Assembly (NCBI GenBank): GCA_030698565.1
Contig: JAUYJS010000005.1
Span: forward strand, 154,497-218,496
Direction of reading: 5' to 3'
Origin: Candidatus Shapirobacteria bacterium
GTDB taxonomy: Bacteria > Patescibacteriota > Microgenomatia > UBA12405
Length of the DNA stretch: 64,000 nucleotides
Each line of letters opens with the position of its first letter. Position 1 is the first letter of the stretch. The position numbers and the translations under genes are program-made. Shown piece after piece: positions 1-64,000 of this stretch. A model generated the notes under the pieces. It searched no databases. It was not told where the DNA came from and saw only the letters and a list, made by a program, of their open reading frames with translations.

Positions 1-807
1 TGGTATTTATCATTCTTATATAAAAGACCAATAGAAGAGCAAATTGCTTGCCTGCTGCATGACTTGTCACACACTGCTTTTTCACATGTAATAGATTTTG
101 TGGTTAAAAACGAAAAATATGAATTTGCTGACAGTAAATTAAAAGAGATAATTAATAAATCAGATATTCCCCAAATAATTAAAAATGGTGGTTATAATTT
201 AGAAAAAATACTGGATAAAACAAATTTTCCTTTGCTTAATAATTATTTGCCCAATGTATCTGTGGATAGGTGGGACTATTTTATGAGAGATGGTTTTGCG
301 ATAGGTTTCTTGCCTAAGTCACTCATCGACACTTTTTTGAATGAAATATTTGAAAAAGAAGACGTTTTTTATTTTAAGGATATTAGACTCGCGTCAACTT
401 TTGCTATTTTATTTCTAAGTTTTTCCCGTTTGATTTGGTTAGATCCGACAGCGCATGGTGCATTTTTTTTGATGGCAGAAGCTATTAAAATCGCACTTGA
501 AGATAAATTAATTACGGAAGAAGATTTTTTTACTGATGATGAGGTTTTATTTGCCAAACTTAAATCTAGTCCGAATACTAAAATCCAACAATTATTAAAT
601 AGATTGTGTCCCGGAAATGAATTTATATATGAAGATGAAAGTAAAGCTGAATTTTTTGGACAAAACAAACCAAGATTTGTCGACCCGCTTGTTGAAAATT
701 ATGGAAAACTAATTAGAGTTTCAGAGTTGACACCCAGTTTGAAATATTATTTTGAGGAATTTAGCCAAAAATATAAAAAAACTGGAGTCTGCCAATTAAA
801 GAGGTAA
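1..807 (+). CDS. HD-domain metal-dependent phosphohydrolase (5' end outside window)
   Basis: Frame stays open to the window start (…IACLLHDLSHTAFSH…); the HD motif L-L-H-D precedes the first in-window Met. Confidence 0.55.
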   Translation, partial: WYLSFLYKRPIEEQIACLLHDLSHTAFSHVIDFVVKNEKYEFADSKLKEIINKSDIPQIIKNGGYNLEKILDKTNFPLLNNYLPNVSVDRWDYFMRDGFAIGFLPKSLIDTFLNEIFEKEDVFYFKDIRLASTFAILFLSFSRLIWLDPTAHGAFFLMAEAIKIALEDKLITEEDFFTDDEVLFAKLKSSPNTKIQQLLNRLCPGNEFIYEDESKAEFFGQNKPRFVDPLVENYGKLIRVSELTPSLKYYFEEFSQKYKKTGVCQLKR

Positions 808-815
808 TATTAGAA

Positions 816-1076
816 GTGGAATTTACTGTTTATATTTTACGAACTTCGGCCAACACACTTTATATTGGCCAAACAAGTAATTTAGTTAGAAGACTAAAAG
901 AACACAACAGTAAAAATGGCCGAGGAGCAAAATATACCCGGTGTTTTGAGTCGTGTTCCTTGGTTTATTCTGAAATTTATCCAAGCAGATCCGAGGCTAT
1001 GAAAAGAGAATTTGAGTTGAAAAAATTAACGAGATTAAAAAAAGAAGAGTTGATAAAAACTAAGTCAAAAGATTAA
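816..1076 (+). CDS. GIY-YIG nuclease superfamily protein (UPF0213/YhbQ-like)
   Basis: 86 aa with VYILRTSANTLYIGQTSNLVRRLKEHN, a classic GIY…YIG…R…E…N arrangement. Confidence 0.6.
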   Translation: MEFTVYILRTSANTLYIGQTSNLVRRLKEHNSKNGRGAKYTRCFESCSLVYSEIYPSRSEAMKREFELKKLTRLKKEELIKTKSKD

Positions 1077-2191
1077 TTAGGAAATTGCGAGTAATTGGGT
1101 GAAGAAGCTGGATTGTTTATAAAATTTTGAACTTCGGTCCAATTATTATCCCCTGCTTTAGGTAAAAGAACATACTGACCATCGGCGCTTTTACCTTGTT
1201 CCAAAACATTCTTATCGGTTAATGCAATTGATTCAATTTTATATTGACTTAATTCTGACGCGTTGTTTATAAATTCGTGCATTTTGTTGAAATCCATGTC
1301 GGTTTTAAGATTAGCCGATATGGTATTTATAAAAGGAATTATTTTGGGAATAAAATTTGAGTTAATGATTTTATTCTTGATACTAGTAATTACTAATTTC
1401 TGGCGCAAAGATCTTCCAAAATCACCATCGTCCTGAAGAGAGTGGCGGGAGCGAACAAATTTTAAGGCTGTCTGCCCATCCATGGTTTGTGAACCAGCAT
1501 CGAAATGTAAATGTTCGTAACGACAAGTGAAGGATTCCTCTAATTTGCTAGCAGAAATGGTGGCGGTCAAAGCTTTGATTTCTTCATCGGATTTGCCACA
1601 GGTATCTTTTTCTTTGTCCCCTATGGGATAGAGATAATCATCAAACGTGGTTTGAATAGGAACATTTATGCCGCCCAAAATATCGACTGTTTTAGTAAAA
1701 CCTTGAAAATCGAGAGCCGCAAAATAATCGATATTGAAACCGACAATCCGACCAACCACATATTTGGCCAATTCTCCCCCACCGGCTGCACCAGTAAATT
1801 CAACTTTTTTTTGAGGGTATCTTTTGTTGTCGTTGCCAATAGAATAGGCGGCGTTAACTTTGAAATTTTTATCTTCTGTAGCTGTAATTGGAATCGGAAC
1901 CCAAAGATCGCGAGGAACGGAAATTAGAGTAATTTTTTTATTTTTTGGTTCAACACGAGCAACTATTATGGAGTCGGTTAAATAAGTACCGTCGTGTGTG
2001 CCACCGCCATATCCCAAAAGGAGAATAGAATAAGGTCGTAATGGATCGAGAGTCGGAGTTGGCTGGATAGAGACGATGGGTTGATTTGGCTTAACAACAA
2101 TTTTTTTATAGTTTATATACCCATAGATACCAGCAAAAATGATTAGAGATATGTTAAACAAACTAACACCGATAAGAATTTTTTTTATCAC
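1073..2191 (-). CDS. LytR-CpsA-Psr (LCP) family cell-envelope phosphotransferase
   Basis: N-terminal TM segment, then LLLGYGGGTHDGTYLTDSIIVARVEP and the rest of an LCP-domain pattern. Confidence 0.65.
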   Translation of the reverse strand: MIKKILIGVSLFNISLIIFAGIYGYINYKKIVVKPNQPIVSIQPTPTLDPLRPYSILLLGYGGGTHDGTYLTDSIIVARVEPKNKKITLISVPRDLWVPIPITATEDKNFKVNAAYSIGNDNKRYPQKKVEFTGAAGGGELAKYVVGRIVGFNIDYFAALDFQGFTKTVDILGGINVPIQTTFDDYLYPIGDKEKDTCGKSDEEIKALTATISASKLEESFTCRYEHLHFDAGSQTMDGQTALKFVRSRHSLQDDGDFGRSLRQKLVITSIKNKIINSNFIPKIIPFINTISANLKTDMDFNKMHEFINNASELSQYKIESIALTDKNVLEQGKSADGQYVLLPKAGDNNWTEVQNFINNPASSPNYSQFPN

Positions 2192-2292
2192 GGTTAAATT
2201 TTATTATATCTCACTACTACTTCGTAGCGTTGGATTGTTGGAGTTTTGATGTTCCCCGCCTTAGAACAAATTTGGACGGAAGTTGTGGGGTT

Positions 2293-3555
2293 TTAGTTTA
2301 ATAACCATTCATATAAGGGTACAACTTCAATCTTTATCCCCTCTCTGTCTACTGTCTGTTTATCACTCTCAGTGATCAGGCGACTGCTAGTAACTCCTTT
2401 GTGTTCTTGGACAGCAGCGACGATAGCCCTTAGTTCCCTTTCCTGTGTTTCGGGGAGATCAAAGTATTGGGAGACTTGAATAAATGAGTTTATCTTAGGT
2501 AAAAAGAAATCAACTTCATAATTTTGAGCTGTTTTGTAATAATAAATATCTTGATATTCTCTTCTTAATTTTAAATAAACAACATTTTCCATTAATTTTC
2601 CTGAGTTCTCAGAAAAATTAAAACCGACTGATACGGCCAAACCAGTATCAATCCCATAAACCTTTTTAGCCGCAATTTGTTGTTCTTTGACCGAGTAAGC
2701 ATATTTATTAACCACAAAAAATAGCCAACTATTTTCTAGATAATCAATATAGCTTTTGATAGTATTAACACTCCCCAATTTAAGAAGTTCTTTAAGTTTA
2801 TTAAAAGAAATAAGAGTAGAGATATTACTGACCAAATAAAAAGTTAATTCTTTTAAACTTTTAACATTATCCAATTTGTAACGAGTGGCAATGTCACGAT
2901 ATAAAACATCATCGTAAAGTGTTTTGTGAATTTTTAATTCTGGATATTTAAGCGAATCCGGAATACCACCAGAGACTACATAATCTTTAGTTAACCCAAC
3001 CAGTTGTCCTTTTTCCTTAGTAGTTAATACTTTCAAATCAGGCACTTTGACATTTTTAAATAATAAAAACTCTTTAAATGAAAATGGGAATAGTTCTACC
3101 CGTAAGTAACGACCAGTCAATCTATTACCCAACTCTTGACTTAATAGAGAAGCATTAGAGCCAGTAACAATAAATTTATAGCCTTGGTCGTGAAGACGAC
3201 GAACAAACCGTTCCCATTCTGGGACGTTTTGGATTTCGTCAAATAGAAATGTATGTTTTTCCCCAAACAAACTGATTAAAGTTTCGTGAAGCAAATCAAA
3301 ATCTTTCACCTCAAAATTTAACAACCGTTCATCTTCAAAATTGACGAAGTAATAATCATCTTTGAGATATTTATTGGCTATTTGAGCCAATAAGGTAGAC
3401 TTCCCTACTCGACGTAAACCACTAATAACTGTAATTTGAGGCGCACTAATAATTTGACCCAACTTATCTAAAATTTCTCTTTTTACACCCAAATCACGAC
3501 CAATAAACGATTGTTGTTGTTCTTTTAAAGCTGAAGCCAAAATATCTCTATTCAT
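2293..3555 (-). CDS. AAA+ ATPase (DUF4143-type, Walker A GKST)
   Basis: 420 aa with P-loop VISGLRRVGKSTLL and the typical ATPase/DUF4143 architecture. Confidence 0.55.
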   Translation of the reverse strand: MNRDILASALKEQQQSFIGRDLGVKREILDKLGQIISAPQITVISGLRRVGKSTLLAQIANKYLKDDYYFVNFEDERLLNFEVKDFDLLHETLISLFGEKHTFLFDEIQNVPEWERFVRRLHDQGYKFIVTGSNASLLSQELGNRLTGRYLRVELFPFSFKEFLLFKNVKVPDLKVLTTKEKGQLVGLTKDYVVSGGIPDSLKYPELKIHKTLYDDVLYRDIATRYKLDNVKSLKELTFYLVSNISTLISFNKLKELLKLGSVNTIKSYIDYLENSWLFFVVNKYAYSVKEQQIAAKKVYGIDTGLAVSVGFNFSENSGKLMENVVYLKLRREYQDIYYYKTAQNYEVDFFLPKINSFIQVSQYFDLPETQERELRAIVAAVQEHKGVTSSRLITESDKQTVDREGIKIEVVPLYEWLLN

Positions 3556-3734
3556 AATTCAACTATAATACATATTGTTTTCACTGTCAATGAAAACAAT
3601 ATCAGGTTTGTTTTCAACCTAAAATATATTTCATCCACTTAGGCTCCACGCCTTAGAGTCCCTACTATTTATAGTCTGCAATCTTCATTTACGGTGTGTG
3701 TGTGTTATTTTATTTGATGGTATGATTTACTTAA

Positions 3735-3971
3735 ATGAAAAAACTTAACGAAATAAAAATAACTGCAAAGCAATTTTTAATTATTTCGGTCATTAGTTTT
3801 CTCCTTTCATTTATTGCCTTTGAGGGACCGCTCTTCTTAATATCAATATTATCGCTTGGAATATCAATTTATACTCTTGGTGTTAATAAAAACAATATTA
3901 TAATCAAAATAATTGGCGGACTAATCATCGCCTGGATTCTTTATATTTTCTTGTTTAGTAAACCGGTTTAG
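3735..3971 (+). CDS. small integral membrane protein (hypothetical)
   Basis: 78 aa, three hydrophobic helices; no recognisable motif. Confidence 0.3.
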   Translation: MKKLNEIKITAKQFLIISVISFLLSFIAFEGPLFLISILSLGISIYTLGVNKNNIIIKIIGGLIIAWILYIFLFSKPV

Positions 3972-4019
3972 ATTCAATTTGAGGAATATTATCTTATTTA
4001 TTTTAATTGGAAAGACAAA

Positions 4020-4847
4020 TTAATCGGTCCACTCTTTTATGGCTCTTTCGTAATTTTCTGGTGTTGAAATCTCGAACCAACTACCGTCATATGAAAAACC
4101 GCACATTTTTTCTTCTTGGGCTAATTTAGTAAAAACTTCATCTATTGTTACTAGGCCATGAGAAGGAATATAACGTAAAATCTCAGGACTAAAAAGATAG
4201 ACTCCGGCGTTAATTAATTGAGTTGGTTTAGAGTGATCGTGTTCTATAAATTTAACGATTTTTTCGCCTCTTAATTGGACGGTGCCGTATCCTTTGGTAT
4301 TGGCTGAATTTGATAGGGCAATTTGAGCCACATATTTTTCTGGCTGATAGTAGCTAATAAATTCCATTAAATCAATTTTGGTTAGTACATCGCCATTGAC
4401 TACTAAAAATGGTTTATCTTGAAGTAAAGTAGAAGCGTTACGAATGGCACCGGCACTACCAAGTGGTTTTGATTCATGACTATAGGAAATTTTTACACCA
4501 TATTTTTGACCGTTGCCCACATATTCTTTGATTTTATCTCCAAGATGACCAGTGGCAATAATTATTTCTTTAATGCCAACTTCCCGAAGCATAGGGATAA
4601 TATAATCAATCAACGGACGGCCGTGAACTGGGATCAAAGGCTTTGGAACCTCGTAAGTTAGCGGCCTCATTTTTACTCCACTACCGCCAGCTAAGATTAT
4701 GGCTTGACCTACTTTGGGAACAAGAACTTGGGACAAAAAATATTCGATAGCATGGGAGCGATTGCGAAGATTAAAACCGTCTATCGCTGCATCAAGGGAT
4801 TTGATAATATCGTTTTTAATGGTAATAGTTAGTCGTTGCCTGTCCAT
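4020..4847 (-). CDS. ribbon-helix-helix (CopG/Arc-like) domain fused to sugar-phosphate nucleotidyltransferase
   Basis: N-terminal RLTITIKNDIIKSLDAAIDGFNLRNRSHAIEYFL (β-strand + two helices, RHH-like). It is followed by AIILAGGSGVKMRPLTYEVPKPLIP…NGD (NTP-transferase G-x-G-x-R and catalytic region). Confidence 0.6.
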   Translation of the reverse strand: MDRQRLTITIKNDIIKSLDAAIDGFNLRNRSHAIEYFLSQVLVPKVGQAIILAGGSGVKMRPLTYEVPKPLIPVHGRPLIDYIIPMLREVGIKEIIIATGHLGDKIKEYVGNGQKYGVKISYSHESKPLGSAGAIRNASTLLQDKPFLVVNGDVLTKIDLMEFISYYQPEKYVAQIALSNSANTKGYGTVQLRGEKIVKFIEHDHSKPTQLINAGVYLFSPEILRYIPSHGLVTIDEVFTKLAQEEKMCGFSYDGSWFEISTPENYERAIKEWTD

Positions 4848-4927
4848 AAGTTAATATATTATACAACGAAGTAATCCAGCTATTATTTACGGTTGCTTAA
4901 TAGATATAAAATAGATATAAATGAGCT

Positions 4928-6331
4928 ATGAATAAAAAAACTAAAATTGTCGCTACTATTGGACCCGCCTCGGAAAACGGGGAGGTAATTGAAAAATTAA
5001 TTTTGGCTGGTGTGAATTTGTTTAGGTTTAATTTAAAACACAATGATTTTGATTGGCATCAAAATACTATAAAAAAAGTTAGGGAAATAGCTAGAAAACT
5101 GGATTACAATATTGGTACGATTGCTGATTTACAAGGTCCAGAAGTTAGAATAGAAACTTTTGAGGGCAAGGAAGTTGAAATTAAAGAGGATGAAAGTCTT
5201 TTTATTGGACCGACTACTAACAGTAATAAGACCATTACTCTTAATCCAAAAGAAGTAATTTCTAGTTTAGAAGTTGGCGATACGGCTTTTATAGATGACG
5301 GGGATTTGGAATTACAAATAATAGGTAGCAAAAATGGAGTCGTGGAGGCAAAAGTTGAGATAGATTACATAATTAAAAATAGAAAAAGTTTAAATATACT
5401 AAAGAAAACAATTGATTTACCTCTTTTGTCGGAACGTGATCTTGTAGCTTTGGAAATGATCCCTAAAATTGACCCAGATTATATTGCTTTATCGTTTGTT
5501 AGAACTAAAGAAGATATCGAAACTCTAAGATCAAAATTAAAAGAAATTGGAGCAACTTCTAAAATAATAGCTAAAATTGAAAATTCATCGGCTATCAATA
5601 ACCTTGAAGAAATAATTAAGGTTACTGATGCTGTAATGGTAGCTCGAGGAGATTTGGGAGTAGAAGTGGCAATGGGAGAATTGGCTTTTTGGCAAAAAAG
5701 AATAATTGATTTAAGTAGAAAATATAATAAGCCAGTAATTGTTGCTACACAAATGATGCAATCGATGGTCCATAATTATCATCCAACTAGGGCTGAAGCG
5801 ACTGATGTAGCCAATGCTATTTTTGATGGTACAGATGCTTTGATGTTGTCAGAAGAAACTGCCACTGGGGATCATCCATTTAAGGTAATTAAAGAAATGA
5901 ATAAGATTGCAGAATTTTGTGAAAAAAATGGTGTGGCAAAATCAATTGAACTTAAATTAGACAGTACGACGGAAGTTTTGGTGAGGGCTGCGGCTAATAT
6001 TATAAAAAACTCAGGTCAATTTCCGATAAAAGCCATAATCGTCTTCACTGAATCGGGGAATACAGCAAGAATTTTATCTAAATATAGATTTAAAATTCCT
6101 ATTGTTGCTGTTACAAACAATTCTGATACGGTTAGATCATTGGCACTTTCTTATGGAGTAATGCCGTTAATACAGGAATTTCCAGAAAATCAATTTAGAA
6201 TGGAAGATCCAATTTTCAAAAAACTTATAAACTTTGAGTTTATTGAAAAAGACGATAATGTTTTGGTGATTCACGGCAATAACTGGATGACAGCGGGCCA
6301 AACCAGTGATATTAGCTTGATTAAGGTCTAA
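4928..6331 (+). CDS. pyk: pyruvate kinase
   Basis: KIVATIGPAS…NLFRFNLKHN…MVARGDLG…; full-length 467 aa. Confidence 0.85.
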   Translation: MNKKTKIVATIGPASENGEVIEKLILAGVNLFRFNLKHNDFDWHQNTIKKVREIARKLDYNIGTIADLQGPEVRIETFEGKEVEIKEDESLFIGPTTNSNKTITLNPKEVISSLEVGDTAFIDDGDLELQIIGSKNGVVEAKVEIDYIIKNRKSLNILKKTIDLPLLSERDLVALEMIPKIDPDYIALSFVRTKEDIETLRSKLKEIGATSKIIAKIENSSAINNLEEIIKVTDAVMVARGDLGVEVAMGELAFWQKRIIDLSRKYNKPVIVATQMMQSMVHNYHPTRAEATDVANAIFDGTDALMLSEETATGDHPFKVIKEMNKIAEFCEKNGVAKSIELKLDSTTEVLVRAAANIIKNSGQFPIKAIIVFTESGNTARILSKYRFKIPIVAVTNNSDTVRSLALSYGVMPLIQEFPENQFRMEDPIFKKLINFEFIEKDDNVLVIHGNNWMTAGQTSDISLIKV

Positions 6332-6335
6332 TTTT

Positions 6336-7070
6336 TTATTTTTGCAATTCTTTTAACGATTCTTGGTGTTTTTGAGCCATAATATTTTGGACTCTTAAAA
6401 GAGAATCGAATGTACCGGCGTCTTCCCATAAACCCTTAAAAATATTTACAGTTAGCTCACCATTTTTTAGATAAATATTATTAAGGTCAGTAATTTCAAT
6501 TTCACCTCGAGCAGATGGCTGCAAATTTTCAGCGTATTTAACAACACGATTATCATAAGTATATAAACCGACGACAGCATAATTACTTTTGGGAATTTTT
6601 GGTTTTTCTTCGATTGAAAGCGCTGTCATATTTTGGTCAAATTCAACGACACCAAAACGCTCAGGGTCGGTTACTTGTTTGGCATAAACTGTGGCTCCGC
6701 CTTTGAATGAACTCACTTTTTTGGAGAAATCTTCATCAAAAATATTGTCACCTAAAATCATGGTGACGTCGTCGTTGCCGATAAAATTTTTACCAATACG
6801 AAAAGCGTCGGCCAAACCTTTTGGTTCTTCTTGTATCTCGTAAGTAAACCTGGCACCAAATTCTACACCAGAACCGAGGAGATTTAAAAATTGTCCAGCA
6901 TAATCAGGGGCAATAATTATTAAAATGTCAGTAATTCCAGCTTTAATCAAAGTATCTATTGGGTAATAGATCATCGGTTTGTTGTAAACCGGTAAAAGTT
7001 GCTTGGATGTGATCTTAGTTAATGGTCGTAAACGGGTCGCCCTACCGCCTGCAAGAATAATTCCTTTCAT
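6336..7070 (-). CDS. rfbA: glucose-1-phosphate thymidylyl/nucleotidyltransferase (short form)
   Basis: MKGIILAGGRATRLRPLTKITSKQLLPVYNKPMIYYPI… is the RmlA-type signature; 244 aa. Confidence 0.7.
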   Translation of the reverse strand: MKGIILAGGRATRLRPLTKITSKQLLPVYNKPMIYYPIDTLIKAGITDILIIIAPDYAGQFLNLLGSGVEFGARFTYEIQEEPKGLADAFRIGKNFIGNDDVTMILGDNIFDEDFSKKVSSFKGGATVYAKQVTDPERFGVVEFDQNMTALSIEEKPKIPKSNYAVVGLYTYDNRVVKYAENLQPSARGEIEITDLNNIYLKNGELTVNIFKGLWEDAGTFDSLLRVQNIMAQKHQESLKELQK

Positions 7071-7125
7071 TGTTTATTTAAATTCTAATATCAGCATTGT
7101 ACTACAATTACTGGTCGATTCAAAT

Positions 7126-8343
7126 TTATTTTTTTTTCCAAATAACTTTATTATAAATAAACCAATTTAATGGAATAGTGATTGTAAAAATAGCTATAAC
7201 TTGATAAAGAAAAAGCCTGTCCCCAAAGAGATAAGTCAACGTAGCCACAACGACTGAAGGAAATAAAATACCTGAAATAACAGAGGATAAATTAAAAGTT
7301 AAAAATTTAGTTACAAACTTCAACATGTTCGTTATCTTTTCTTTGGAAAATGTCCATGTATTATTAAAAATAAAATTTGAAATAATTGCTATTTCGGCTG
7401 CCATAGCATTGGCCAAACCATTTAATAGACTAAGATTGGATTCGGGTGTTATTAAAATTGATTTAAAAAATCTAGCACCTGCAGTGTTTATTATAAAACC
7501 AACCCCGCCAACAATTCCAAATTTTAAAAATTTTCTAGTTTGTTCATCATGTAAACGCAATAAAAAAGCAACCCTAAAAATATCTTTGGCAGTATTCGTC
7601 TCAATTTTTGATTCGCCCGCATTGCGTACATGGAAATTAAGAGGAATTTCCTTGTATTTAGCCCCCAATCTTAGAGTTTCAAAAAGTAATTGAAGTTTAT
7701 ATCCAAAACTTTTAGTATATAAATGATCAAAATCCATGTCTAATTTGTCAGCAAAACCGTTGACCCTAGTAACCTTGAGACCCGTAGTGGGATCGGTAAC
7801 CCGCCAAAAATTTTTAAAGGGAAAAAACATGATAAATCGAGCAACTAGACCGCCAATTTCACTGTAGAAAAGTCTTTTAAATCCCCAGCCTTTTGGATTC
7901 GAACCACCTTTAATTTTCCTCGAACCAATGACGTAGTCATAGCCATTTTCAACCTCTCTAAGCATTAGTGGAATTGTTTCTGGCGGGTGTTGGAAGTCAC
8001 CATCAAATTCAAAAATAAAATCGGCTTTTAAGTTGTCCATGGCATACTTAAAACCCTTGAGATAGGCAGCTCCAATTCCATCTTTACTCGTCTCGGAATA
8101 TAAAAAAACATTTGAATATTTTTTGGATTTTTCTTCAACTACTTTTCCAGTTCCATCAGGAGAGTTGCCATCAACGACTAAAATTTTCATATCCCAATTT
8201 CTAATAAGTCCGCTTGTTTTATTTTTAATATCCAAAAAGGTTTTGTCGTTTAAAAAATCGATCATTTCACCAATATTGTCGGCTTCGTTGTAAGTAGGAA
8301 TGACTATAACAGCTATTGGATTCGACTTATTATTTACTTTCAT
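7126..8343 (-). CDS. GT2 polyprenyl-phosphate glycosyltransferase (Dpm1/ArnC-like) with C-terminal GtrA-like membrane domain
   Basis: VIPTYNEADNI…VVDGNSPDGT…DGDFQH (DXD) N-terminal catalytic domain, then four C-terminal TM helices typical of GtrA fusions. Confidence 0.7.
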   Translation of the reverse strand: MKVNNKSNPIAVIVIPTYNEADNIGEMIDFLNDKTFLDIKNKTSGLIRNWDMKILVVDGNSPDGTGKVVEEKSKKYSNVFLYSETSKDGIGAAYLKGFKYAMDNLKADFIFEFDGDFQHPPETIPLMLREVENGYDYVIGSRKIKGGSNPKGWGFKRLFYSEIGGLVARFIMFFPFKNFWRVTDPTTGLKVTRVNGFADKLDMDFDHLYTKSFGYKLQLLFETLRLGAKYKEIPLNFHVRNAGESKIETNTAKDIFRVAFLLRLHDEQTRKFLKFGIVGGVGFIINTAGARFFKSILITPESNLSLLNGLANAMAAEIAIISNFIFNNTWTFSKEKITNMLKFVTKFLTFNLSSVISGILFPSVVVATLTYLFGDRLFLYQVIAIFTITIPLNWFIYNKVIWKKK

Positions 8344-8382
8344 AAATTGAGTATAACAGAGATTTTATTGTTAAAATAAGGC

Positions 8383-9069
8383 ATGAAAATAGACATTATT
8401 ACTCTTTTTCCACAAATGTTTGAGTCGCCATTCTCAGCAAGCATACTTAAGAGGGCGATCAATAAGGGGTTAATAAATATTGAAATGCATAACCTAAGAA
8501 ATTGGGCATTGGATAAGTATGGTTCAATAGATAATAGGCCCTTTGGCGGTGATATTGGTATGTTGATGCGTCCTGAGCCGGTGTACCAGGCATTGGAGTA
8601 TGTTAAGGGACAGAAAGGGTTTAATAATAAATCAAAAAAAATTATTTTAATGTCAGCTTCGGGTAAAAAATTTACTCAGAGTATGGCAGAAAAACTTAGT
8701 AAACTAGACAACTTAGTGGTAATTGCTGGGCATTATGAAGGGTTTGATCAAAGGATTGTAGATAATATGGTAGACGAAGAAATCTCTATTGGTGACTTTG
8801 TTTTGACCGGAGGTGAGTTGCCTGCCATGGTAATTGTAGATGCTGTTTGTAGATTAATTCCTGGAGTATTGGGAAAAGATGAATCAAATAAAAATGAAAG
8901 CTTTTCTGAAATTGAAATCGATGGTAAAAAAATAAGAGCTCCTGAATACCCCCAATACACACGCCCAAGAGAATTTATGGGACATAAGGTTCCCGATGTA
9001 TTACTTTCGGGAAATCCTAAAAAAATTAAAGAATGGCAGATTGAACAGATTAAAAAGCGATTAAAATAA
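8383..9069 (+). CDS. trmD: tRNA (guanine37-N1)-methyltransferase
   Basis: MKIDIITLFPQMF…RPFGGDIGMLM…VIAGHYEGFDQRI…. Confidence 0.9.
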   Translation: MKIDIITLFPQMFESPFSASILKRAINKGLINIEMHNLRNWALDKYGSIDNRPFGGDIGMLMRPEPVYQALEYVKGQKGFNNKSKKIILMSASGKKFTQSMAEKLSKLDNLVVIAGHYEGFDQRIVDNMVDEEISIGDFVLTGGELPAMVIVDAVCRLIPGVLGKDESNKNESFSEIEIDGKKIRAPEYPQYTRPREFMGHKVPDVLLSGNPKKIKEWQIEQIKKRLK

Positions 9070-9301
9070 CGGCCAACAAAGCAAACAAAAAATATTCGAT
9101 AATAATAGAGAGGTGCAAATCCCCTTTTTTGTAATGATGAAATAGACTCCAAAAAAAATAGGATGAAACTACCCCGTAAATTACACGGTGTCGCAATAAT
9201 TCATTGTAACGAAATTGGAAAAAAAGTATGGCGCCGACGAAAAGAATTATAAATAATATAAAATGTTCACCTGGTTTTTCTTTAATTTCTTTAATGATCA
9301 T
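9050..9301 (-). CDS. small membrane protein (hypothetical)
   Basis: 83 aa with two hydrophobic helices; first gene of the minus-strand surface-protein gene string when read 5'. Confidence 0.3.
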   Translation of the reverse strand: MIIKEIKEKPGEHFILFIILFVGAILFFQFRYNELLRHRVIYGVVSSYFFWSLFHHYKKGDLHLSIIIEYFLFALLAVILIAF

Positions 9302-9303
9302 TT

Positions 9304-10167
9304 TTAGAAAATTTTGCCTTGTTGGCTATATATTAAAAATATAAATATAATTAAAAGAAAACCTAAATGGCCAGCTGAGGAACCAGATATTCGATGCGTA
9401 CCATTTCTTAAAGTTATATAAGCATCGACTAAAAGAGCAAAGATTAAAATTAAAAACATGAGAGATCCGAGGAGTTTGCTGATAAATAACGGACTAATTG
9501 CTAATCGAGTGGATGTTTGGGCTAAAACTTGTGATTCATTACTTAAACCAAAAGGATGAGAGTTTAATTCGATTTCTTCCGTGGTATTGTTGGCAATAAT
9601 TCCGTCAACTGGAGTACCAAAATGTTGAGCCACCAATGTTGTTTTGATACCACTTATGACTCCGTCGGCCACGCCGATACCGATTTCTTTATATTTAGGG
9701 TTGACGATATTTTCTTTGTGTGTTGGCGATTGCATCCAAGCAGTCATCATGGATTCGGTATCATAATAATCTTTGGCGAGGTTTTCCCCTGCGACCGTAT
9801 ATTCATAATTTTGAGACTTAAAAAAATCCCAAGGAGTTTTGCCTTCTGGTGAAGTGTGGGCCCAATAATTATGAGTAAACATATCTTGAGTCTTATTTTT
9901 AGCGGAATTTGCTAATAAAGACCTAAAGTGTAGTGGTGGTAATCCATTTTTTTGCCTTTCTAAATTAGTTGAATAAAATACTTTAGCTGCGGTAATTTCG
10001 GATGAATAACCTAGAACACCAGGCTTAACTATAGTAAAAGATTTAATAAGTGTTTGATTGAAAAGATAGAAAATAATCAAAAAACTTAAAAAATGCGGAC
10101 GCAAGATACTGGCGCGATGGCTATTTCTTTCCTGGGGTACAAATAAACTTGATAGCAAGTGCTTCAC
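9304..10167 (-). CDS. CAP/SCP/PR-1 domain protein, membrane anchored
   Basis: HNYWAHTSPEGKTPWDF…YTVAGENLAKDY…MQSPTHKENIVNPKYKEIGIGV is a CAP-domain signature; N- and C-terminal hydrophobic segments. Confidence 0.6.
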   Translation of the reverse strand: MKHLLSSLFVPQERNSHRASILRPHFLSFLIIFYLFNQTLIKSFTIVKPGVLGYSSEITAAKVFYSTNLERQKNGLPPLHFRSLLANSAKNKTQDMFTHNYWAHTSPEGKTPWDFFKSQNYEYTVAGENLAKDYYDTESMMTAWMQSPTHKENIVNPKYKEIGIGVADGVISGIKTTLVAQHFGTPVDGIIANNTTEEIELNSHPFGLSNESQVLAQTSTRLAISPLFISKLLGSLMFLILIFALLVDAYITLRNGTHRISGSSAGHLGFLLIIFIFLIYSQQGKIF

Positions 10168-10181
10168 AAATTTAGTATAGA

Positions 10182-10772
10182 TTAATTAAATACCTTTGCC
10201 AAGATAAAATAAATTAAAATTACTGCACCAACACCAAAAACTATTTTTAGAGAAAAGAAATGTTTTATTCGATCAAATAGATTTGGGGAAGAGGTAGTAC
10301 CTAGTACCTCAGCACAATCAAACTTATAATTTAAGTCAAAATTAGTGGTTAAGTTTTGAAAATCGTTCCCAGTGTTTGAATTTAAACTAGCCGACCAGTC
10401 AATGGTTTCAGATTCATTAGGTTTGATGGTATTTAATGTAATATTTTTCTGAGTCAATATGTCACTCAATCGACCAGAAAATAAAATATTACTGGTTGAT
10501 AATATTTTCATCTCGATTGATTTGGATAATTTGTCGTTCCATCTTTTTCCTTTCACGATTTCTAAATTTAATTTGCATTGACTTGATTGAAGATTAATTA
10601 TCTTTAAATGACTAGTAACCTTAAATCCTGGATAAATATTATCTTGAGAAAATAAGGGTAGATTTGAAGGACTCGAACACTCACCTTCTGATTGGCAAAT
10701 TATATTTATATCGTTAGCATAAGCAAACGGAGTAAAAAGTAAAAATATAAATATAAAGATAATTAATTTCAT
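10182..10772 (-). CDS. secreted protein with C-terminal TM anchor (hypothetical)
   Basis: Signal peptide MKLIIFIFIFLLFTPFAYA, Ser/Asn-rich body, C-terminal helix plus short tail. Confidence 0.35.
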   Translation of the reverse strand: MKLIIFIFIFLLFTPFAYANDINIICQSEGECSSPSNLPLFSQDNIYPGFKVTSHLKIINLQSSQCKLNLEIVKGKRWNDKLSKSIEMKILSTSNILFSGRLSDILTQKNITLNTIKPNESETIDWSASLNSNTGNDFQNLTTNFDLNYKFDCAEVLGTTSSPNLFDRIKHFFSLKIVFGVGAVILIYFILAKVFN

Positions 10773-13159
10773 AAATTAAAAATTTTACTGAGAACTTGGG
10801 TACTGCCAATGTCTAAAATCTGAGTTAAATTAACAACGGCGGTTTGACCTATGTCTAAGTCGGGGGTACAAGTTCCTCCCGTCGAACATGTGCCTAAAAA
10901 CAACTCTCTGTCTGTTTTGGAATTTTCGATACTTTGCTTTTTAATTTCACCATAAATTCCTTTTTCTAACCCGAGGCTTGAATAAATAATTTCATAAGTT
11001 AAGTGATCAACATTTGCCGGAATATTGGAAACCGTAAAAGTAATTTTTTTTGAAGACGAGTTGTAGTTGAGCTGAGTGTCGATCGAATTTTTGGTATAAC
11101 TCCAAGTACCAACTCCGTCGGGAGTTCTTTGCCAATCAGAATTGTCGTTATTATCAACATAAGTAGTCGAATCAATAATATTATTTTCTTTTATTAACGA
11201 AATTGTGTCATGATCAGAATCAAAGAGAAAATCAAATTCGGATAGACTAAATAAATAAGCACTGGTTGGACCAACATTAATATTGGTTAAGGTTTGTGTT
11301 TGGCCAGATATATTTTTTATAAAATAGTCGTCAAGAAAAAAATCATTAGAGGTATTGTTGAATAGTTCTATCCCTGGTGAATTAAAAAATATATGGTTTA
11401 AAACAACTTCCGGTTGAACTATTATTTCAATTTGATTATTTTTCTCTTCATTGCCAGCCAAATCGGTAGAGTTAAAATTTAACAGGTTATCCCCAATTAT
11501 TAAATCTGGAATGATGGATGTATCAAATACTCCACTACCTAAATCTTGGGCAATTAGTTGGATGGTAGAAGTTTCTCCAATACGTAAATCAGTGGTCGAT
11601 ATTTTTATATCATCTATGTCGGTCCAAGCGTATCCAGAAGAACCGACATTGTTAACTCCAAAAAATAATTTTAATGGTTGGTCGTAATAGTAATTTGATA
11701 GTGGTTTACTAATGGAGCACCAACCTGAGTCGACTGGGTCACTAAAACTTCGGCCAAAATTAATTATATTTTCTAATAACTGATCATTTTGACCTAAAAT
11801 TTGAACATTAAAATTACTAAAATCATAAGTGTCGCTATTAAAAGATCTAAATGAGAAAGAGACTGTGGGGCGAAGGTTTTGGGGTAAGGAAAAGATTTGA
11901 TAGATTCCGTCTTGGACAGGTTGATCGGTGGTTGGTTCTTTAAAACCCAAAGAAAACATTTCTGAGCCAGTAGTGGGTAAAACCGTTTCTCCTACCCCTG
12001 AATCTGATGAAATTACATGGTGGTCTCCGACTGAACTTGATATGTTCCAACCCAATAACCCTGATTCAAAACTACCATTTTCTAATAAATTTTGACCGGA
12101 CCAGTTCTTAATTGAAAAAGAGGTAGAGTCGATAAAGGTAGTAGGTGGTTTGGTGTCTATTTGAACTAAATATTTTTTTCCTTCAGAGTCAATATCCGTT
12201 TCGTGTCTACCGTCTAGGGTGTGGGCAACTGTATAAAAAGTATATAAACCGTCTTCGTCGGCATTAAAATTAAAACTACCACTTTTATTTCTAAAATCTA
12301 GATTGTCTGGACAAATAAAATTTGAATCCAGATTTATAGAATAACAAAGTTGAACATAGTCCAAATTTGCCACAGAATTTAATGTGTAACCGATATTGAG
12401 ATTGTTTGTATTTACAACCGAATCTTCATTAGTAATTGAAGAAAAAACAGAAACCCAAAAACCAGTTGAAAAAGAGTTGTTTTCTATTGATGAGGTATTA
12501 GAAAAAAATGATTCGGTGTTCGGTATTTGACCAAAAGTAAATGATAAAAAAGGTATAAATATAATTAAAAGATTCAAACTACTTTTCTTGGGTTTATTTT
12601 TTTTCTTTATTTTGTATTTTTTAATTACCTCTTCTTCAATTGCTTTTTTTAATTGAAATAATTGGTTGATAAAAACATAAATTGTAGGTAATAAAATCAA
12701 AAACATAAATCCTTTTGGGGTACGCACCCAGAGAGATAAATAACCCAAAAAAGGAAAGTCAAAAATTACCTTGCCCTTAATTTGTTCGATTTTAATTGGC
12801 TCTAAATCTGGGGAACTGTTGGCGTCGCCTTTGGTTCTGAAAACCATATTTGATTCGTTTTTATCGACACTAATTACTCGATGGGTAATTAGTAGGTCTG
12901 GTTGGGTAATTGAGCTAAAAGTAACAACATCTCCCTCTTGTGTATTTTCTGTTTTATCGGCCGAAACAAATATTAATGATCCAGTTTTTATGGTTGGTTC
13001 CATAGAACCAGACATGACACGAAAAATGTAAAACTTCTTTGTGGGAGTGAAAGTAGTTAATATTATTATTAACAATGCCGATATTAAAACTAAATTTAAA
13101 ATAAAGTTAATGGTTCGTAAACTTATTTGAACAAAGTGCCTAAAAATTTTTATTATCAC
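10769..13159 (-). CDS. SipW/archaeal-type signal peptidase I (S26B) fused to ~600-aa extracellular Ser/Thr/Asn-rich domain
   Basis: N-terminal TM, then catalytic Ser box FRVMSGSMEPTIKTGSLIFV, His box ITHRVISV and FRTKGDAN. A second TM (FMFLILLPTIYVF) and lysine-rich linker follow, then a long β-rich domain. Start overlaps the upstream gene stop by 4 nt. Confidence 0.6.
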   Translation of the reverse strand: MIIKIFRHFVQISLRTINFILNLVLISALLIIILTTFTPTKKFYIFRVMSGSMEPTIKTGSLIFVSADKTENTQEGDVVTFSSITQPDLLITHRVISVDKNESNMVFRTKGDANSSPDLEPIKIEQIKGKVIFDFPFLGYLSLWVRTPKGFMFLILLPTIYVFINQLFQLKKAIEEEVIKKYKIKKKNKPKKSSLNLLIIFIPFLSFTFGQIPNTESFFSNTSSIENNSFSTGFWVSVFSSITNEDSVVNTNNLNIGYTLNSVANLDYVQLCYSINLDSNFICPDNLDFRNKSGSFNFNADEDGLYTFYTVAHTLDGRHETDIDSEGKKYLVQIDTKPPTTFIDSTSFSIKNWSGQNLLENGSFESGLLGWNISSSVGDHHVISSDSGVGETVLPTTGSEMFSLGFKEPTTDQPVQDGIYQIFSLPQNLRPTVSFSFRSFNSDTYDFSNFNVQILGQNDQLLENIINFGRSFSDPVDSGWCSISKPLSNYYYDQPLKLFFGVNNVGSSGYAWTDIDDIKISTTDLRIGETSTIQLIAQDLGSGVFDTSIIPDLIIGDNLLNFNSTDLAGNEEKNNQIEIIVQPEVVLNHIFFNSPGIELFNNTSNDFFLDDYFIKNISGQTQTLTNINVGPTSAYLFSLSEFDFLFDSDHDTISLIKENNIIDSTTYVDNNDNSDWQRTPDGVGTWSYTKNSIDTQLNYNSSSKKITFTVSNIPANVDHLTYEIIYSSLGLEKGIYGEIKKQSIENSKTDRELFLGTCSTGGTCTPDLDIGQTAVVNLTQILDIGSTQVLSKIFNL

Positions 13160-13167
13160 GAATGTTA

Positions 13168-13737
13168 TTAAAACGTCATTGTTGGGTCGCCGTCTAGCTG
13201 AACACCAGCCCCTGATTGGACTGTGTGAAATATTAAATTTGAACTGTCGATTTTTCCTTGAAGATCATTGTTGACTGATGATTTTAGAAGAGCGTCAATT
13301 CGATAATTTTTAGTTGTTCCTGGGTCAACTTGAGCCATGAGTTCCGACCAATTTGTTAGGAAAAACTTATAATCCTGCCAATCTATTATTGTTTCGTTCG
13401 AATCCTTATCGAAAACTGATAGCTCTAAATAGCTTTCGTCTAATTCTGAATTATAAAATGGACTATTTATTAAAAATTGATTAGATATTCCAAAATATAA
13501 ATCGGCATTTATAGTACCATCATATTTAATTGATATGTCTTGTGATTGTGGTTCACCGGGAAGTAGGTTTTCAAAATTTATAGGTGAAGTTAAAGATGAA
13601 TCAAGCTTGACACTCCCTGTTGTGAAAGTATTGCCGGAAATTATTTTAGTATCACTAAAATAAGCGATAACTGCCCCGGTGGTACCAATTAAAAGGAGTA
13701 TTAAAACAAGAAAACTGACAAATATTTTTTTATTCAT
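13168..13737 (-). CDS. TasA/camelysin-family secreted protein with SipW-cognate signal peptide
   Basis: MNKKIFVSFLVLILLLIGTTGAVIAYFSDTKIISGNTFTTGSVKL matches the G-T-x-A-Y-F-S-D-T…N-x-F-x-x-G signature of SipW-dependent TasA-like proteins. It sits directly upstream of the SipW-like gene. Confidence 0.6.
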   Translation of the reverse strand: MNKKIFVSFLVLILLLIGTTGAVIAYFSDTKIISGNTFTTGSVKLDSSLTSPINFENLLPGEPQSQDISIKYDGTINADLYFGISNQFLINSPFYNSELDESYLELSVFDKDSNETIIDWQDYKFFLTNWSELMAQVDPGTTKNYRIDALLKSSVNNDLQGKIDSSNLIFHTVQSGAGVQLDGDPTMTF

Positions 13738-13774
13738 AATGTAATATAAATTACATTATATATATGAAAAAAAG

Positions 13775-14131
13775 TCAATGGGTCAGTTTTATAATTTCTC
13801 GAATTATCAAGCTACCTATCAATATTCCCACTAAATCAATAAAGGTGTCGCTTATTTTACCTTCCCTTCCAGGAACAAATTGTTGATGAAATTCATCTGA
13901 GAGTGAGTAAATATAAGCAATCAAAATTGAATATTGATATTTTTTAAAGGCTGAATATAAAAAAATACCCAATATGGCATATTCAATTAAATGCAAACTC
14001 TTGAAAAATAAAAGACTTTGGACTTGGCCGTTAATAATACCCGTGGTAGAACGGGAAGAGAAATAAAATATTACAGCCATCCATAAAACTGAAGGTAAAA
14101 ATCGGATTAAATTTTTAAAATTTAATTTCAT
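13775..14131 (-). CDS. VanZ-like family membrane protein
   Basis: 118 aa; LWMAVIFYFSSRS start and four TM helices, typical of VanZ. Confidence 0.45.
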   Translation of the reverse strand: MKLNFKNLIRFLPSVLWMAVIFYFSSRSTTGIINGQVQSLLFFKSLHLIEYAILGIFLYSAFKKYQYSILIAYIYSLSDEFHQQFVPGREGKISDTFIDLVGILIGSLIIREIIKLTH

Positions 14132-14997
14132 GTGTCAGATTTTTTTAGAAATAACGGTATTAAAAGTAGAATACCACCCGAAATTATAAAAATCATTGGT
14201 AAGTAATTTGATTTCTTTTCGTTTTGATTTTTTATTATATTTACTGGGGTTGGGCTAATTTCAGAAACAACGGTCTCACCTAAAACATATTCGCTTGTTG
14301 GAGTAATCAAATCAGAACTCGAAGTTGCCTCTGGACTTGTTGGTGTTGGTGACGGTGATATTGGACTTAGGGTTGGTGTGGGTGTTTTTGTTGGTGTGAA
14401 TGTTGGTGACGGAACATTAGTTGGTTGTGGAGTATTAGTGGGAGTATTGGTGGGTGTGGGTGAAGGAGGCGGATTGGAAATATTTAAATAAACAGAATTA
14501 CTTAAAATAGCATTACCAGAACTGGTGTATTTGGCTGATTCAATTATTTTGCAAGTTATTTTGCAACTGCCATTAGCAGATGAGAACTTAACTCGAATAG
14601 TGATATTTTGACTAATGTTTCCAGAAGAATCTGTTGAAAATTTTGGCATATTTTGCCAACTGCCGTTATACCCATTAAGCCAATTAGAATCATTTTGTAC
14701 CTCGACGGAATAATTATCACTACCAACTCCTCCGTAACATTTAAAATAATAGTCGGTATCGTTTTTCCCATGAGAAAAAATAAAATTTAATAAAAAAGAC
14801 TGCTCCTTAAATTCATCGCTCGAGTTTAAGCTTACTACCAAGGAAACAGCTGTGCTGCCAATTGTCGGCGTTGGAGCGATTGTAATTGTGGGTGTATTTG
14901 TAGAAGTTGGAGTCAATGTTGGAATATCAGTCACAGTTTGACCAAATATTGGAACAGGAAATATTATTCGTAATAAATATAACAATAAAACAAACAC
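14128..14997 (-). CDS. Pro/Thr-rich cell-surface protein with C-terminal membrane anchor
   Basis: Signal peptide, a PT-repeat block (TPTSTNTPTITIAPTPT), Cys-containing globular core, a second PT linker (PSPTPTNTPTNTPQPTNVPSPTFTPTKTPTPT), then a TM helix and KKSDT tail. Confidence 0.4.
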   Translation of the reverse strand: MFVLLLYLLRIIFPVPIFGQTVTDIPTLTPTSTNTPTITIAPTPTIGSTAVSLVVSLNSSDEFKEQSFLLNFIFSHGKNDTDYYFKCYGGVGSDNYSVEVQNDSNWLNGYNGSWQNMPKFSTDSSGNISQNITIRVKFSSANGSCKITCKIIESAKYTSSGNAILSNSVYLNISNPPPSPTPTNTPTNTPQPTNVPSPTFTPTKTPTPTLSPISPSPTPTSPEATSSSDLITPTSEYVLGETVVSEISPTPVNIIKNQNEKKSNYLPMIFIISGGILLLIPLFLKKSDT

Positions 14998-15000
14998 AAA

Positions 15001-16443
15001 CTAGTTTAGCAAATCGATGGCGAGATTTATTTTTCTCAATGTGGCCTCTTTGCCAATGATCGGTAGACAGTCAACGACTGGTGGGGTCGAAACTGAACCG
15101 CAAATTGCCACTCTAAAAACCATAAAGAATTGCCCAGTGTTCCAGTTATTTGATTTAATTTGGTCTAACAAATTAGTTTGTAGAGTTAAAAAGTCAAAAG
15201 TTTTTAAGTTTAAAATTAATTCTTTTGTTTTATTTAACATATCATGGGCTAATTCGGGAGTAATATTTTTTTGAAGCAATAAGGTTTTATCGTAGCTTAC
15301 ATCTTCAAATAAAAATTTAGTTAAATTGGCAGCGTCCTTGAGAGTCGTGATTCTTTCCTTTATTAGGGGAATAATTTGCATTAAAATTTCAAAACTGACT
15401 TCCGGAATAAATGGCTTAAGAAGTTCGACGAGTTCACTGTCTGTTTTTTGACGAATGTAGACACCATTTATATAATCTAACTTTTTACGATCAAAAGCAG
15501 GGGCCTTTTTATTTAATTTTTCAATACTAAATTGTTTGACAAAATCGCTTAAGGTAAATATTTCTTGTTCAGTTCCCGGATTCCAACCCAAAAGCATGAG
15601 AAAATTTAAAACAGCTTCGGGTAAATAGCCGTTTTCCAGAAAAATTCGGGCGTGTACGGATCCGTGCCTTTTACTCATCTTGCCTTTGTGGTCTGGGTCA
15701 AGTAATACAGTAAGATGGGCTGTTTTTGGCATGTCCCAACCGAAATATTTGTACAAAAGTACGTGTTTTGGGGTTGATGAAAGCCATTCTTCAGCCCTTA
15801 AAACATGGGTAATATTCATTAACTGATCGTCAACCACAACAGCGAAATGATAAGTTGGGATGCCATTTGATTTAATTAAAACTTGATCATCAATGTCGTT
15901 GGTATTGAATTTTATTTTTCCCCGAATCAAATCTTCAAAAACAACTGTTTCATTTTTGGGAATTACCATCCGAATAGTGTATGAAACTTTAGAGTCTAGA
16001 TTTTTTTGAATTTCTTCTTTGGATAAATGTAGACAGTGCTGGTCGTATTTGGGTAATTTTTTTTGAGATCTTTGCTCTTCACGCAAATTATTCAGACGCT
16101 CTTGGGTACAAAAACAATAATAAGCTAGACCTTTGTTTAATAATATTTGGATGTATTTTTTATAAATATCTAGGCGTTCTGTTTGAATATAAGGACCGTA
16201 GGATCCGCCAATATCGGGGCCTTCGTCCCAAGATAGATTGTAATCTTTGATTACCTGCATGATTCTTTCCTGTGATCCTGGGATAAAACGCTTTTGGTCG
16301 GTGTCTTCAATCCTTAAAATAAATTGACCTTTATATTTTCTGGCTAAGGCATAGTCATAAAGTAGGGTTCTAAGGCCACCAATGTGAAGTTCTCCCGTAG
16401 GGCTAGGAGCTATTCGCGTACGCACAAGAGTTGGATTATCCAT
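15001..16443 (-). CDS. gltX: glutamyl-tRNA synthetase
   Basis: RIAPSPTGELHIGGLRT (HIGH) … KMSKRHG (KMSKS). Confidence 0.9.
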   Translation of the reverse strand: MDNPTLVRTRIAPSPTGELHIGGLRTLLYDYALARKYKGQFILRIEDTDQKRFIPGSQERIMQVIKDYNLSWDEGPDIGGSYGPYIQTERLDIYKKYIQILLNKGLAYYCFCTQERLNNLREEQRSQKKLPKYDQHCLHLSKEEIQKNLDSKVSYTIRMVIPKNETVVFEDLIRGKIKFNTNDIDDQVLIKSNGIPTYHFAVVVDDQLMNITHVLRAEEWLSSTPKHVLLYKYFGWDMPKTAHLTVLLDPDHKGKMSKRHGSVHARIFLENGYLPEAVLNFLMLLGWNPGTEQEIFTLSDFVKQFSIEKLNKKAPAFDRKKLDYINGVYIRQKTDSELVELLKPFIPEVSFEILMQIIPLIKERITTLKDAANLTKFLFEDVSYDKTLLLQKNITPELAHDMLNKTKELILNLKTFDFLTLQTNLLDQIKSNNWNTGQFFMVFRVAICGSVSTPPVVDCLPIIGKEATLRKINLAIDLLN

Positions 16444-16506
16444 GGCTTATTTTAGCATCATAAAAATTAAAATTTATTATGTTTGTTTTTTTATGTAAAA
16501 TAAGGT

Positions 16507-17550
16507 ATGTCTTCATTAACCCATACGGCCTACATGAGTAGAAAAATAATTAGTTTTGGTAGTGTGGGCTTAGTTGCTTTTCTAGTTCTTTGGTCAGTCT
16601 TAACAAGTGCAATAAAATCATATAATACTGCCTATCCTGCCGTTATACCACCAACTGTAAGATATGGCAGGTTACCTAAAATTGTTTTTCCAGAAAAGCA
16701 ATTTAATAAAAAGACTTTTAGTCTAGAACTACCCAACGATACTTTTCCTAAAATTAGTGAACAGGCAAAAGTATATGTGATTTACCGGCCAGATAGTCTA
16801 TTTTCTGCATTAGAAGATGATTCAAAAACTGCCGCTCAACTCGCTTTTAATAGTAAACCAATAGAAATGAGGGTTGGTTTGTATCAATTCCAAAACCCTG
16901 AATCTAGTAATACATTGATTATGAATGTTTTTGATGGCAGTTTCAAATTAGAGTACCCTTATTTAAACGATCAACTGCTTTTGACTCCAGAAAGGGTTCC
17001 AGATAAAAATGAAGCTATAGATATCGCTTCCGATTTTTTAGGATCAGGAGACAAACTTACAGATGATTTGGCTAATGGTGAAAAAAATGTAAGTTATTGG
17101 AAAATAGAAATGGGCGCTTTGAAACAAGCCAATTCCCAATCGGAGGCTCATATTGCTCGGGTGGATTTTTTCAGAAAAAATATTGATGATAACCTAAAAA
17201 TAGTAACTAATGAGCCCGAAAAAGCGGCAATATCGATATTGGTTAGTGGTTCTAGTGTTAGCGACAAAAGAATCGTTGAGGTTAATTATAAATATGCCAA
17301 CATCGACCGTGAGTCTTTTTCAACATATCCAATTAAATCTACAGAGTCTGCCTGGAAAGAGCTGCAAAGTGGTAATTATTGGCCAGTTTCTGACACTGAA
17401 ACTAGTTCTGTAGTAATACGAAGAATTTACTTGGCATATTTTGAACCAGTGACCTTAACAAATTACATGCAACCAGTCTTTGTGTTTGAAGGTGATAATA
17501 ATTTTATTGCCTATGTTCCGGCTGTGACTGATGATTATACTCAAAAATAA
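16507..17550 (+). CDS. membrane-anchored hypothetical protein
   Basis: N-terminal TM then a 300-aa soluble domain; no motif recognised. Confidence 0.35.
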   Translation: MSSLTHTAYMSRKIISFGSVGLVAFLVLWSVLTSAIKSYNTAYPAVIPPTVRYGRLPKIVFPEKQFNKKTFSLELPNDTFPKISEQAKVYVIYRPDSLFSALEDDSKTAAQLAFNSKPIEMRVGLYQFQNPESSNTLIMNVFDGSFKLEYPYLNDQLLLTPERVPDKNEAIDIASDFLGSGDKLTDDLANGEKNVSYWKIEMGALKQANSQSEAHIARVDFFRKNIDDNLKIVTNEPEKAAISILVSGSSVSDKRIVEVNYKYANIDRESFSTYPIKSTESAWKELQSGNYWPVSDTETSSVVIRRIYLAYFEPVTLTNYMQPVFVFEGDNNFIAYVPAVTDDYTQK

Positions 17551-17555
17551 AGTGA

Positions 17556-18476
17556 TTAAGGGGAATATGGTTGCCAGACAATATTTTGTTTGGCCCAGTC
17601 AATAATTTTTCTAGTATCAGAAAAACGTTCGGGACTTTGAGCGACAACACTAATTAAATAGTGACCGTCAATATTGATTAAACTCACAAAGCAGCCTCCC
17701 GCTTCTGGCGTCCAACCGGTTTTGAGACCTTCTATTTCAGAGACAACGTCTAAAAGTTCATTAGTGGAATCCAGGATTCTGATTTCTTTGTTGTCCACAT
17801 CAGCAATAGTAATTTTTTTGCTTTTAACCGTACTTTTTATAATAGGATTTTTGATGGCTATTCTAGATAATTCCGCTAAATCATAAACGGTCGAATAGTG
17901 TTCGGAGTTGTGGATACCATCAAAGTTAATAAACTTGGTACCAATTAGACCGTATTTTTGGGTCATTGAATTCATTTGACTAATAAATCCAACAATTCCT
18001 TGGGGATGGTGCTCGGCTAAATTAAACGCAGCATCGTTGGCTGAATGAACCAAAAGTGCGGAAATTAAAGATCTGACTGTTATATTTTCTCCTACTTTTA
18101 GATCTATTATTTGACCTTCAGTATAAGTTTGTTTAACAGTAACCACTTCGTCTAATGGGTAAATATTTAAAGCTGTCAGAGCAGTAGCTAATTTGGTGAT
18201 TGATGCAGGATAAACCTTGTCGTGAGGATTTTTAGACAATAAAATTGTATTTGTATCGTTGTCGATCAATATATAATTTTGCGCCTGTATTTCAGGATTT
18301 TTGTCTGGTTTTACCACCGGAATTAGAGGGTGTTGGTATTGACCTAATTTTTCCTCACTACTACCTAAAACACTTGAATTTTGTGGGTAGATTAGCCAAA
18401 AACTAGATGATGGTAATAAAAATAAATTTAAAACCATCAAAAGGGCAATGATTAAAAAATCGAGTTTAAATTTCAT
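17556..18476 (-). CDS. D-alanyl-D-alanine carboxypeptidase (peptidase S11, PBP5-like)
   Basis: ASITKLATALTAL (SxxK), HSANDAA (SxN) and signal peptide. Confidence 0.7.
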   Translation of the reverse strand: MKFKLDFLIIALLMVLNLFLLPSSSFWLIYPQNSSVLGSSEEKLGQYQHPLIPVVKPDKNPEIQAQNYILIDNDTNTILLSKNPHDKVYPASITKLATALTALNIYPLDEVVTVKQTYTEGQIIDLKVGENITVRSLISALLVHSANDAAFNLAEHHPQGIVGFISQMNSMTQKYGLIGTKFINFDGIHNSEHYSTVYDLAELSRIAIKNPIIKSTVKSKKITIADVDNKEIRILDSTNELLDVVSEIEGLKTGWTPEAGGCFVSLINIDGHYLISVVAQSPERFSDTRKIIDWAKQNIVWQPYSP

Positions 18477-18481
18477 CCTTT

Positions 18482-20290
18482 TTATTGTTGTGCGTAACTC
18501 CCCTGGCTGGGATTAAGCAATTTAACAAAATCACTAGCTTTCATAATTACCGAATTTGTTTTTGAACCAGCATTAAAGGCGATTTCTTTATTTTGCAACA
18601 AGTTCGTATCAACATAAACTGAAGTATTAAATAAATTACCAAAGGGTGGGACTCCCCCAATTTCAGTTCCGGTAATTTTCTTTACTTCTTCGGGATTAGC
18701 CATGCGCAAATCTTTGAAACCAAATTGTTTTTTGAATTCATTATTGTTTAGTTTATCGGAGGCAGATAGAACCGCCAGAATTGGGTTGTTGTCAGCAAAC
18801 ATCACTAAGGCTTTGGCTCCTTGATTAATATTGGTTCCACGAACTTTAGCGGCCTCTTCAGATGTGCTTGTGGCAATATGAGTTAGCTCCTTAAAATTAA
18901 CTTGTTTTTCTTTTAGGTAATTAATTAATTTTTCATGAAGATCAATATTATTATTAATATTTTTTCTACCAGTTAATGACAGACGACTATCTATACGCTC
19001 CATATCTCGAGGAAAAAGACTGGCTTGACGAACATTGTCGAGCTTTAAGATATTTTGAGTAATACGTTCTAAACCAATAGCAAAACCACCTTCTGGGGGC
19101 ATGCCATATTTAAAGGCTTGGCCGTAAGGTGTTTCAAAATCTTTTGGATCTTGACCACGTGATTTTATTTTGGCTTGTAATTCATTGTAATCATGAATTC
19201 TTTGGCCACCACTAATCCATTCAACCCCCCGACCGATTAAATCAAAAGTCAATGTTTCTTCTGGATTTTCTGGGTTAGAGTAAGAATACCAGGCGCGCTT
19301 TTTGGTGTAAAAATGGGTAATAAATACAAGATCACTGCCAAACTCTTCTAGAGACCAACGACAAATTTCTCTTTCGCCTTCAGGGTCCATGTCGAGTTCG
19401 TTTCGAACGTCACGGCCAGAACGCTTGTAAATTAATTCAAGAGCGTCTTTGAGTTTAATAATAGGAGTAGTCTCGACTGTTTTGGGAATAGTAACACCGT
19501 ACTCATCTAGAATATTTTGATGTTTTTCGGAAATAGCTTTAAACACGACCTTGACTACGCTGTCAGCCATTTTCATTAGCTCGGTCCAATTGTCTATAAA
19601 ACCCATTTCCATGTCTAAACTAACGTACTCCGTTAAATGTCGAGTTGTTACTGATGGTTCGGCTCTGTATGCATGAGCGACAGTAAATACACGTTCAAAA
19701 ATTGATGTTAAAACTTGCTTATATAGTTGAGGACTTTGGGCTAAGTAAGCCTTGTAGTCAAAATAATCGACAGAAAATACCTCGGAACCACCTTCGGTTG
19801 ACCCAGCAACTAAAGTTGGAACAAATATCTCAATAAAATCATTTTTGGTTAAATAATTTCTAAAAGCTTCTACAATTGTGGCTTGAATTTTAAAAACGTC
19901 TTGAACTTTTTGGTTGCGTAACGAAGCCGAACGATGATCCAATAAAACCGGGAGTGTTACATTTAAGTCTGGCTGATGAATATCAAAAGGTAAATCGTGA
20001 GATTCAGATAAAATTTTTAGATCTTCAACTTCAATTTCAATTTTTCCAGAAATAATTTTATCGTTAAAATACTTAGAGTCGCGATCACGAACCGTGCCAG
20101 TTATTTCCACAACAAATTCTTCCTTAAGAGAGCCAATATTTTTATCACCGACTACCTGGACAATTCCTGAGCGGTCGCGAATGTCAGCAAAAACTAATTT
20201 GCCGTAACTTCGGACGCTATTTACCCATCCTTTAATAGTAATTTCTTTGCCAACACATGCTGGCGTTTCTCTTATAAGTGTTCTTTGCAT
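18482..20290 (-). CDS. aspS: class IIb aspartyl(/asparaginyl)-tRNA synthetase with C-terminal YbaK/ProX-type deacylase domain
   Basis: N-terminal OB anticodon-binding domain (VGKEITIKGWVNSVRSYGKLVFADIRDRSG) and class II core (motif-3-like GGFAIGLERI). An extra ~150-aa C-terminus has EEAAKVRG…KALVM…LAVLSASDKL…EIGGVPPFG…AFNAGS, which matches the YbaK deacylase pattern. Confidence 0.7.
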   Translation of the reverse strand: MQRTLIRETPACVGKEITIKGWVNSVRSYGKLVFADIRDRSGIVQVVGDKNIGSLKEEFVVEITGTVRDRDSKYFNDKIISGKIEIEVEDLKILSESHDLPFDIHQPDLNVTLPVLLDHRSASLRNQKVQDVFKIQATIVEAFRNYLTKNDFIEIFVPTLVAGSTEGGSEVFSVDYFDYKAYLAQSPQLYKQVLTSIFERVFTVAHAYRAEPSVTTRHLTEYVSLDMEMGFIDNWTELMKMADSVVKVVFKAISEKHQNILDEYGVTIPKTVETTPIIKLKDALELIYKRSGRDVRNELDMDPEGEREICRWSLEEFGSDLVFITHFYTKKRAWYSYSNPENPEETLTFDLIGRGVEWISGGQRIHDYNELQAKIKSRGQDPKDFETPYGQAFKYGMPPEGGFAIGLERITQNILKLDNVRQASLFPRDMERIDSRLSLTGRKNINNNIDLHEKLINYLKEKQVNFKELTHIATSTSEEAAKVRGTNINQGAKALVMFADNNPILAVLSASDKLNNNEFKKQFGFKDLRMANPEEVKKITGTEIGGVPPFGNLFNTSVYVDTNLLQNKEIAFNAGSKTNSVIMKASDFVKLLNPSQGSYAQQ

Positions 20291-20311
20291 ATGTTTATTT
20301 TATATATAAAT

Positions 20312-20510
20312 AACAAAAAAATCCCGACACGGTGCCAGGATACGAAAAATAAATCTATTTTTCGTGCTCCGTTTTCCTCCCAGCCATAGCCGGATTTGTG
20401 ACACACGTTGGCGCAATTACGGGCGCTTCCCGAAGGGTTCTAATCATCGACTGTCGTCAACTTTCTTCCCTTAGCATCGGCAGTGTTGACTGCGTCATCG
20501 CTTTTGAATT
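20312..20510 (-). promoter_or_regulatory. candidate T-box riboswitch leader (Asp specifier) upstream of aspS
   Basis: ~190-nt GC-rich structured leader in an AT-rich genome. The Stem-I-like helix GUCAAC…GUUGAC has a 3'-side internal loop GACAG (GAC = Asp codon followed by a purine). The T-box-like AUCCUGGCACCGUG (UGGNACC core, N=C, complementary to discriminator G) sits in the 5' arm of the terminator. Confidence 0.4.
20314..20341 (-). terminator. intrinsic terminator/attenuator hairpin + U7 immediately upstream of aspS start
   Basis: Minus strand AUCCUGGCA-CCG-UGUCGGGAU (9 bp including 2 GU pairs) followed by UUUUUUU, about 25 nt before the aspS ATG. Confidence 0.5.
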
Positions 20511-20523
20511 ACTTTATTTTACT

Positions 20524-22182
20524 TCAGTTTGATAAATTGTCAAACAGAATTTCTTTGATTATCAACTGTGGGGTTTTGACACCATTCCAGACATTAATGT
20601 CTAATCTGGCGACAATATTGACTTGGGAGCCAATTTTTATTTGGGAATCAAGGTCTCCTTTTTTAAAGGCGATGGCCTCTGTTGGTTGAGTGCGACCATA
20701 AGAGTCGCCTAATTTTAATTTTAAATGATCACTATTGGCACCAATTAAACGTTTTTGAATTACAGACAAATTTTTAAAGATAAATATAGGCTCTTGGTTA
20801 TCGAAACCAAATGGTTCTAACTTTTTAATTACTTTATAGTTTTTGGTGTTTACGGCTGATAACTTCATTTCGGCGTCAACGTTTAAAATAGGTTGAAGCT
20901 TTAATGTTTTTAATTTTTCGTTAATTATCTGAGTAATGGTCTTTTTGAATTTACTGATTTTTTTGGTTTCAATGGAAAAACCGGCAGCTTCTGAATGACC
21001 GCCGACATCGACAAGTAAATTTGAACATTGCCGAAGAGCATCGATAATATTTAATTCTTTAATCGACCGACAAGATCCTTTGGATATTTCTGGAGTAACA
21101 CCAATAACAATCGACGGTAAATAATATTTTTCGGTTAAACGACCGGCGATTAAACCAATAATTCCTGGCTGAAAAGATTCGTCTTTTACAAAAATTAGCT
21201 TATCTTTATTGTCTAGAACTAGCTTTTGAGCAGTATCGATACCGTTTTGTTGGAGCAGTTGTCGATTTTGGTTGTGTTCATTAGAAATTTGAGCGTATTT
21301 CGAAGCTTGGATAGCATTGCTGCTGCACAATAACCTGAGGGCGTCAGTAGGATTTGACATACGACCAACAGCATTGATCCTAGGACCTAAAACAAACCCT
21401 AAATCAAAAGCAGACAAGAGGTCTTGTTTTAGACTATTTATTTCCATTAATTTTTTGAGACCGGGGTTGGGATTTAACCTGAGATTTAAAAGTCCATGGA
21501 CAACCAAGTTTCGATTAATGTCAACTAAAGGCATACAGTCAGTAACTGTGCCTAGCGCAGCTAAACCGATATCGGCATTGTCATCAAATTTCGAAGCTAG
21601 AAGCCAGGAAATAGCCGAGCCGGATATTTTAGTGGAGTGGACAATGGCAATTGCATTTGGAGGTTCTGTCAAAGGTAAGTGGTGGTCGGTAATAATCACA
21701 TCTATATTTTTTCTATTTAATTTGTCAATTTCTGAGTGGGCAACAATGCCGTTATCAACCGTAATAATTAAATTAAAATCCGTTTTCTTTTCGCTTTGAA
21801 AATTATAGACAGATTTAGCTTTGATGCCATATCCATCTTTTTCCCTGTCTGGAACAAAAGGCAATACTTTTGCACCAATTTTGGTGAGTGATTGCCAAAG
21901 AATCGCCGTGGCAGTAATACCATCAGCATCATAATCACCATAAATTAGGATATTTTCATTCTTGAGAACCGCATCTTTGATTCTTTTTACTGCTTTATCT
22001 AGATTGGATGTTGAGACAGAAAAATCCTGATTTTTCAACTCTTTTGGATGAACTGGATTTAAAAAAATATCCACATCTTTGTTTTTTATTTGCCGATTAT
22101 TCAAAAGTAATTCTAAGAATTCTATTGGGTTTGTTTGATTATCAACAATAGTAGCTGATTTAATTTTTATTTTGGGAACCAT
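20524..22182 (-). CDS. recJ: single-stranded-DNA-specific exonuclease RecJ
   Basis: DHH motifs: ILIYGDYDADGITA, VIITDHH, and a DHHA1-like C-terminal region. Confidence 0.85.
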   Translation of the reverse strand: MVPKIKIKSATIVDNQTNPIEFLELLLNNRQIKNKDVDIFLNPVHPKELKNQDFSVSTSNLDKAVKRIKDAVLKNENILIYGDYDADGITATAILWQSLTKIGAKVLPFVPDREKDGYGIKAKSVYNFQSEKKTDFNLIITVDNGIVAHSEIDKLNRKNIDVIITDHHLPLTEPPNAIAIVHSTKISGSAISWLLASKFDDNADIGLAALGTVTDCMPLVDINRNLVVHGLLNLRLNPNPGLKKLMEINSLKQDLLSAFDLGFVLGPRINAVGRMSNPTDALRLLCSSNAIQASKYAQISNEHNQNRQLLQQNGIDTAQKLVLDNKDKLIFVKDESFQPGIIGLIAGRLTEKYYLPSIVIGVTPEISKGSCRSIKELNIIDALRQCSNLLVDVGGHSEAAGFSIETKKISKFKKTITQIINEKLKTLKLQPILNVDAEMKLSAVNTKNYKVIKKLEPFGFDNQEPIFIFKNLSVIQKRLIGANSDHLKLKLGDSYGRTQPTEAIAFKKGDLDSQIKIGSQVNIVARLDINVWNGVKTPQLIIKEILFDNLSN

Positions 22183-22326
22183 AACTTGTTATATTTTACA
22201 TAAAATTGGTTTTTTAGGTGCGATTTTGTTATAATTGCCAGTGGTTGGGGTAAGTAACGCCAACTAGCCCGGCTAGGATAATATCCTATTAATTTAGTTA
22301 GGTAAAAGGAGTCTTAAAAGACAAAT

Positions 22327-22596
22327 ATGGCAAAAAAATTATTCATAGGTAATCTGGATTTCACGGTGACAGATGAGCAGTTAACGAGTTTATTTTCCGT
22401 TTACGGCCAAGTCGTATCGGTAAATATTGTTCAAGATAAATTCACTCACAGAAGCAAAGGATTTGCTTTTGTAGAATTTGCCAATGAAGAGGATGCCGTC
22501 AAAGCTATGTCCGAATTAGACGGAACTGAACAATCGGGAAGGAACATTAATGTCAAAGAGGCATTGCCTCGTCCTGAAAGACCTGATCAAGGGTAA
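22327..22596 (+). CDS. RRM-type RNA-binding protein
   Basis: RNP-2 LFIGNL and RNP-1 KGFAFVEF; 89 aa. Confidence 0.8.
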   Translation: MAKKLFIGNLDFTVTDEQLTSLFSVYGQVVSVNIVQDKFTHRSKGFAFVEFANEEDAVKAMSELDGTEQSGRNINVKEALPRPERPDQG

Positions 22597-22616
22597 TTAA
22601 TACTTGAATTTGGTAC

Positions 22617-22645
22617 AAACCTCCCGGTAATCCGGGAGGTTTTTG
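22617..22645 (+). terminator. rho-independent terminator after the RRM-protein gene
   Basis: aaaCCUCCCGG-uaau-CCGGGAGGUUUUU. Confidence 0.6.
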
Positions 22646-22660
22646 GTTTACAATACTTTT

Positions 22661-24004
22661 ATGAACAAAAATATTTCGATCCCCAAAGAGGTGATCAATA
22701 TAATTAATAAATTCCAAAAGAATGGAACGGAGATTTATATCGTCGGAGGAGCTAGTCGAGATCTTATCATGGACAGAAAAGTAAATGATTGGGATTTTAC
22801 CACCAATATAACTCCTGAAGAAGTTAAAAAAATATTTCCAAATACTTTTTATAATAATAATTTTGGCACGACTAGTATCGTAAATAAGGATAAAGAGATT
22901 TTTGAAGTAACTACTTTTAGAACTGAAAGGGGTTATTCTGATAGCCGGCACCCAGATGAAATTAAATGGGGTAAAACTTTGGAAGAAGATTTACAAAGAA
23001 GAGATTTTACTATTAATGCCATTGCTATAAAAATAAATTCAAATAATCAAGATGTTGAAATAATTGATTTGTTTGGTGGCCAAAAGGATATAGAACAAAA
23101 AAAAATTAGAACTGTCGGTAATCCAGATGAGAGGTTTTCGGAAGATGCTTTAAGACTGATGCGGGCAGTTAGAATCGCGACTCAAATTGGATTTAATTTA
23201 GAAAAAGAGACACTGGAATCAATTAAAAGAAACTCTTCTTTAATTAATAAAGTGGCTGGTGAAAGAATTAGAGATGAATTGTTTAAGATTCTTTTGGCAG
23301 AAAAACCTAGTCGAGGTATTGAGTTATTGCGAGATTCGGAACTTTTGAAAGAAATAATACCAGAACTTTTGTTGGGGATAGATTTTGCCCAAAAGGGCCA
23401 CCATATAGATGATGTTTGGACACATAATCTGAAAACATTAGATAATTGTTTAAGTTCAAATCCAATTACCCGGTTGGCTTGTTTACTGCACGATGTGGCT
23501 AAACCCATTGTGGCAATGGGAAGCGGTGAAGCCAGAACATTTCATAATCATGAAATTGTTGGGTCAAGAATTGCTACAAGGTTTGGCAAAAGATTGAGAT
23601 TATCTAACAAAGAACTGGATTTACTTTTTATATTAGTTCGCCGACATATGTTTACCTCAGAAGAAGGTCAAACAGACAAGGCAGTTAGAAGATTTATAAA
23701 AAATGTTACGCCTGAATACATAGATGAAATGCTTAGTTTAAGACGAGCAGACAGGGTTGGCAGTGGAGCCAGGGAAACTAGCTGGAGATTGGAACTATTT
23801 AAAAATAGAGTCGTTGAAGTGCAAAAGCAACCATTTTCGATCAAAGATTTGAAAGTTGATGGTAAAGATGTCATGGAAATACTGGATATTAAACCTAGTC
23901 GAAAAGTAGGCGAAGTTTTAGAAAATATTTTCAAAGAAGTTGAAGATAATCCAGAACTAAATCAGAGAGAAATTCTGCTAGAAAAAATAAAAGGATTTAA
24001 GTAA
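22661..24004 (+). CDS. cca: CCA-adding tRNA nucleotidyltransferase with HD domain
   Basis: IYIVGGASRDLIMDRKVNDWDFTT (Pol-β head) and LLHDVAKP (HD). ATG at 22661 preferred over the TTG at 22643, which overlaps the terminator. Confidence 0.8.
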   Translation: MNKNISIPKEVINIINKFQKNGTEIYIVGGASRDLIMDRKVNDWDFTTNITPEEVKKIFPNTFYNNNFGTTSIVNKDKEIFEVTTFRTERGYSDSRHPDEIKWGKTLEEDLQRRDFTINAIAIKINSNNQDVEIIDLFGGQKDIEQKKIRTVGNPDERFSEDALRLMRAVRIATQIGFNLEKETLESIKRNSSLINKVAGERIRDELFKILLAEKPSRGIELLRDSELLKEIIPELLLGIDFAQKGHHIDDVWTHNLKTLDNCLSSNPITRLACLLHDVAKPIVAMGSGEARTFHNHEIVGSRIATRFGKRLRLSNKELDLLFILVRRHMFTSEEGQTDKAVRRFIKNVTPEYIDEMLSLRRADRVGSGARETSWRLELFKNRVVEVQKQPFSIKDLKVDGKDVMEILDIKPSRKVGEVLENIFKEVEDNPELNQREILLEKIKGFK

Positions 24005-24010
24005 ATTTAT

Positions 24011-24880
24011 TTACTGAGTTTTTGAAGTTTGTTTTTTAAAAAACAGGACTAAGGGAATAGCAACACCAGTAGAAGAATATGTACCACAAACGACACCGAT
24101 CAAAAGGGCGGCGGCAAACCACCGAGTAGCTTCACCACCCAATAGAACTAAGGCGAACAACATGAAAATAACGGTCATAGAATTATTAACAGAACGGTTT
24201 ATGGTTTCAGTGACTGCTGTGTTGGCCATATCCACCCAATTAAATTTACTATTTTGGCGTTTGAGTTCACGAATACGATCAAAAATAACCACTGTGTCGT
24301 GGACCGAAGCTGAAAGTGTAGTCAATAGGGCAGTAACAAAAAGTGAATCCAACTCAGCTCCAAAAAAATGACCTAGCAAGGAAAAACTACCAATTAAAAT
24401 AAAGGTATCATGAAACATAGCGATAACTGCCGATGCACCAAAGGTAAAATCATTAAAACGACTACCAATAAATATAGCTAAAACAAGTGATGACAAAACA
24501 ATTGCATATATTGTTTTTTTGAGTAATTCTTTGCCGAGACTTGGACCTAGAGTCTCAAATTTAAGTTCCTTGAAATCAATATCAATGGCCTTAAACGAAG
24601 TATCCAACTTGTTTTTCTGGTCAGTATTTATATTCTCGAATTTCAAACTAAATACTTGACTATCACCTTTGGTAATAGAAGCAAGTGAAACATTGGCGTC
24701 CTTGAATATGTTTTCTATTTTGGAATTTTCAGAAACATCAGGAAGGATAATTTGCCAAGCAGATCCGCCAGAAAAGTCGATTGATTTTTTAAAATTCCAT
24801 CTGAAGATAGAGTAAACAGAAACTAAGATTAAAGTTAGAGATATTATAAAAAATAGTGGACGAAATTTCATTATATTCAT
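24011..24880 (-). CDS. secF: protein translocase subunit SecF
   Basis: 289 aa with six TM helices and a SecF-like periplasmic loop; follows secD by 3 nt. Confidence 0.8.
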   Translation of the reverse strand: MNIMKFRPLFFIISLTLILVSVYSIFRWNFKKSIDFSGGSAWQIILPDVSENSKIENIFKDANVSLASITKGDSQVFSLKFENINTDQKNKLDTSFKAIDIDFKELKFETLGPSLGKELLKKTIYAIVLSSLVLAIFIGSRFNDFTFGASAVIAMFHDTFILIGSFSLLGHFFGAELDSLFVTALLTTLSASVHDTVVIFDRIRELKRQNSKFNWVDMANTAVTETINRSVNNSMTVIFMLFALVLLGGEATRWFAAALLIGVVCGTYSSTGVAIPLVLFFKKQTSKTQ

Positions 24881-24882
24881 AT

Positions 24883-26244
24883 TTATTTGTCGTGATGGGC
24901 TAAAACCCGTAGTAAATTTCTAGTAACAAAGACTCCAGTAAAAATACTTAATAAAATACCTAAAATTAGGGTAATAGCAAAACCACGAACCATACCTGAT
25001 GTATTTAAAAATGACCAATTTAGGGGATTAAAAAGAATTAAGCCCGTGATAATTGTACAAGCATTAGCATCTTTGATTGAATCCCAAGCCCGACCAAAAC
25101 CTAACTCCATGGCTGTATTCCAGCTCTTCCCTTTTCTAATTTCTTCACGCATACGCTCAAAAATTAGGATATTACTATCAACGGCCATACCAACTGATAA
25201 AATAAAACCGACTATTCCGGGAAATGTGAGAGTGACAGGAATTAAACGATAAAGACTGAGTGCAAGTAAACCATAGATAATTAAACCGATATTGGCAATG
25301 AAACCTAAATAACCATAATTACCTATCATAAAAAGCGAGACTATAATTAGGCCGACTGAGCCGGCAAAAATACCCTGATTGATTGAGTCTTTTCCTAGAG
25401 TCGCTCCGATCCGAGTTTGTTGAATTAATTTAATAGGTAATGGAAGTGCACCAGCATTTAATTGAGCTGTAAGTGTTTTGGCAGTTTTATAATCAAATTC
25501 CCCACTAATTACGGCATTTCCATCGGTAATTGCACTGTTAACTGTGGGAGCACTAATTATAGAATCGTCTAAAAATATGGCGATTCTTTTGTCGAGATAT
25601 TCTTTGGTGGCTTTTTCAAATAATTTAGCTCCTTCAGGATTGAATTCGATTGCGACTTCTGGCTTGCCTGTTTGAGGATTCGTTGTAACCGCAGCTTTGG
25701 TTAAATGTGATCCGTTAATACCGATGTCTTTTGAAAAAAGATCGTAAATAGTAGCAGAAGCTGTTGCTTCTGGAGCGATTGTAGCTTCACCCATAAATCT
25801 AAGCTGAGCGGTTTTACCAATAAATGAAATTGCTTGATCAAAATCTTCAATACCTGGTAATTCTATGGTCAGTCGGTGTCTGTCGACTTCGTTGGAAATC
25901 TGAACATTGGCTTCACTTAAACCAAAAAGGTTGACTCTTCTTTCGATATTGCCTTTTAGAGATTCGATTGCCTGAGGAATGTCTTCTTTTTTTACACTTG
26001 AAGTATCGACATCAAAATTTAAAGAGGCTCCACCGGCTAAATCTAGGCCGTATTTTAAATCTATATTTTTGCTAAAATTGCCTATTTTAAGCTCTGGTCG
26101 ATAAAACGTGTGTTCCCAATTAACCTTACCTAGGTGTATGTTTACAGGTAAAGATGAGGGCATGTTTAAAATTAGAGCAACAAAGGTTATTCCTAAGATA
26201 ATCCAAAATGTTCGAAGAATGCGTTCAGGGATTTTTGAAGCCAT
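24883..26244 (-). CDS. secD: protein translocase subunit SecD
   Basis: 453 aa, SecD-type topology (large first periplasmic loop, C-terminal TM bundle). Confidence 0.8.
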   Translation of the reverse strand: MASKIPERILRTFWIILGITFVALILNMPSSLPVNIHLGKVNWEHTFYRPELKIGNFSKNIDLKYGLDLAGGASLNFDVDTSSVKKEDIPQAIESLKGNIERRVNLFGLSEANVQISNEVDRHRLTIELPGIEDFDQAISFIGKTAQLRFMGEATIAPEATASATIYDLFSKDIGINGSHLTKAAVTTNPQTGKPEVAIEFNPEGAKLFEKATKEYLDKRIAIFLDDSIISAPTVNSAITDGNAVISGEFDYKTAKTLTAQLNAGALPLPIKLIQQTRIGATLGKDSINQGIFAGSVGLIIVSLFMIGNYGYLGFIANIGLIIYGLLALSLYRLIPVTLTFPGIVGFILSVGMAVDSNILIFERMREEIRKGKSWNTAMELGFGRAWDSIKDANACTIITGLILFNPLNWSFLNTSGMVRGFAITLILGILLSIFTGVFVTRNLLRVLAHHDK

Positions 26245-26246
26245 AT

Positions 26247-26435
26247 TTAATGTTTGTTAATTAAAGATAATTGACGAGGGTGTCCGGTAAAAACATAGGT
26301 AATCGAGGCTTTGGAACTGTTAATTTTAATTTGGGCTAAATCCCCTTCTTTTATACCAAAGTCTTTAATATTTTTAGAAGGGATTGTGATCGCCAAGCTA
26401 TTACCAGTCTTAATTACTTTTCTTGTTTTTGCCAT
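26247..26435 (-). CDS. AbrB/MazE/SpoVT-type swapped-hairpin DNA-binding protein
   Basis: VIKTGNSLAITIPSKNIKDFGIKEGDLAQIKI is the canonical AbrB/MazE looped-hinge-helix pattern; 62 aa, 2 nt upstream of secD. Confidence 0.55.
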   Translation of the reverse strand: MAKTRKVIKTGNSLAITIPSKNIKDFGIKEGDLAQIKINSSKASITYVFTGHPRQLSLINKH

Positions 26436-27026
26436 TTATATATTTATAATTTCTCGCGGATTTCCAATTATAACAAGTGGTGAACTTAGAAAAAAATCAA
26501 CAATGAATTGATCTCTTTTTTGCTTCCGTAATTGAAACTCGCCTTTATCCATAATCATGTAGTTTATTTCGCGACCTCTCTTTTCTTCCTCTAATTTGAT
26601 GGCACTTTCCACTTCTTTAAGCAATACGTTGCCTACAATTACTAAATCAATGGCACCTTCCTTGTTTTCACCAGATACCAACTTGTAATTATAGAAAAGT
26701 AGTTTTATTTTACCCGATAATTCGGTTTTATTCTGTAGGACTAAACCTAAACCGGCGTTTTTATTGGCGAGTGTTAATAAGTCTAAAAATAATGAAGATT
26801 CGCGATTAGCCCAATAATACAGACGATTCCCACGCCACTCTGATTTAACAATGTCAGCCTTCTTGAGATTGTCCAATTCCCGACGGACAGAATTAATTTC
26901 TTCTTCAGTGATTCTAACAAGCTGTCTGACATAGTAGATCTCTTGAGGAAAGTAAAAAAGTGTATTGATTAATTTAACCCTAGTTTGAGAAATAAACAAA
27001 TGCTTAAGACTGTTTTGTATCTTCAT
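26436..27026 (-). CDS. winged-helix DNA-binding protein with possible minimal nucleotidyltransferase-like C-terminal half
   Basis: N-terminal wHTH-like QTRVKLINTLF…YYVRQLVRITEEEINSVRRELDNL; C-terminal GAIDLVIVG resembles an NTase motif (weak). Confidence 0.35.
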   Translation of the reverse strand: MKIQNSLKHLFISQTRVKLINTLFYFPQEIYYVRQLVRITEEEINSVRRELDNLKKADIVKSEWRGNRLYYWANRESSLFLDLLTLANKNAGLGLVLQNKTELSGKIKLLFYNYKLVSGENKEGAIDLVIVGNVLLKEVESAIKLEEEKRGREINYMIMDKGEFQLRKQKRDQFIVDFFLSSPLVIIGNPREIINI

Positions 27027-28278
27027 ATCTGACCACTGAACTTGTAGGTAAAATTTCTATCCAAATTTGACCGGGAACAAATTTAACTTCTTTGCCAGCA
27101 CTGTCTTTGAAAACAGTTCGGCTTGTTCGGTTCTTTTTGGTCCAGGTAATATCTGTTTTATTGCCATTTTCAAATAAATAGCCGGTACCGTTACCTATAA
27201 CACCATAAAGAAGGTGACCGTGTTCATCGATGGAACGAGTTTCTTTGACATATTCGACAACTACATTTTTTGTGGAAATTTGTTTTTGAGTGTTGAAGTC
27301 GATATGTGGTTGCCCACCATTTGAACGAAGATATGAGTTGGAGTTTTTGTCATAATTCCAAGTTACGGAATATTCTTTGTACCCTGTCCAAAAATCAAAC
27401 GAGAAAGTAGGTGTGCTTGGATTTGCAGAGACGGAATCCGCCTGACTAAAGTTCCATGATTGATAATTTTTGTCCCATGATTGGTTATTAATTTGAGTTA
27501 GATTAGTCAATCCTCTATTGGCAGCTGTATTCCAAAGTTCCTTAGTGGAACAATACATGGTATGTTCTGTGGCCCGAGTGTCGCCCAAACGATCTGGTTC
27601 TCGTCGACAAACTTTGTAGGATAAGGAAAATTGGCTTAGATCACCCCAAGTTCCTTTATTGTTCCAACCATAATTAGAAATTTGTTCAATTGCTTGGGCT
27701 TTTTTGTTGGTAGTACAAGGACCAGATTGTTTGCCAGTTACGGGGTCTTTGGGAGCACTACAATTGGCACCACCAACATGAGCATAAAGAGGATAATCAC
27801 TGTATTCAGAAGCCAAATCTAGAAAATAAGTTCGGGCAGATCTGACCGGACCGATATCGTAAGTATTGGTTGAACCATCAACAATACCACAATAAAATAC
27901 TCCCATAAATCGGGTAATTCCGCCTTCGGCGATAGCTTCATAAACAATATCGGCATTTTGTAATCCTGATTGAGGACGGGCTTCAGCGTGGTTTTCGATC
28001 ATAACAGCAAGTGGCCTTCGGGCTGACCAAATTTTTTCTTCATCAGTTGTATATTTAAGTCCGTTTAAAGGACAACTTTGAGTTTTTGGACCACTAAAAT
28101 TAATTACACCTGTTTGTTTGTTATCCTTTTTTTCTGCAACATTATTATTATCTGAAGGAGAATTAGTAGAGAGATTGAAAGAATTCGCTGGAGTTAACTT
28201 GTCGAAGGTTAGGTAGGATATGCCACCAATGACTAAAAACAGACCCAAAAAGCTTAAATTTTTAAATTTATTTGCCAT
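27004..28278 (-). CDS. DUF3048 (YerB-like) secreted/lipoprotein-family protein
   Basis: PLAVMIENHAEARPQSGLQNADIVYEAIAEGGITRFMGVFY matches the DUF3048 core. Start placed at internal MANKFKNLSFLGLFLVIGG (signal peptide); the upstream 32 codons lack an SD. Confidence 0.6.
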   Translation of the reverse strand: MANKFKNLSFLGLFLVIGGISYLTFDKLTPANSFNLSTNSPSDNNNVAEKKDNKQTGVINFSGPKTQSCPLNGLKYTTDEEKIWSARRPLAVMIENHAEARPQSGLQNADIVYEAIAEGGITRFMGVFYCGIVDGSTNTYDIGPVRSARTYFLDLASEYSDYPLYAHVGGANCSAPKDPVTGKQSGPCTTNKKAQAIEQISNYGWNNKGTWGDLSQFSLSYKVCRREPDRLGDTRATEHTMYCSTKELWNTAANRGLTNLTQINNQSWDKNYQSWNFSQADSVSANPSTPTFSFDFWTGYKEYSVTWNYDKNSNSYLRSNGGQPHIDFNTQKQISTKNVVVEYVKETRSIDEHGHLLYGVIGNGTGYLFENGNKTDITWTKKNRTSRTVFKDSAGKEVKFVPGQIWIEILPTSSVVRYEDTKQS

Positions 28279-28285
28279 TATTTTT

Positions 28286-28633
28286 TTAACCTTTAATAGT
28301 TTTAAATATAGCTGATTTTTCTTCTTTTGACAAAGAAATGTTTTGACCTTCACCGTTTTTGATCGGTTTGGCATAGAGCCGGGTATTGTCTCTGTTGTGC
28401 AAAGATGTGACCACTACCCCGGAATTGTTTTGATCTAATAAACATAAAACAAAGCTTTGGTCGCCACCAAGATCGTCAAAGGGATTGAATCTGTTTAAAT
28501 TTATTTTAACACTGGCGGGGATATTGTTTATTGCCACTTTATTTTTGTAGCTATTTTTTTTATAAACTATATAAGTCAAATAGCTTAATCCAAGTAAATT
28601 ACAAATTGATACAAAGAGTAAAACGAAAATCAT
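28286..28633 (-). CDS. small membrane-anchored hypothetical protein
   Basis: 115 aa with N-terminal TM; 7 nt upstream of the DUF3048 gene. Confidence 0.3.
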   Translation of the reverse strand: MIFVLLFVSICNLLGLSYLTYIVYKKNSYKNKVAINNIPASVKINLNRFNPFDDLGGDQSFVLCLLDQNNSGVVVTSLHNRDNTRLYAKPIKNGEGQNISLSKEEKSAIFKTIKG

Positions 28634-28815
28634 TACTCAACAATTGTATCAAAATATTGTGCTATACTGGCGATAGAAATGAAGGGAAATGAATTTATAA
28701 AAAGGGATTTATTGAAAAGTTTCACACTTAGCTTGTTGTCGATTTTAGCCATTATTGTTATATATTATTTTAAGAAGAGTCGTTAAACATTATTATTTTA
28801 AGGAGGTGAATATAG

Positions 28816-28992
28816 ATGGCAACTATTAAATTTTATTCCGTAAAATCGAGAAAGTCAGTTGAAGTAGACGTAGGCAATGTTCAAAAAGTTATGCTAAAGA
28901 ACGGTAGACCAGCTGCTAAAACAGTTGATCCAGAAACAGGTACAAATATGTTTAAGATTCTGTCTGCTGCTGATGCTGCTTTGCTTAAATAA
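28816..28992 (+). CDS. unannotated 58-aa basic protein (possible small SH3-like nucleic-acid-binding protein)
   Basis: Perfect SD AAGGAGGUG 7 nt upstream of ATG. MATIKFYSVKSRKSVEVDVGNVQKVMLKNGRPAAKTVDPETGTNMFKILSAADAALLK. Below the 60-aa cutoff of the ORF track. Extended -10 (TGcTATACT) at ~28656-28664. Confidence 0.45.
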   Translation: MATIKFYSVKSRKSVEVDVGNVQKVMLKNGRPAAKTVDPETGTNMFKILSAADAALLK

Positions 28993-29018
28993 ATATTGTA
29001 AAATACAATTAACTCAAA

Positions 29019-29284
29019 GAAATCGAAGGATCTAACTCCGATTTATCGGGGAGGAAAGTCCGGACCGCAAAAAGCACAGAATTCTGCAGAGCAGAACAAG
29101 ATGTAAGTTTTGGGCAATGCTACAGTGACGAATAGTCCCGATACCTAAAAGGGTCGGGGTGAAGTGAAACGAGCATCCTTCTGGCGGAAATCTCAAGTAG
29201 GGGCGTTTGTATCTAGCTTTTGAGAGCCTCAGGTAGAGAGAATAGATTGATGGTCCTTAAACAGAATCCGGCTTATCGATTTCT
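29019..29284 (+). ncRNA. rnpB: RNase P RNA (bacterial type, reduced)
   Basis: GGAGGAAAGUCCGGAC (CR-I/P4 5' strand), GGGGUGAAGUGAAACG (CR-IV-like), ACAGAAUCCGGCUUAUCG (CR-V/P4 3' strand). P1 closes as aaaucga…ucgauuu. Confidence 0.75.
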
Positions 29285-29300
29285 TTGGGTTTTTGTTTTG

Positions 29301-30296
29301 TTATTTTTCTGATTTATCAGTAAGAACCGTAAATATTGTTTCAATGGTAATATAAATTGGTATTGCTAAAATTGCACCAACTATTCCGCCAAGCTTGGCT
29401 CCAGTTATAAGTAAAAATATTGTAATCAAGGGACTTATTCCAACTGTTTCTTTCATAACCTTCGGTACAATAATGTGGTTTTCTAATTGCTGAATTAAAA
29501 CTCCCCAACCAACAGCCAAAAGTGCTGTTATTGGTGAAATTGTTAAGCCAACAAGAGCAGCAAGGGCAGTAGCAATAATTGGTCCCACATTTGGAACAAC
29601 TTCAAGTAACCCAGCAATTATGGCTAATGGAACGGCATACTTTAATCCTAAAAGTGAAAAACCAATATAAGACAAAACGCCAATTGTGGTCATAAGAATA
29701 ATTTCAGCATGCACCCAATATCCTAATTTCTTTTCGAGAAGATTGAATATCTTTCTTATTTGAGCATCAACTTTGCTGCTTAGAAAACTAAAACCGTATT
29801 TATTTAAATTTTTCCTTTCCAAAAGCATGTAGAAAGTAACTACAAATATTATTAGAGTGGAAACGACGTCGGCTACAACTGAAAAGGCGGTCCTGGCTAT
29901 ATCACCAGGCAAGGTTTCTAATATTTTAAATTGAGAAGAAATGTCTGAGGCGGAAGCACCAAAAAAACTAGTGTTGGCTAGGTCTTGGGGCAAGGTATTA
30001 ATTAAACCAGTGGTTTGTTCTATTAATAATGGGATTATTCCGGCAAAAGCAAAAGAAATAATAGAAAGAATCGTGATGTAAATTAAAACTATTGACAAGG
30101 GCCTAGGCAGTTTATATTTTTCTAGTCGAGTAACTAACGGATTTAAGGCTTCCATGAAAATAAAACAAATGAAAAACAAAACTAAAATTTCTTTTAAAAA
30201 CCAAACTAAAAATATACCTAATATAAGCATGACTGTAAATATTATGGTTCTGTAGGATATTTCAACCCGTTGTGATTTCATTCTGTATTGTACCAT
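29301..30296 (-). CDS. AI-2E family transporter (PerM/YdiK/UPF0118)
   Basis: 331 aa, eight TM helices in the AI-2E arrangement, with conserved G/P-rich C-terminal helices. Confidence 0.65.
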   Translation of the reverse strand: MVQYRMKSQRVEISYRTIIFTVMLILGIFLVWFLKEILVLFFICFIFMEALNPLVTRLEKYKLPRPLSIVLIYITILSIISFAFAGIIPLLIEQTTGLINTLPQDLANTSFFGASASDISSQFKILETLPGDIARTAFSVVADVVSTLIIFVVTFYMLLERKNLNKYGFSFLSSKVDAQIRKIFNLLEKKLGYWVHAEIILMTTIGVLSYIGFSLLGLKYAVPLAIIAGLLEVVPNVGPIIATALAALVGLTISPITALLAVGWGVLIQQLENHIIVPKVMKETVGISPLITIFLLITGAKLGGIVGAILAIPIYITIETIFTVLTDKSEK

Positions 30297-31225
30297 TTCG
30301 TGATTGTATATAAAATATTTTTATAACAACCAGTTGAGGTTATATTAAAAATATGAATATTGGGTTGGTTTTTGAACCAGGTTTTTTGACGCCTAGCTAG
30401 AGCATGCTCGTTATATTTCCATTGTTGAACGCATTGATTCAATATTAAGTCCTCGTTTATTGGTTTATTGTTTTTGAGACGCACGCGGTGCGTCTCTACA
30501 AATAATGTTTTAAATTCTTTGTAGGCCAATGTGTTTAATCCAGGATCAGACCATTTATATTTTTTTAATAATTTTTCAATTTCTTTTATTAAACCGTCTT
30601 TTATCCTGTTTTCTACCCGTTTATCAATTTGTTGATAAAGATAGGGATTGGGAGCGGTGAGGGAGATATGAAGAGGATTTATTTTTATTTTGGTTGTAGA
30701 ACGGACACGAAGGTCCGTTCGTACATGTAATTTTATTTCGATTTTGCGAATGAGACGATGGGGGTTGTGTTTTTCGGAATTATTTAAACCATCAAAAGCT
30801 TTTTTATCTAAAATTGAATAAATTTTTTGGAGCCACTTTGTTGAAAGACGATTTAAAAAGAATCTTAGTATCGGCATGGGCTTAATATGATAGGTTTGGT
30901 TTTGGGAATCGATTAGTGAATTAATATATAGGCCCGTACCTCCAACCACGATTGGCAATTTTCCTTTTTTATAAATTTCTTCAATTATACTTTTGGCTAA
31001 TTTTTGATATTCGACTACTGAAAATGTTTGATTGGGATTTATGACATCAATAAGATGAATTGGGATATTTTTGGGATGATCCTTGCCTGTACCAATATCC
31101 ATTCCTTTATATATTTGCCTTGAGTCGGCAGAGATTAGTTCGCCGTTAAATTTTTTGGCCAAAGCGATGGCTAATTTAGTTTTGCCAGTTGAGGTTGGGC
31201 CAGAAATTATTAAAAGTTTGTTCAT
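30278..31225 (-). CDS. miaA: tRNA dimethylallyltransferase
   Basis: LLIISGPTSTGKTKLAIALAKKFNGELISADSRQIYKGMDIGTGK. Confidence 0.85.
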   Translation of the reverse strand: MNKLLIISGPTSTGKTKLAIALAKKFNGELISADSRQIYKGMDIGTGKDHPKNIPIHLIDVINPNQTFSVVEYQKLAKSIIEEIYKKGKLPIVVGGTGLYINSLIDSQNQTYHIKPMPILRFFLNRLSTKWLQKIYSILDKKAFDGLNNSEKHNPHRLIRKIEIKLHVRTDLRVRSTTKIKINPLHISLTAPNPYLYQQIDKRVENRIKDGLIKEIEKLLKKYKWSDPGLNTLAYKEFKTLFVETHRVRLKNNKPINEDLILNQCVQQWKYNEHALARRQKTWFKNQPNIHIFNITSTGCYKNILYTITKWYNTE

Positions 31226-31251
31226 ATTAATAATGTATTTTATCTAAGTTC

Positions 31252-32001
31252 ATGGTAAAAATTGTTATGTATTTAGATGTAAATAAAATTAAGGATATCT
31301 TGCTGGAAAAAGAACATTTTAGAATTGTTTTTTTAGGAGATTCGATTACTTCGGCTGAATGGGTTCATCCGAATTGGCGTGAGATAGTAGAATATGTTTT
31401 AAAAGATGAGCTTGAAAATATAATTCCAGATTGGAAAATACCGTCTTGGAAAATAAGAGGGATCAATTGCGGATTTGATGGGTCGACCAGCCTGGATCAC
31501 TTGGAAAGATTGGAATCTGAGGTTTTGAATTATAAACCTGATTTAATAATAAGCTTGTTTGGCGGTAATGATTTGTATTTTGGAATTTCTCCCAAAGAGC
31601 ATAAAGAAAATATAATTAAATTGATAAATAAAATTAAAACAGAGGTCCCCTATTTAATTTTCTGCTCCTCAATTGCATGTGGAAAAAACGAAACAGTAAA
31701 AAATAAAGAATATCCTAAATATGTTGATGAATTAAAAAATATTTTTCCAGTTAATGATGTTTTGTATATAGATATGTATGAAAAATACGCCAAATTTGAT
31801 TTGAATAAATTTTATACTTTTGTTTCTGAAGGCAACGAGGTGGTTGGTATAAAACCAGGAGATATTGATTTTTTACATCCGAATCAATTAGGAAACGCAT
31901 ATATAGCAAAGATAATTTTGAAAGATGGTTTTGGAATTGAATTTGACCCGGAAAAATATATTCGAGAGACAGTGGAAGGAAAAATGTTTCCGGGGTATTG
32001 A
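31252..32001 (+). CDS. SGNH/GDSL hydrolase family protein
   Basis: IVFLGDSITSAEW (block I Ser), GGNDL (block III), DFLHPN (block V D-x-x-H). Confidence 0.65.
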   Translation: MVKIVMYLDVNKIKDILLEKEHFRIVFLGDSITSAEWVHPNWREIVEYVLKDELENIIPDWKIPSWKIRGINCGFDGSTSLDHLERLESEVLNYKPDLIISLFGGNDLYFGISPKEHKENIIKLINKIKTEVPYLIFCSSIACGKNETVKNKEYPKYVDELKNIFPVNDVLYIDMYEKYAKFDLNKFYTFVSEGNEVVGIKPGDIDFLHPNQLGNAYIAKIILKDGFGIEFDPEKYIRETVEGKMFPGY

Positions 32002-33093
32002 TTAAACGTTAAAACGGAATTCGACGATATCGTCGGGATGCATGACGTATTCTTTGCCTTCGTGGCGCAATTTACCGGCGGTTTTGGCGCCTTCCCAGCC
32101 ATTGTATTGTATAAAATCATTATAATAGACAATTTCGGCCATGATAAATCCCCTTTCAAAATCCGTATGAATTACACCAGCAGCTTGCGGTGCAGTGTCT
32201 CCTTGATGAATTGTCCACGCCCTGGCTTCTGTAACTCCAGCGGTGTAATAAGATTGGAGTCCTAGGGTGTCATAGGCTTTTTGAATCACCCTTTCTAAGC
32301 CAGATTTTCTTACACCCAATTCTTTTAGATAGGCTAGTCTTTCTTCTGGACTTAATTCTGATAAATCAAATTCTATTTTGGCACAAACAGGCACAACTTT
32401 TTCAAAATTTTCTATTTTTAATTTCCAATTTTCAATATTGGAATAAGTGTTTTCATCAACATTGGCAACAATAAAATAAGGCTTATTGGTCAATAAAAAT
32501 AAATCTTTAATTAATCCTTTCTCTTCATCATTCAGTTGAATATTGATAGCCAAGATTCCTTTTTCCATTTCAGCTTTTAATTTTTGAGTGGCAATAAATT
32601 TTTTATTTTTATTTTCTTTGGGATTATTTTTATTGGCACTTAAATATCTATCTACTGTTTCCAAATCTTTAATTATTAGCTCAGCACAAATTACTTCAAA
32701 ATCGCCTTGAGGATCTACTGAACCTTCTTTGATAATATTTTCGTCAGAAAAGGATCGGACCACATGACAAATAGCATCACAATCACGAATGTTGGTTAGA
32801 AATTTATTTCCCAACCCTTCTCCTTGGGCTGCACCTTTGACTAATCCGGCAATATCAACAAATTCTACGATTGCTGGAACGACTTTTTTGGTCTTTACAA
32901 TATCGGCTAAAATAGGTAATTTTTCATCAGGTACTTCGACTACGCCGACGTTTGGATCGATTGTACAAAAAGGGTAATTACTAGCATCGGCAACGCGTTT
33001 GCCCAGTAACGCATTAAATAAGGTTGATTTACCTACGTTGGGAAGACCGACAATTGCGATACTTAATTTAGACATGAGGTATTTTACCAACAA
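32002..33093 (-). CDS. ychF: ribosome-binding ATPase YchF
   Basis: [18 protein letters not shown]… and C-terminal TGS domain. Confidence 0.9.
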
Positions 33094-33121
33094 ATGCCTG
33101 TTTGTGCCGGACTATTTAAAC

Positions 33122-33147
33122 AGAAACCCGGCCGAAGCCGGGTTTCT
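33122..33147. terminator. GC hairpin terminator downstream of hup (symmetrical)
   Basis: aaaCCCGGC-cgaa-GCCGGGuuu with U/A-rich flanks on both strands. Confidence 0.45.
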
Positions 33148-33167
33148 TTAAAAAATATCAAATAAAA

Positions 33168-33440
33168 TTATTTGACCATTTTTTTGATTTTAGTTCCTGG
33201 AATGTATCTTGGCATTCTTCGGGCGACAATCTTTTTGGATTCTTTAGAACCAATAGCTTTAATAGTTTTGGCTTTGAACATTTTGGTTTTGAAAGTTCCA
33301 AAACCGGAAAGCTTTACTGTTTCACCATTTGAAAGAGCTTTCATAATTTCATTTAGGAAAGTCTCAACTGCTTGCTTAGAAGCTTTTTTACTTAGTTTGG
33401 CTTTTTGAGAAACAACTTCAATAAGATCTTTTTTAGTCAT
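33168..33440 (-). CDS. hup: DNA-binding protein HU
   Basis: MTKKDLIEVVSQKAKLSKKASKQAVETFL…GFGTFKTK…; real start at the internal Met (the upstream 19 codons have no SD). Confidence 0.85.
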   Translation of the reverse strand: MTKKDLIEVVSQKAKLSKKASKQAVETFLNEIMKALSNGETVKLSGFGTFKTKMFKAKTIKAIGSKESKKIVARRMPRYIPGTKIKKMVK

Positions 33441-33500
33441 TGTTTTTTTTAAATATATAATTAATATTAATTCTATCGGAATATCGGCAAAATGCAAGTA

Positions 33501-35114
33501 TTATGCGTTATTTTTTACCGCATTTTTATTGAGTTTACTGCCAACAACGACACTACTAGTTCTCAATTCTCTAATAACAGTAACTTTAATTTGCCCTGCC
33601 CACTTGGCCTCTTCTTCTAATTTTTCGGCAATATTTTGACTAAGAACTTCGGCCTCAGAATCGGACACTTGACTGGGTTCGACTATGACAACAACTTCTC
33701 GCCCGGCCTGATATGCCGCAACACTGATAACACCCGGAAAACCTTTGGCGACTTCCTCAATGTTTTTCATTCTTTTTAAATATTCCTCGTGGACTTCGTA
33801 TCTGGCTCCTGGACGAGCACCCGAGGCAGCATCACCGATATAGACGATTATAGATTCGACTGAGGAAAATTCTTTATCTTCATGATGTTCGGCGACACAA
33901 TTTATTACCGACTCCGGTATTTTATATTTTCTTAATAGGTCGACGCCTAGGTCTACATGAGTACCCTCTTGGTCGGTTACGACCTTGCCTATGTCGTGAA
34001 GTAACGCGCCCATTCGGACCACATTGACATCAGCCTTTAACTCATAAGCAATTGCCGTTGCAATTTTAGTAGCTTCAATAGAATGCTTAGCTAAATTTTG
34101 ACCATACGAATATCTGAATTTATATTTACCTATTTCCCTAATGAGATCTAATGGTAAATTAAATACACCAACTTCCTGGCAAATTCTTTTACCTTCATTA
34201 ATTAAGATCTTTTCCATTTCTGTTTTTGTTTGAGCAACGATCTGCTCAATTTTAACTGGTTGGATTCGACCATCTTTAATTAATTTTTCTAAAGAGATTT
34301 TGGCAATTTCTCTTCTAGTTGAATCAAAAGAAGAAATTCGGATATCATTGGTTTCGTCTAATTCTAATTCGACACCAGTAACTTTTTCGAAGGCTCTGAT
34401 GTTTCGACCTTCACGTCCAATAATTTTTCCCTTAATGGTTTCGTCTGGTAAGCTAATAGTGGAAACAGTATATTCGGCCACATAGTCAGTAACTCCGTGA
34501 CGGATATTGTCTACTAATATTTCTTTGGCTAATTCTTCACTTTTTTGTCTAATTTCTTCCTTAGCTTCTTCAATTTTTTTGGCAACCCAATTAACCATCT
34601 TCTTTTCCGTACTACTAATTATGAGCTGCTTGGCCCTTTCAAGATCTAAGCCAGAAATATTTTCCAGTTTTTCTAATTGTTTTCTGTATAAGTCATCGAC
34701 ACTAGTCAATTTAGTTCTAATTTCTGAACTTTGACTATCAAGAGCTTTTTCTTTTTGGAAAAAATATTTTTCCTTTTCATCCAAAGTAGCTAGTCTTTGA
34801 AAAATTTCTTGTTCTTTTACTTTTGCTGCTGCTTCAATTCTTTTGGCATTATCTAATGCAACTTTGGCAGCAAAACTAACCTCTGGAGCTGAAACTGTGA
34901 CTGGTGTCGGGGTAACTGGTTCCTGAGTTTTTTCTTTTGGAGAAAAAACTACCCTGTTTTTTACCGGAACTGTTTTTTTGTCGTCTTGAACTTTAATAAC
35001 CGGAGCAGAAATAGAAGTGGACTTATTGGGTGTACCAAACAACCCTTTAACTTTAGATAAAAATGATTCGAGCATATTGCCTCCATAATTACTTTGAATC
35101 CCAAAAATCCGCAA
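33501..35114 (-). CDS. rny: ribonuclease Y
   Basis: N-terminal TM/coiled coil, KH domain (IIGREGRNIRAFEKVTGVEL), HD domain (ALLHDIGK). Confidence 0.85.
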   Translation of the reverse strand: MRIFGIQSNYGGNMLESFLSKVKGLFGTPNKSTSISAPVIKVQDDKKTVPVKNRVVFSPKEKTQEPVTPTPVTVSAPEVSFAAKVALDNAKRIEAAAKVKEQEIFQRLATLDEKEKYFFQKEKALDSQSSEIRTKLTSVDDLYRKQLEKLENISGLDLERAKQLIISSTEKKMVNWVAKKIEEAKEEIRQKSEELAKEILVDNIRHGVTDYVAEYTVSTISLPDETIKGKIIGREGRNIRAFEKVTGVELELDETNDIRISSFDSTRREIAKISLEKLIKDGRIQPVKIEQIVAQTKTEMEKILINEGKRICQEVGVFNLPLDLIREIGKYKFRYSYGQNLAKHSIEATKIATAIAYELKADVNVVRMGALLHDIGKVVTDQEGTHVDLGVDLLRKYKIPESVINCVAEHHEDKEFSSVESIIVYIGDAASGARPGARYEVHEEYLKRMKNIEEVAKGFPGVISVAAYQAGREVVVIVEPSQVSDSEAEVLSQNIAEKLEEEAKWAGQIKVTVIRELRTSSVVVGSKLNKNAVKNNA

Positions 35115-35237
35115 CCGTACTTACTCTTTGATCAATTTAAAGTTAAAAGTATGATTAAATATTTTTAACATTGTTGGCTGTTTAGGATAAAAAGTAAAAA
35201 ATAACTAATAAAATTTAAAAAATAAGATTCTATTATT

Positions 35238-35888
35238 TTACCTGGAATTTATTAAATCGTCAATCGTAAATTTTACGTTATCATAGGAAAAACCTTTACG
35301 AATTAGGTAGGCGGTTACTTTTTTTCTGTTGTTAAAGTCTATTAAATCACTAGAATTATGTATTTTTTTGATAATTAAATTTTTTATTTTGTCCTTATCT
35401 CCTTCGTTATTTAATTTTTCTGGGGGAATTATACTTGTGTCTATTCCGTTCTTTTTTAATAAAAATATTATTTCTTGACGCGATTTTCGACTATTTTTCT
35501 TTATAAAAAAGTTAATATACTCCTCGTCATTTATGAGTCCTTTTTCTTTTAGTTTTAAAATATTGCTTTCGATTAACTCTCTTTTTTCCGACTCAGATAA
35601 GGCCAATTGATATTTTTTCGTCAATCTTCTAAGATATAAACTTAATTTAAAAGTTAAAATCCTGGTGGTTTTTGGAGAAATAGCTATTTGCCTCAGGGAA
35701 TAATCTTTTAGAAGATAAGTTAAAGCAATATTTACTATTTTTTTGAATATTAATTCATCTAGATCCATCCCTGAATGGAGAGAATGAATCACCACATCAT
35801 CGATAAAGAACGGCAAGTACTTACCATCAGAAAAACGAAGGTATACCCTGTTGGGAATTCGGCTAGCCTTGATTGATTCAAGATTCAT
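35238..35888 (-). CDS. recX: recombination regulator RecX
   Basis: 216 aa helical-repeat protein immediately downstream of recA. Confidence 0.6.
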   Translation of the reverse strand: MNLESIKASRIPNRVYLRFSDGKYLPFFIDDVVIHSLHSGMDLDELIFKKIVNIALTYLLKDYSLRQIAISPKTTRILTFKLSLYLRRLTKKYQLALSESEKRELIESNILKLKEKGLINDEEYINFFIKKNSRKSRQEIIFLLKKNGIDTSIIPPEKLNNEGDKDKIKNLIIKKIHNSSDLIDFNNRKKVTAYLIRKGFSYDNVKFTIDDLINSR

Positions 35889-35897
35889 TTTTTAAAT

Positions 35898-36950
35898 TTA
35901 TTCTTTTGCTTCTTCAACTGATGCTGGAGTGGTATTTTTGGAAACTTCCCAAATCTTGGTTTTTAAATCTTTAGCGATTTCTGGATGTTCTTTGAGATAT
36001 TTTTTGGCAGCTTCCCGACCTTGAACATTTTGATCGCCAATTTTGTAAAAAGCTCCAGCCTTGGTAATTAAATTAAATTGCGTCGCAATGTCAACTAAAC
36101 CACCAAAGATAGATATACCTTCGGTGTTTAATATATCAAACTCGGCTTCTTTAAAAGGAGGTGCCACTTTGTTCTTAATAATACGAGCACGATGCTGAGA
36201 GCCAATGGATTCACCTGATGGAGTTTTTATGTTGGCAATTTTTCGTAAATCTATTCTGACAGAGGCATAAAATTTTAGAGCCAAACCACCGGGAGTGGTT
36301 TCGGGGTTACCGAACATGATACCGATCTTTTGTCTTATTTGATTGGTAAATATGACTACGGTTTTGGATTTGGAAATAGCTCCGGTAAGTTTTCTAAGAG
36401 CTTGTGACATAAGTCGAGCTTGAACACCCATCATTGAATCGCCCATCTCGCCTTCTATTTCGGCTTTTGGTACTAGTGCAGCAACTGAATCAATGACTAT
36501 GACATCAACGGCATTGGATCTGACCAATGTTTCTACTATTTCTAGGGCTTGTTCACCATTGTCTGGCTGAGAAATCAACATATTGTCTATGTCCACTCCT
36601 ACAGCAGCAGCTCGAGTTGGATCGAGAGCGTGCTCTACGTCTATAAATGCTGCAGTGCCTCCTAGTTTTTGAGCTTCAGCAATTAAATGTAAACAAACGG
36701 TGGTTTTTCCAGACGCTTCTGGTCCGAAAATTTCAGTGACACGACCTCGAGGTAAGCCGCCAATACCCAATGCCATATCTAAAGGAATACAACCTGTGGG
36801 AATGGCTTCTACTGACATGTCGGCTTTTCTTTCACCCATTTTCATAATGGCACCATCACCATAAGTTTTGGTAATTTGTTCCATGGCAATTCGGACCGCT
36901 TCGAGCTTGTTACCTTGAATATTTGTGACTGTTTTCTTTGTTTTTTTCAT
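35898..36950 (-). CDS. recA: recombinase RecA
   Basis: [16 protein letters not shown] (Walker A), [10 protein letters not shown], and L1/L2 loops. Confidence 0.95.
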
Positions 36951-37127
36951 TGTGTAATTTTTGGTTAAATATTAATATATAGTATATTGATACCAATATG
37001 TTTTGGTCAAGTCAATAAGCAAAACCGAAGAAAAACCGAAACCTAAAATTCGTCATTATAATATAAATAATCGATGTTAAAATACTTAATACTTGATACT
37101 TTTTTACCCTAGACTCAAGTTGTAAAA

Positions 37128-37201
37128 CGGGGATTGGCGCAATTGGCTAGCGCGCACGTATGGGGTGCGTGAGGTTGCTGGTTCGAATCCAGTATCCCCG
37201 A
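37128..37201 (+). tRNA. tRNA-Pro (anticodon GGG)
   Basis: Hand-folded cloverleaf with a 7-bp acceptor stem CGGGGAU/AUCCCCG, giving C1:G72 and discriminator A73 as in bacterial tRNA-Pro. U8, D-arm GCGC-AAUUGGCUA-GCGC, anticodon arm CACGU-AUGGGGU-GCGUG (U33, GGG, G37), T-arm GCUGG-UUCGAAU-CCAGU. No encoded CCA. Confidence 0.8.
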
Positions 37202-38754
37202 CAAAACTTTACAACCCTACTTTTTAACATAGTAGCGAATGGCTCTTTTAACGTAAAGTTAGTTACTTTCTTTTCATCAATAGTAAAGTTCAAGAATATT
37301 TCTCGGCAAATTATATCTTTTCCTCTAGTATCTGCCGATTCAACAATAACTGCCGCATTTTTAGATAAGTTCAAGAATTGTTCTATTGTTAAGGGGTCTG
37401 TTTCTGAATTATTTAAATCATTTTCAAGTTTACTAATGTTGTTGGTTAATTGTGTTTCTTGAGCCTCCATTTTTTCTATTTCATCCGAGTTTATTTTCCA
37501 AATGGTTGAACCTATCTTATAATTGATAATTTCCAGACTTCTGTCTTTAATATCTTTTTTAATTTGTTTTAACACTCCTCTAATATTATTTAATTCTTGT
37601 TTTATTTTTTGCTTCTTAGCATCTGATAGTTTTATAAGATTATCTTGATAATTCTCATAATCTTTTTCGGTAAAATTTAACCCGGTTGTTAAAAATTCAT
37701 ATACAAAGTTAAAAATAACTTTAGAACGTATAGATTTATTTTTACGAATACATAAAGGATTATCACAACGAATATAAAGATATTTTGTTTTCTTACGGCT
37801 TCCAGAGGTAGTTGGTGCTATAACCATTCTACCTCCACAATAATGACAGTAAACCATCCCTCTTAAGGGAAAAAAGGATACTTTGTAGTTTATATTTGGT
37901 TTCATCTTCTTTAAATTAAATCTTTGTATAGCCATAAAGTCTTCTTCACTGACTGCCGGTTTAAAAATTGAAGTTAGATTCTCTCTAAGATCTACTGTAT
38001 CGTTTGCTTGTATTATTTTTCCATAATAAAAAGAGTCGTGAAACATGACACTTAATCTCTGTTTACTTATTAGTATTTCTTTTTTAGATTCATTTTTTAA
38101 TACTCGCGAATAACCATTTTTGTCTAGATATTTTTTAATTTCTTCTATTGAATCCCCCTCTTTTCTCATCTGCCAAGCTGTACAAATTAAATCAAAATTT
38201 TTTCCGTCTGGTTTATAAATTCCATTTTCATTTATATAACCATGTTTAGGAATATGGGTTCTACCGCCTTCTGAAAACTTATGTCTAGTTCCCCGTGTTA
38301 CTTTTTGCGATAGATCATCTGAATACTGTTTTGATAACACAAACGCCATTCCTAAAAGCATTTTCCCGTTGGCATCTTTTGTAAAATAATGGGTTTTAAA
38401 TTTTAGGTCTTTAATTATTGCTTCATCAATAAGGTTAATTATTTCTCCCCCTTCTAACATGTTACGAGCCAATCTGTCAGGGTTCCAAGAAATAATTCCA
38501 TCATAAAGACCTTTTTTAATATCCTTAATCATTTGGTTATACAATGGTCTTTGACCGGGTTTCTTAGCTGATTGTTTTTCTGAAATAGTTTCTACAATAT
38601 TTATATTTAAATCTGAGGCTAGTCGCCTACAATCTAATATTTGATCATTGATAGAACGTATTTGTCTTGATTCATCAGTTGTGGATTTACGAGCGTAAAG
38701 AACATATTTTAATTTCTTGATATCTAATTCTTGTTCTTCTAAAATAGAATTCAT
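37147..38754 (-). CDS. large serine recombinase (resolvase/invertase catalytic domain + recombinase domain + zinc ribbon)
   Basis: YVLYARKSTTDESRQIRSINDQ (catalytic Ser motif), …CHYCGGRM…RCDNPLC (Zn ribbon), C-terminal coiled coil. The last ~18 codons are encoded by the complement of the tRNA-Pro T-arm/acceptor. Confidence 0.8.
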   Translation of the reverse strand: MNSILEEQELDIKKLKYVLYARKSTTDESRQIRSINDQILDCRRLASDLNINIVETISEKQSAKKPGQRPLYNQMIKDIKKGLYDGIISWNPDRLARNMLEGGEIINLIDEAIIKDLKFKTHYFTKDANGKMLLGMAFVLSKQYSDDLSQKVTRGTRHKFSEGGRTHIPKHGYINENGIYKPDGKNFDLICTAWQMRKEGDSIEEIKKYLDKNGYSRVLKNESKKEILISKQRLSVMFHDSFYYGKIIQANDTVDLRENLTSIFKPAVSEEDFMAIQRFNLKKMKPNINYKVSFFPLRGMVYCHYCGGRMVIAPTTSGSRKKTKYLYIRCDNPLCIRKNKSIRSKVIFNFVYEFLTTGLNFTEKDYENYQDNLIKLSDAKKQKIKQELNNIRGVLKQIKKDIKDRSLEIINYKIGSTIWKINSDEIEKMEAQETQLTNNISKLENDLNNSETDPLTIEQFLNLSKNAAVIVESADTRGKDIICREIFLNFTIDEKKVTNFTLKEPFATMLKSRVVKFCRGYWIRTSNLTHPIRAR

Positions 38755-38759
38755 TTGTA

Positions 38760-39140
38760 TTATTGATTAATTGTTTTATACCATCCTCTCGCAAGACGTT
38801 TATTTATTTCTATAAGTTGTTCTTTTACTAATTTATCATCTGTTTCATCTTTTAGGTCTTTAGGCTCTCTTTTACCAAATTCGTCTGTATATACACGTTC
38901 TAAATACCAGGCAGCTGCCTGCCAAGACTTGTTTGAAGCTTCAAAAATTCTACTAATTAATAATAATTTCCTTTCCATTTCTGCCTTTTTTATGGTGTCG
39001 GAAAACTCCGGTTTTTCTTTTTGCCATTCGTAAAAAGTACTTTCTGATATTCCCATACAAAAAGAGGCGTCTCTATTTGACAATCCTTTTTTAATCAGTT
39101 CACAAATTTTTTCTAATAAATCTTTTGAGTATTTAGCCAC
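38760..39140 (-). CDS. phage terminase small-subunit-like HTH protein
   Basis: ICELIKKGLSNRDASFCMGISESTFYEWQKEKPEFSDTIKKAE resembles the TerS N-terminal HTH (Y-E-W-x-K-x-x-P-E-F-x-x-x-I). Confidence 0.4.
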   Translation of the reverse strand: MAKYSKDLLEKICELIKKGLSNRDASFCMGISESTFYEWQKEKPEFSDTIKKAEMERKLLLISRIFEASNKSWQAAAWYLERVYTDEFGKREPKDLKDETDDKLVKEQLIEINKRLARGWYKTINQ

Positions 39141-39243
39141 ACACTATTTTACATTTATTCTACCGATTAATCATTTATTATCAGTAAAAATGCTAATGAC
39201 ATTAGCCATTTCTAGTTTGAATTATTTTTAACTATTATTCTGA

Positions 39244-39594
39244 TTACAATTTAATACCAGTTATTTGAGGTTTGTTGATTTCATCATTCATAATAGCAAC
39301 CCACATACACCGACAACCATCGTGAATAGGTGGTTTGTATTTATAATAAGCTGGGTCGTCTTTAGCAATTACACTTCCGTCTAATTTTGCACAAGTAGGA
39401 CATGTTTTATCATCTAAAATAGCAGAATACTCAAAAGCATAAATATCCTTGGCGTATTCAGTTAGTAGTATATCTATATTTTCACTTGAGGCATGTATAT
39501 TTGCAGATTCAACATTATTTGACTTGTTATTTACTTGTTTTGAAGTAGAGAATATTTTTATAAATATATCTATTAAGTTGTTAATTATCATCAC
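39244..39594 (-). CDS. phage Mu-F/SPP1-gp7-like head-morphogenesis C-terminal domain fragment
   Basis: …CPTCAKLDGSVI…PPIHDGCRCMWV is the C-x-x-C…H-x-x-C-R-C signature of the Phage_Mu_F family; only 116 aa (truncated). Confidence 0.45.
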   Translation of the reverse strand: MMIINNLIDIFIKIFSTSKQVNNKSNNVESANIHASSENIDILLTEYAKDIYAFEYSAILDDKTCPTCAKLDGSVIAKDDPAYYKYKPPIHDGCRCMWVAIMNDEINKPQITGIKL

Positions 39595-39606
39595 ATTTAT
39601 TAGCTA

Positions 39607-39813
39607 TTATTTTCTAAGCGAATTTATTATTTCATTATCAACATTACTAAGGGTTTCCATTGCATTGGTAATTTGGTCAATTAACTGTTTATTGGCGTAG
39701 TTTAAATACAAATTTGTTTTATTTAAATTAAACAAAAATATTACTGAAATAATTAGTCCAACAATAGACAATCTTAAGATCCACAATTCTGTTTTAGATA
39801 TATTAGTTTTCAT
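39607..39813 (-). CDS. small single-TM protein (hypothetical)
   Basis: 68 aa; TM WILRLSIVGLIISVIFLF. Confidence 0.3.
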   Translation of the reverse strand: MKTNISKTELWILRLSIVGLIISVIFLFNLNKTNLYLNYANKQLIDQITNAMETLSNVDNEIINSLRK

Positions 39814-39849
39814 ATTTTAAGTTAATTATTACCAAATAATAACATAACT

Positions 39850-39863
39850 TTCCATATATGGAA
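39850..39863. promoter_or_regulatory. perfect 14-bp palindrome TTCCATATATGGAA in divergent promoter region (candidate operator)
   Basis: Lies between the divergent minus-strand module (start 39813) and the XRE gene (start 39904). A half-site-like TATATGG recurs 9 bp downstream (39870-39876). Confidence 0.35.
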
Positions 39864-39903
39864 TGGTGTTATATGGCAAGTTCCCCAATAATGAGCTTGT
39901 TGT

Positions 39904-40140
39904 ATGCAAGGCTATAAAAAAGACAACCCATATCAAAGAGAACGTAAGGTCTTAGGACAAACGATTAAAAGATTAAGGGAGAATGTTGGAATAACTCAAG
40001 AAGATTTAGCGGACAAGGCACATGTTAACGTATCTTATCTAGCAAAGATTGAGACAGGTTATGTAAATACTACCGTTAGATATTTGATTAAGATTGCTAG
40101 AGGGTTAGGAGTAAGTGTAAAAGAATTGTTTGAATTTTAA
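39904..40140 (+). CDS. XRE-family helix-turn-helix transcriptional regulator
   Basis: LGQTIKRLRENVGITQEDLADKAHVNVSYLAKIETG; 78 aa, cI/Cro-like size. Confidence 0.75.
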   Translation: MQGYKKDNPYQRERKVLGQTIKRLRENVGITQEDLADKAHVNVSYLAKIETGYVNTTVRYLIKIARGLGVSVKELFEF

Positions 40141-40151
40141 CTCAAAAAAAA

Positions 40152-41762
40152 CTAATTATCGGATTGGGGATCTTTCCAATTATCTGGAATCTTGATAGTT
40201 GCTTTTATTCCTGCGTGGTTTTCAAGTAAATAAAGTAAATTGGTTCCACTAAGTAATTCCAATGGTTTACCTGCAGCAAAATCAAAAGCAGCCTTACCAT
40301 AGCCACTTGTAGTAACTAATATACCTTTAGATGCTCCTTCATTTTGGACCGTACCAAATAAATCCCTTACAGCACTAACACCGACTGTATTTTTGTATCG
40401 TTTTGCTTGAATAACGACCTTACCACCAAATATGGGGCGAGGATCATAAGCGACACAATCAACCCCTCCGTCACGTGATGCTTGGGTTAAACGTGTTTCA
40501 AGACCCATCTTCTCAAAAAGATTAGTTATAAGTGACTCAAACTCACCAGGAGTTAAATCCATTAAATTTGGTCTTTGATCTAATTCAGATAAAACATCTG
40601 ATGCTTCAATAAATCTAGAATCAACCATGTTGAATTCCAACACTGGTCTTACAGGGGCTAATTCTGATGGATTTTTTGAAAAAGATGCGTCAAGTGTTTT
40701 TAAACAAGAAATTGGATCAATTCGTGAAAGATCAATATCTTTAAAAACAGAGTCTGTTGTTCTAATTGTAATAATACAAGGCCGAATATCTTTACCCGTT
40801 CCGCTATTTATTGAATTAACATATCCGTTAAAAACCAAGCTTTCAACTAAATTTTCTTTATCTATAGAAAAAATTATATTTAAAATACGAAGCGATTCTT
40901 GTGCAATAAAAGACGTGTATAAATTTTTACGAAAAGTAATTGATGCTGGAATAGATAAAATTTTGTCTGATGATTTTATATATTTACAAGAGGACTCAAG
41001 AGGAATAATTTCAAATGGTGGTAAATCATATTCTATAACGAGTTGTTTTGACTCTGGTATATATGCGAGTTTTGTATTGGATGGAAATTCAGTGGGAAGT
41101 TCAAAAAATTCTAATGCCCAAGAAAAAAATTCTACTACTGCTTGTGGTTGCTTTTTTGTAAAATTATCTTTTAACTTAAAAATCTCATTATTTTTTTCTT
41201 TTGTCTCTTTAATTATTTTTTCTACCTCTTTATTATAATTTTTTTTAGCTTCTAATAACATCTCTTTCCTCTTTTTTTCTTGTATTTTATACAATTCAAC
41301 GTCTTTATTATAATTAATTTCAGCTTCTTCAGTTCTTTTTTTATGTATATTTTTTACTCCTGGAATTAATTTTAACAATCCAAGTTCTTTAGGAAGATAA
41401 TCCTCAAGTTCAGGCTCATTTTCAGTAATATTTAATTTTCCGGGATTAAATGGTTTTATGTCAGGTTCTTTTATAAATTTATCAAGTGAAAAATTATATG
41501 ATTTTAAAAGTGAGTTTTTAAGTCTATCGGATAATTGCTTTATTTGATTAGACAAATCAACTTTTAAAGCTTCTGTTTGTCCTAGTTGAGATTGTAAATA
41601 TTGGCGAGCTTTTTCTTTTTCGTCCAGAATTTTCGCACGTAACATTTGTTTGCGATGTGCTTCTTCCTCTCTTAGGACACGTTTTTGATAGGCGAGATTT
41701 AATCTTGCTTGTCTATTTGCCTCACGTGCAGACGCACGTATCATTTTTACTAAAAGTCCCAT
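40152..41762 (-). CDS. coiled-coil protein with C-terminal Mrr-type (PD-(D/E)xK) restriction endonuclease domain
   Basis: C-terminal LTPGEFESLITNLFEKMGLETRLTQASRDGGVDCVAYD…GGKVVIQAKRYKNTVGVSAVRDLFG…GILVTTSGYGKAAFDFA matches the Mrr_cat pattern (G-x-DGG-x-D … Q-x-K-R-Y). N-terminal ~170 aa strongly coiled-coil (Lys/Glu heptads), plus a ~200-aa middle domain. Confidence 0.65.
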   Translation of the reverse strand: MGLLVKMIRASAREANRQARLNLAYQKRVLREEEAHRKQMLRAKILDEKEKARQYLQSQLGQTEALKVDLSNQIKQLSDRLKNSLLKSYNFSLDKFIKEPDIKPFNPGKLNITENEPELEDYLPKELGLLKLIPGVKNIHKKRTEEAEINYNKDVELYKIQEKKRKEMLLEAKKNYNKEVEKIIKETKEKNNEIFKLKDNFTKKQPQAVVEFFSWALEFFELPTEFPSNTKLAYIPESKQLVIEYDLPPFEIIPLESSCKYIKSSDKILSIPASITFRKNLYTSFIAQESLRILNIIFSIDKENLVESLVFNGYVNSINSGTGKDIRPCIITIRTTDSVFKDIDLSRIDPISCLKTLDASFSKNPSELAPVRPVLEFNMVDSRFIEASDVLSELDQRPNLMDLTPGEFESLITNLFEKMGLETRLTQASRDGGVDCVAYDPRPIFGGKVVIQAKRYKNTVGVSAVRDLFGTVQNEGASKGILVTTSGYGKAAFDFAAGKPLELLSGTNLLYLLENHAGIKATIKIPDNWKDPQSDN

Positions 41763-41786
41763 AATTTAAGTCAAATAAGTTACAAT

Positions 41787-42365
41787 TTATTTATACCATT
41801 TATCAAAACGTTCTGGAATAACTTTAATTATATATCCGCTTTTCGTTAAAAGAGTATCAAAACCCTCTCCACGGAGTGTATTAAAAATACTAATATGTTT
41901 TGTTCCGCAGATAAAAACGACATTTTTATCTTTTATTTTATCTACAATTTTTTTTAACCAAATTTTTTCTCTTTTTTCATACTCTTTCCACATTTCACAA
42001 TCAATTATCATTCTTTGTTCTGGAGTTAATAGACCTATCCAACCATGTTCTTTTTTTAAATCATTCTCATCTTTAATGTTTTCGTTTATTCTTTCATGCA
42101 ATTCTGGATCACAATAACTATGGTCTATATTATTTTTTAATTCTTTTTTCATTTTATCAACCAAACGTTTTATTGTAGAGCTTTTGACTTTCCATATTTT
42201 ATTAACATCAACACTCCATTCTTCAAACACAAATCTAATATCAAAATCTAAAATTAAATTTTCTAATGTATTTAAAAACTGTTTTGATAAATTACAATCT
42301 TTATTTAACTGAATATCATGGTTAATGCCAATTAAGTAGACCACTTCTTTAGACACTTGGTTCAT
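41787..42365 (-). CDS. hypothetical protein (middle gene of the Mrr-nuclease operon)
   Basis: ATG at 42365 (MNQVSKEV…) preferred; the track 'M' at 42413 is a TTG. Two G-x-x-H-like segments (LIGINHD, FICGTKHISIF); no confident family. Confidence 0.35.
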   Translation of the reverse strand: MNQVSKEVVYLIGINHDIQLNKDCNLSKQFLNTLENLILDFDIRFVFEEWSVDVNKIWKVKSSTIKRLVDKMKKELKNNIDHSYCDPELHERINENIKDENDLKKEHGWIGLLTPEQRMIIDCEMWKEYEKREKIWLKKIVDKIKDKNVVFICGTKHISIFNTLRGEGFDTLLTKSGYIIKVIPERFDKWYK

Positions 42366-43194
42366 ACAACTTCTTTTTAAAAAAATTATGATATTTTGCC
42401 AATGAACAATCAATTATTTTATATTGTTTAAGTTTACTTGCAAAATAAAGATAAAAAGTGAAGGAACTCTTTAAAACGAGGTCAATATTATTAGGATTTT
42501 TATCAAGTATCAACATGTCTCCTTTATCATTATTAATCCAAAAGTGCTGAATACCTCTCATTGAAAGATGAACATATTCCGAAAGGTGCTTATAAGCTAA
42601 TAGATAGGTATGTTCAACTCCTCCAGACTTATCTTTTTGTTTTGTTTTTAATTTTTGGTCTATTCCAATAGCCCTATCTAAAAGACTTCCCCATTCCTTA
42701 TCAAATTCCTTCTTTTTCTTGAACGAGATGCCCAGTTTTGATTTGTAGTATGCAAGTTCATCAGAAGGCACTTTAGACATATCTCTTAATTTTTGCCTAG
42801 TGAATATTTTTTTTCTTTGTTTCGGATACCTTGTGTAGTAATCTTGTAATAATTGGACTAGCGATTTTCTATAATAACTATCTTCAATTGCAAAAAGATA
42901 CAATAATCTGTCATTGGGATGACCTAGAACATACATTGAGTTAATCCATGCTTCCACAATGCTTCTTAAGATAACTATTGCTGCCTCTGGTCTACTTTGT
43001 TTACATAGTTCAAATATCGCTTCTGTATATGAGTTAACAGCGGCAAACATTGATACTAATAATATCTGTTTTAAATTTAATTTATTTTTATAAATAGGTT
43101 TTCTTGTAAATTCATCTTTCGTATAATTAACCATTTCCGATAGCTTTTCTAGTATTTCCTGATTTTTGGGTTTTATTTTTGGTAAAATATCCAT
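42349..43194 (-). CDS. hypothetical α-helical protein (first gene of the Mrr-nuclease operon)
   Basis: 281 aa with SD-like AAAGG upstream; 17-nt overlap with the next gene; no motif recognised. Confidence 0.35.
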   Translation of the reverse strand: MDILPKIKPKNQEILEKLSEMVNYTKDEFTRKPIYKNKLNLKQILLVSMFAAVNSYTEAIFELCKQSRPEAAIVILRSIVEAWINSMYVLGHPNDRLLYLFAIEDSYYRKSLVQLLQDYYTRYPKQRKKIFTRQKLRDMSKVPSDELAYYKSKLGISFKKKKEFDKEWGSLLDRAIGIDQKLKTKQKDKSGGVEHTYLLAYKHLSEYVHLSMRGIQHFWINNDKGDMLILDKNPNNIDLVLKSSFTFYLYFASKLKQYKIIDCSLAKYHNFFKKKLYEPSV

Positions 43195-43893
43195 CTGTTG
43201 TTTTACCTTTTATAACACAAACCTCATGTACATATATTAGATCTTAATACTTCTACTAATTTACTTATTAAGTTCAATAATACTTTTCTTAATTAGTTTT
43301 CGGATCATCATCTAACTTAATACGTTTTCCATCTGAGTCTTTTATGCTTGTTGCATTGGCTTTTGCTTCTTCTGAATTTACATCAACAGATTTCATTGTA
43401 TTAATTAGCAGATCAAGTGATGTTGGTTGTGTAGATGTGTTTTTTTGATTTTCGTCAATACTCATAAGGAGAATTATAGCTATTTTGTGGGTATTTTAAA
43501 AGTAAATATTCAGATAGTTTTTCTTTGTTGTTGTTATAATCCCAATTATTAACAAGCGATTCAAATAGGGGTTTAAAAAGTTCAATGCTTATCGCTTCAT
43601 CCCGACAATACCTTTTTTCTCTTCCCATGCCTCAATTTGCTCATCAGCAAATTTGTCAACTTGGGTGACGTAAACATTGCTATCTATCACTTTAGTGTTT
43701 TTATCTCGCCATTACTGTTTTTGTACGTTTAAGGCGACTTGGTGACATAATGTCTCACAGACAAACTGCCCTATTATCGGCTATGTTCTGTAATTTGGAT
43801 TATGGGAAGTTGAGTCACCAAACTTACATCAAAAAGGTGACGTTTGTATACCTAAAAAAACCTGAAATAATTTAGCTTACCGAAAAAAATAAT

Positions 43894-44157
43894 TTATTTT
43901 TTTGGTTGTATAGCCACTTCCTGCTCATTAAAGATAGCCTTCACTGGTTTACCAGTTTCTGCTGTAATTTTTTGCATCGTATCGAGTAAACCGTCTCTTG
44001 AGCAACCAGGCAAAACTTCTACATCAACCTGTTCATTTCCAACACTTATTCCGCCAATAAAAACCTGTACTTTATGACCCTTAACTTTCTTTAAACCACG
44101 CATCGAATACTTTTCAGTTAAGGTCTGGGGGGCTAGGTTTCGATTAACTTCTTTCAT
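43894..44157 (-). CDS. hypothetical 87-aa protein
   Basis: ORF only; sits just inside the putative island end. Confidence 0.25.
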   Translation of the reverse strand: MKEVNRNLAPQTLTEKYSMRGLKKVKGHKVQVFIGGISVGNEQVDVEVLPGCSRDGLLDTMQKITAETGKPVKAIFNEQEVAIQPKK

Positions 44158-44283
44158 AATTTTATCTTCTAAGTTTAGAATTTCATCTATATTGTAACAT
44201 ACATAGTTGTTCCTAAAATTTATAGATATTTGTCATTTTTTTGGATTTAAAATCGCGCGCGCAAAGAATAATTTTCAATCGAG

Positions 44284-44324
44284 CCCCGCTTTTTACGCCG
44301 TGCCCCCGCCCACGGCGTGCGGGG
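44284..44324. repeat. GC-rich compound hairpin (CCCCGC-uuuuu-ACGCCGUG-loop-CACGGCGU-GCGGGG)
   Basis: 14 G:C-rich pairs in a 41-nt span inside an AT-rich spacer between the island end and ppa. No clean U-tract on either strand. Confidence 0.4.
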
Positions 44325-44448
44325 AAGTGTTATAATTTCATGAATACAGTTCGAATTTTTCAGTACAATGCCGACTTAGTTTAAACGCATTCACATAATC
44401 GCTTGTTCGAAGAAATGAAAGTAAGAGTTTGTGGATCTAATAAAAAGC

Positions 44449-44991
44449 TTAACGCTTTAATTCTGAAATAGCTTCGCCTTCTTCTTGATAAGTCTTGGAA
44501 GACTCTTCAATCATGCTGTATGCGTCTTCTAAACTTCTCCAACCTTTGATAACAACGTCTTTTTCTTCAAGTCTTTTATATTCACTAAAAAAATGAACGA
44601 TTGATTTTAAAAGGTGGGGTGAGACATCGTTTACATCTTTGATATGAGCGAAGTTTGGATTCTTGGCTGGGACAGCTAAAACTTTTTCATCATCACCCTT
44701 TTCGTCGGCCATAATAAAAAGACCGATGGGGCGAGCTTCCATAAGACAACCTGGGAAAACAGGAGAGTCGGTAATAACCATTATATCCATATGATCACCG
44801 TCGGCGGCTCTAGTTTCTGGAATAAAACCATAATCAACCGGATAAAAGAATGGTGAATGAAGTACTCGGTCGAGTTTTATGACATTTAATTCTTCATCAA
44901 ATTCGTATTTGTTATGGGAACCTTGGGGAATTTCTATGATAGCGTTGACTATCTGAGGAGATTTTTTGTTATTTGGCACTAGTTGAATCAT
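44449..44991 (-). CDS. ppa: inorganic pyrophosphatase (family I)
   Basis: IEIPQGSHNKYEFD…DGDHMDIMV…AKNPNF. Confidence 0.9.
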   Translation of the reverse strand: MIQLVPNNKKSPQIVNAIIEIPQGSHNKYEFDEELNVIKLDRVLHSPFFYPVDYGFIPETRAADGDHMDIMVITDSPVFPGCLMEARPIGLFIMADEKGDDEKVLAVPAKNPNFAHIKDVNDVSPHLLKSIVHFFSEYKRLEEKDVVIKGWRSLEDAYSMIEESSKTYQEEGEAISELKR

Positions 44992-45177
44992 AATGATATG
45001 ATACTAGCATATGGAAAGTAGAAATAAAAGCGAAAATATTAAAGACAATTTGATTTTTAAAATTGAAACAGAGGATACGGATAAGATCCTAAATAAGAGA
45101 ATTAAAATTATAAAACGAGCCTATGCAAGTTTGCGTAGATCGGCTTGGGAAAAATTGAAAGGTAAGTTGGGTGAGTG

Positions 45178-46290
45178 CTAATGGTCGAGTAGATTAATAA
45201 AAAGTAAAAATAGAAGTATTAGTATCACAACGATTATAATTCCGATTGTAAATTTTGATATGGGCTTTTTAGTTTGTTTTATATTATTTTCAGCTAGATA
45301 CTTTAGATTTTGATAAATAGAATAAATAAAAACACTTCCGATTGATCCCCAAATAGTAGCTACTATAAAATTGGTTCCAAAAATAATTATGCCCGATAAA
45401 TTGAATAATTTAATTAAGAAATTTGTTAAAAATGAAATTATAAAAAACAAGACGCCCATTAAAAAGAATCTACTAAATAAATCTGGCCACCAGCCACCAA
45501 CATAACCTTTGCTATCAATTATTGAATCGATAATATTATTATTCTTCTTTTCCACTATTGTATACGGAGCCATTAAATACCAAAAAGAGAACATTATAGA
45601 TGGTATAAAAAGCAATCCAAAAACAATGATGGGGGTAAACAGTGCGCTTATATTGACAGATGTTCTAAGACTAAAGTAAGTTAGATACGCAACGATTAAA
45701 AGGACCGTTGCAAGCAACACATTGACCACTGCTGAAAGTAAAGCTATTTTAGGAATATTTTTTAATATATTTCGTAAGGTTTCCTTTAAATCCAACTTGT
45801 CACTTGACCTTTTCAATATTAAAAATACAGTTATGTTCTTTAAGTTTAAAAATATATTTAATAGTATTATGTTAATAACGCCAAAAACTATTAATATTGG
45901 CGGAAGTGATCGGGTTGTATAACTCTTGACCAGTTCCATAAATGCTGTCCTGGGTATGAAAAGTAATATGATAGACAATAATCCTTCGTACAATAGCGAA
46001 AAAAATAATATTGACAGAGACAAACTTATAAAGTTACTTTTGTATAAATTAATAGATCTTTTTAAAAGGTCGCCAAAACTTAGAATTCCAGTATATATTT
46101 CCTGTTCTGATGAATTTTCTAAACCAATAGAATGAACTTCCGGGACAACATTTACTCTCAACTTTTCGAACGCTTCGTTTATGTCCTGTTCGGACCAACC
46201 AGCCTGAAGCAAATTGATTTTTATTGTTTCCTCAGATAACTTTTTATCAAGACAAATCTTAACGTAATCAAGTAATTGTTGTGTAACCAT
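45178..46290 (-). CDS. polytopic membrane protein with N-terminal soluble helical domain (hypothetical)
   Basis: ~70-aa N-terminal soluble region then six or more TM helices. Confidence 0.35.
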   Translation of the reverse strand: MVTQQLLDYVKICLDKKLSEETIKINLLQAGWSEQDINEAFEKLRVNVVPEVHSIGLENSSEQEIYTGILSFGDLLKRSINLYKSNFISLSLSILFFSLLYEGLLSIILLFIPRTAFMELVKSYTTRSLPPILIVFGVINIILLNIFLNLKNITVFLILKRSSDKLDLKETLRNILKNIPKIALLSAVVNVLLATVLLIVAYLTYFSLRTSVNISALFTPIIVFGLLFIPSIMFSFWYLMAPYTIVEKKNNNIIDSIIDSKGYVGGWWPDLFSRFFLMGVLFFIISFLTNFLIKLFNLSGIIIFGTNFIVATIWGSIGSVFIYSIYQNLKYLAENNIKQTKKPISKFTIGIIIVVILILLFLLFINLLDH

Positions 46291-46353
46291 ACCCTAAGTT
46301 TATATTTATTTTATATAAAATAAAGGTATGAAAAAGTAGATATTTTACTAAGG

Positions 46354-47121
46354 CTAAAAACTATTGATTACTTTTTCTTTTTCAATATTATTTTCAAAAA
46401 ATTGTTTTACGTTTTTATAAAGAACGAACGAGTAGATTAATATCAGTGGATTGTACAAAATTTGAAAAAGCCAAGAGGTTACTGTAAATATTGGTTGATG
46501 TTGCTGCCTAAAGAAGAACAAGACTAGTGCGTTTAAAATAGGCAGTGTCCAAATTCTGGCGAAAATTGAGAAAAAAGCGCTTTTGACATATTTTTTGCTG
46601 ATATTAATTGCTTGCAATATACTTGTATTTTGGTCAATTAAAATATAGGGGGCAAAATAAAACCACGTACTTAAAATAGCTAACGGAAAGACAAATAATA
46701 AGAAACCTCCTAAATTAATAGCAATCAAAAGGAGTGATAAAAACATATAAGGCAACGATCTTTTGTGAGCCATTCTGAGCATTTCATTAAAATCGATTTT
46801 ATTCGAATTACTTTTAGAAATTAAAATAGTAGCTATTCTGTAAGTAGATAAATACAAATACATGATTAATATTAATAAAAAGACTAATAGATAAATTATA
46901 ATAGTTGACCAAATGTTAAAACCAATTAATTTGACAATAGGCCGACCGTAAATCTCTATAAGATCTGGTCCGGAAATATAAAATATATGACCCCACAGAG
47001 AAAATTTAAGTATATTAAAAAGATTTTTTTTGTAAATAAATAAAGATTTTTTAATTAAATCGTTTATTTCTAGTAAAGCGCTAGTATCCTTTTTATTTTG
47101 TAAATTAAAATTATTTATCAC
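46354..47121 (-). CDS. polytopic membrane protein (hypothetical; possible paralogue of preceding gene)
   Basis: 255 aa, multiple TM helices, similar composition to its neighbour. Confidence 0.35.
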   Translation of the reverse strand: MINNFNLQNKKDTSALLEINDLIKKSLFIYKKNLFNILKFSLWGHIFYISGPDLIEIYGRPIVKLIGFNIWSTIIIYLLVFLLILIMYLYLSTYRIATILISKSNSNKIDFNEMLRMAHKRSLPYMFLSLLLIAINLGGFLLFVFPLAILSTWFYFAPYILIDQNTSILQAINISKKYVKSAFFSIFARIWTLPILNALVLFFFRQQHQPIFTVTSWLFQILYNPLILIYSFVLYKNVKQFFENNIEKEKVINSF

Positions 47122-47195
47122 GAGTAAGTTTTGCGGTTATATTCATTACTTTATAATTTATTTCTTATAAGAATTTATATTATTTTTACATAAAA

Positions 47196-47227
47196 GTAAA
47201 CAAAAAGACTCCCGGATGGGAGTCTTT
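47196..47227 (-). terminator. rho-independent terminator ending the ribosomal super-operon
   Basis: Minus strand AAAGACUCCC-aucc-GGGAGUCUUUUUGUUU. Confidence 0.65.
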
Positions 47228-47247
47228 GAAATTCCAATAAAAATAGA

Positions 47248-47655
47248 TTAACGCTTTGGAGATTGCTTTTGGCGTCGGGCTTTACCACCAGTACCAACCA
47301 TTCTTCTTTCTCTAACTCTAGAATCTACAGTCAAAAGCCCGGCAGCACGAAGAAGTGGTCCGAAATCGGCTTCATCCTTCTTTAAAGCTCGGGCAACAGC
47401 CAAAACTAAAGCTTCAAGCTGGCCATTTTTACCACCACCACTGATTTTAGCAGTGAAGTGATATTTATCCATGGTTTTTGTAGTAGAAAAAGGTTTATCT
47501 AAATTAATTTTAAGGGTAGAACCGGGAAAATACTTATCAGCAACTAGATCGTTGACCAGTGATTCGCCTTTACCTTTGTATAATTTAATAGTGGCAACAG
47601 CAGATTTGCGTCTACCAATGGCATAAATGTAAATATTTGGTGTTTTTTTAACCAT
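47248..47655 (-). CDS. rpsI: 30S ribosomal protein S9
   Basis: GRRKSAVATIKL…GGKARRQKQSPKR. Confidence 0.9.
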   Translation of the reverse strand: MVKKTPNIYIYAIGRRKSAVATIKLYKGKGESLVNDLVADKYFPGSTLKINLDKPFSTTKTMDKYHFTAKISGGGKNGQLEALVLAVARALKKDEADFGPLLRAAGLLTVDSRVRERRMVGTGGKARRQKQSPKR

Positions 47656-47656
47656 A

Positions 47657-48082
47657 TTATTTTTTAGTTAGTTTGTCAGCGTAATCATGTTCGCTGCCTA
47701 CAAAAATTTTTAACCGAGTCATTCTTCTGTCTCTTAACTTATTTTTTGGAAGCATGCCATGTACACCATGCTCAATTACTTTACGTGGATCTTTTTTGAG
47801 AAGTTCTGCAAAAGTTAATTCTTTTAAATGGCCAGCCCAAGCAGTGTGATGATAATAAATTTTATCAGTAGCTTTCTTGCCAGTTACTTGAATCTCAGCA
47901 GCATTGATAGCGATTACATAATCACCATCATCGCGATGATACGAAAAATCAAGCTTGTCTTTACCCATTAATAATTGGGCAATTTGAGTACAGACACGAC
48001 CTAAGGTTTGACCTTTTAGGTCAATTAAATGCCAAGCTCTTTGGACTTCGCTTCCTTTTTTAACGGTTGTTTTAAATTTCAT
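47657..48082 (-). CDS. rplM: 50S ribosomal protein L13
   Basis: QRAWHLIDLKGQTLGRV… and operon position. Confidence 0.9.
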   Translation of the reverse strand: MKFKTTVKKGSEVQRAWHLIDLKGQTLGRVCTQIAQLLMGKDKLDFSYHRDDGDYVIAINAAEIQVTGKKATDKIYYHHTAWAGHLKELTFAELLKKDPRKVIEHGVHGMLPKNKLRDRRMTRLKIFVGSEHDYADKLTKK

Positions 48083-48540
48083 TTTTTCTCCTTTTTGATC
48101 TTCTTAACCTTAGTTGCAACCTTGGCTTTAACTGTTTTTTTCTTTGGTTCTTCGACTACTTTTTTGATAATTTTGAAGTCAACTGGTTTAATAAAAGCGA
48201 GTTTGACAATTAAGGAATCGTCCCCCATTCTTCTTTTAATTTTGATTACTTTGGTAAAGTTAGATGTTTGGCCTTCAAAAACAGATTTGAAAGATGAGAC
48301 GACAGTATTGACCCAGGTTTGATCCTGAAGATGGCGGAAAAGTTCCCTTTTGGCTGTTAGTTCTGGTTTACTCATGATTGTCGAGGACAATCTCTCAATT
48401 AGAGGAATAACCGCTTTGGCCTTAGCTTCGGTAGTTTCAATACCACCATGAGTAAATATATTCCTGGTTAAAGAACGAAGAAGAGCTTGGCGTTCATGAT
48501 GATTGCGGCTTAATTTTTTGCCGAAAATACGATGATTCAT
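48079..48540 (-). CDS. rplQ: 50S ribosomal protein L17
   Basis: MNHRIFGKKLSRNHHERQALLRSL; Lys-rich C-terminal extension. Confidence 0.85.
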   Translation of the reverse strand: MNHRIFGKKLSRNHHERQALLRSLTRNIFTHGGIETTEAKAKAVIPLIERLSSTIMSKPELTAKRELFRHLQDQTWVNTVVSSFKSVFEGQTSNFTKVIKIKRRMGDDSLIVKLAFIKPVDFKIIKKVVEEPKKKTVKAKVATKVKKIKKEKK

Positions 48541-48543
48541 AAT

Positions 48544-49461
48544 TTATTTCCAAGTAAAGCCCTTCTCTTTGAGCCAAGAATCAATAATCTTTAATGATTT
48601 TTCACCGACATTTTTAGCTTTACTAACTTCCAATCTACCAGCTTTAATTAAAGCGTCGATGGTAGGATAACCGGCTTTTTTGAGTGCATTGGTGACTCGT
48701 AGGGGTAATTCAATTTCTTCAATTGAAATATCGGTACCAGGAGCAGTTGGATTGGAGTCGATAGTGATTACTTCAGAATCAAACTCTTTAGGATCAACTA
48801 TTTGACCGAAAGAAAAAATTAAATCTTTGGCAGCCATCTTGAGGGCTGTTAATGGTTCGACTGAACCATCGGTCCAAATATCTAAAGTCAATTTGTCATA
48901 ATTAGATTTTTTACCTAAACGAGTTGGTTCAACAACATAGTTAACTTTGGTGACTGGAGTAAAAGTAGCATCTAAAATGATTTCACCGACTACATCTGTT
49001 TTTTGCTCCTTGGCCATGGTGTAACCAACTCCCCTTTCGACGATTATGTCCATATCAATGGATGATTTGGAATCGCTTAGGGTAGCAATGTGCTGTTCTG
49101 GATTAGCAACTTTACAAAGTGCACTGTTTTCAATATCGGCAGCAGTAACTTCACCTGATCCTTTTTTCCCTAAATGGATAGTCAAAGGTTCATCTCTATT
49201 ATAAATAAATTTAATTTTCTTTAAATTTAAGGAAATCTCGACGAGATCTTCTTTGACACCCGGAAGAGTAGTGAAAAGATGATTGGCGCCGTCAACTCTG
49301 ATACGAGTGATAGCTGCACCGGGAATTGTAATCAAAAGAACTCGACGAAGACTGTTGCCGAGTGTGTGACCAAAACCGCCAACTAACGGGCTTAATTCGA
49401 ATTTGCCGTAAGCATTAGTAGATTTTACTGTTTTGACATTAAATTTGCTTGTGTCTATCAT
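48544..49461 (-). CDS. rpoA: DNA-directed RNA polymerase subunit alpha
   Basis: GFGHTLGNSLRRVLL…; C-terminal domain with NALKKAGYPTI. Confidence 0.9.
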   Translation of the reverse strand: MIDTSKFNVKTVKSTNAYGKFELSPLVGGFGHTLGNSLRRVLLITIPGAAITRIRVDGANHLFTTLPGVKEDLVEISLNLKKIKFIYNRDEPLTIHLGKKGSGEVTAADIENSALCKVANPEQHIATLSDSKSSIDMDIIVERGVGYTMAKEQKTDVVGEIILDATFTPVTKVNYVVEPTRLGKKSNYDKLTLDIWTDGSVEPLTALKMAAKDLIFSFGQIVDPKEFDSEVITIDSNPTAPGTDISIEEIELPLRVTNALKKAGYPTIDALIKAGRLEVSKAKNVGEKSLKIIDSWLKEKGFTWK

Positions 49462-49475
49462 AGTTAGTCTCCTTT

Positions 49476-50108
49476 TTATCTTGAATAATATTCAATAATT
49501 AAATTTAAATCTATACCATTGTTGACTTCATCCTTGTTTGGTAATGAAATAACAGTGGCAGTGTAATTTTGTTTGTTGAGATCTAGCCAAGTAGCGGCTT
49601 TAAAGTCTTTTTCAGCCATAGGCATTTTGTCTTGATATTGAGTTAATGCTTTTGATTTTAAAGAAACAACGTCGCCGACCTTAATTTCATAGGAAGGAAT
49701 ATTGATTAGTTTTCCGTTTACTAAAATGTGTTTGTGGCTAATGATTTGCTTAGCTGCTGACCTGGAAGAGACCAAGCCAGATATATAAACTATATTATCC
49801 AATCTTCTTTCCAAAAGAACAATCAAATTATCACCAACTAAACCTTTTATTTTTTTAGCTTTAGTATAGTAATTTTTGAATTGAGTTTCCTGTACACCAT
49901 AAATTCTTTTGGCTTTTTGCTTGGCACGAAGCTGGATGCCGTAATCGGTTGGCTTGGAGGAAGATTTAATACCGTGCATACCGGGCTTTACTGCGCCTTT
50001 CTTTTCGATCGGGCATTTGGCAGATAAACATCTGGCACCTTTAAGATAAAGTTTAGTGCCTTCTGTTCGGCATAATCTACATTTTGAATGAAGTGTAATT
50101 CTGGACAT
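49476..50108 (-). CDS. rpsD: 30S ribosomal protein S4
   Basis: Zn-finger-like CRLCRTEGTKLYLKGARC and S4 domain. Confidence 0.9.
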   Translation of the reverse strand: MSRITLHSKCRLCRTEGTKLYLKGARCLSAKCPIEKKGAVKPGMHGIKSSSKPTDYGIQLRAKQKAKRIYGVQETQFKNYYTKAKKIKGLVGDNLIVLLERRLDNIVYISGLVSSRSAAKQIISHKHILVNGKLINIPSYEIKVGDVVSLKSKALTQYQDKMPMAEKDFKAATWLDLNKQNYTATVISLPNKDEVNNGIDLNLIIEYYSR

Positions 50109-50114
50109 ATGTTT

Positions 50115-50513
50115 TTATACTCTTCTTTGTTTTGGAGGTCGGGGACCATTGTGAGGTACTGGAGTGATGTCTGAAATCATGTCGACATCGAAATCTCTTT
50201 TAATCCTCAAAAAGCGGAGAGCGGCATCACGGCCAACCCCTGGACCTTTTATATAAACAGCTAACTTTTTAACACCATGTTTTTTGGATTCATCTAAAGC
50301 TTTCTCTATGGCAGTTGTAGCTGCAAATGGAGTAGATTTACGTGCTCCTTTGAAACCGCAATTACCAGAACTGGACCAGGCAAGAACGTTGCCTTTGACA
50401 TCAGTAACAGTAACAATAGTATTGTTGAATGTAGATTTTATGTAAAGCCGGGCTTCAGCCAAGTTTTTGAAAATTTTCTTTTTTATTACTTTAGTTGTAG
50501 TAGTTTCGTTCAT
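50115..50513 (-). CDS. rpsK: 30S ribosomal protein S11
   Basis: …AWSSSGNCGFKGARKSTPFAA…. Confidence 0.9.
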   Translation of the reverse strand: MNETTTTKVIKKKIFKNLAEARLYIKSTFNNTIVTVTDVKGNVLAWSSSGNCGFKGARKSTPFAATTAIEKALDESKKHGVKKLAVYIKGPGVGRDAALRFLRIKRDFDVDMISDITPVPHNGPRPPKQRRV

Positions 50514-50527
50514 AATTTATGTTTAAT

Positions 50528-50947
50528 TTATTTATTTTCAGTATTACTAGCAGCCTTTTGCTGAGCTTCAATTTTTGCCCAAGCTTCCTTGGTAAGTGAA
50601 CCGATTGTTTTTCTTTTACCTTTTCTAGTACGAGAATTAGTTTTGGTTCTTTGACCTCTGGCTGGCAGACCGACTATGTGGCGGATACCACGATAACTTT
50701 TAATAGCTTTTAAACGTTCAATATTTTCTCTAATTTCTCTTTTAAGATCGCCTTCTATTTTAAAAGTTTCTAGGGCTTTCATTATATTTCCGATGTCATC
50801 GCGAGAAAGATCTTTGATTCTAGTGTCTAAATTAACATTGGCTAATTTGGCCAAACTTTTGACATTGGTTTTGCCAATACCGAAAATTCGGGTTAACCCG
50901 ATTTCAGATCTTTCATTGTCAGGAATTTCTATACCTATAATTCTCAT
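50528..50947 (-). CDS. rpsM: 30S ribosomal protein S13
   Basis: MRIIGIEIPDNERSEIGLTRIFGIG. Start moved to this Met; the longer track ORF overlaps rpmJ in another frame. Confidence 0.85.
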   Translation of the reverse strand: MRIIGIEIPDNERSEIGLTRIFGIGKTNVKSLAKLANVNLDTRIKDLSRDDIGNIMKALETFKIEGDLKREIRENIERLKAIKSYRGIRHIVGLPARGQRTKTNSRTRKGKRKTIGSLTKEAWAKIEAQQKAASNTENK

Positions 50948-50950
50948 GAT

Positions 50951-51064
50951 TTTAACCCTGTTTTTGGGTGTGTCTTTTAGTAGAACAAATAACTCTCTTG
51001 ACACCCTTTCGGATGACGATTTTACAATTTTTACATCGACGTTTAACGCTAGATTTTACTTTCA
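50951..51064 (-). CDS. rpmJ: 50S ribosomal protein L36 (Zn-ribbon type)
   Basis: Hand-translated 37 aa [37 protein letters not shown]; absent from the ORF track (under 60 aa). Confidence 0.85.
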
Positions 51065-51122
51065 TAGGAATGCTTGGATATTGTAACCTAAAATTGTTTC
51101 AATATCAAAGACCAAATTTCGA

Positions 51123-51329
51123 TTAAGTTCTATAGACAATACGACCTTTGTCTCCTTCTGGACTTAGTACCATAGAAACAGAGTCTCCTGCCATAACCCG
51201 AATATGGTTCATTCTCAATTTTCCGGCTAAATGGGCAATTATTACTTTTTCGTTTTCTAATTTTACCCGAAAAAGATAATTGGGTAAGACTTCTGTCACC
51301 AGACCTCTATGTGTTGGCTCGTTCTGCAT
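51123..51329 (-). CDS. infA: translation initiation factor IF-1
   Basis: …[29 protein letters not shown]… and S1-like fold. Confidence 0.85.
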
Positions 51330-51952
51330 TAATTGTTTAATTGATTAATTAATAATGGTGATTTTACAGTTTCCTTTATGTTTTGGCAAATGTCATTAAA
51401 AATTAGTTCTGTTGGCTGATTGCCATCGATAGTAATTAGTAGTTTTTCTTGATTAAAATAATCTAATATTGGTTCAATGGTTGCTTGATAAGATTTAAAC
51501 CTTTGGGCAATAGCTTCTTCTGTTTCGTCGGTCCGACCATGATCAGAAAAAGTTTGTCCGACTTTCTTTTTTAACTGGCGTCTTTTGATTATTTCTTCAG
51601 GATCAATGTCGATATGGAAAAGTGCTGAAATTTTTTGATCCTTAGATTCCAGATACTTTTGAATAATAATCCCCTGCTCTAAAACTCTAGGGAAACCATC
51701 GACAACAAAATTAAAATTATTTATTTGATCTAGTTTTTTTGTAAGAATATTAATGGCGACTTTGTTTGGTACCCAAGTGCCTTTATCGATATAGGGTTTG
51801 GCCATTTGACCAAGTCGGGTGTTGATAGCAATTTCATCTCGTAAAAGTTGCCCCATAGAAATATGAATTAAATTGTATTTCTCAGACAACATTCTACCTT
51901 GAGTACTTTTGCCACAACCAGAGGGGCCAATAATAAATAGGTTTAATTTCAT
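51329..51952 (-). CDS. adk: adenylate kinase
   Basis: [20 protein letters not shown]…. Confidence 0.85.
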
Positions 51953-51953
51953 A

Positions 51954-53234
51954 TTAATAAGTCAATTTTTCGTAATTATAGGTTTGAACGACGTTTTCTA
52001 TTTTTCTAGTTAATTCAATAACAACAGAAACGACAATTAAGACACTGGTTCCACCAATAGTTAATGTGGTGACACCTGTAATTTTTTCGACAACGGAAGG
52101 CATAACTGCTATGGCTCCCAAGAATACAGCTCCAATGAAAACTACTCTGTTTATCAAATACTGAAGGCGTTTTTCAGTAGCAATTCCTGGGCGGATACCG
52201 GGCACAAATCCACCAGATTTTCTTAATTCATTAGCAACATCTTTGGGCTTGAAGATTACTGAGGTGTAAAAAAAGGTAAAACCAAGAACCATAAGAAAAT
52301 AAAAAATCATATAAAAGTAGCTGTCAGTTCTAAACCATCTGGATAAATTTAGAGCAACAGAAGAAATTATGGGATTGCTGACACTACTTAGAGATTGACC
52401 TAAAATTGAGGGAATGGTGACCAAGGAAACAGCAAAAATGATTGGCATAACACCGGCAGTATTTACTTTGATAGGCAAATAGGTAGTTTGGCCACGATTG
52501 GCGTAGTTAATAGGAATGCGTAAAACAGCTTCTTCGACTAATACTATACCTAATATGAGGAAAAAAGCTAAAACCATAAAAATAACTATATTCATGGTTG
52601 TTTGGGGATTGGAAAAATCTGAGGTAGCAAAAGTCTGGAAAGCACTAACAGGCAACCGAGCGATGATACCGGCAAATATTAACATAGAAATTCCATTACC
52701 TACACCATAGTTATTGATAAGTTCACCAAAAAAAATCATGATCATTGTACCAGCTAACATAGTAGCGATCATGCCTACCAAGGTTAAAGGTGAAAGATTA
52801 CTGATTATATTTTGCGATCTTAGAATGCCATACATACCTATTGATTGAATAATTGATAGTGGAATAGTGGCAATACGGGTATATTGATTGATTTTGGCCC
52901 GACCATATTCGCCTTCTTTACTTAGCTCTTCTAATGAAGGAACGACTAAGGTTAAAAGCTGCATCATAACTGAGGCGTTGATATAGGGGTTAAGGCCTAA
53001 AGCGGCAATGGAAAAATTAGCCAATGTGCCACCGGAAAAAATATCTAAAAGAGACAATAATTGATTTTGATTAAAAAAACTGCGAAGTAAATCTAAATTA
53101 ACACCAGGAACTGGAATATAAGCAATGAATCGAAAAAGTATTAATATTCCTAAAGTAAAAATTATTTTTTGACGAAGGATGGGTGTTTTTAGACCCTCGA
53201 GATATAAAGACAGGGTTTTAACAATCCGATTCAT
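51954..53234 (-). CDS. secY: preprotein translocase subunit SecY
   Basis: 426 aa, 10 TM helices, between rplO and adk. Confidence 0.9.
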
Positions 53235-53683
53235 TATTCTATATTACCACCCGCTGCTGTAATTTTCTTTTGAGCTTCTTTGGAAACTAAAATTCCTTTA
53301 AAGTTAATAATCTTGGTAATTTCACCGGAAGATAATACCTTTAACATTGCCCTAGATTCAAGTTTACTTAACTTAGCTCTTTTAGCTAATGTAACTGAAT
53401 CGACTGTTTCGTCTTTTTTAAATAATTTGTCAATTTGAGATAAACTAAAAACAACATTTTGACTTCGGGAATTTAATCTGTGCTTGCCTCTCAAAAATGG
53501 TAATCTTTTGATCCAGCCTTTTTTGATTTTGGTTCCATCAAAAGTTAATTTTGTTTTGCCTCTAACTTTGTCACCTTTGGCACCACGACCAGTAGTATGA
53601 CCACCGACACCAGAACCAATACCACGACCAAGACGTTTGGTACTTTTAGCGGTAATTTTTTTTAGATTTTTTAAGATTTCCAT
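53234..53683 (-). CDS. rplO: 50S ribosomal protein L15
   Basis: Gly/Arg-rich N-terminus ([19 protein letters not shown]) and position. Confidence 0.85.
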
Positions 53684-53684
53684 A

Positions 53685-54158
53685 TTATTTTTTTAACATC
53701 GAAAGAGCCTTGAGTGTAGCCCAAACATTTAAGGATTTATTTTTTGAACCAATGATTTTACTAACTACATCTTTAATTCCAGCTAATTCAACTACGGCCC
53801 GAACTGGACCGCCGGCGATTAGGCCACTTCCCTGTTTACCTGGTCTAATTAAAACCATGGCTCCTTTAAATTTAAGTTGAATGGCTGCAGATATAGTACC
53901 ATTAACAATAGGGATATTGATCATGGCTTTGTGTGATTTTAGAATTGCCTTTTGAATAGCATCAGCTACGCTTTTGGCTTTACCTAAACCAACTCCAACT
54001 CTGTTTTTTTTATCACCAGAAACGACTAGGGCAGTAAAATGGATTTGATTTCCACCTTTTGTTTTCTTGGACACGCGTTTTATTTCGACAACCTTATCTG
54101 TAAATTCGCTTTCCGGTCTGTCTGGTCTTCTAAAATTTTTGTTTGATTCGTTGTTCAT
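53685..54158 (-). CDS. rpsE: 30S ribosomal protein S5
   Basis: …VVEIKRVSKKTKGGNQIHFTALVVSGD… and position. Confidence 0.9.
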   Translation of the reverse strand: MNNESNKNFRRPDRPESEFTDKVVEIKRVSKKTKGGNQIHFTALVVSGDKKNRVGVGLGKAKSVADAIQKAILKSHKAMINIPIVNGTISAAIQLKFKGAMVLIRPGKQGSGLIAGGPVRAVVELAGIKDVVSKIIGSKNKSLNVWATLKALSMLKK

Positions 54159-54164
54159 GTGTCT

Positions 54165-54509
54165 TTAAAAATTTAATCCTTTTGACCTGGCACCTTCGGC
54201 GACTGCCTTAACTCGTCCGTGAAAACGGTAAGGACCTCGATCAAATCTAACTTTATTTATCTTTTTATCAATAGCTAAAGCGGCAATAGTCTCGCCAACC
54301 ATAGTTGCTTTTTGAGTTTTTGTTTCTTTACTTTCTTTAATTGTTTTAGTCGAAGCTGAAACTAAGGTTTTGCCATGTTTATCGTCGATTATTTGAGCCC
54401 AAATGTGTTGATTACTTCTGAACACACTAAGACGAGGTACACCTAAATTGTTTGATAGTGAACCTCTAACTCTTTTAGTTCGTCTAATTTTTTGATTTTG
54501 ATTGATCAT
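54165..54509 (-). CDS. rplR: 50S ribosomal protein L18
   Basis: …PRLSVFRSNQHIWAQIIDD…. Confidence 0.85.
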   Translation of the reverse strand: MINQNQKIRRTKRVRGSLSNNLGVPRLSVFRSNQHIWAQIIDDKHGKTLVSASTKTIKESKETKTQKATMVGETIAALAIDKKINKVRFDRGPYRFHGRVKAVAEGARSKGLNF

Positions 54510-54517
54510 GGTAGTTT

Positions 54518-55057
54518 TTAGGCCTTAGCCTTTTTACCTGCTTTAAGTTTAATAAATTCACCAGCATATCTAATACCTTTACCTTTGTATGGTTCTGGTT
54601 TTCTGATTTTTCGAATATTGCTAGCTACTTGACCAACAATTGTTTTGTCGGCTCCAGTTACGGAAACTTTTGTATCTTCTGTAACTTGGAATAGTATACC
54701 TTCGGGAGCAATTATATCAACAGTGTGGATGTAACCAGCATTGACTATAAGTTTATTGCCAGAAAGAGAAGCTTTGTAACCAGTTCCTCTAATTTCCAAT
54801 TCTTTTTTCCAATGAGTAACTACACCTTGAACCATGTTGTTGATATGGGCACGGATGGTTCCATGATTAGCTCTAGTTTTTTTGTCTTCTGAAACTCGAC
54901 TGACAATAACTTGGCCGTCTTTAACTTCCACATTAATTTTTACTGGAAGTTTTAGTTTTAAGTTTCCTTTTGGACCAGAAACATTAACTATATTAGAATC
55001 GACTGCAACAGTGACTCCGACGGGTATATTTATTAGTTGTCTTCCAATTCTTGACAT
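54518..55057 (-). CDS. rplF: 50S ribosomal protein L6
   Basis: MSRIGRQLINIPVGVTV… two-domain L6. Confidence 0.9.
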   Translation of the reverse strand: MSRIGRQLINIPVGVTVAVDSNIVNVSGPKGNLKLKLPVKINVEVKDGQVIVSRVSEDKKTRANHGTIRAHINNMVQGVVTHWKKELEIRGTGYKASLSGNKLIVNAGYIHTVDIIAPEGILFQVTEDTKVSVTGADKTIVGQVASNIRKIRKPEPYKGKGIRYAGEFIKLKAGKKAKA

Positions 55058-55063
55058 AATGGT

Positions 55064-55453
55064 TTACCAAATTTCGGCAATAATTTCTCCACCTAAACCT
55101 TTTTTGGTTGCCTCTTTTTGAGACATTAGGCCAGAAGAAGTAGAAATAATAATTAAAGAATCCTTAGTTTTTCCCCAGGGAAGAGAAGACGATTTTTCAT
55201 ACAATCTTCTACCTGGTTTAGAAAATAATCTAACTTCGGTTACTTTTGGCTGATTGTTGTTGTAAGATAGACTAATAGTCATAGTTTTTTTAATATCTCC
55301 AGTAACTGAATAGTCAGCAATATAGTTATATTTTTTAATTATTTCAGCTAAACTTACTGAATATTTGGAGGCAGGAGCAGAGATACTTTTTCTACTGGCT
55401 CTGTAGCCATTTTTTATTCTAATTAAAAAATCTGATGAGGTTGAGTTAATCAT
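55064..55453 (-). CDS. rpsH: 30S ribosomal protein S8
   Basis: DFLIRIKNG… and position. Confidence 0.9.
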   Translation of the reverse strand: MINSTSSDFLIRIKNGYRASRKSISAPASKYSVSLAEIIKKYNYIADYSVTGDIKKTMTISLSYNNNQPKVTEVRLFSKPGRRLYEKSSSLPWGKTKDSLIIISTSSGLMSQKEATKKGLGGEIIAEIW

Positions 55454-55467
55454 GTTTTTTTATTAAA

Positions 55468-55653
55468 TTACCAACTTGCCTTTTTAACTCCGGGAAGTAA
55501 ACCGGCATTAGCTAACTTACGAAAATCGAGACGACAAATTCCAAAGAGTCTAATAAAACCTCGAGAACGACCACAAATGTGACATCGATTGTGATACCTA
55601 ACTTTAAATTTTAGTTTTTTATATTCACGAACGATTTTTGCTGTTGTTGCCAT
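55468..55653 (-). CDS. rpsZ: 30S ribosomal protein S14 type Z (Zn-binding)
   Basis: 61 aa with C-x-x-C…C-x-x-C (CHICGRS…FGICR). Confidence 0.9.
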
Positions 55654-55656
55654 ATT

Positions 55657-56196
55657 TTATTTTTTTTCAAATCGAAGACCCAGGGCGGATAATAACATTT
55701 TTGCTTCATCTTTTGAAGAGGCATAAATGTTTAAGGTCACCTGGACTGAACGAATTTTAGTGACTTTATCCAAATTTACTTCAGGAAAATAAGTTTGGTC
55801 TTTTATGGTTAAATTATAATTTCCTTTGTCGTCAAATGCGGTGAGTGAAACACCTTTAAAATCGCGTAATCTAGGAAAAACTAAGTTAAATAATTTTTCA
55901 ACAAAATCATACATGCGTTTACCACGTAGGGTAACAACTAAAGCTAAAGGCTCGTTCATTCTTAATTTAAAAGAAGCGACGGCTTTTTTAGCTTTGGCTA
56001 ATCTGGGTTTTTGACCAGTGATAGCCATGATTTCGGCTTCAGCGGCATTCAAAGCTTCCTGACTCTCTCGGGCATCAGATACACGATGATTAATAACGAC
56101 TTTATTGAGACGAGGCAAAGAAAGAGCATTTCTTTTTTTACCTAATTCCTTGATCAAGTTTTCTTTGATGGTTTTATTGACTTGGGTACTTAACAT
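55657..56196 (-). CDS. rplE: 50S ribosomal protein L5
   Basis: Operon position and the L5 pattern. Confidence 0.85.
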   Translation of the reverse strand: MLSTQVNKTIKENLIKELGKKRNALSLPRLNKVVINHRVSDARESQEALNAAEAEIMAITGQKPRLAKAKKAVASFKLRMNEPLALVVTLRGKRMYDFVEKLFNLVFPRLRDFKGVSLTAFDDKGNYNLTIKDQTYFPEVNLDKVTKIRSVQVTLNIYASSKDEAKMLLSALGLRFEKK

Positions 56197-56200
56197 AGTT

Positions 56201-56527
56201 TTATTTTTTAATTTGAACAGAAACTAATACTGCTTGGCATTTTTTGCAGATTCGACTTTTGTCGCCGGCTTTGTCAATTTGATAACCTACTCTGGTAGCT
56301 TTTTTACATTGAGGGCAAATCAAGGCAACTTTACAAACATTCATTGGTCTTTCTTTTTCTATAATACTACCCTTTTGACCTTGAGTTGGTTTGATATGTT
56401 TTTTAAATATATTTAAACCCTTGACTGTTACACGGCTAGATTTTGGAAAACTACGAATAATTTCGCCTTCCCTATTTTTATCTTTACCGATTAATATTTT
56501 AACTTTATCGCCTTTTAAAATTTTCAT
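56201..56527 (-). CDS. rplX: 50S ribosomal protein L24 (with internal CxxC…CxxC zinc-ribbon-like insert)
   Basis: KOW motif MKILKGDKVKILIGKDKNREGEI; C-terminal CPQCKKATRVGYQIDKAGDKSRICKKCQ. Confidence 0.85.
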   Translation of the reverse strand: MKILKGDKVKILIGKDKNREGEIIRSFPKSSRVTVKGLNIFKKHIKPTQGQKGSIIEKERPMNVCKVALICPQCKKATRVGYQIDKAGDKSRICKKCQAVLVSVQIKK

Positions 56528-56529
56528 AA

Positions 56530-56898
56530 TTAGTAGACCTCTTTGGCCATTGATGCAATTTTGTTAAACCCAGCATCTTTTATTTCACGAGCGATTGGCC
56601 CAAAGATCCTGGTTCCTCGTGGATTATTTTGAGAATCAATTATAACACCGGCATTATCACTAAAGCGGATATAGGATCCATCGGCTCGACCATATTCTTT
56701 TCTGGTACGGACAATAACCATTTTAACCTTATCCTTCTTTTTGACTAAACTGTTGGGAATAGCCTCTCTGACGACAGCTAAAACCGTATCACCAATAGTA
56801 GCTTTTTTATGGAAAGAACCAGTGTAGACATGAATAACTTGGACAAGTCTGGCTCCGCAATTATCGGCTGGTTTGATTATACTTCTGAGCTGGACCAT
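56530..56898 (-). CDS. rplN: 50S ribosomal protein L14
   Basis: MVQLRSIIKPADNCGAR…. Confidence 0.9.
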   Translation of the reverse strand: MVQLRSIIKPADNCGARLVQVIHVYTGSFHKKATIGDTVLAVVREAIPNSLVKKKDKVKMVIVRTRKEYGRADGSYIRFSDNAGVIIDSQNNPRGTRIFGPIAREIKDAGFNKIASMAKEVY

Positions 56899-56901
56899 AG
56901 T

Positions 56902-57174
56902 TTATAAATGTTTTATTATTTCTAATGTAGTAAATCTTTTGATTTTACTTAATGGTCTAGTTTCTCGAACCAGAACCATATCACCTTCATTGGCCGATAA
57001 ATTATTCTCGGCATAAATTTTACTGCTTTTTTTTATAATTTTTTTGTAAAGCGGATGGCGACTTTTGTATTCCAATTTTACAACAATAGTGTTGGTCATT
57101 TTGTTGGAAACAACTTTACCAGTAAATGTTTTACCGGTTTTACCTGCTTCTTTTTTAATAATTTTATTTTTCAT
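56902..57174 (-). CDS. rpsQ: 30S ribosomal protein S17
   Basis: GKVVSNKMTNTIVVKLE…. Confidence 0.85.
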   Translation of the reverse strand: MKNKIIKKEAGKTGKTFTGKVVSNKMTNTIVVKLEYKSRHPLYKKIIKKSSKIYAENNLSANEGDMVLVRETRPLSKIKRFTTLEIIKHL

Positions 57175-57376
57175 TTTCTTTTTCTTTCAATAAAGTCAAG
57201 ATATATACAATCTCATATTTAATCTTTTTAAAGATAGAAGTATCCTTCTGATTGCCAGTATGAAATTTCATTCTGCTTTCAACTAAATTCTTTTTACTAT
57301 TAGAAAGAAGCTTTTGCAACTCAGCGACACTTTTTTGTCTGTAGGAGATTTTATCAGTTTTTTTCATAAATTCCAT
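57164..57376 (-). CDS. rpmC: 50S ribosomal protein L29
   Basis: …SVAELQKLLSNSKKNLVESRMKF…. Confidence 0.8.
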   Translation of the reverse strand: MEFMKKTDKISYRQKSVAELQKLLSNSKKNLVESRMKFHTGNQKDTSIFKKIKYEIVYILTLLKEKENEK

Positions 57377-57378
57377 AC

Positions 57379-57783
57379 CTATTTTCTTTTAATTATTTTA
57401 GTGATAACGGGTAATTTAGCAGATGCTAGTTTTAAAGCCACTGTTGCTTCTGACTCGGTGACTCCAGAAATTTCAAACATGATACGCCCAGGCTTAACTA
57501 CACTAACATAACCTTTGACATCACCCTTACCAGCACCCAATGGAGCACCAGCACCTTTTTCAGTAATTGGCTTGTCGGGGAAAATTCGAACCCACATACG
57601 ACCGGTTCTTTTGGTGGCATGAGCGATAGCTCGCCTGGCAGATTCGATTTGGTTGGCAGTGACCCAGCTACAGGTCATGGCTTTGAGACCATATTCACCA
57701 AAAGTAACTAGGTTACCTTTGGAGTTGCCGCGCATAGTACCTCTAAATTGTTTTCTATATTTGGTTCTGCTTGGTTGCAACAT
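57379..57783 (-). CDS. rplP: 50S ribosomal protein L16
   Basis: MLQPSRTKYRKQFRG…. Confidence 0.9.
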   Translation of the reverse strand: MLQPSRTKYRKQFRGTMRGNSKGNLVTFGEYGLKAMTCSWVTANQIESARRAIAHATKRTGRMWVRIFPDKPITEKGAGAPLGAGKGDVKGYVSVVKPGRIMFEISGVTESEATVALKLASAKLPVITKIIKRK

Positions 57784-57787
57784 AATT

Positions 57788-58429
57788 TTATCCTAAACAC
57801 AAATAAACTTTAACCCCAATATATCCTGAACGAGTCAGAGATGGGTTTTCAAAATAATCAATATTGGATCGAATTGTGCTTAGAGGAACTTTTCCTTGTG
57901 AAAATTTTTCTCGGCGACTAATTTCAGCACCGTTAATTCTACCGGAAAGAATAATTTTTATACCCTTGGCACCAGAAGACATAGATTTTTCCATGGCAGA
58001 TAAAACTACCCTACGATAAGGCATTCTCTTGGTTAGTTGATAGGCAATTTTTTCTGCTACTAATTTGGCTGATAAATCACTGTGCTTAAATTCTTCAACT
58101 TGGATTTCGATATTTATTTTACCAGAAGTTTTGACTAATAATTTTTGAATTTCTTTTTTGGTTGTTTCTAATTCTTTACCACCACGACCAATTACTAATC
58201 CTGGCCGGCTAACAATTAAAATCAATTTTATTTTTTTGACAGACCTTTCGATTCGAGTATCCACAATACCGGCTGAATATAATTTCTTTTGCAAAAGATC
58301 TCTGATGGACTTATCTTCCATTAAAAATTGAGGATATTTCTTTTTATCTGCAAACCAAGAAGACTTCCATTCGGGACTGTTTTTGACAGTCTCTAGTCTA
58401 AAAATGATAGGATTTACTTTTTGACCCAT
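57788..58429 (-). CDS. rpsC: 30S ribosomal protein S3
   Basis: MGQKVNPIIFRL… and KH domain. Confidence 0.9.
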   Translation of the reverse strand: MGQKVNPIIFRLETVKNSPEWKSSWFADKKKYPQFLMEDKSIRDLLQKKLYSAGIVDTRIERSVKKIKLILIVSRPGLVIGRGGKELETTKKEIQKLLVKTSGKINIEIQVEEFKHSDLSAKLVAEKIAYQLTKRMPYRRVVLSAMEKSMSSGAKGIKIILSGRINGAEISRREKFSQGKVPLSTIRSNIDYFENPSLTRSGYIGVKVYLCLG

Positions 58430-58432
58430 AAT

Positions 58433-58834
58433 TTATTTATTTCCTTTAACAATTATTTCAAGACGACTATGTCTTTTTTGAATAAGACCACGAGCAAAGC
58501 GAGAACCGTGGGACTTGTCCATTCTTTTAATCTTTTGACCTTCGTCGACTTTGATGATATCAAACTTTAATGTGTCTGTGTTTAAACCAAAATTATTTTT
58601 GGCATCAGCGATAACGTTTTGGACTGACTTGACAAGTAACCGGGCGGCTTTTGTATTGGTAAATTTAAGTTGAGTTAATGCAACCGAAGGAAGTAAGATT
58701 CTAATTCGGTTGACTAAAAGTCTTAATTTCCGAGGGGAAATCATTAAGTTTTTATTTTGATAACGCACACTGACGATCTGAATTTCTTTGACTTCAGTGA
58801 CAGCTGGTTTAATATTTTTAACAGTTTTTGCCAT
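58433..58834 (-). CDS. rplV: 50S ribosomal protein L22
   Basis: Operon position and L22 pattern. Confidence 0.8.
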   Translation of the reverse strand: MAKTVKNIKPAVTEVKEIQIVSVRYQNKNLMISPRKLRLLVNRIRILLPSVALTQLKFTNTKAARLLVKSVQNVIADAKNNFGLNTDTLKFDIIKVDEGQKIKRMDKSHGSRFARGLIQKRHSRLEIIVKGNK

Positions 58835-58837
58835 AGT

Positions 58838-59110
58838 TTATGTCTTTTCAACAACTCTTTTAACAACACGTCCATGACCCTTAAAGGTTCTGGTAGGAGA
58901 AAATTCGCCTAAGCGATGTCCGACCATATCTTCAGTTACATAAACATTAATAAATTTTTTTCCATTATGAACTTCAAAATTTTTGCCGACGAAATCAGGT
59001 GATATTTGACTTCTTCGAGCATATGTTTTGATTGATCCAGCTGTTTGGGCTTGAACTTTTTTTATAAGTTTGGCATCAATATATGGACCTTTTTTGGAAC
59101 TTCTGGACAT
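58838..59110 (-). CDS. rpsS: 30S ribosomal protein S19
   Basis: [12 protein letters not shown]…GHGR…. Confidence 0.9.
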
Positions 59111-59853
59111 TATTTGCGTCGTTTAACAATTAATCTATTGGAGGTATTTTTGCGTTTGCGAGTTCTTTTACCCATGGCTGGTTTACCCCATGGAGTTTTT
59201 GGATTCATACCAATTGAACTTCGACCTTCACCACCGCCGTGTGGATGGGAGTGAGGATTTTGAGCAACTCCTCGGACAGAAGGACGGATACCACGATGTC
59301 GTGAATCTCCGGCTTTAACTAATTTTTGGTTAATATGATCAACATTGCTAACTTGGCCAATGGTTGCTTTGGAGTCGGCATCAAAAATTCTGATTTCTCC
59401 GGAAGGAAGTTTAATAATAGCTTTCTTGTTGTCGATGCTTTGAACATAGGCAGCAGCTCCGGCGGTTTTAATTACTTTAGCTGGTTGGCCTTTTTTGAAT
59501 GCAAGAGCATGAATCGGAATACCAATTGGAATATTTTTGATTAATAAACAATTGCCTTCTTTGATTGGAGCGGCATCTGTGGAAATTAAAACATCATCAA
59601 CTTTGAGATTGGCTGTGGCCAAAATATAAGATTTACTGCCGTCTTCATAATGAAGAAGGGCAATATTGGCGGTTCGATTTGGATCGTATTCAATGGCGGC
59701 TACCTTGGCTTTAATATCGATTTTGTCTCTTTTCCAATCAATTTCTCTTAGAAATCTTTTTTGTTCTCCACCGCGATGTCGGATAGAAACATGGCCTTGA
59801 GAATCTCGTCCGCTAGTTTTTTTCTTAATAGTTAATAATGATTTGACTGCCAT
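59110..59853 (-). CDS. rplB: 50S ribosomal protein L2 (short, 247 aa)
   Basis: …[19 protein letters not shown]… and C-terminal HPHGGGEGR. Confidence 0.9.
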
Positions 59854-59856
59854 GGT

Positions 59857-60162
59857 TTATTTGGTTTTAAGAGTTAATAATTCGATTTTTTGATCTTTTT
59901 TGATAAAAATCACAGCTTTCTTCCTGTCGGGTTTATTGATGGTTTTCTTCTTGCGCCAATCTGTTTTGAGTTTACCTTTGATAATATAGGTATTGACTCG
60001 AATTGGATCAATTGAAAAAACCATTTTAAAAGCTTCGGCTATTTGATTCTTGTTGGAGTATGTATTAACCCAAAAAGAATAGTAACCTCTCTCTTGCAGA
60101 GCTAAGGATTTTTCCGTAACAATTGGTTTTAATATAATATTTTGTGGGCTTAATAAGTTCAT
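59857..60162 (-). CDS. rplW: 50S ribosomal protein L23
   Basis: Operon position and L23 pattern. Confidence 0.8.
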   Translation of the reverse strand: MNLLSPQNIILKPIVTEKSLALQERGYYSFWVNTYSNKNQIAEAFKMVFSIDPIRVNTYIIKGKLKTDWRKKKTINKPDRKKAVIFIKKDQKIELLTLKTK

Positions 60163-60164
60163 GT

Positions 60165-60800
60165 TTATTTGATGATTTTGGCCACTGCTTTTTTGCTAAA
60201 GATCAAAAAGTTTTGGTTTGACAAATCATAAACATTTAAAGATTTTAAAGATAAAAGATTGGTTTTAGGAAGATTTCGAAAAGCTCTTCTCACATTATTC
60301 AGGGTTTTTGTCGTTATAATGCCAACCTTTGAGCTGTCTGATAATACTTCATTTACAGCTCTTAGTCCAGTGAGCAATTTTAAACCTTTTTTGGTTTTAG
60401 GATCGATAGAACCGATTTTGTCGATGACTAAAATCCTTTTATCTTGAGCAAATTTTGTCAAGATTGAATTTAGAGCGGCAATTTTCATTTTTTGAGGCAA
60501 TTTTAGGGTGTAGTTTTGCACACCTCGGGGTCCAAAAGTTACGCCTCCGCCAACAAATAGAGAGGCTTTACGTGAACCATGTCGGGCGCGTCCAGTACCT
60601 TTTTGAGCCCAAACTTTTTGGGTGGTTCCAATGACTTCTGCTCTAGTTTTAGTTTTAGCGTAAGAATGATGTTGATTAGCCAAATAAACTCTAATTGCTT
60701 GAGCAATGAGCTGTTCGGAAATCTTGGCATCGAAGACTGATTTTGGCAAAGTAATTTCGCTTAACTTTTCTGCTTTAGTATTGTAAACTGCGGTTTTCAT
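60165..60800 (-). CDS. rplD: 50S ribosomal protein L4
   Basis: Operon position and L4 pattern (…[10 protein letters not shown]…). Confidence 0.85.
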
Positions 60801-60804
60801 ATAA

Positions 60805-61428
60805 TTAGATTTTCTTTAAAATGGTAATCCAGGAATTAAAACTACCAGGAATCGAACCACTGATTGCTATTTCATTAGTTTCTTTGTTTATACTAATGAT
60901 TTTTAATCCAGTAACTGTTTTGTTTTTATTACCGTAATGACCTGGCATTTTTTTACCTCGAACAACCTTGCCTGGGGTTTGAGCACCAATAGAACCTGGA
61001 GCTCTAACTCTGTCTGATTGCCCACCAGAAACTGGTTGACGTTGAAAACCCCACCTTTTGATAACACCAGCGAAACCTCTACCCTTGGAAACACCAGTAA
61101 CATCAACTATGTCGCCGACTGAGAAAACATTGTCTACTGAGATGTCAGTACCAATTTCAATATTTTGATCTGTTACGGCTTTAAATTCTTTGAAATGATT
61201 GGGTTTTATCTCTAGTTTAATTTTTGAAAGTTTATCGAGGGTGGCTTTGTCTAATTTCTTCTTTGTTCCGTAAGCAATTTGAACAGATTGATATTTGTCT
61301 TTATCTTGGGTTTTTATTTGAGTAACTTTGACAGGTAATGCTTGACACCTGGTTACAGAAATTCTGTTACCGTTTTCTAAAAAAACACTGGTCATATGAC
61401 CTTTTTTTACAATGAATCCTGAAATCAT
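60805..61428 (-). CDS. rplC: 50S ribosomal protein L3
   Basis: …[17 protein letters not shown]…. Confidence 0.9.
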
Positions 61429-61431
61429 AGT

Positions 61432-61743
61432 TTACATCTTAATTTCTACTTCCACGCCAGAAGGTAGGTCTAGGTGCTGAAGAGAATCTACAGTACGAAG
61501 GCTGGTGTTGGAAATATCGATAAGCCTCTTATGAGTAAGAATTTGATAATGATCCCGAGCATTTTTATCTGTGTGGGGACTAGTAAGAACGGTAATTAGT
61601 TTTCTATCTGTGGGCAAAGGAATAGGTCCTTGCACTTGAGCACCAGCGGTAACCGCAGCCTCAACTATTTTGATAGCTGCTTCATCGATAATTCGATGAT
61701 CAAAAGATTTTAATCTAATTCGGATACGGTTACCTTTGGCCAT
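61432..61743 (-). CDS. rpsJ: 30S ribosomal protein S10
   Basis: [14 protein letters not shown]…. Confidence 0.9.
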
Positions 61744-61745
61744 AA

Positions 61746-62918
61746 TTATTTTATGATTTCTGTGATAGCGCCGGCACCAACTGTCAAACCACCTTCGCGG
61801 ATAGCGAATCTTTGACCTGGTTGCATGGCCACAGGTTTAATTAATGTAATTGTAACGTTAGCATTGTCACCTGGCATAATCATTTCGGTACCATCGGCTA
61901 ATTTTACATCGCCGGTAACATCAGTAGTTCTAATGAACACTTGAGGTCGGTAACCTGAAAAGATAGGAGTATGACGACCACCTTCTTCTTTTTTGAGTAA
62001 TAAGACTTCAGCTTTGAATTCGGTATGAGGAGTAATGGAAGCAGCTTTGGATAAAATTTGTCCCCTTTCAATGTCTTCTTTTTCTACACCGCGGAGCAAC
62101 AAACCAACATTGTCGCCAGCTTGACCTTGATCAAGAATTTTGTGGAACATTTCTACTCCAGTAACGACTGCTTTTTTGGTGTCTCTTAAACCTACGATTT
62201 CAATTTCATCATTGACCTTAACAATACCTTTTTCAATTCTACCGGTGGCAACGGTACCTCTACCTTTGATGGAGAAGACGTCTTCAATTGGCATTAAAAA
62301 TGGTTTGTCGAGTTCGCGTACAGGTTCAGGAATATAATTGTCGAGTGCATCCATTAATTTTTTAATGGATTCAACACCATCGGCATCACCGTTTAGGGCT
62401 TTAAGAGCTGAACCACGAATAATTGGAGTTTCGTCACCTGGGAATCCGTATTTAGTTAATAAATCACGAATTTCCATCTCGACTAAATCTAAGAATTCAG
62501 GATCTTCAACTAAATCAACTTTATTTAAGAAAACAACTAAGGATGGAACGTTTACTTGTTTGGCCAAAAGAACGTGTTCTCTAGTTTGAGGCATAGGGCC
62601 GTCTGGAGCAGAAACAACCAAAATAGCACCATCCATTTGGGCAGCACCCGTGATCATGTTTTTTACATAATCAGCATGTCCCGGACAATCGATGTGAGCA
62701 TAATGTCTTTTTTCAGTTTCGTATTCAATATGAGAAATAGCAATGGTGACGATTTTAGAGGAGTCTCTAACAGTACCACCTTTTGCAATATCAGCGTAAG
62801 ATTTGGCGCTTCCTTGGATCTTGGACATAGCTGCCGTTAAAGTAGTTTTACCATGATCCACATGACCGATAGTGCCAACGTTAACGTGAGGTTTGGTTCT
62901 TTTATATGTGTCTGCCAT
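61746..62918 (-). CDS. tuf: elongation factor Tu
   Basis: [13 protein letters not shown]…DCPGHADY…NKVD…. Confidence 0.95.
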
Positions 62919-63038
62919 TTGTTTTCTCCTTTGTTGTTTTTTGTCTTTTGAGGACTAATTTATAATTAATAATATTTTAGCTTAAAATGCTTTAAGATTG
63001 TATCAACTAATCTTTTTGTTTGCAACACAGTAAAACTG

Positions 63039-64000
63039 TTAAGATTTGACAGTTTTACTAATAAGTAACCCTTCCTGAATTTCGCGAGGAACTGGATCAT
63101 AATGGCTTGGTTCCATATAAAAAGAACCGCGGCCTTGAGTCAAGCTACGAATTACAGTAGCATAACCTCTAACTGCTTCTAGTGGGATAAAAGCCATGAC
63201 GGTAGTAAAGTTTCCCGATTCTGTGGTTCCATTAATTTGGCCGCGCCTGGAAGAAAGGTCTCCAATAACTGAACCTAAAAATTCAGAGGGAGTGCTGACT
63301 TCAAATTTCATAATAGGTTCCAAGATTATTGGTCTGGCTTTTTCGAAAGCATATTTTATGGCGTAAGAACTGGCCAATTTAAAGGCCATTTCGGATGAGT
63401 CGACTTCGTGATAAGTACCGTCGTAAACAGTTACTTTTATATCTGTGGCGGGGTATCCAGCGATAATACCTTTTTTCAAAGTTTCTTTGACACCTTTTTC
63501 AATTGCAGGAATAAAATTGGCTGGAATGGCACCGCCTTTGACGGCGTTTACAAATTCGTAACCCTCACCTCTGTTTTTTGGTTCAATTTTGATTTTACAA
63601 TGACCATACTGACCATGACCACCAGATTGATGAATGTATTTACCTTCGCCCTCGGCATTGGCACTGATTGTTTCTCGATAGGCAACTTGAGGTGAACCGG
63701 TTTTAACATTGACACCAAATTCTCTTTTAAGACGGTCGACAACTATTTCCAAATAAAGCTCGCCCATGCCAGCAATAATTGTTTGTCCGGTTTCGTGGTT
63801 ATAAGTAACTCTAAAGGTAGGATCTTCGATGGCTAGTTTGTTTAGAGCGGTACCCATTTTTTCTTGATCATCGGCAGTTGCTGGTTCAATAGACAAAGAT
63901 ATGACTGGTTCAGAAAATTGAATTGGAGACAAGGATATAGGATTGCTCTTGTCACACAAACTGTCGCCAGTTGTCGACTCTTTTAGACCGATACAAGCAA
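63039..64000 (-). CDS. fusA: elongation factor G (C-terminal part; N-terminus beyond window)
   Basis: Domains III-V of EF-G (…GMGELYLEIVVDRLKREFG…); the frame is open to the window end. Confidence 0.85.
   Translation of the reverse strand, partial: ACIGLKESTTGDSLCDKSNPISLSPIQFSEPVISLSIEPATADDQEKMGTALNKLAIEDPTFRVTYNHETGQTIIAGMGELYLEIVVDRLKREFGVNVKTGSPQVAYRETISANAEGEGKYIHQSGGHGQYGHCKIKIEPKNRGEGYEFVNAVKGGAIPANFIPAIEKGVKETLKKGIIAGYPATDIKVTVYDGTYHEVDSSEMAFKLASSYAIKYAFEKARPIILEPIMKFEVSTPSEFLGSVIGDLSSRRGQINGTTESGNFTTVMAFIPLEAVRGYATVIRSLTQGRGSFYMEPSHYDPVPREIQEGLLISKTVKS

Follow-up and report, generated by a model that had tools for sequence, protein, structure and literature searches.

Positions 37197-43608 of the window, by which we mean the whole 64-kb stretch of DNA that was analysed, very probably constitute an integrative element of a widespread Patescibacteria family that owes its mobility to a large serine recombinase (LSR) and carries attP inside the LSR coding sequence. 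As judged by sequence comparison, integration detaches the 3' end of the int ORF and puts other sequence in its place, as in integrases of the SSV1 and Mx8 type. The free form would encode a 567-aa protein, with attP inside the recombinase gene 48 codons before the stop, and recombination of this site with the final bases of tRNA-Pro (CGAC core, CCCGACAA in the window) would insert the element just after the tRNA, sparing the tRNA body and splitting the recombinase gene. As attP lies within the integrase gene, insertion would cut off the last 48 codons and leave them at the far end. The first 519 codons would stay by the tRNA and run into its antisense strand, giving the 535-aa integrated form, and the last 48 codons, together with the next small gene, would land at the opposite junction, at a distance of 6.4 kb. 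The predicted attP junction joins ..TTCATCCCGACA to AAACTTTACAACC.., and the predicted attB junction joins ..AGTATCCCCGACA to ATACCTTTTTTC.. The element would presumably pass through a circular intermediate, and may move between cells.

The first-pass annotation had described a serine recombinase gene abutting tRNA-Pro; the gene is present, but it overlaps the 3' part of the tRNA by 56 nt, in convergent orientation. Of its codons, 1-519 (38754 down to 37198) are element sequence and the last 16 are host tRNA antisense, and the integrated tail reads ..F-C-R-G-Y-W-I-R-T-S-N-L-T-H-P-I-R-A-R, where the antisense part follows a shared Cys-Arg core. Homology among the recombinases stopped at R519, beyond which their C-termini are tRNA antisense, and nearly all of the 982 homologues (44-62% identity) end in ..S/C-R-G plus tRNA-antisense residues. 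The antisense translation of a recombinase-free tRNA, in locus L172, matched recombinase residues 517-535 at 95% identity, and the C-terminus of the recombinase is therefore encoded by host sequence. By its resolvase-type catalytic and zinc-ribbon domains the window enzyme is a large serine recombinase. The catalytic S24, in YARKSTTDE, was invariant in 23 aligned homologues, as were C303, C306, C330 and C335 in the aligned homologues; PF07508 (Recombinase) was recorded for many homologues and fell below threshold in the window protein.

At the other end of the element, a second copy of the 8-nt core CCCGACAA lies at 43601-43608, and the two copies give an element length of 6,404 bp. We place the crossover, with a putative exact dinucleotide, within CCCGACAA. 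This right end was located with an nhmmer right-junction profile built from 12 other loci, the window locus being excluded, and its match in the window (43567-43607; 37.3 bits, E=1.4e-10) was the sole significant one in the 64 kb. Host flank thus begins at about 43609, and the right boundary proposed in the first-pass annotation, 44349-44375, must be moved about 770 nt further left. Comparison of 11 other loci gave CGAC as the minimal core common to attL and attR; the common stretch was just 4-8 nt in 12 loci, and beyond the CGAC core the flanking sequences were unrelated from locus to locus. Since the family junctions share only 4-8 nt, no displaced tRNA segment is expected, and at the far ends of the window element and of 11 other loci we found no tRNA fragment, the core alone being present. 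Instead of the displaced tRNA 3' copy that had been proposed there, the far end has a half-site that belongs to the element itself and codes for the detached recombinase C-terminus. On the left, the half-site of the element (GTTCAAT-N5-TCGCTTC-N2-CTCGAC) looks like the tRNA's T-arm and acceptor end, and such a likeness of attP to attB would be in keeping with a single protein recognising both half-sites. The distance from the tail junction to the tRNA is 3.3-7.5 kb across the family, a range into which the 6.4 kb of the window fits.

The detached tail was called by the ORF finder as a 57-aa ORF (43455-43628) whose first 7 codons are host flank. Joining recombinase residues 1-519 to tail-ORF residues 10-57 gives the 567-aa protein, and the reconstructed junction aligned without gaps to contiguous homologues, with IEL, NWD and YEY-stop in common. 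Contiguous recombinase-plus-tail ORFs occur in L102, L130, L133 and L171 (P0110), with a remnant in L099, and in about 30 loci homologous pieces of tail, each an open frame that closes with YEY or one of its variants, were found upstream of the recombinase. In about 34 of 87 loci, same-strand homologues of the tail ORF and of the neighbouring 58-aa ORF lie upstream of the recombinase at distances of 0.1-6 kb. Between the contiguous gene of L102 and the split gene of L103, the DNA is 94% identical up to GGTCGAG and divergent after it. The element looks intact and not decayed, because its recombinase ORF, detached 48-codon tail and junction arm are whole and match the family consensus, and the description of an immobilised island bounded by an old attR is thereby left unsupported. 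The tract that had been called gene-poor and decayed contains two conserved family modules, at 43289-43628, and beyond 43608 it lies outside the element.

Table 1. Features of the element and its target, with coordinates in the window.
Feature	Position	Strand	Evidence or remarks
tRNA-Pro(GGG), integration target, attB left arm	37128..37202	+	ARAGORN; Rfam tRNA, 56.7 bits
Large serine recombinase, integrated form, 535 aa	37147..38754	-	PF00239 Resolvase, residues 18-164, E=4.6e-21; PF13408 Zn_ribbon_recom, residues 296-354, E=3e-6, over curated cut-off
attL core CCCGACAA	37197..37204	+	Last tRNA bases plus 2 nt; identical to attR core
TerS-like HTH protein, 126 aa	38760..39140	-	Sf6_terminase 6e-8; phrog_4102 small terminase 6.9e-25
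Mu-F-like minor head protein fragment	39244..39594	-	Phage_Mu_F 1.3e-10, profile positions 59-110 of 112; PHROG head-morphogenesis families
68-aa cargo ORF, hydrophobic-looking sequence	39607..39813	-	ORF list; no Pfam, PHROG or PADLOC match
XRE-family HTH regulator	39904..40140	+	HTH_3 4.6e-17; PADLOC Control_protein 2e-13
Type IV (methyl-directed) restriction endonuclease, 536 aa, main cargo	40152..41762	-	PADLOC mREase_IV 3.4e-86, positions 27-529 of 544; Pfam Mrr_cat 7.4e-31
208-aa cargo ORF	41787..42413	-	ORF list; sub-threshold ISP_coupler match alone
DUF5677 protein, 281 aa, cargo	42349..43194	-	Pfam DUF5677 1e-20
Conserved 58-aa protein	43289..43465	-	tblastn matches in about 25 recombinase loci
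Detached recombinase 3' end, codons C-R plus 48 residues, DEAISIELFKPLFESLVNNWD...YEY, then stop	43455..43607	-	
attR, element's P half-site AGGGGTTTAAAAAGTTCAATGCTTATCGCTTCATCCCGACA ending in core CCCGACAA	43567..43608	+	

The string GTTCGAAT...CAGTA...CCGAC reported at 44349-44375 is indeed present, and two other readings of the right flank make use of it. In the first, which we regard as unlikely, 43609-44375 is a decayed older element of the family, 44349-44375 is the degenerate arm of that element and so a genuine attR, though an older one, and the current element sits inside the older footprint. The family does form tandem arrays (L171, L134), in L099, L100 and L092 intact elements have recombinase remnants as neighbours, and L103-type loci show a similar GC-rich hairpin and then a degenerate arm. 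The string itself has the exact 27-nt GTTC..CGAC spacing and, in the tail frame, reads by eye as R-HCTEKFELYS-stop, with F-E-L-Y where the family has I-E-L-L/F. However, this GTTC..CGAC pattern was defined after the data were seen, the ungapped identity of the string to the arm consensus is about 13/26 by hand count, the profile search gave no match at 44349-44375, and 43609-44349 showed no homology to the tail, the 58-aa gene, the recombinase or the cargo.

The second reading, in which a 7.2-kb immobilised island (37128-44375) ends in a displaced tRNA 3' segment that survives as a mutated old attR, we consider very improbable. Its GTTC-N19-CGAC string is 27 nt, of the same length and strand as the real arm at 43580-43606, and the pattern GTTC-N18-24-CGAC has 12 occurrences in the window where 3.55 would be expected. 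The exact tRNA match in this string is limited to the 8-mer GTTCGAAT, however, and in a comparison of 66-nt windows of the same 64 kb with the tRNA 3' part under three scoring schemes, 4-18% of windows scored equal or better, which is chance level. A profile of 41 tRNA-Pro 3' halves missed 44349-44375 at E<=50, as did the family right-junction profile at E<=100. Furthermore, the conserved terminal modules of the element stop at 43608, and 43609-44448 contains no recombinase remnant and no homology to island genes, its one ORF being an ORFan.

The preferred reading, that of an intact element ending at 43608, draws additional support from the host locus. In the window recA-recX lie left of the island and ppa right of it, with accessory cargo between them as the first-pass annotation had proposed. 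The tRNA-Pro(GGG) is a host gene, kept beside recA across Microgenomates with or without the recombinase (L001, L002, L004-L006, L008, L009, L016, L023, L172 and L173). The empty site that had been predicted was found in a relative, L173, where ppa is followed by 300 nt, tRNA-Pro(GGG) in the same orientation, and then recA-recX-RNase Y, and where the ppa-recA locus has no recombinase, tail, junction arm or island genes. Identity between L173 and the window is 84% for recA and 69% for ppa. Together with the LSR overlap and the core, this empty site bears out the proposal of an integrative island at the tRNA-Pro 3' end. The databases contained no same-species genome without the island, the next ppa being 71% identical, and a same-strain Logan contig crossed attR unbroken, so that there was no sign of an excised subpopulation.

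The same layout was seen in about 1000 Patescibacteria homologues, mostly at tRNA-Pro and in some cases at tmRNA. Among 70 dereplicated loci, the ORF end overlapped tRNA-Pro with anticodon TGG in 24, GGG in 9 and CGG in 8, and tRNA-Leu and tRNA-Val in 1 each, all of these overlaps being convergent; at least 4 loci without a called tRNA end on tmRNA. This breadth bears on a further reading, that a resident invertase or resolvase stands beside tRNA-Pro by chance, the overlap being read-through and 43455-43628 an unrelated small gene, fused with the recombinase in a handful of lineages. We give that reading hardly any credence: although tRNA-Pro orientation relative to recA varies among Microgenomates lineages, as an invertase could produce, and the recombinase matches a PHROG DNA invertase (2.9e-22), its top PHROG match is an integrase (phrog_95, 9.8e-54), convergent overlaps are seen at three tRNA-Pro isoacceptors and also at tRNA-Leu, tRNA-Val and tmRNA, in genomic surroundings unrelated to one another, a locus that is otherwise conserved may have the recombinase or lack it, and tail homology mostly starts at the C-R codons of the shared core, with sequence before them unrelated between loci.

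Within the family of integrative elements, contiguous recombinases of known context lie in tandem arrays (L171, L134) or on chromosome-like contigs (L133), and the attP form is thus one that we infer from array junctions and reconstruction, not one seen in an episome. None of the 15 short contigs checked for terminal overlaps had any, and no free circular form was seen among them; among IMG/VR viral contigs the family is all but missing, with one distant match. Two types of locus depart from the simple scheme, namely L156, which has a 47-nt direct repeat at both ends, and the L103-type loci, whose recombinases end on a degenerate arm and not on a tRNA.

It is possible, though we offer this tentatively, that the C-terminal swap is a built-in state switch, in which the 567-aa free form with its NWD...YEY tail is integration-competent and the tail-less integrated form, with its host-tRNA-encoded residues, differs in activity or directionality; the truncated integrated protein may itself be active. 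Within the state-switch reading the 58-aa neighbour might perhaps work as a directionality factor. Its gene directly follows the tail piece on the same strand in about 25 family loci by tblastn, and circularisation would place it directly behind the recombinase gene. The protein had no Pfam, PHROG or PADLOC match, and we regard it as a candidate for this role; in several large serine integrase systems of phages and integrative elements a small partner protein controls direction. Should the state switch be real, it would provide, for the first time, a serine-recombinase counterpart to the SSV1/Mx8 arrangement, and these elements would rank as a main route by which genes, those for defence included, come and go at CPR tRNA-Pro and tmRNA genes.

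The window enzyme resembles phiC31, Bxb1, TP901-1, A118 and SPbeta SprA in its resolvase, recombinase and zinc-ribbon domains and its size class (about 500-570 aa), and its junctions, like those of phiC31-type serine integrases, have a very short core without long direct repeats. In those five systems the integrase ORF does not contain attP, and attB usually falls within a protein-coding gene; here, by contrast, the integrase ORF contains attP, a tRNA or tmRNA 3' end serves as attB, and integration swaps the last 48 residues of the enzyme for tRNA-antisense residues. The present elements also differ from phiC31-type systems in being tiny (3.3-7.5 kb), in lacking virion or conjugation genes, and in their near absence from IMG/VR. 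Our search of the literature turned up no serine integrase whose own gene contains attP; in the precedents known, SSV1 and Mx8, the recombinase is of the tyrosine type. In the myxophage Mx8 (intP/intX), a full-sized temperate phage with a tyrosine integrase, attP is in the 3' part of int and the prophage integrase gets a different C-terminus. The window element shares with Mx8 the attP in 3' int coding sequence and the altered C-terminus after integration, and differs from it in being small and in using a serine recombinase.

SSV1 (Fuselloviridae), an archaeal virus whose Int is a tyrosine recombinase, likewise has attP within the integrase gene, so that integrating into a tRNA gene breaks the integrase gene in two (PMC8371274). 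The split by integration into a tRNA gene is common to both, but here the enzyme is a bacterial serine recombinase, and 92% of the protein, including all recognised domains, stays in one piece. The likeness to SSV1 and Mx8 is therefore one of mechanism and not of family membership, as the enzyme is a serine recombinase. Islander-type islands are described as 'usually' catalysed by tyrosine integrases, and as splitting and regenerating the tRNA with a displaced tRNA fragment marking the far end (PMC4383910). Insertion 3' of a tRNA or tmRNA, an integrase gene adjoining the tRNA, accessory cargo and an empty site in a relative are features that the window element has in common with them, but it has a serine recombinase alone, a 4-8 nt core and no displaced fragment. 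For annotation, this means that tRNA-fragment searches following Islander logic misplace the ends of such islands, as happened in the first-pass annotation.

CPR (Patescibacteria) genomes are tiny, and few mobile elements, to our knowledge, have been described for these bacteria. One recombinase family, comprising about 1000 detected proteins and present at hundreds of metagenome loci, accounts for small tRNA-Pro/tmRNA islands. The arrangement combines two features that serine integrases seldom show, namely targeting of a tRNA and an attachment site in the integrase gene that remodels the enzyme on insertion, and is a natural test of the function of the extreme C-terminus of large serine integrases. 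As the tRNA-Pro 3' target is short and near-universal and the predicted attP and attB are explicit, the enzymes are directly testable as integration tools, which could include use in organisms so far without genetic tools.

The cargo agrees with the first-pass annotation, whose TerS-like HTH, Mu-F C-terminal fragment, XRE regulator and Mrr-type nuclease were all recovered by Pfam, PADLOC and PHROG. By its full-length match and Mrr catalytic domain, the nuclease is a type IV restriction enzyme. The XRE gene, divergent from it, resembles control proteins of restriction systems; homologues 62-76% identical to the XRE protein are present in L118, L124 and L094, and related XRE genes recur in family elements. 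With a type IV restriction enzyme and an XRE regulator as cargo, the element acts as a small defence islet, and anti-phage cargo is thus carried at least in this window. Pfam and PHROG detected no capsid, portal, large terminase or replication gene among the element genes, only the TerS-like HTH and the Mu-F fragment, the latter covering just the last ~52 residues of its domain. The TerS-like gene lies 5 nt upstream of the recombinase gene, with which it is probably co-transcribed, and its product may serve as a regulator, as a directionality factor or in packaging. TerS-like homologues are also present in the L124 and L170 elements.

In the window, which is Candidatus Shapirobacteria DNA (Microgenomates, CPR), the recombinase ORF extends 56 nt into tRNA-Pro, and its final 18 residues (CRGYWIRTSNLTHPIRAR) are those of the tRNA antisense. 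The domains that define large serine recombinases (LSRs) were tested for in this enzyme and were found. The first-pass annotation had proposed an island with this left end at tRNA-Pro and had predicted that relatives would carry an empty site; the former was confirmed, and the latter was present in a Microgenomates relative (L173), reached like L172 through its ppa, whose RecA and RNase Y are 84% and 79% identical to those of the window. The gene order in L173 was rplM-rpsI-..-ppa, 300 nt, tRNA-Pro(GGG) with its 3' end toward ppa as in the window, and recA-recX-RNase Y-HU, with the recombinase, tail, arm and island genes all missing from this locus. A second relative (L172, RecA 85%) carried 6.3 kb of other genes at the same place without a recombinase, and the translated antisense of its tRNA matched recombinase residues 517–535 at 95% identity, indicating that this C-terminal part of the integrated protein is host-encoded. 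The closest RecA among species-representative genomes was 82% identical. A same-species empty site, sought by exact-protein look-ups and ppa homologues, was not found, as these returned only the same strain (Logan SRR13727534 and an NCBI contig of 232 kb, the ppa protein of which is identical to that of the window); the next ppa was 71% identical. In the Logan assembly one contig stops at 37153, inside the tRNA, and the next begins at 37175. We attributed this break to tRNA sequence common to other community members, as its likely cause, and not to excision, because attR (43608) is crossed by an unbroken contig.

The gene content of the island (serine recombinase, TerS-like protein, Mu-F fragment, XRE regulator and nuclease) was as first described, according to Pfam, PADLOC and PHROG matches. 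GC content was slightly lower in the element (0.25–0.31) than in its flanks (0.35–0.43), and Rfam and terminator scans of 36.9–45.1 kb returned nothing beyond the tRNA.

Features of the tRNA-Pro locus and of the island in the window
Feature	Coordinates	Strand	Remarks
recA	35898-36950	-	with recX, left of tRNA-Pro
tRNA-Pro(GGG)	37128-37202	+	sole tRNA of the window
LSR	37147-38754	-	Resolvase 4.6e-21, Zn_ribbon_recom 3e-6, PHROG integrase 9.8e-54
TerS-like HTH protein	38760-39140		island gene
Mu-F-like protein, C-terminal fragment			island gene
XRE regulator			island gene
Mrr-type nuclease, 536 aa			full-length type IV restriction enzyme, PADLOC 3.4e-86
DUF5677 protein			island gene
58-aa ORF	43289-43465		conserved small ORF
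57-aa ORF	43455-43628		conserved small ORF, contains the tail
ppa	44449-44991	-	right of tRNA-Pro

A protein search returned 982 homologues of the recombinase, almost all of them from Patescibacteria or unnamed, and nearly all close with ..S/C-R-G and then residues such as an antisense T-arm and acceptor typically encode. R519, the last residue encoded by the element, was invariant in the recombinase alignment. We fetched 87 recombinase loci, 70 of which remained after dereplication and were used for target counts: the ORF end overlapped a convergent tRNA-Pro in 41 (TGG in 24, GGG in 9, CGG in 8), tRNA-Leu in one and tRNA-Val in one. The 3' end of tmRNA was the ORF terminus in at least four loci without a called tRNA. 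Members ending in tmRNA (ssrA) by convergent overlap were L113, L138, L141 and L154, with 3' ends at approximately 11528–11568 (2067 in L141), while tRNA-Leu(GAG) formed the end of the recombinase in L144 and L145, and tRNA-Val(GAC) in L153; target switching inside the family could be followed. The pairing of tRNA-Pro(GGG) with recA was a host feature conserved across Microgenomates whether the recombinase was present or absent, which identifies the recombinase as the mobile partner. A scan of viral contigs with the alignment of recombinases yielded a single distant match (23% identity) and no evidence for a phage-borne family. Beside tRNA-Pro(TGG) in one recombinase locus (L087, 11215–11640) lies a small GIY-YIG ORF and then a tRNA-like sequence, not called by ARAGORN, whose first 19 nt and last ~11 nt are as in the tRNA and whose middle is divergent, perhaps a duplicate that is disrupted or bears an intron.

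At the far end of the element lie the two small ORFs. About 34 of the 87 loci had homologues of them, without exception on the strand of the recombinase and 0.1–6 kb upstream of it, and homology to the 57-aa ORF mostly began at residues 6–9 (Y-C-R). When the junctions of 11 loci were aligned in tRNA orientation, a conserved arm (..AGTTCAAT-N5-TCGCTTC-N2-CTCGAC(A/T)) was followed by flanks that differed entirely between loci, and the tRNA-side junction read ..GGTTCAA.TCC..CCCCGAC, then the recombinase 3' end. An arm profile built from 12 loci, with the window left out, matched the window at 43567–43607 (37.3 bits, E=1.4e-10; runner-up E=0.28). Because both window junctions, 37197–37204 and 43601–43608, carry CCCGACAA, the element measures 6,404 bp; the minimal core common to the junctions of other loci was CGAC. 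A displaced tRNA fragment was sought at the distal end of the element in the window, in L084, L087, L089 and in eight more loci, but only short cores were found, and generic repeat finding over 36.9–46.5 kb gave only AT-rich chance pairs. A decayed element in another locus (L156), whose recombinase has in-frame stops, lies between perfect 47-nt direct repeats (4637–4683 and 8152–8198), and the repeat includes another ATCCCCGAC motif, located 36 nt downstream from the tRNA, a departure from the simple one-core scheme.

The first-pass annotation had placed a degenerate, tRNA-derived attR at 44349–44375. The string is present, but the arm profile puts the true junction elsewhere and the proposed attR was rejected. 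The likeness of the string to the tRNA amounted to an exact 8-mer (GTTCGAAT) and gapped scraps, a score reached by 4%–18% of the window's 66-nt windows. Neither a profile of 41 tRNA-Pro 3' halves (E<=50) nor the arm profile (even at E<=100) matched it. The stretch 43609–44448 is outside the element and holds this site, an 87-aa ORF (43894–44157) without a homologue except itself, and a GC-rich hairpin (44280–44330) that was not called as a terminator. We consider it improbable that 43609–44375, or the site itself, is a relic of an older insertion: the 27-nt length of its GTTC..CGAC equals that of the true arm and it follows a GC-rich hairpin, as in L103-type loci, but no profile or homology supported such a relic, and when 120 recombinase homologues and every protein of the island were compared by tblastn with 43600–47300, no remnants appeared in 43609–44448. 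Weak tblastn matches at 45250–45540 coincide with a gene for a membrane protein and were taken to be spurious. In five loci (L103, L104, L105, L115 and L098) the recombinases end on a degenerate arm (GGTTCTAACTTTTTCGTAAATCTCGAC) with a GC-rich hairpin before it and no tRNA; in L103 the recombinase 3' end is at 11507–11560, and an intact tRNA-Pro lies 3.3 kb beyond. The window counterpart outside the element, the hairpin followed by GTTCGAATTTTTCAGTACAATGCCGAC (within 44280–44375), is perhaps a relic, or else a secondary site.

Several comparisons identified the tail as the terminal part of the recombinase gene. The core is read in frame as Cys-Arg in the recombinase (..K-F-C-R-G-Y-W) and likewise in the 57-aa ORF (..R-Y-C-R-D-E-A), and a contiguous recombinase with the same tail was present in L102 (..FGRVGASYIEPL..NWDYTSF..YEY), with further contiguous forms in L130, L133 and L171 (P0110) and a remnant in L099. 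Joining recombinase residues 1–519 to residues 10–57 of the small ORF reconstructed a 567-aa protein whose junction aligned without gaps to the contiguous forms, with shared positions that include IEL, the W of NWD and YN..YEY-stop. The DNA of L102 (contiguous) and L103 (split) was 94% identical up to GGTCGAG and unrelated beyond; the far junction of L103 was not found by DNA similarity to L102, as L103 seems rearranged. The reading frame of the detached tail stayed open as far as the conserved stop in about 30 loci, which argues that the tail is probably still under selection, and from which we infer that elements pass through a tail-using state. When the 57-aa tail was searched for exhaustively, only 8 matches came up, mostly ORFs of 45–70 aa, the query being too short for counting contiguous forms. 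The supposedly decayed tract holds the two conserved small ORFs. The description of the island as old and immobilised is not supported, as the recombinase, tail, arm and restriction gene are intact and the Mu-F piece is the sole fragment. The unsplit homologue in L133 (contig WNFY01001849.1, 3185–8308 and 11213–18162) is 48% identical, has no tRNA within 10 kb, and neighbours NB-ARC and NACHT STAND-type genes, transposases, a RecD2 helicase and two DNA methylases; it may belong to another host or represent another state of integration.

The element most likely works by integration at the tRNA end from an attP inside the recombinase ORF. The left arm of this putative attP would encode the first tail residues and resemble the tRNA T-arm and acceptor end, and its right arm would be the sequence that codes for the conserved ..KEPFATLLK.R....SR. 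The element would recombine with the final bases of the tRNA and be inserted without harm to the tRNA, and the last 48 residues of the enzyme would be swapped for residues encoded by the tRNA antisense. Tandem arrays in L171 (10001–15125) and L134 (738–8729) contain a contiguous recombinase-plus-tail gene, then a few small genes, and then a second, split recombinase abutting tRNA-Pro. Their internal junction, where the tail of one element is fused in frame to the recombinase of the next, is the attP-like junction expected under this mechanism. The occupied site in these arrays presents only half of an attB. None of 15 short contigs tested was circular. The size of the conserved 58-aa gene is typical of some directionality factors, one of which it may encode, and the TerS-like protein hints, speculatively, at helper-phage packaging.

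Mx8 IntP, a tyrosine recombinase, works in a similar way, and the window enzyme would resemble it in mechanism, not in recombinase family, being a serine recombinase. The SSV1 Int gene is also split upon integration (PMC8371274), as the window integrase gene appears to be; unlike the window enzyme, SSV1 Int is a tyrosine recombinase, so that this likeness too is one of mechanism. Two features that define Islander-type tRNA islands are a tyrosine integrase and a tRNA fragment that has been displaced (PMC4383910), and the window element has neither. A literature search of incomplete coverage returned no description of this recombinase family and no serine integrase whose own gene contains attP, which is absence of evidence only. 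With its anatomy corrected, the element emerges as one of a family of small serine-integrase elements that is widespread in CPR bacteria and whose integrase gene apparently splits itself.

The whole rpsI-to-tRNA-Pro interval is a variable region. In more distant Microgenomates (L004–L006), rpsI directly adjoins tRNA-Pro-recA, and across lineages the rpsI-tRNA interval ranges from 120 nt to >10 kb with lineage-specific gene content. With respect to recA, tRNA-Pro(GGG) is oriented differently in L001, L002, L009 and L016 than in L004–L006, L008, L023, L172, L173 and the window. The locus is a rearrangement hotspot, possibly driven by these recombinases. Adjoining the island, 44992–47247 (ppa to rpsI) is a second variable segment; it holds two genes without a Pfam match (370 aa, hydrophobic-looking, and 255 aa), where L172 and L173 instead carry BacA, a PolB-exonuclease/RNase H-like gene and a PF1765-like gene.
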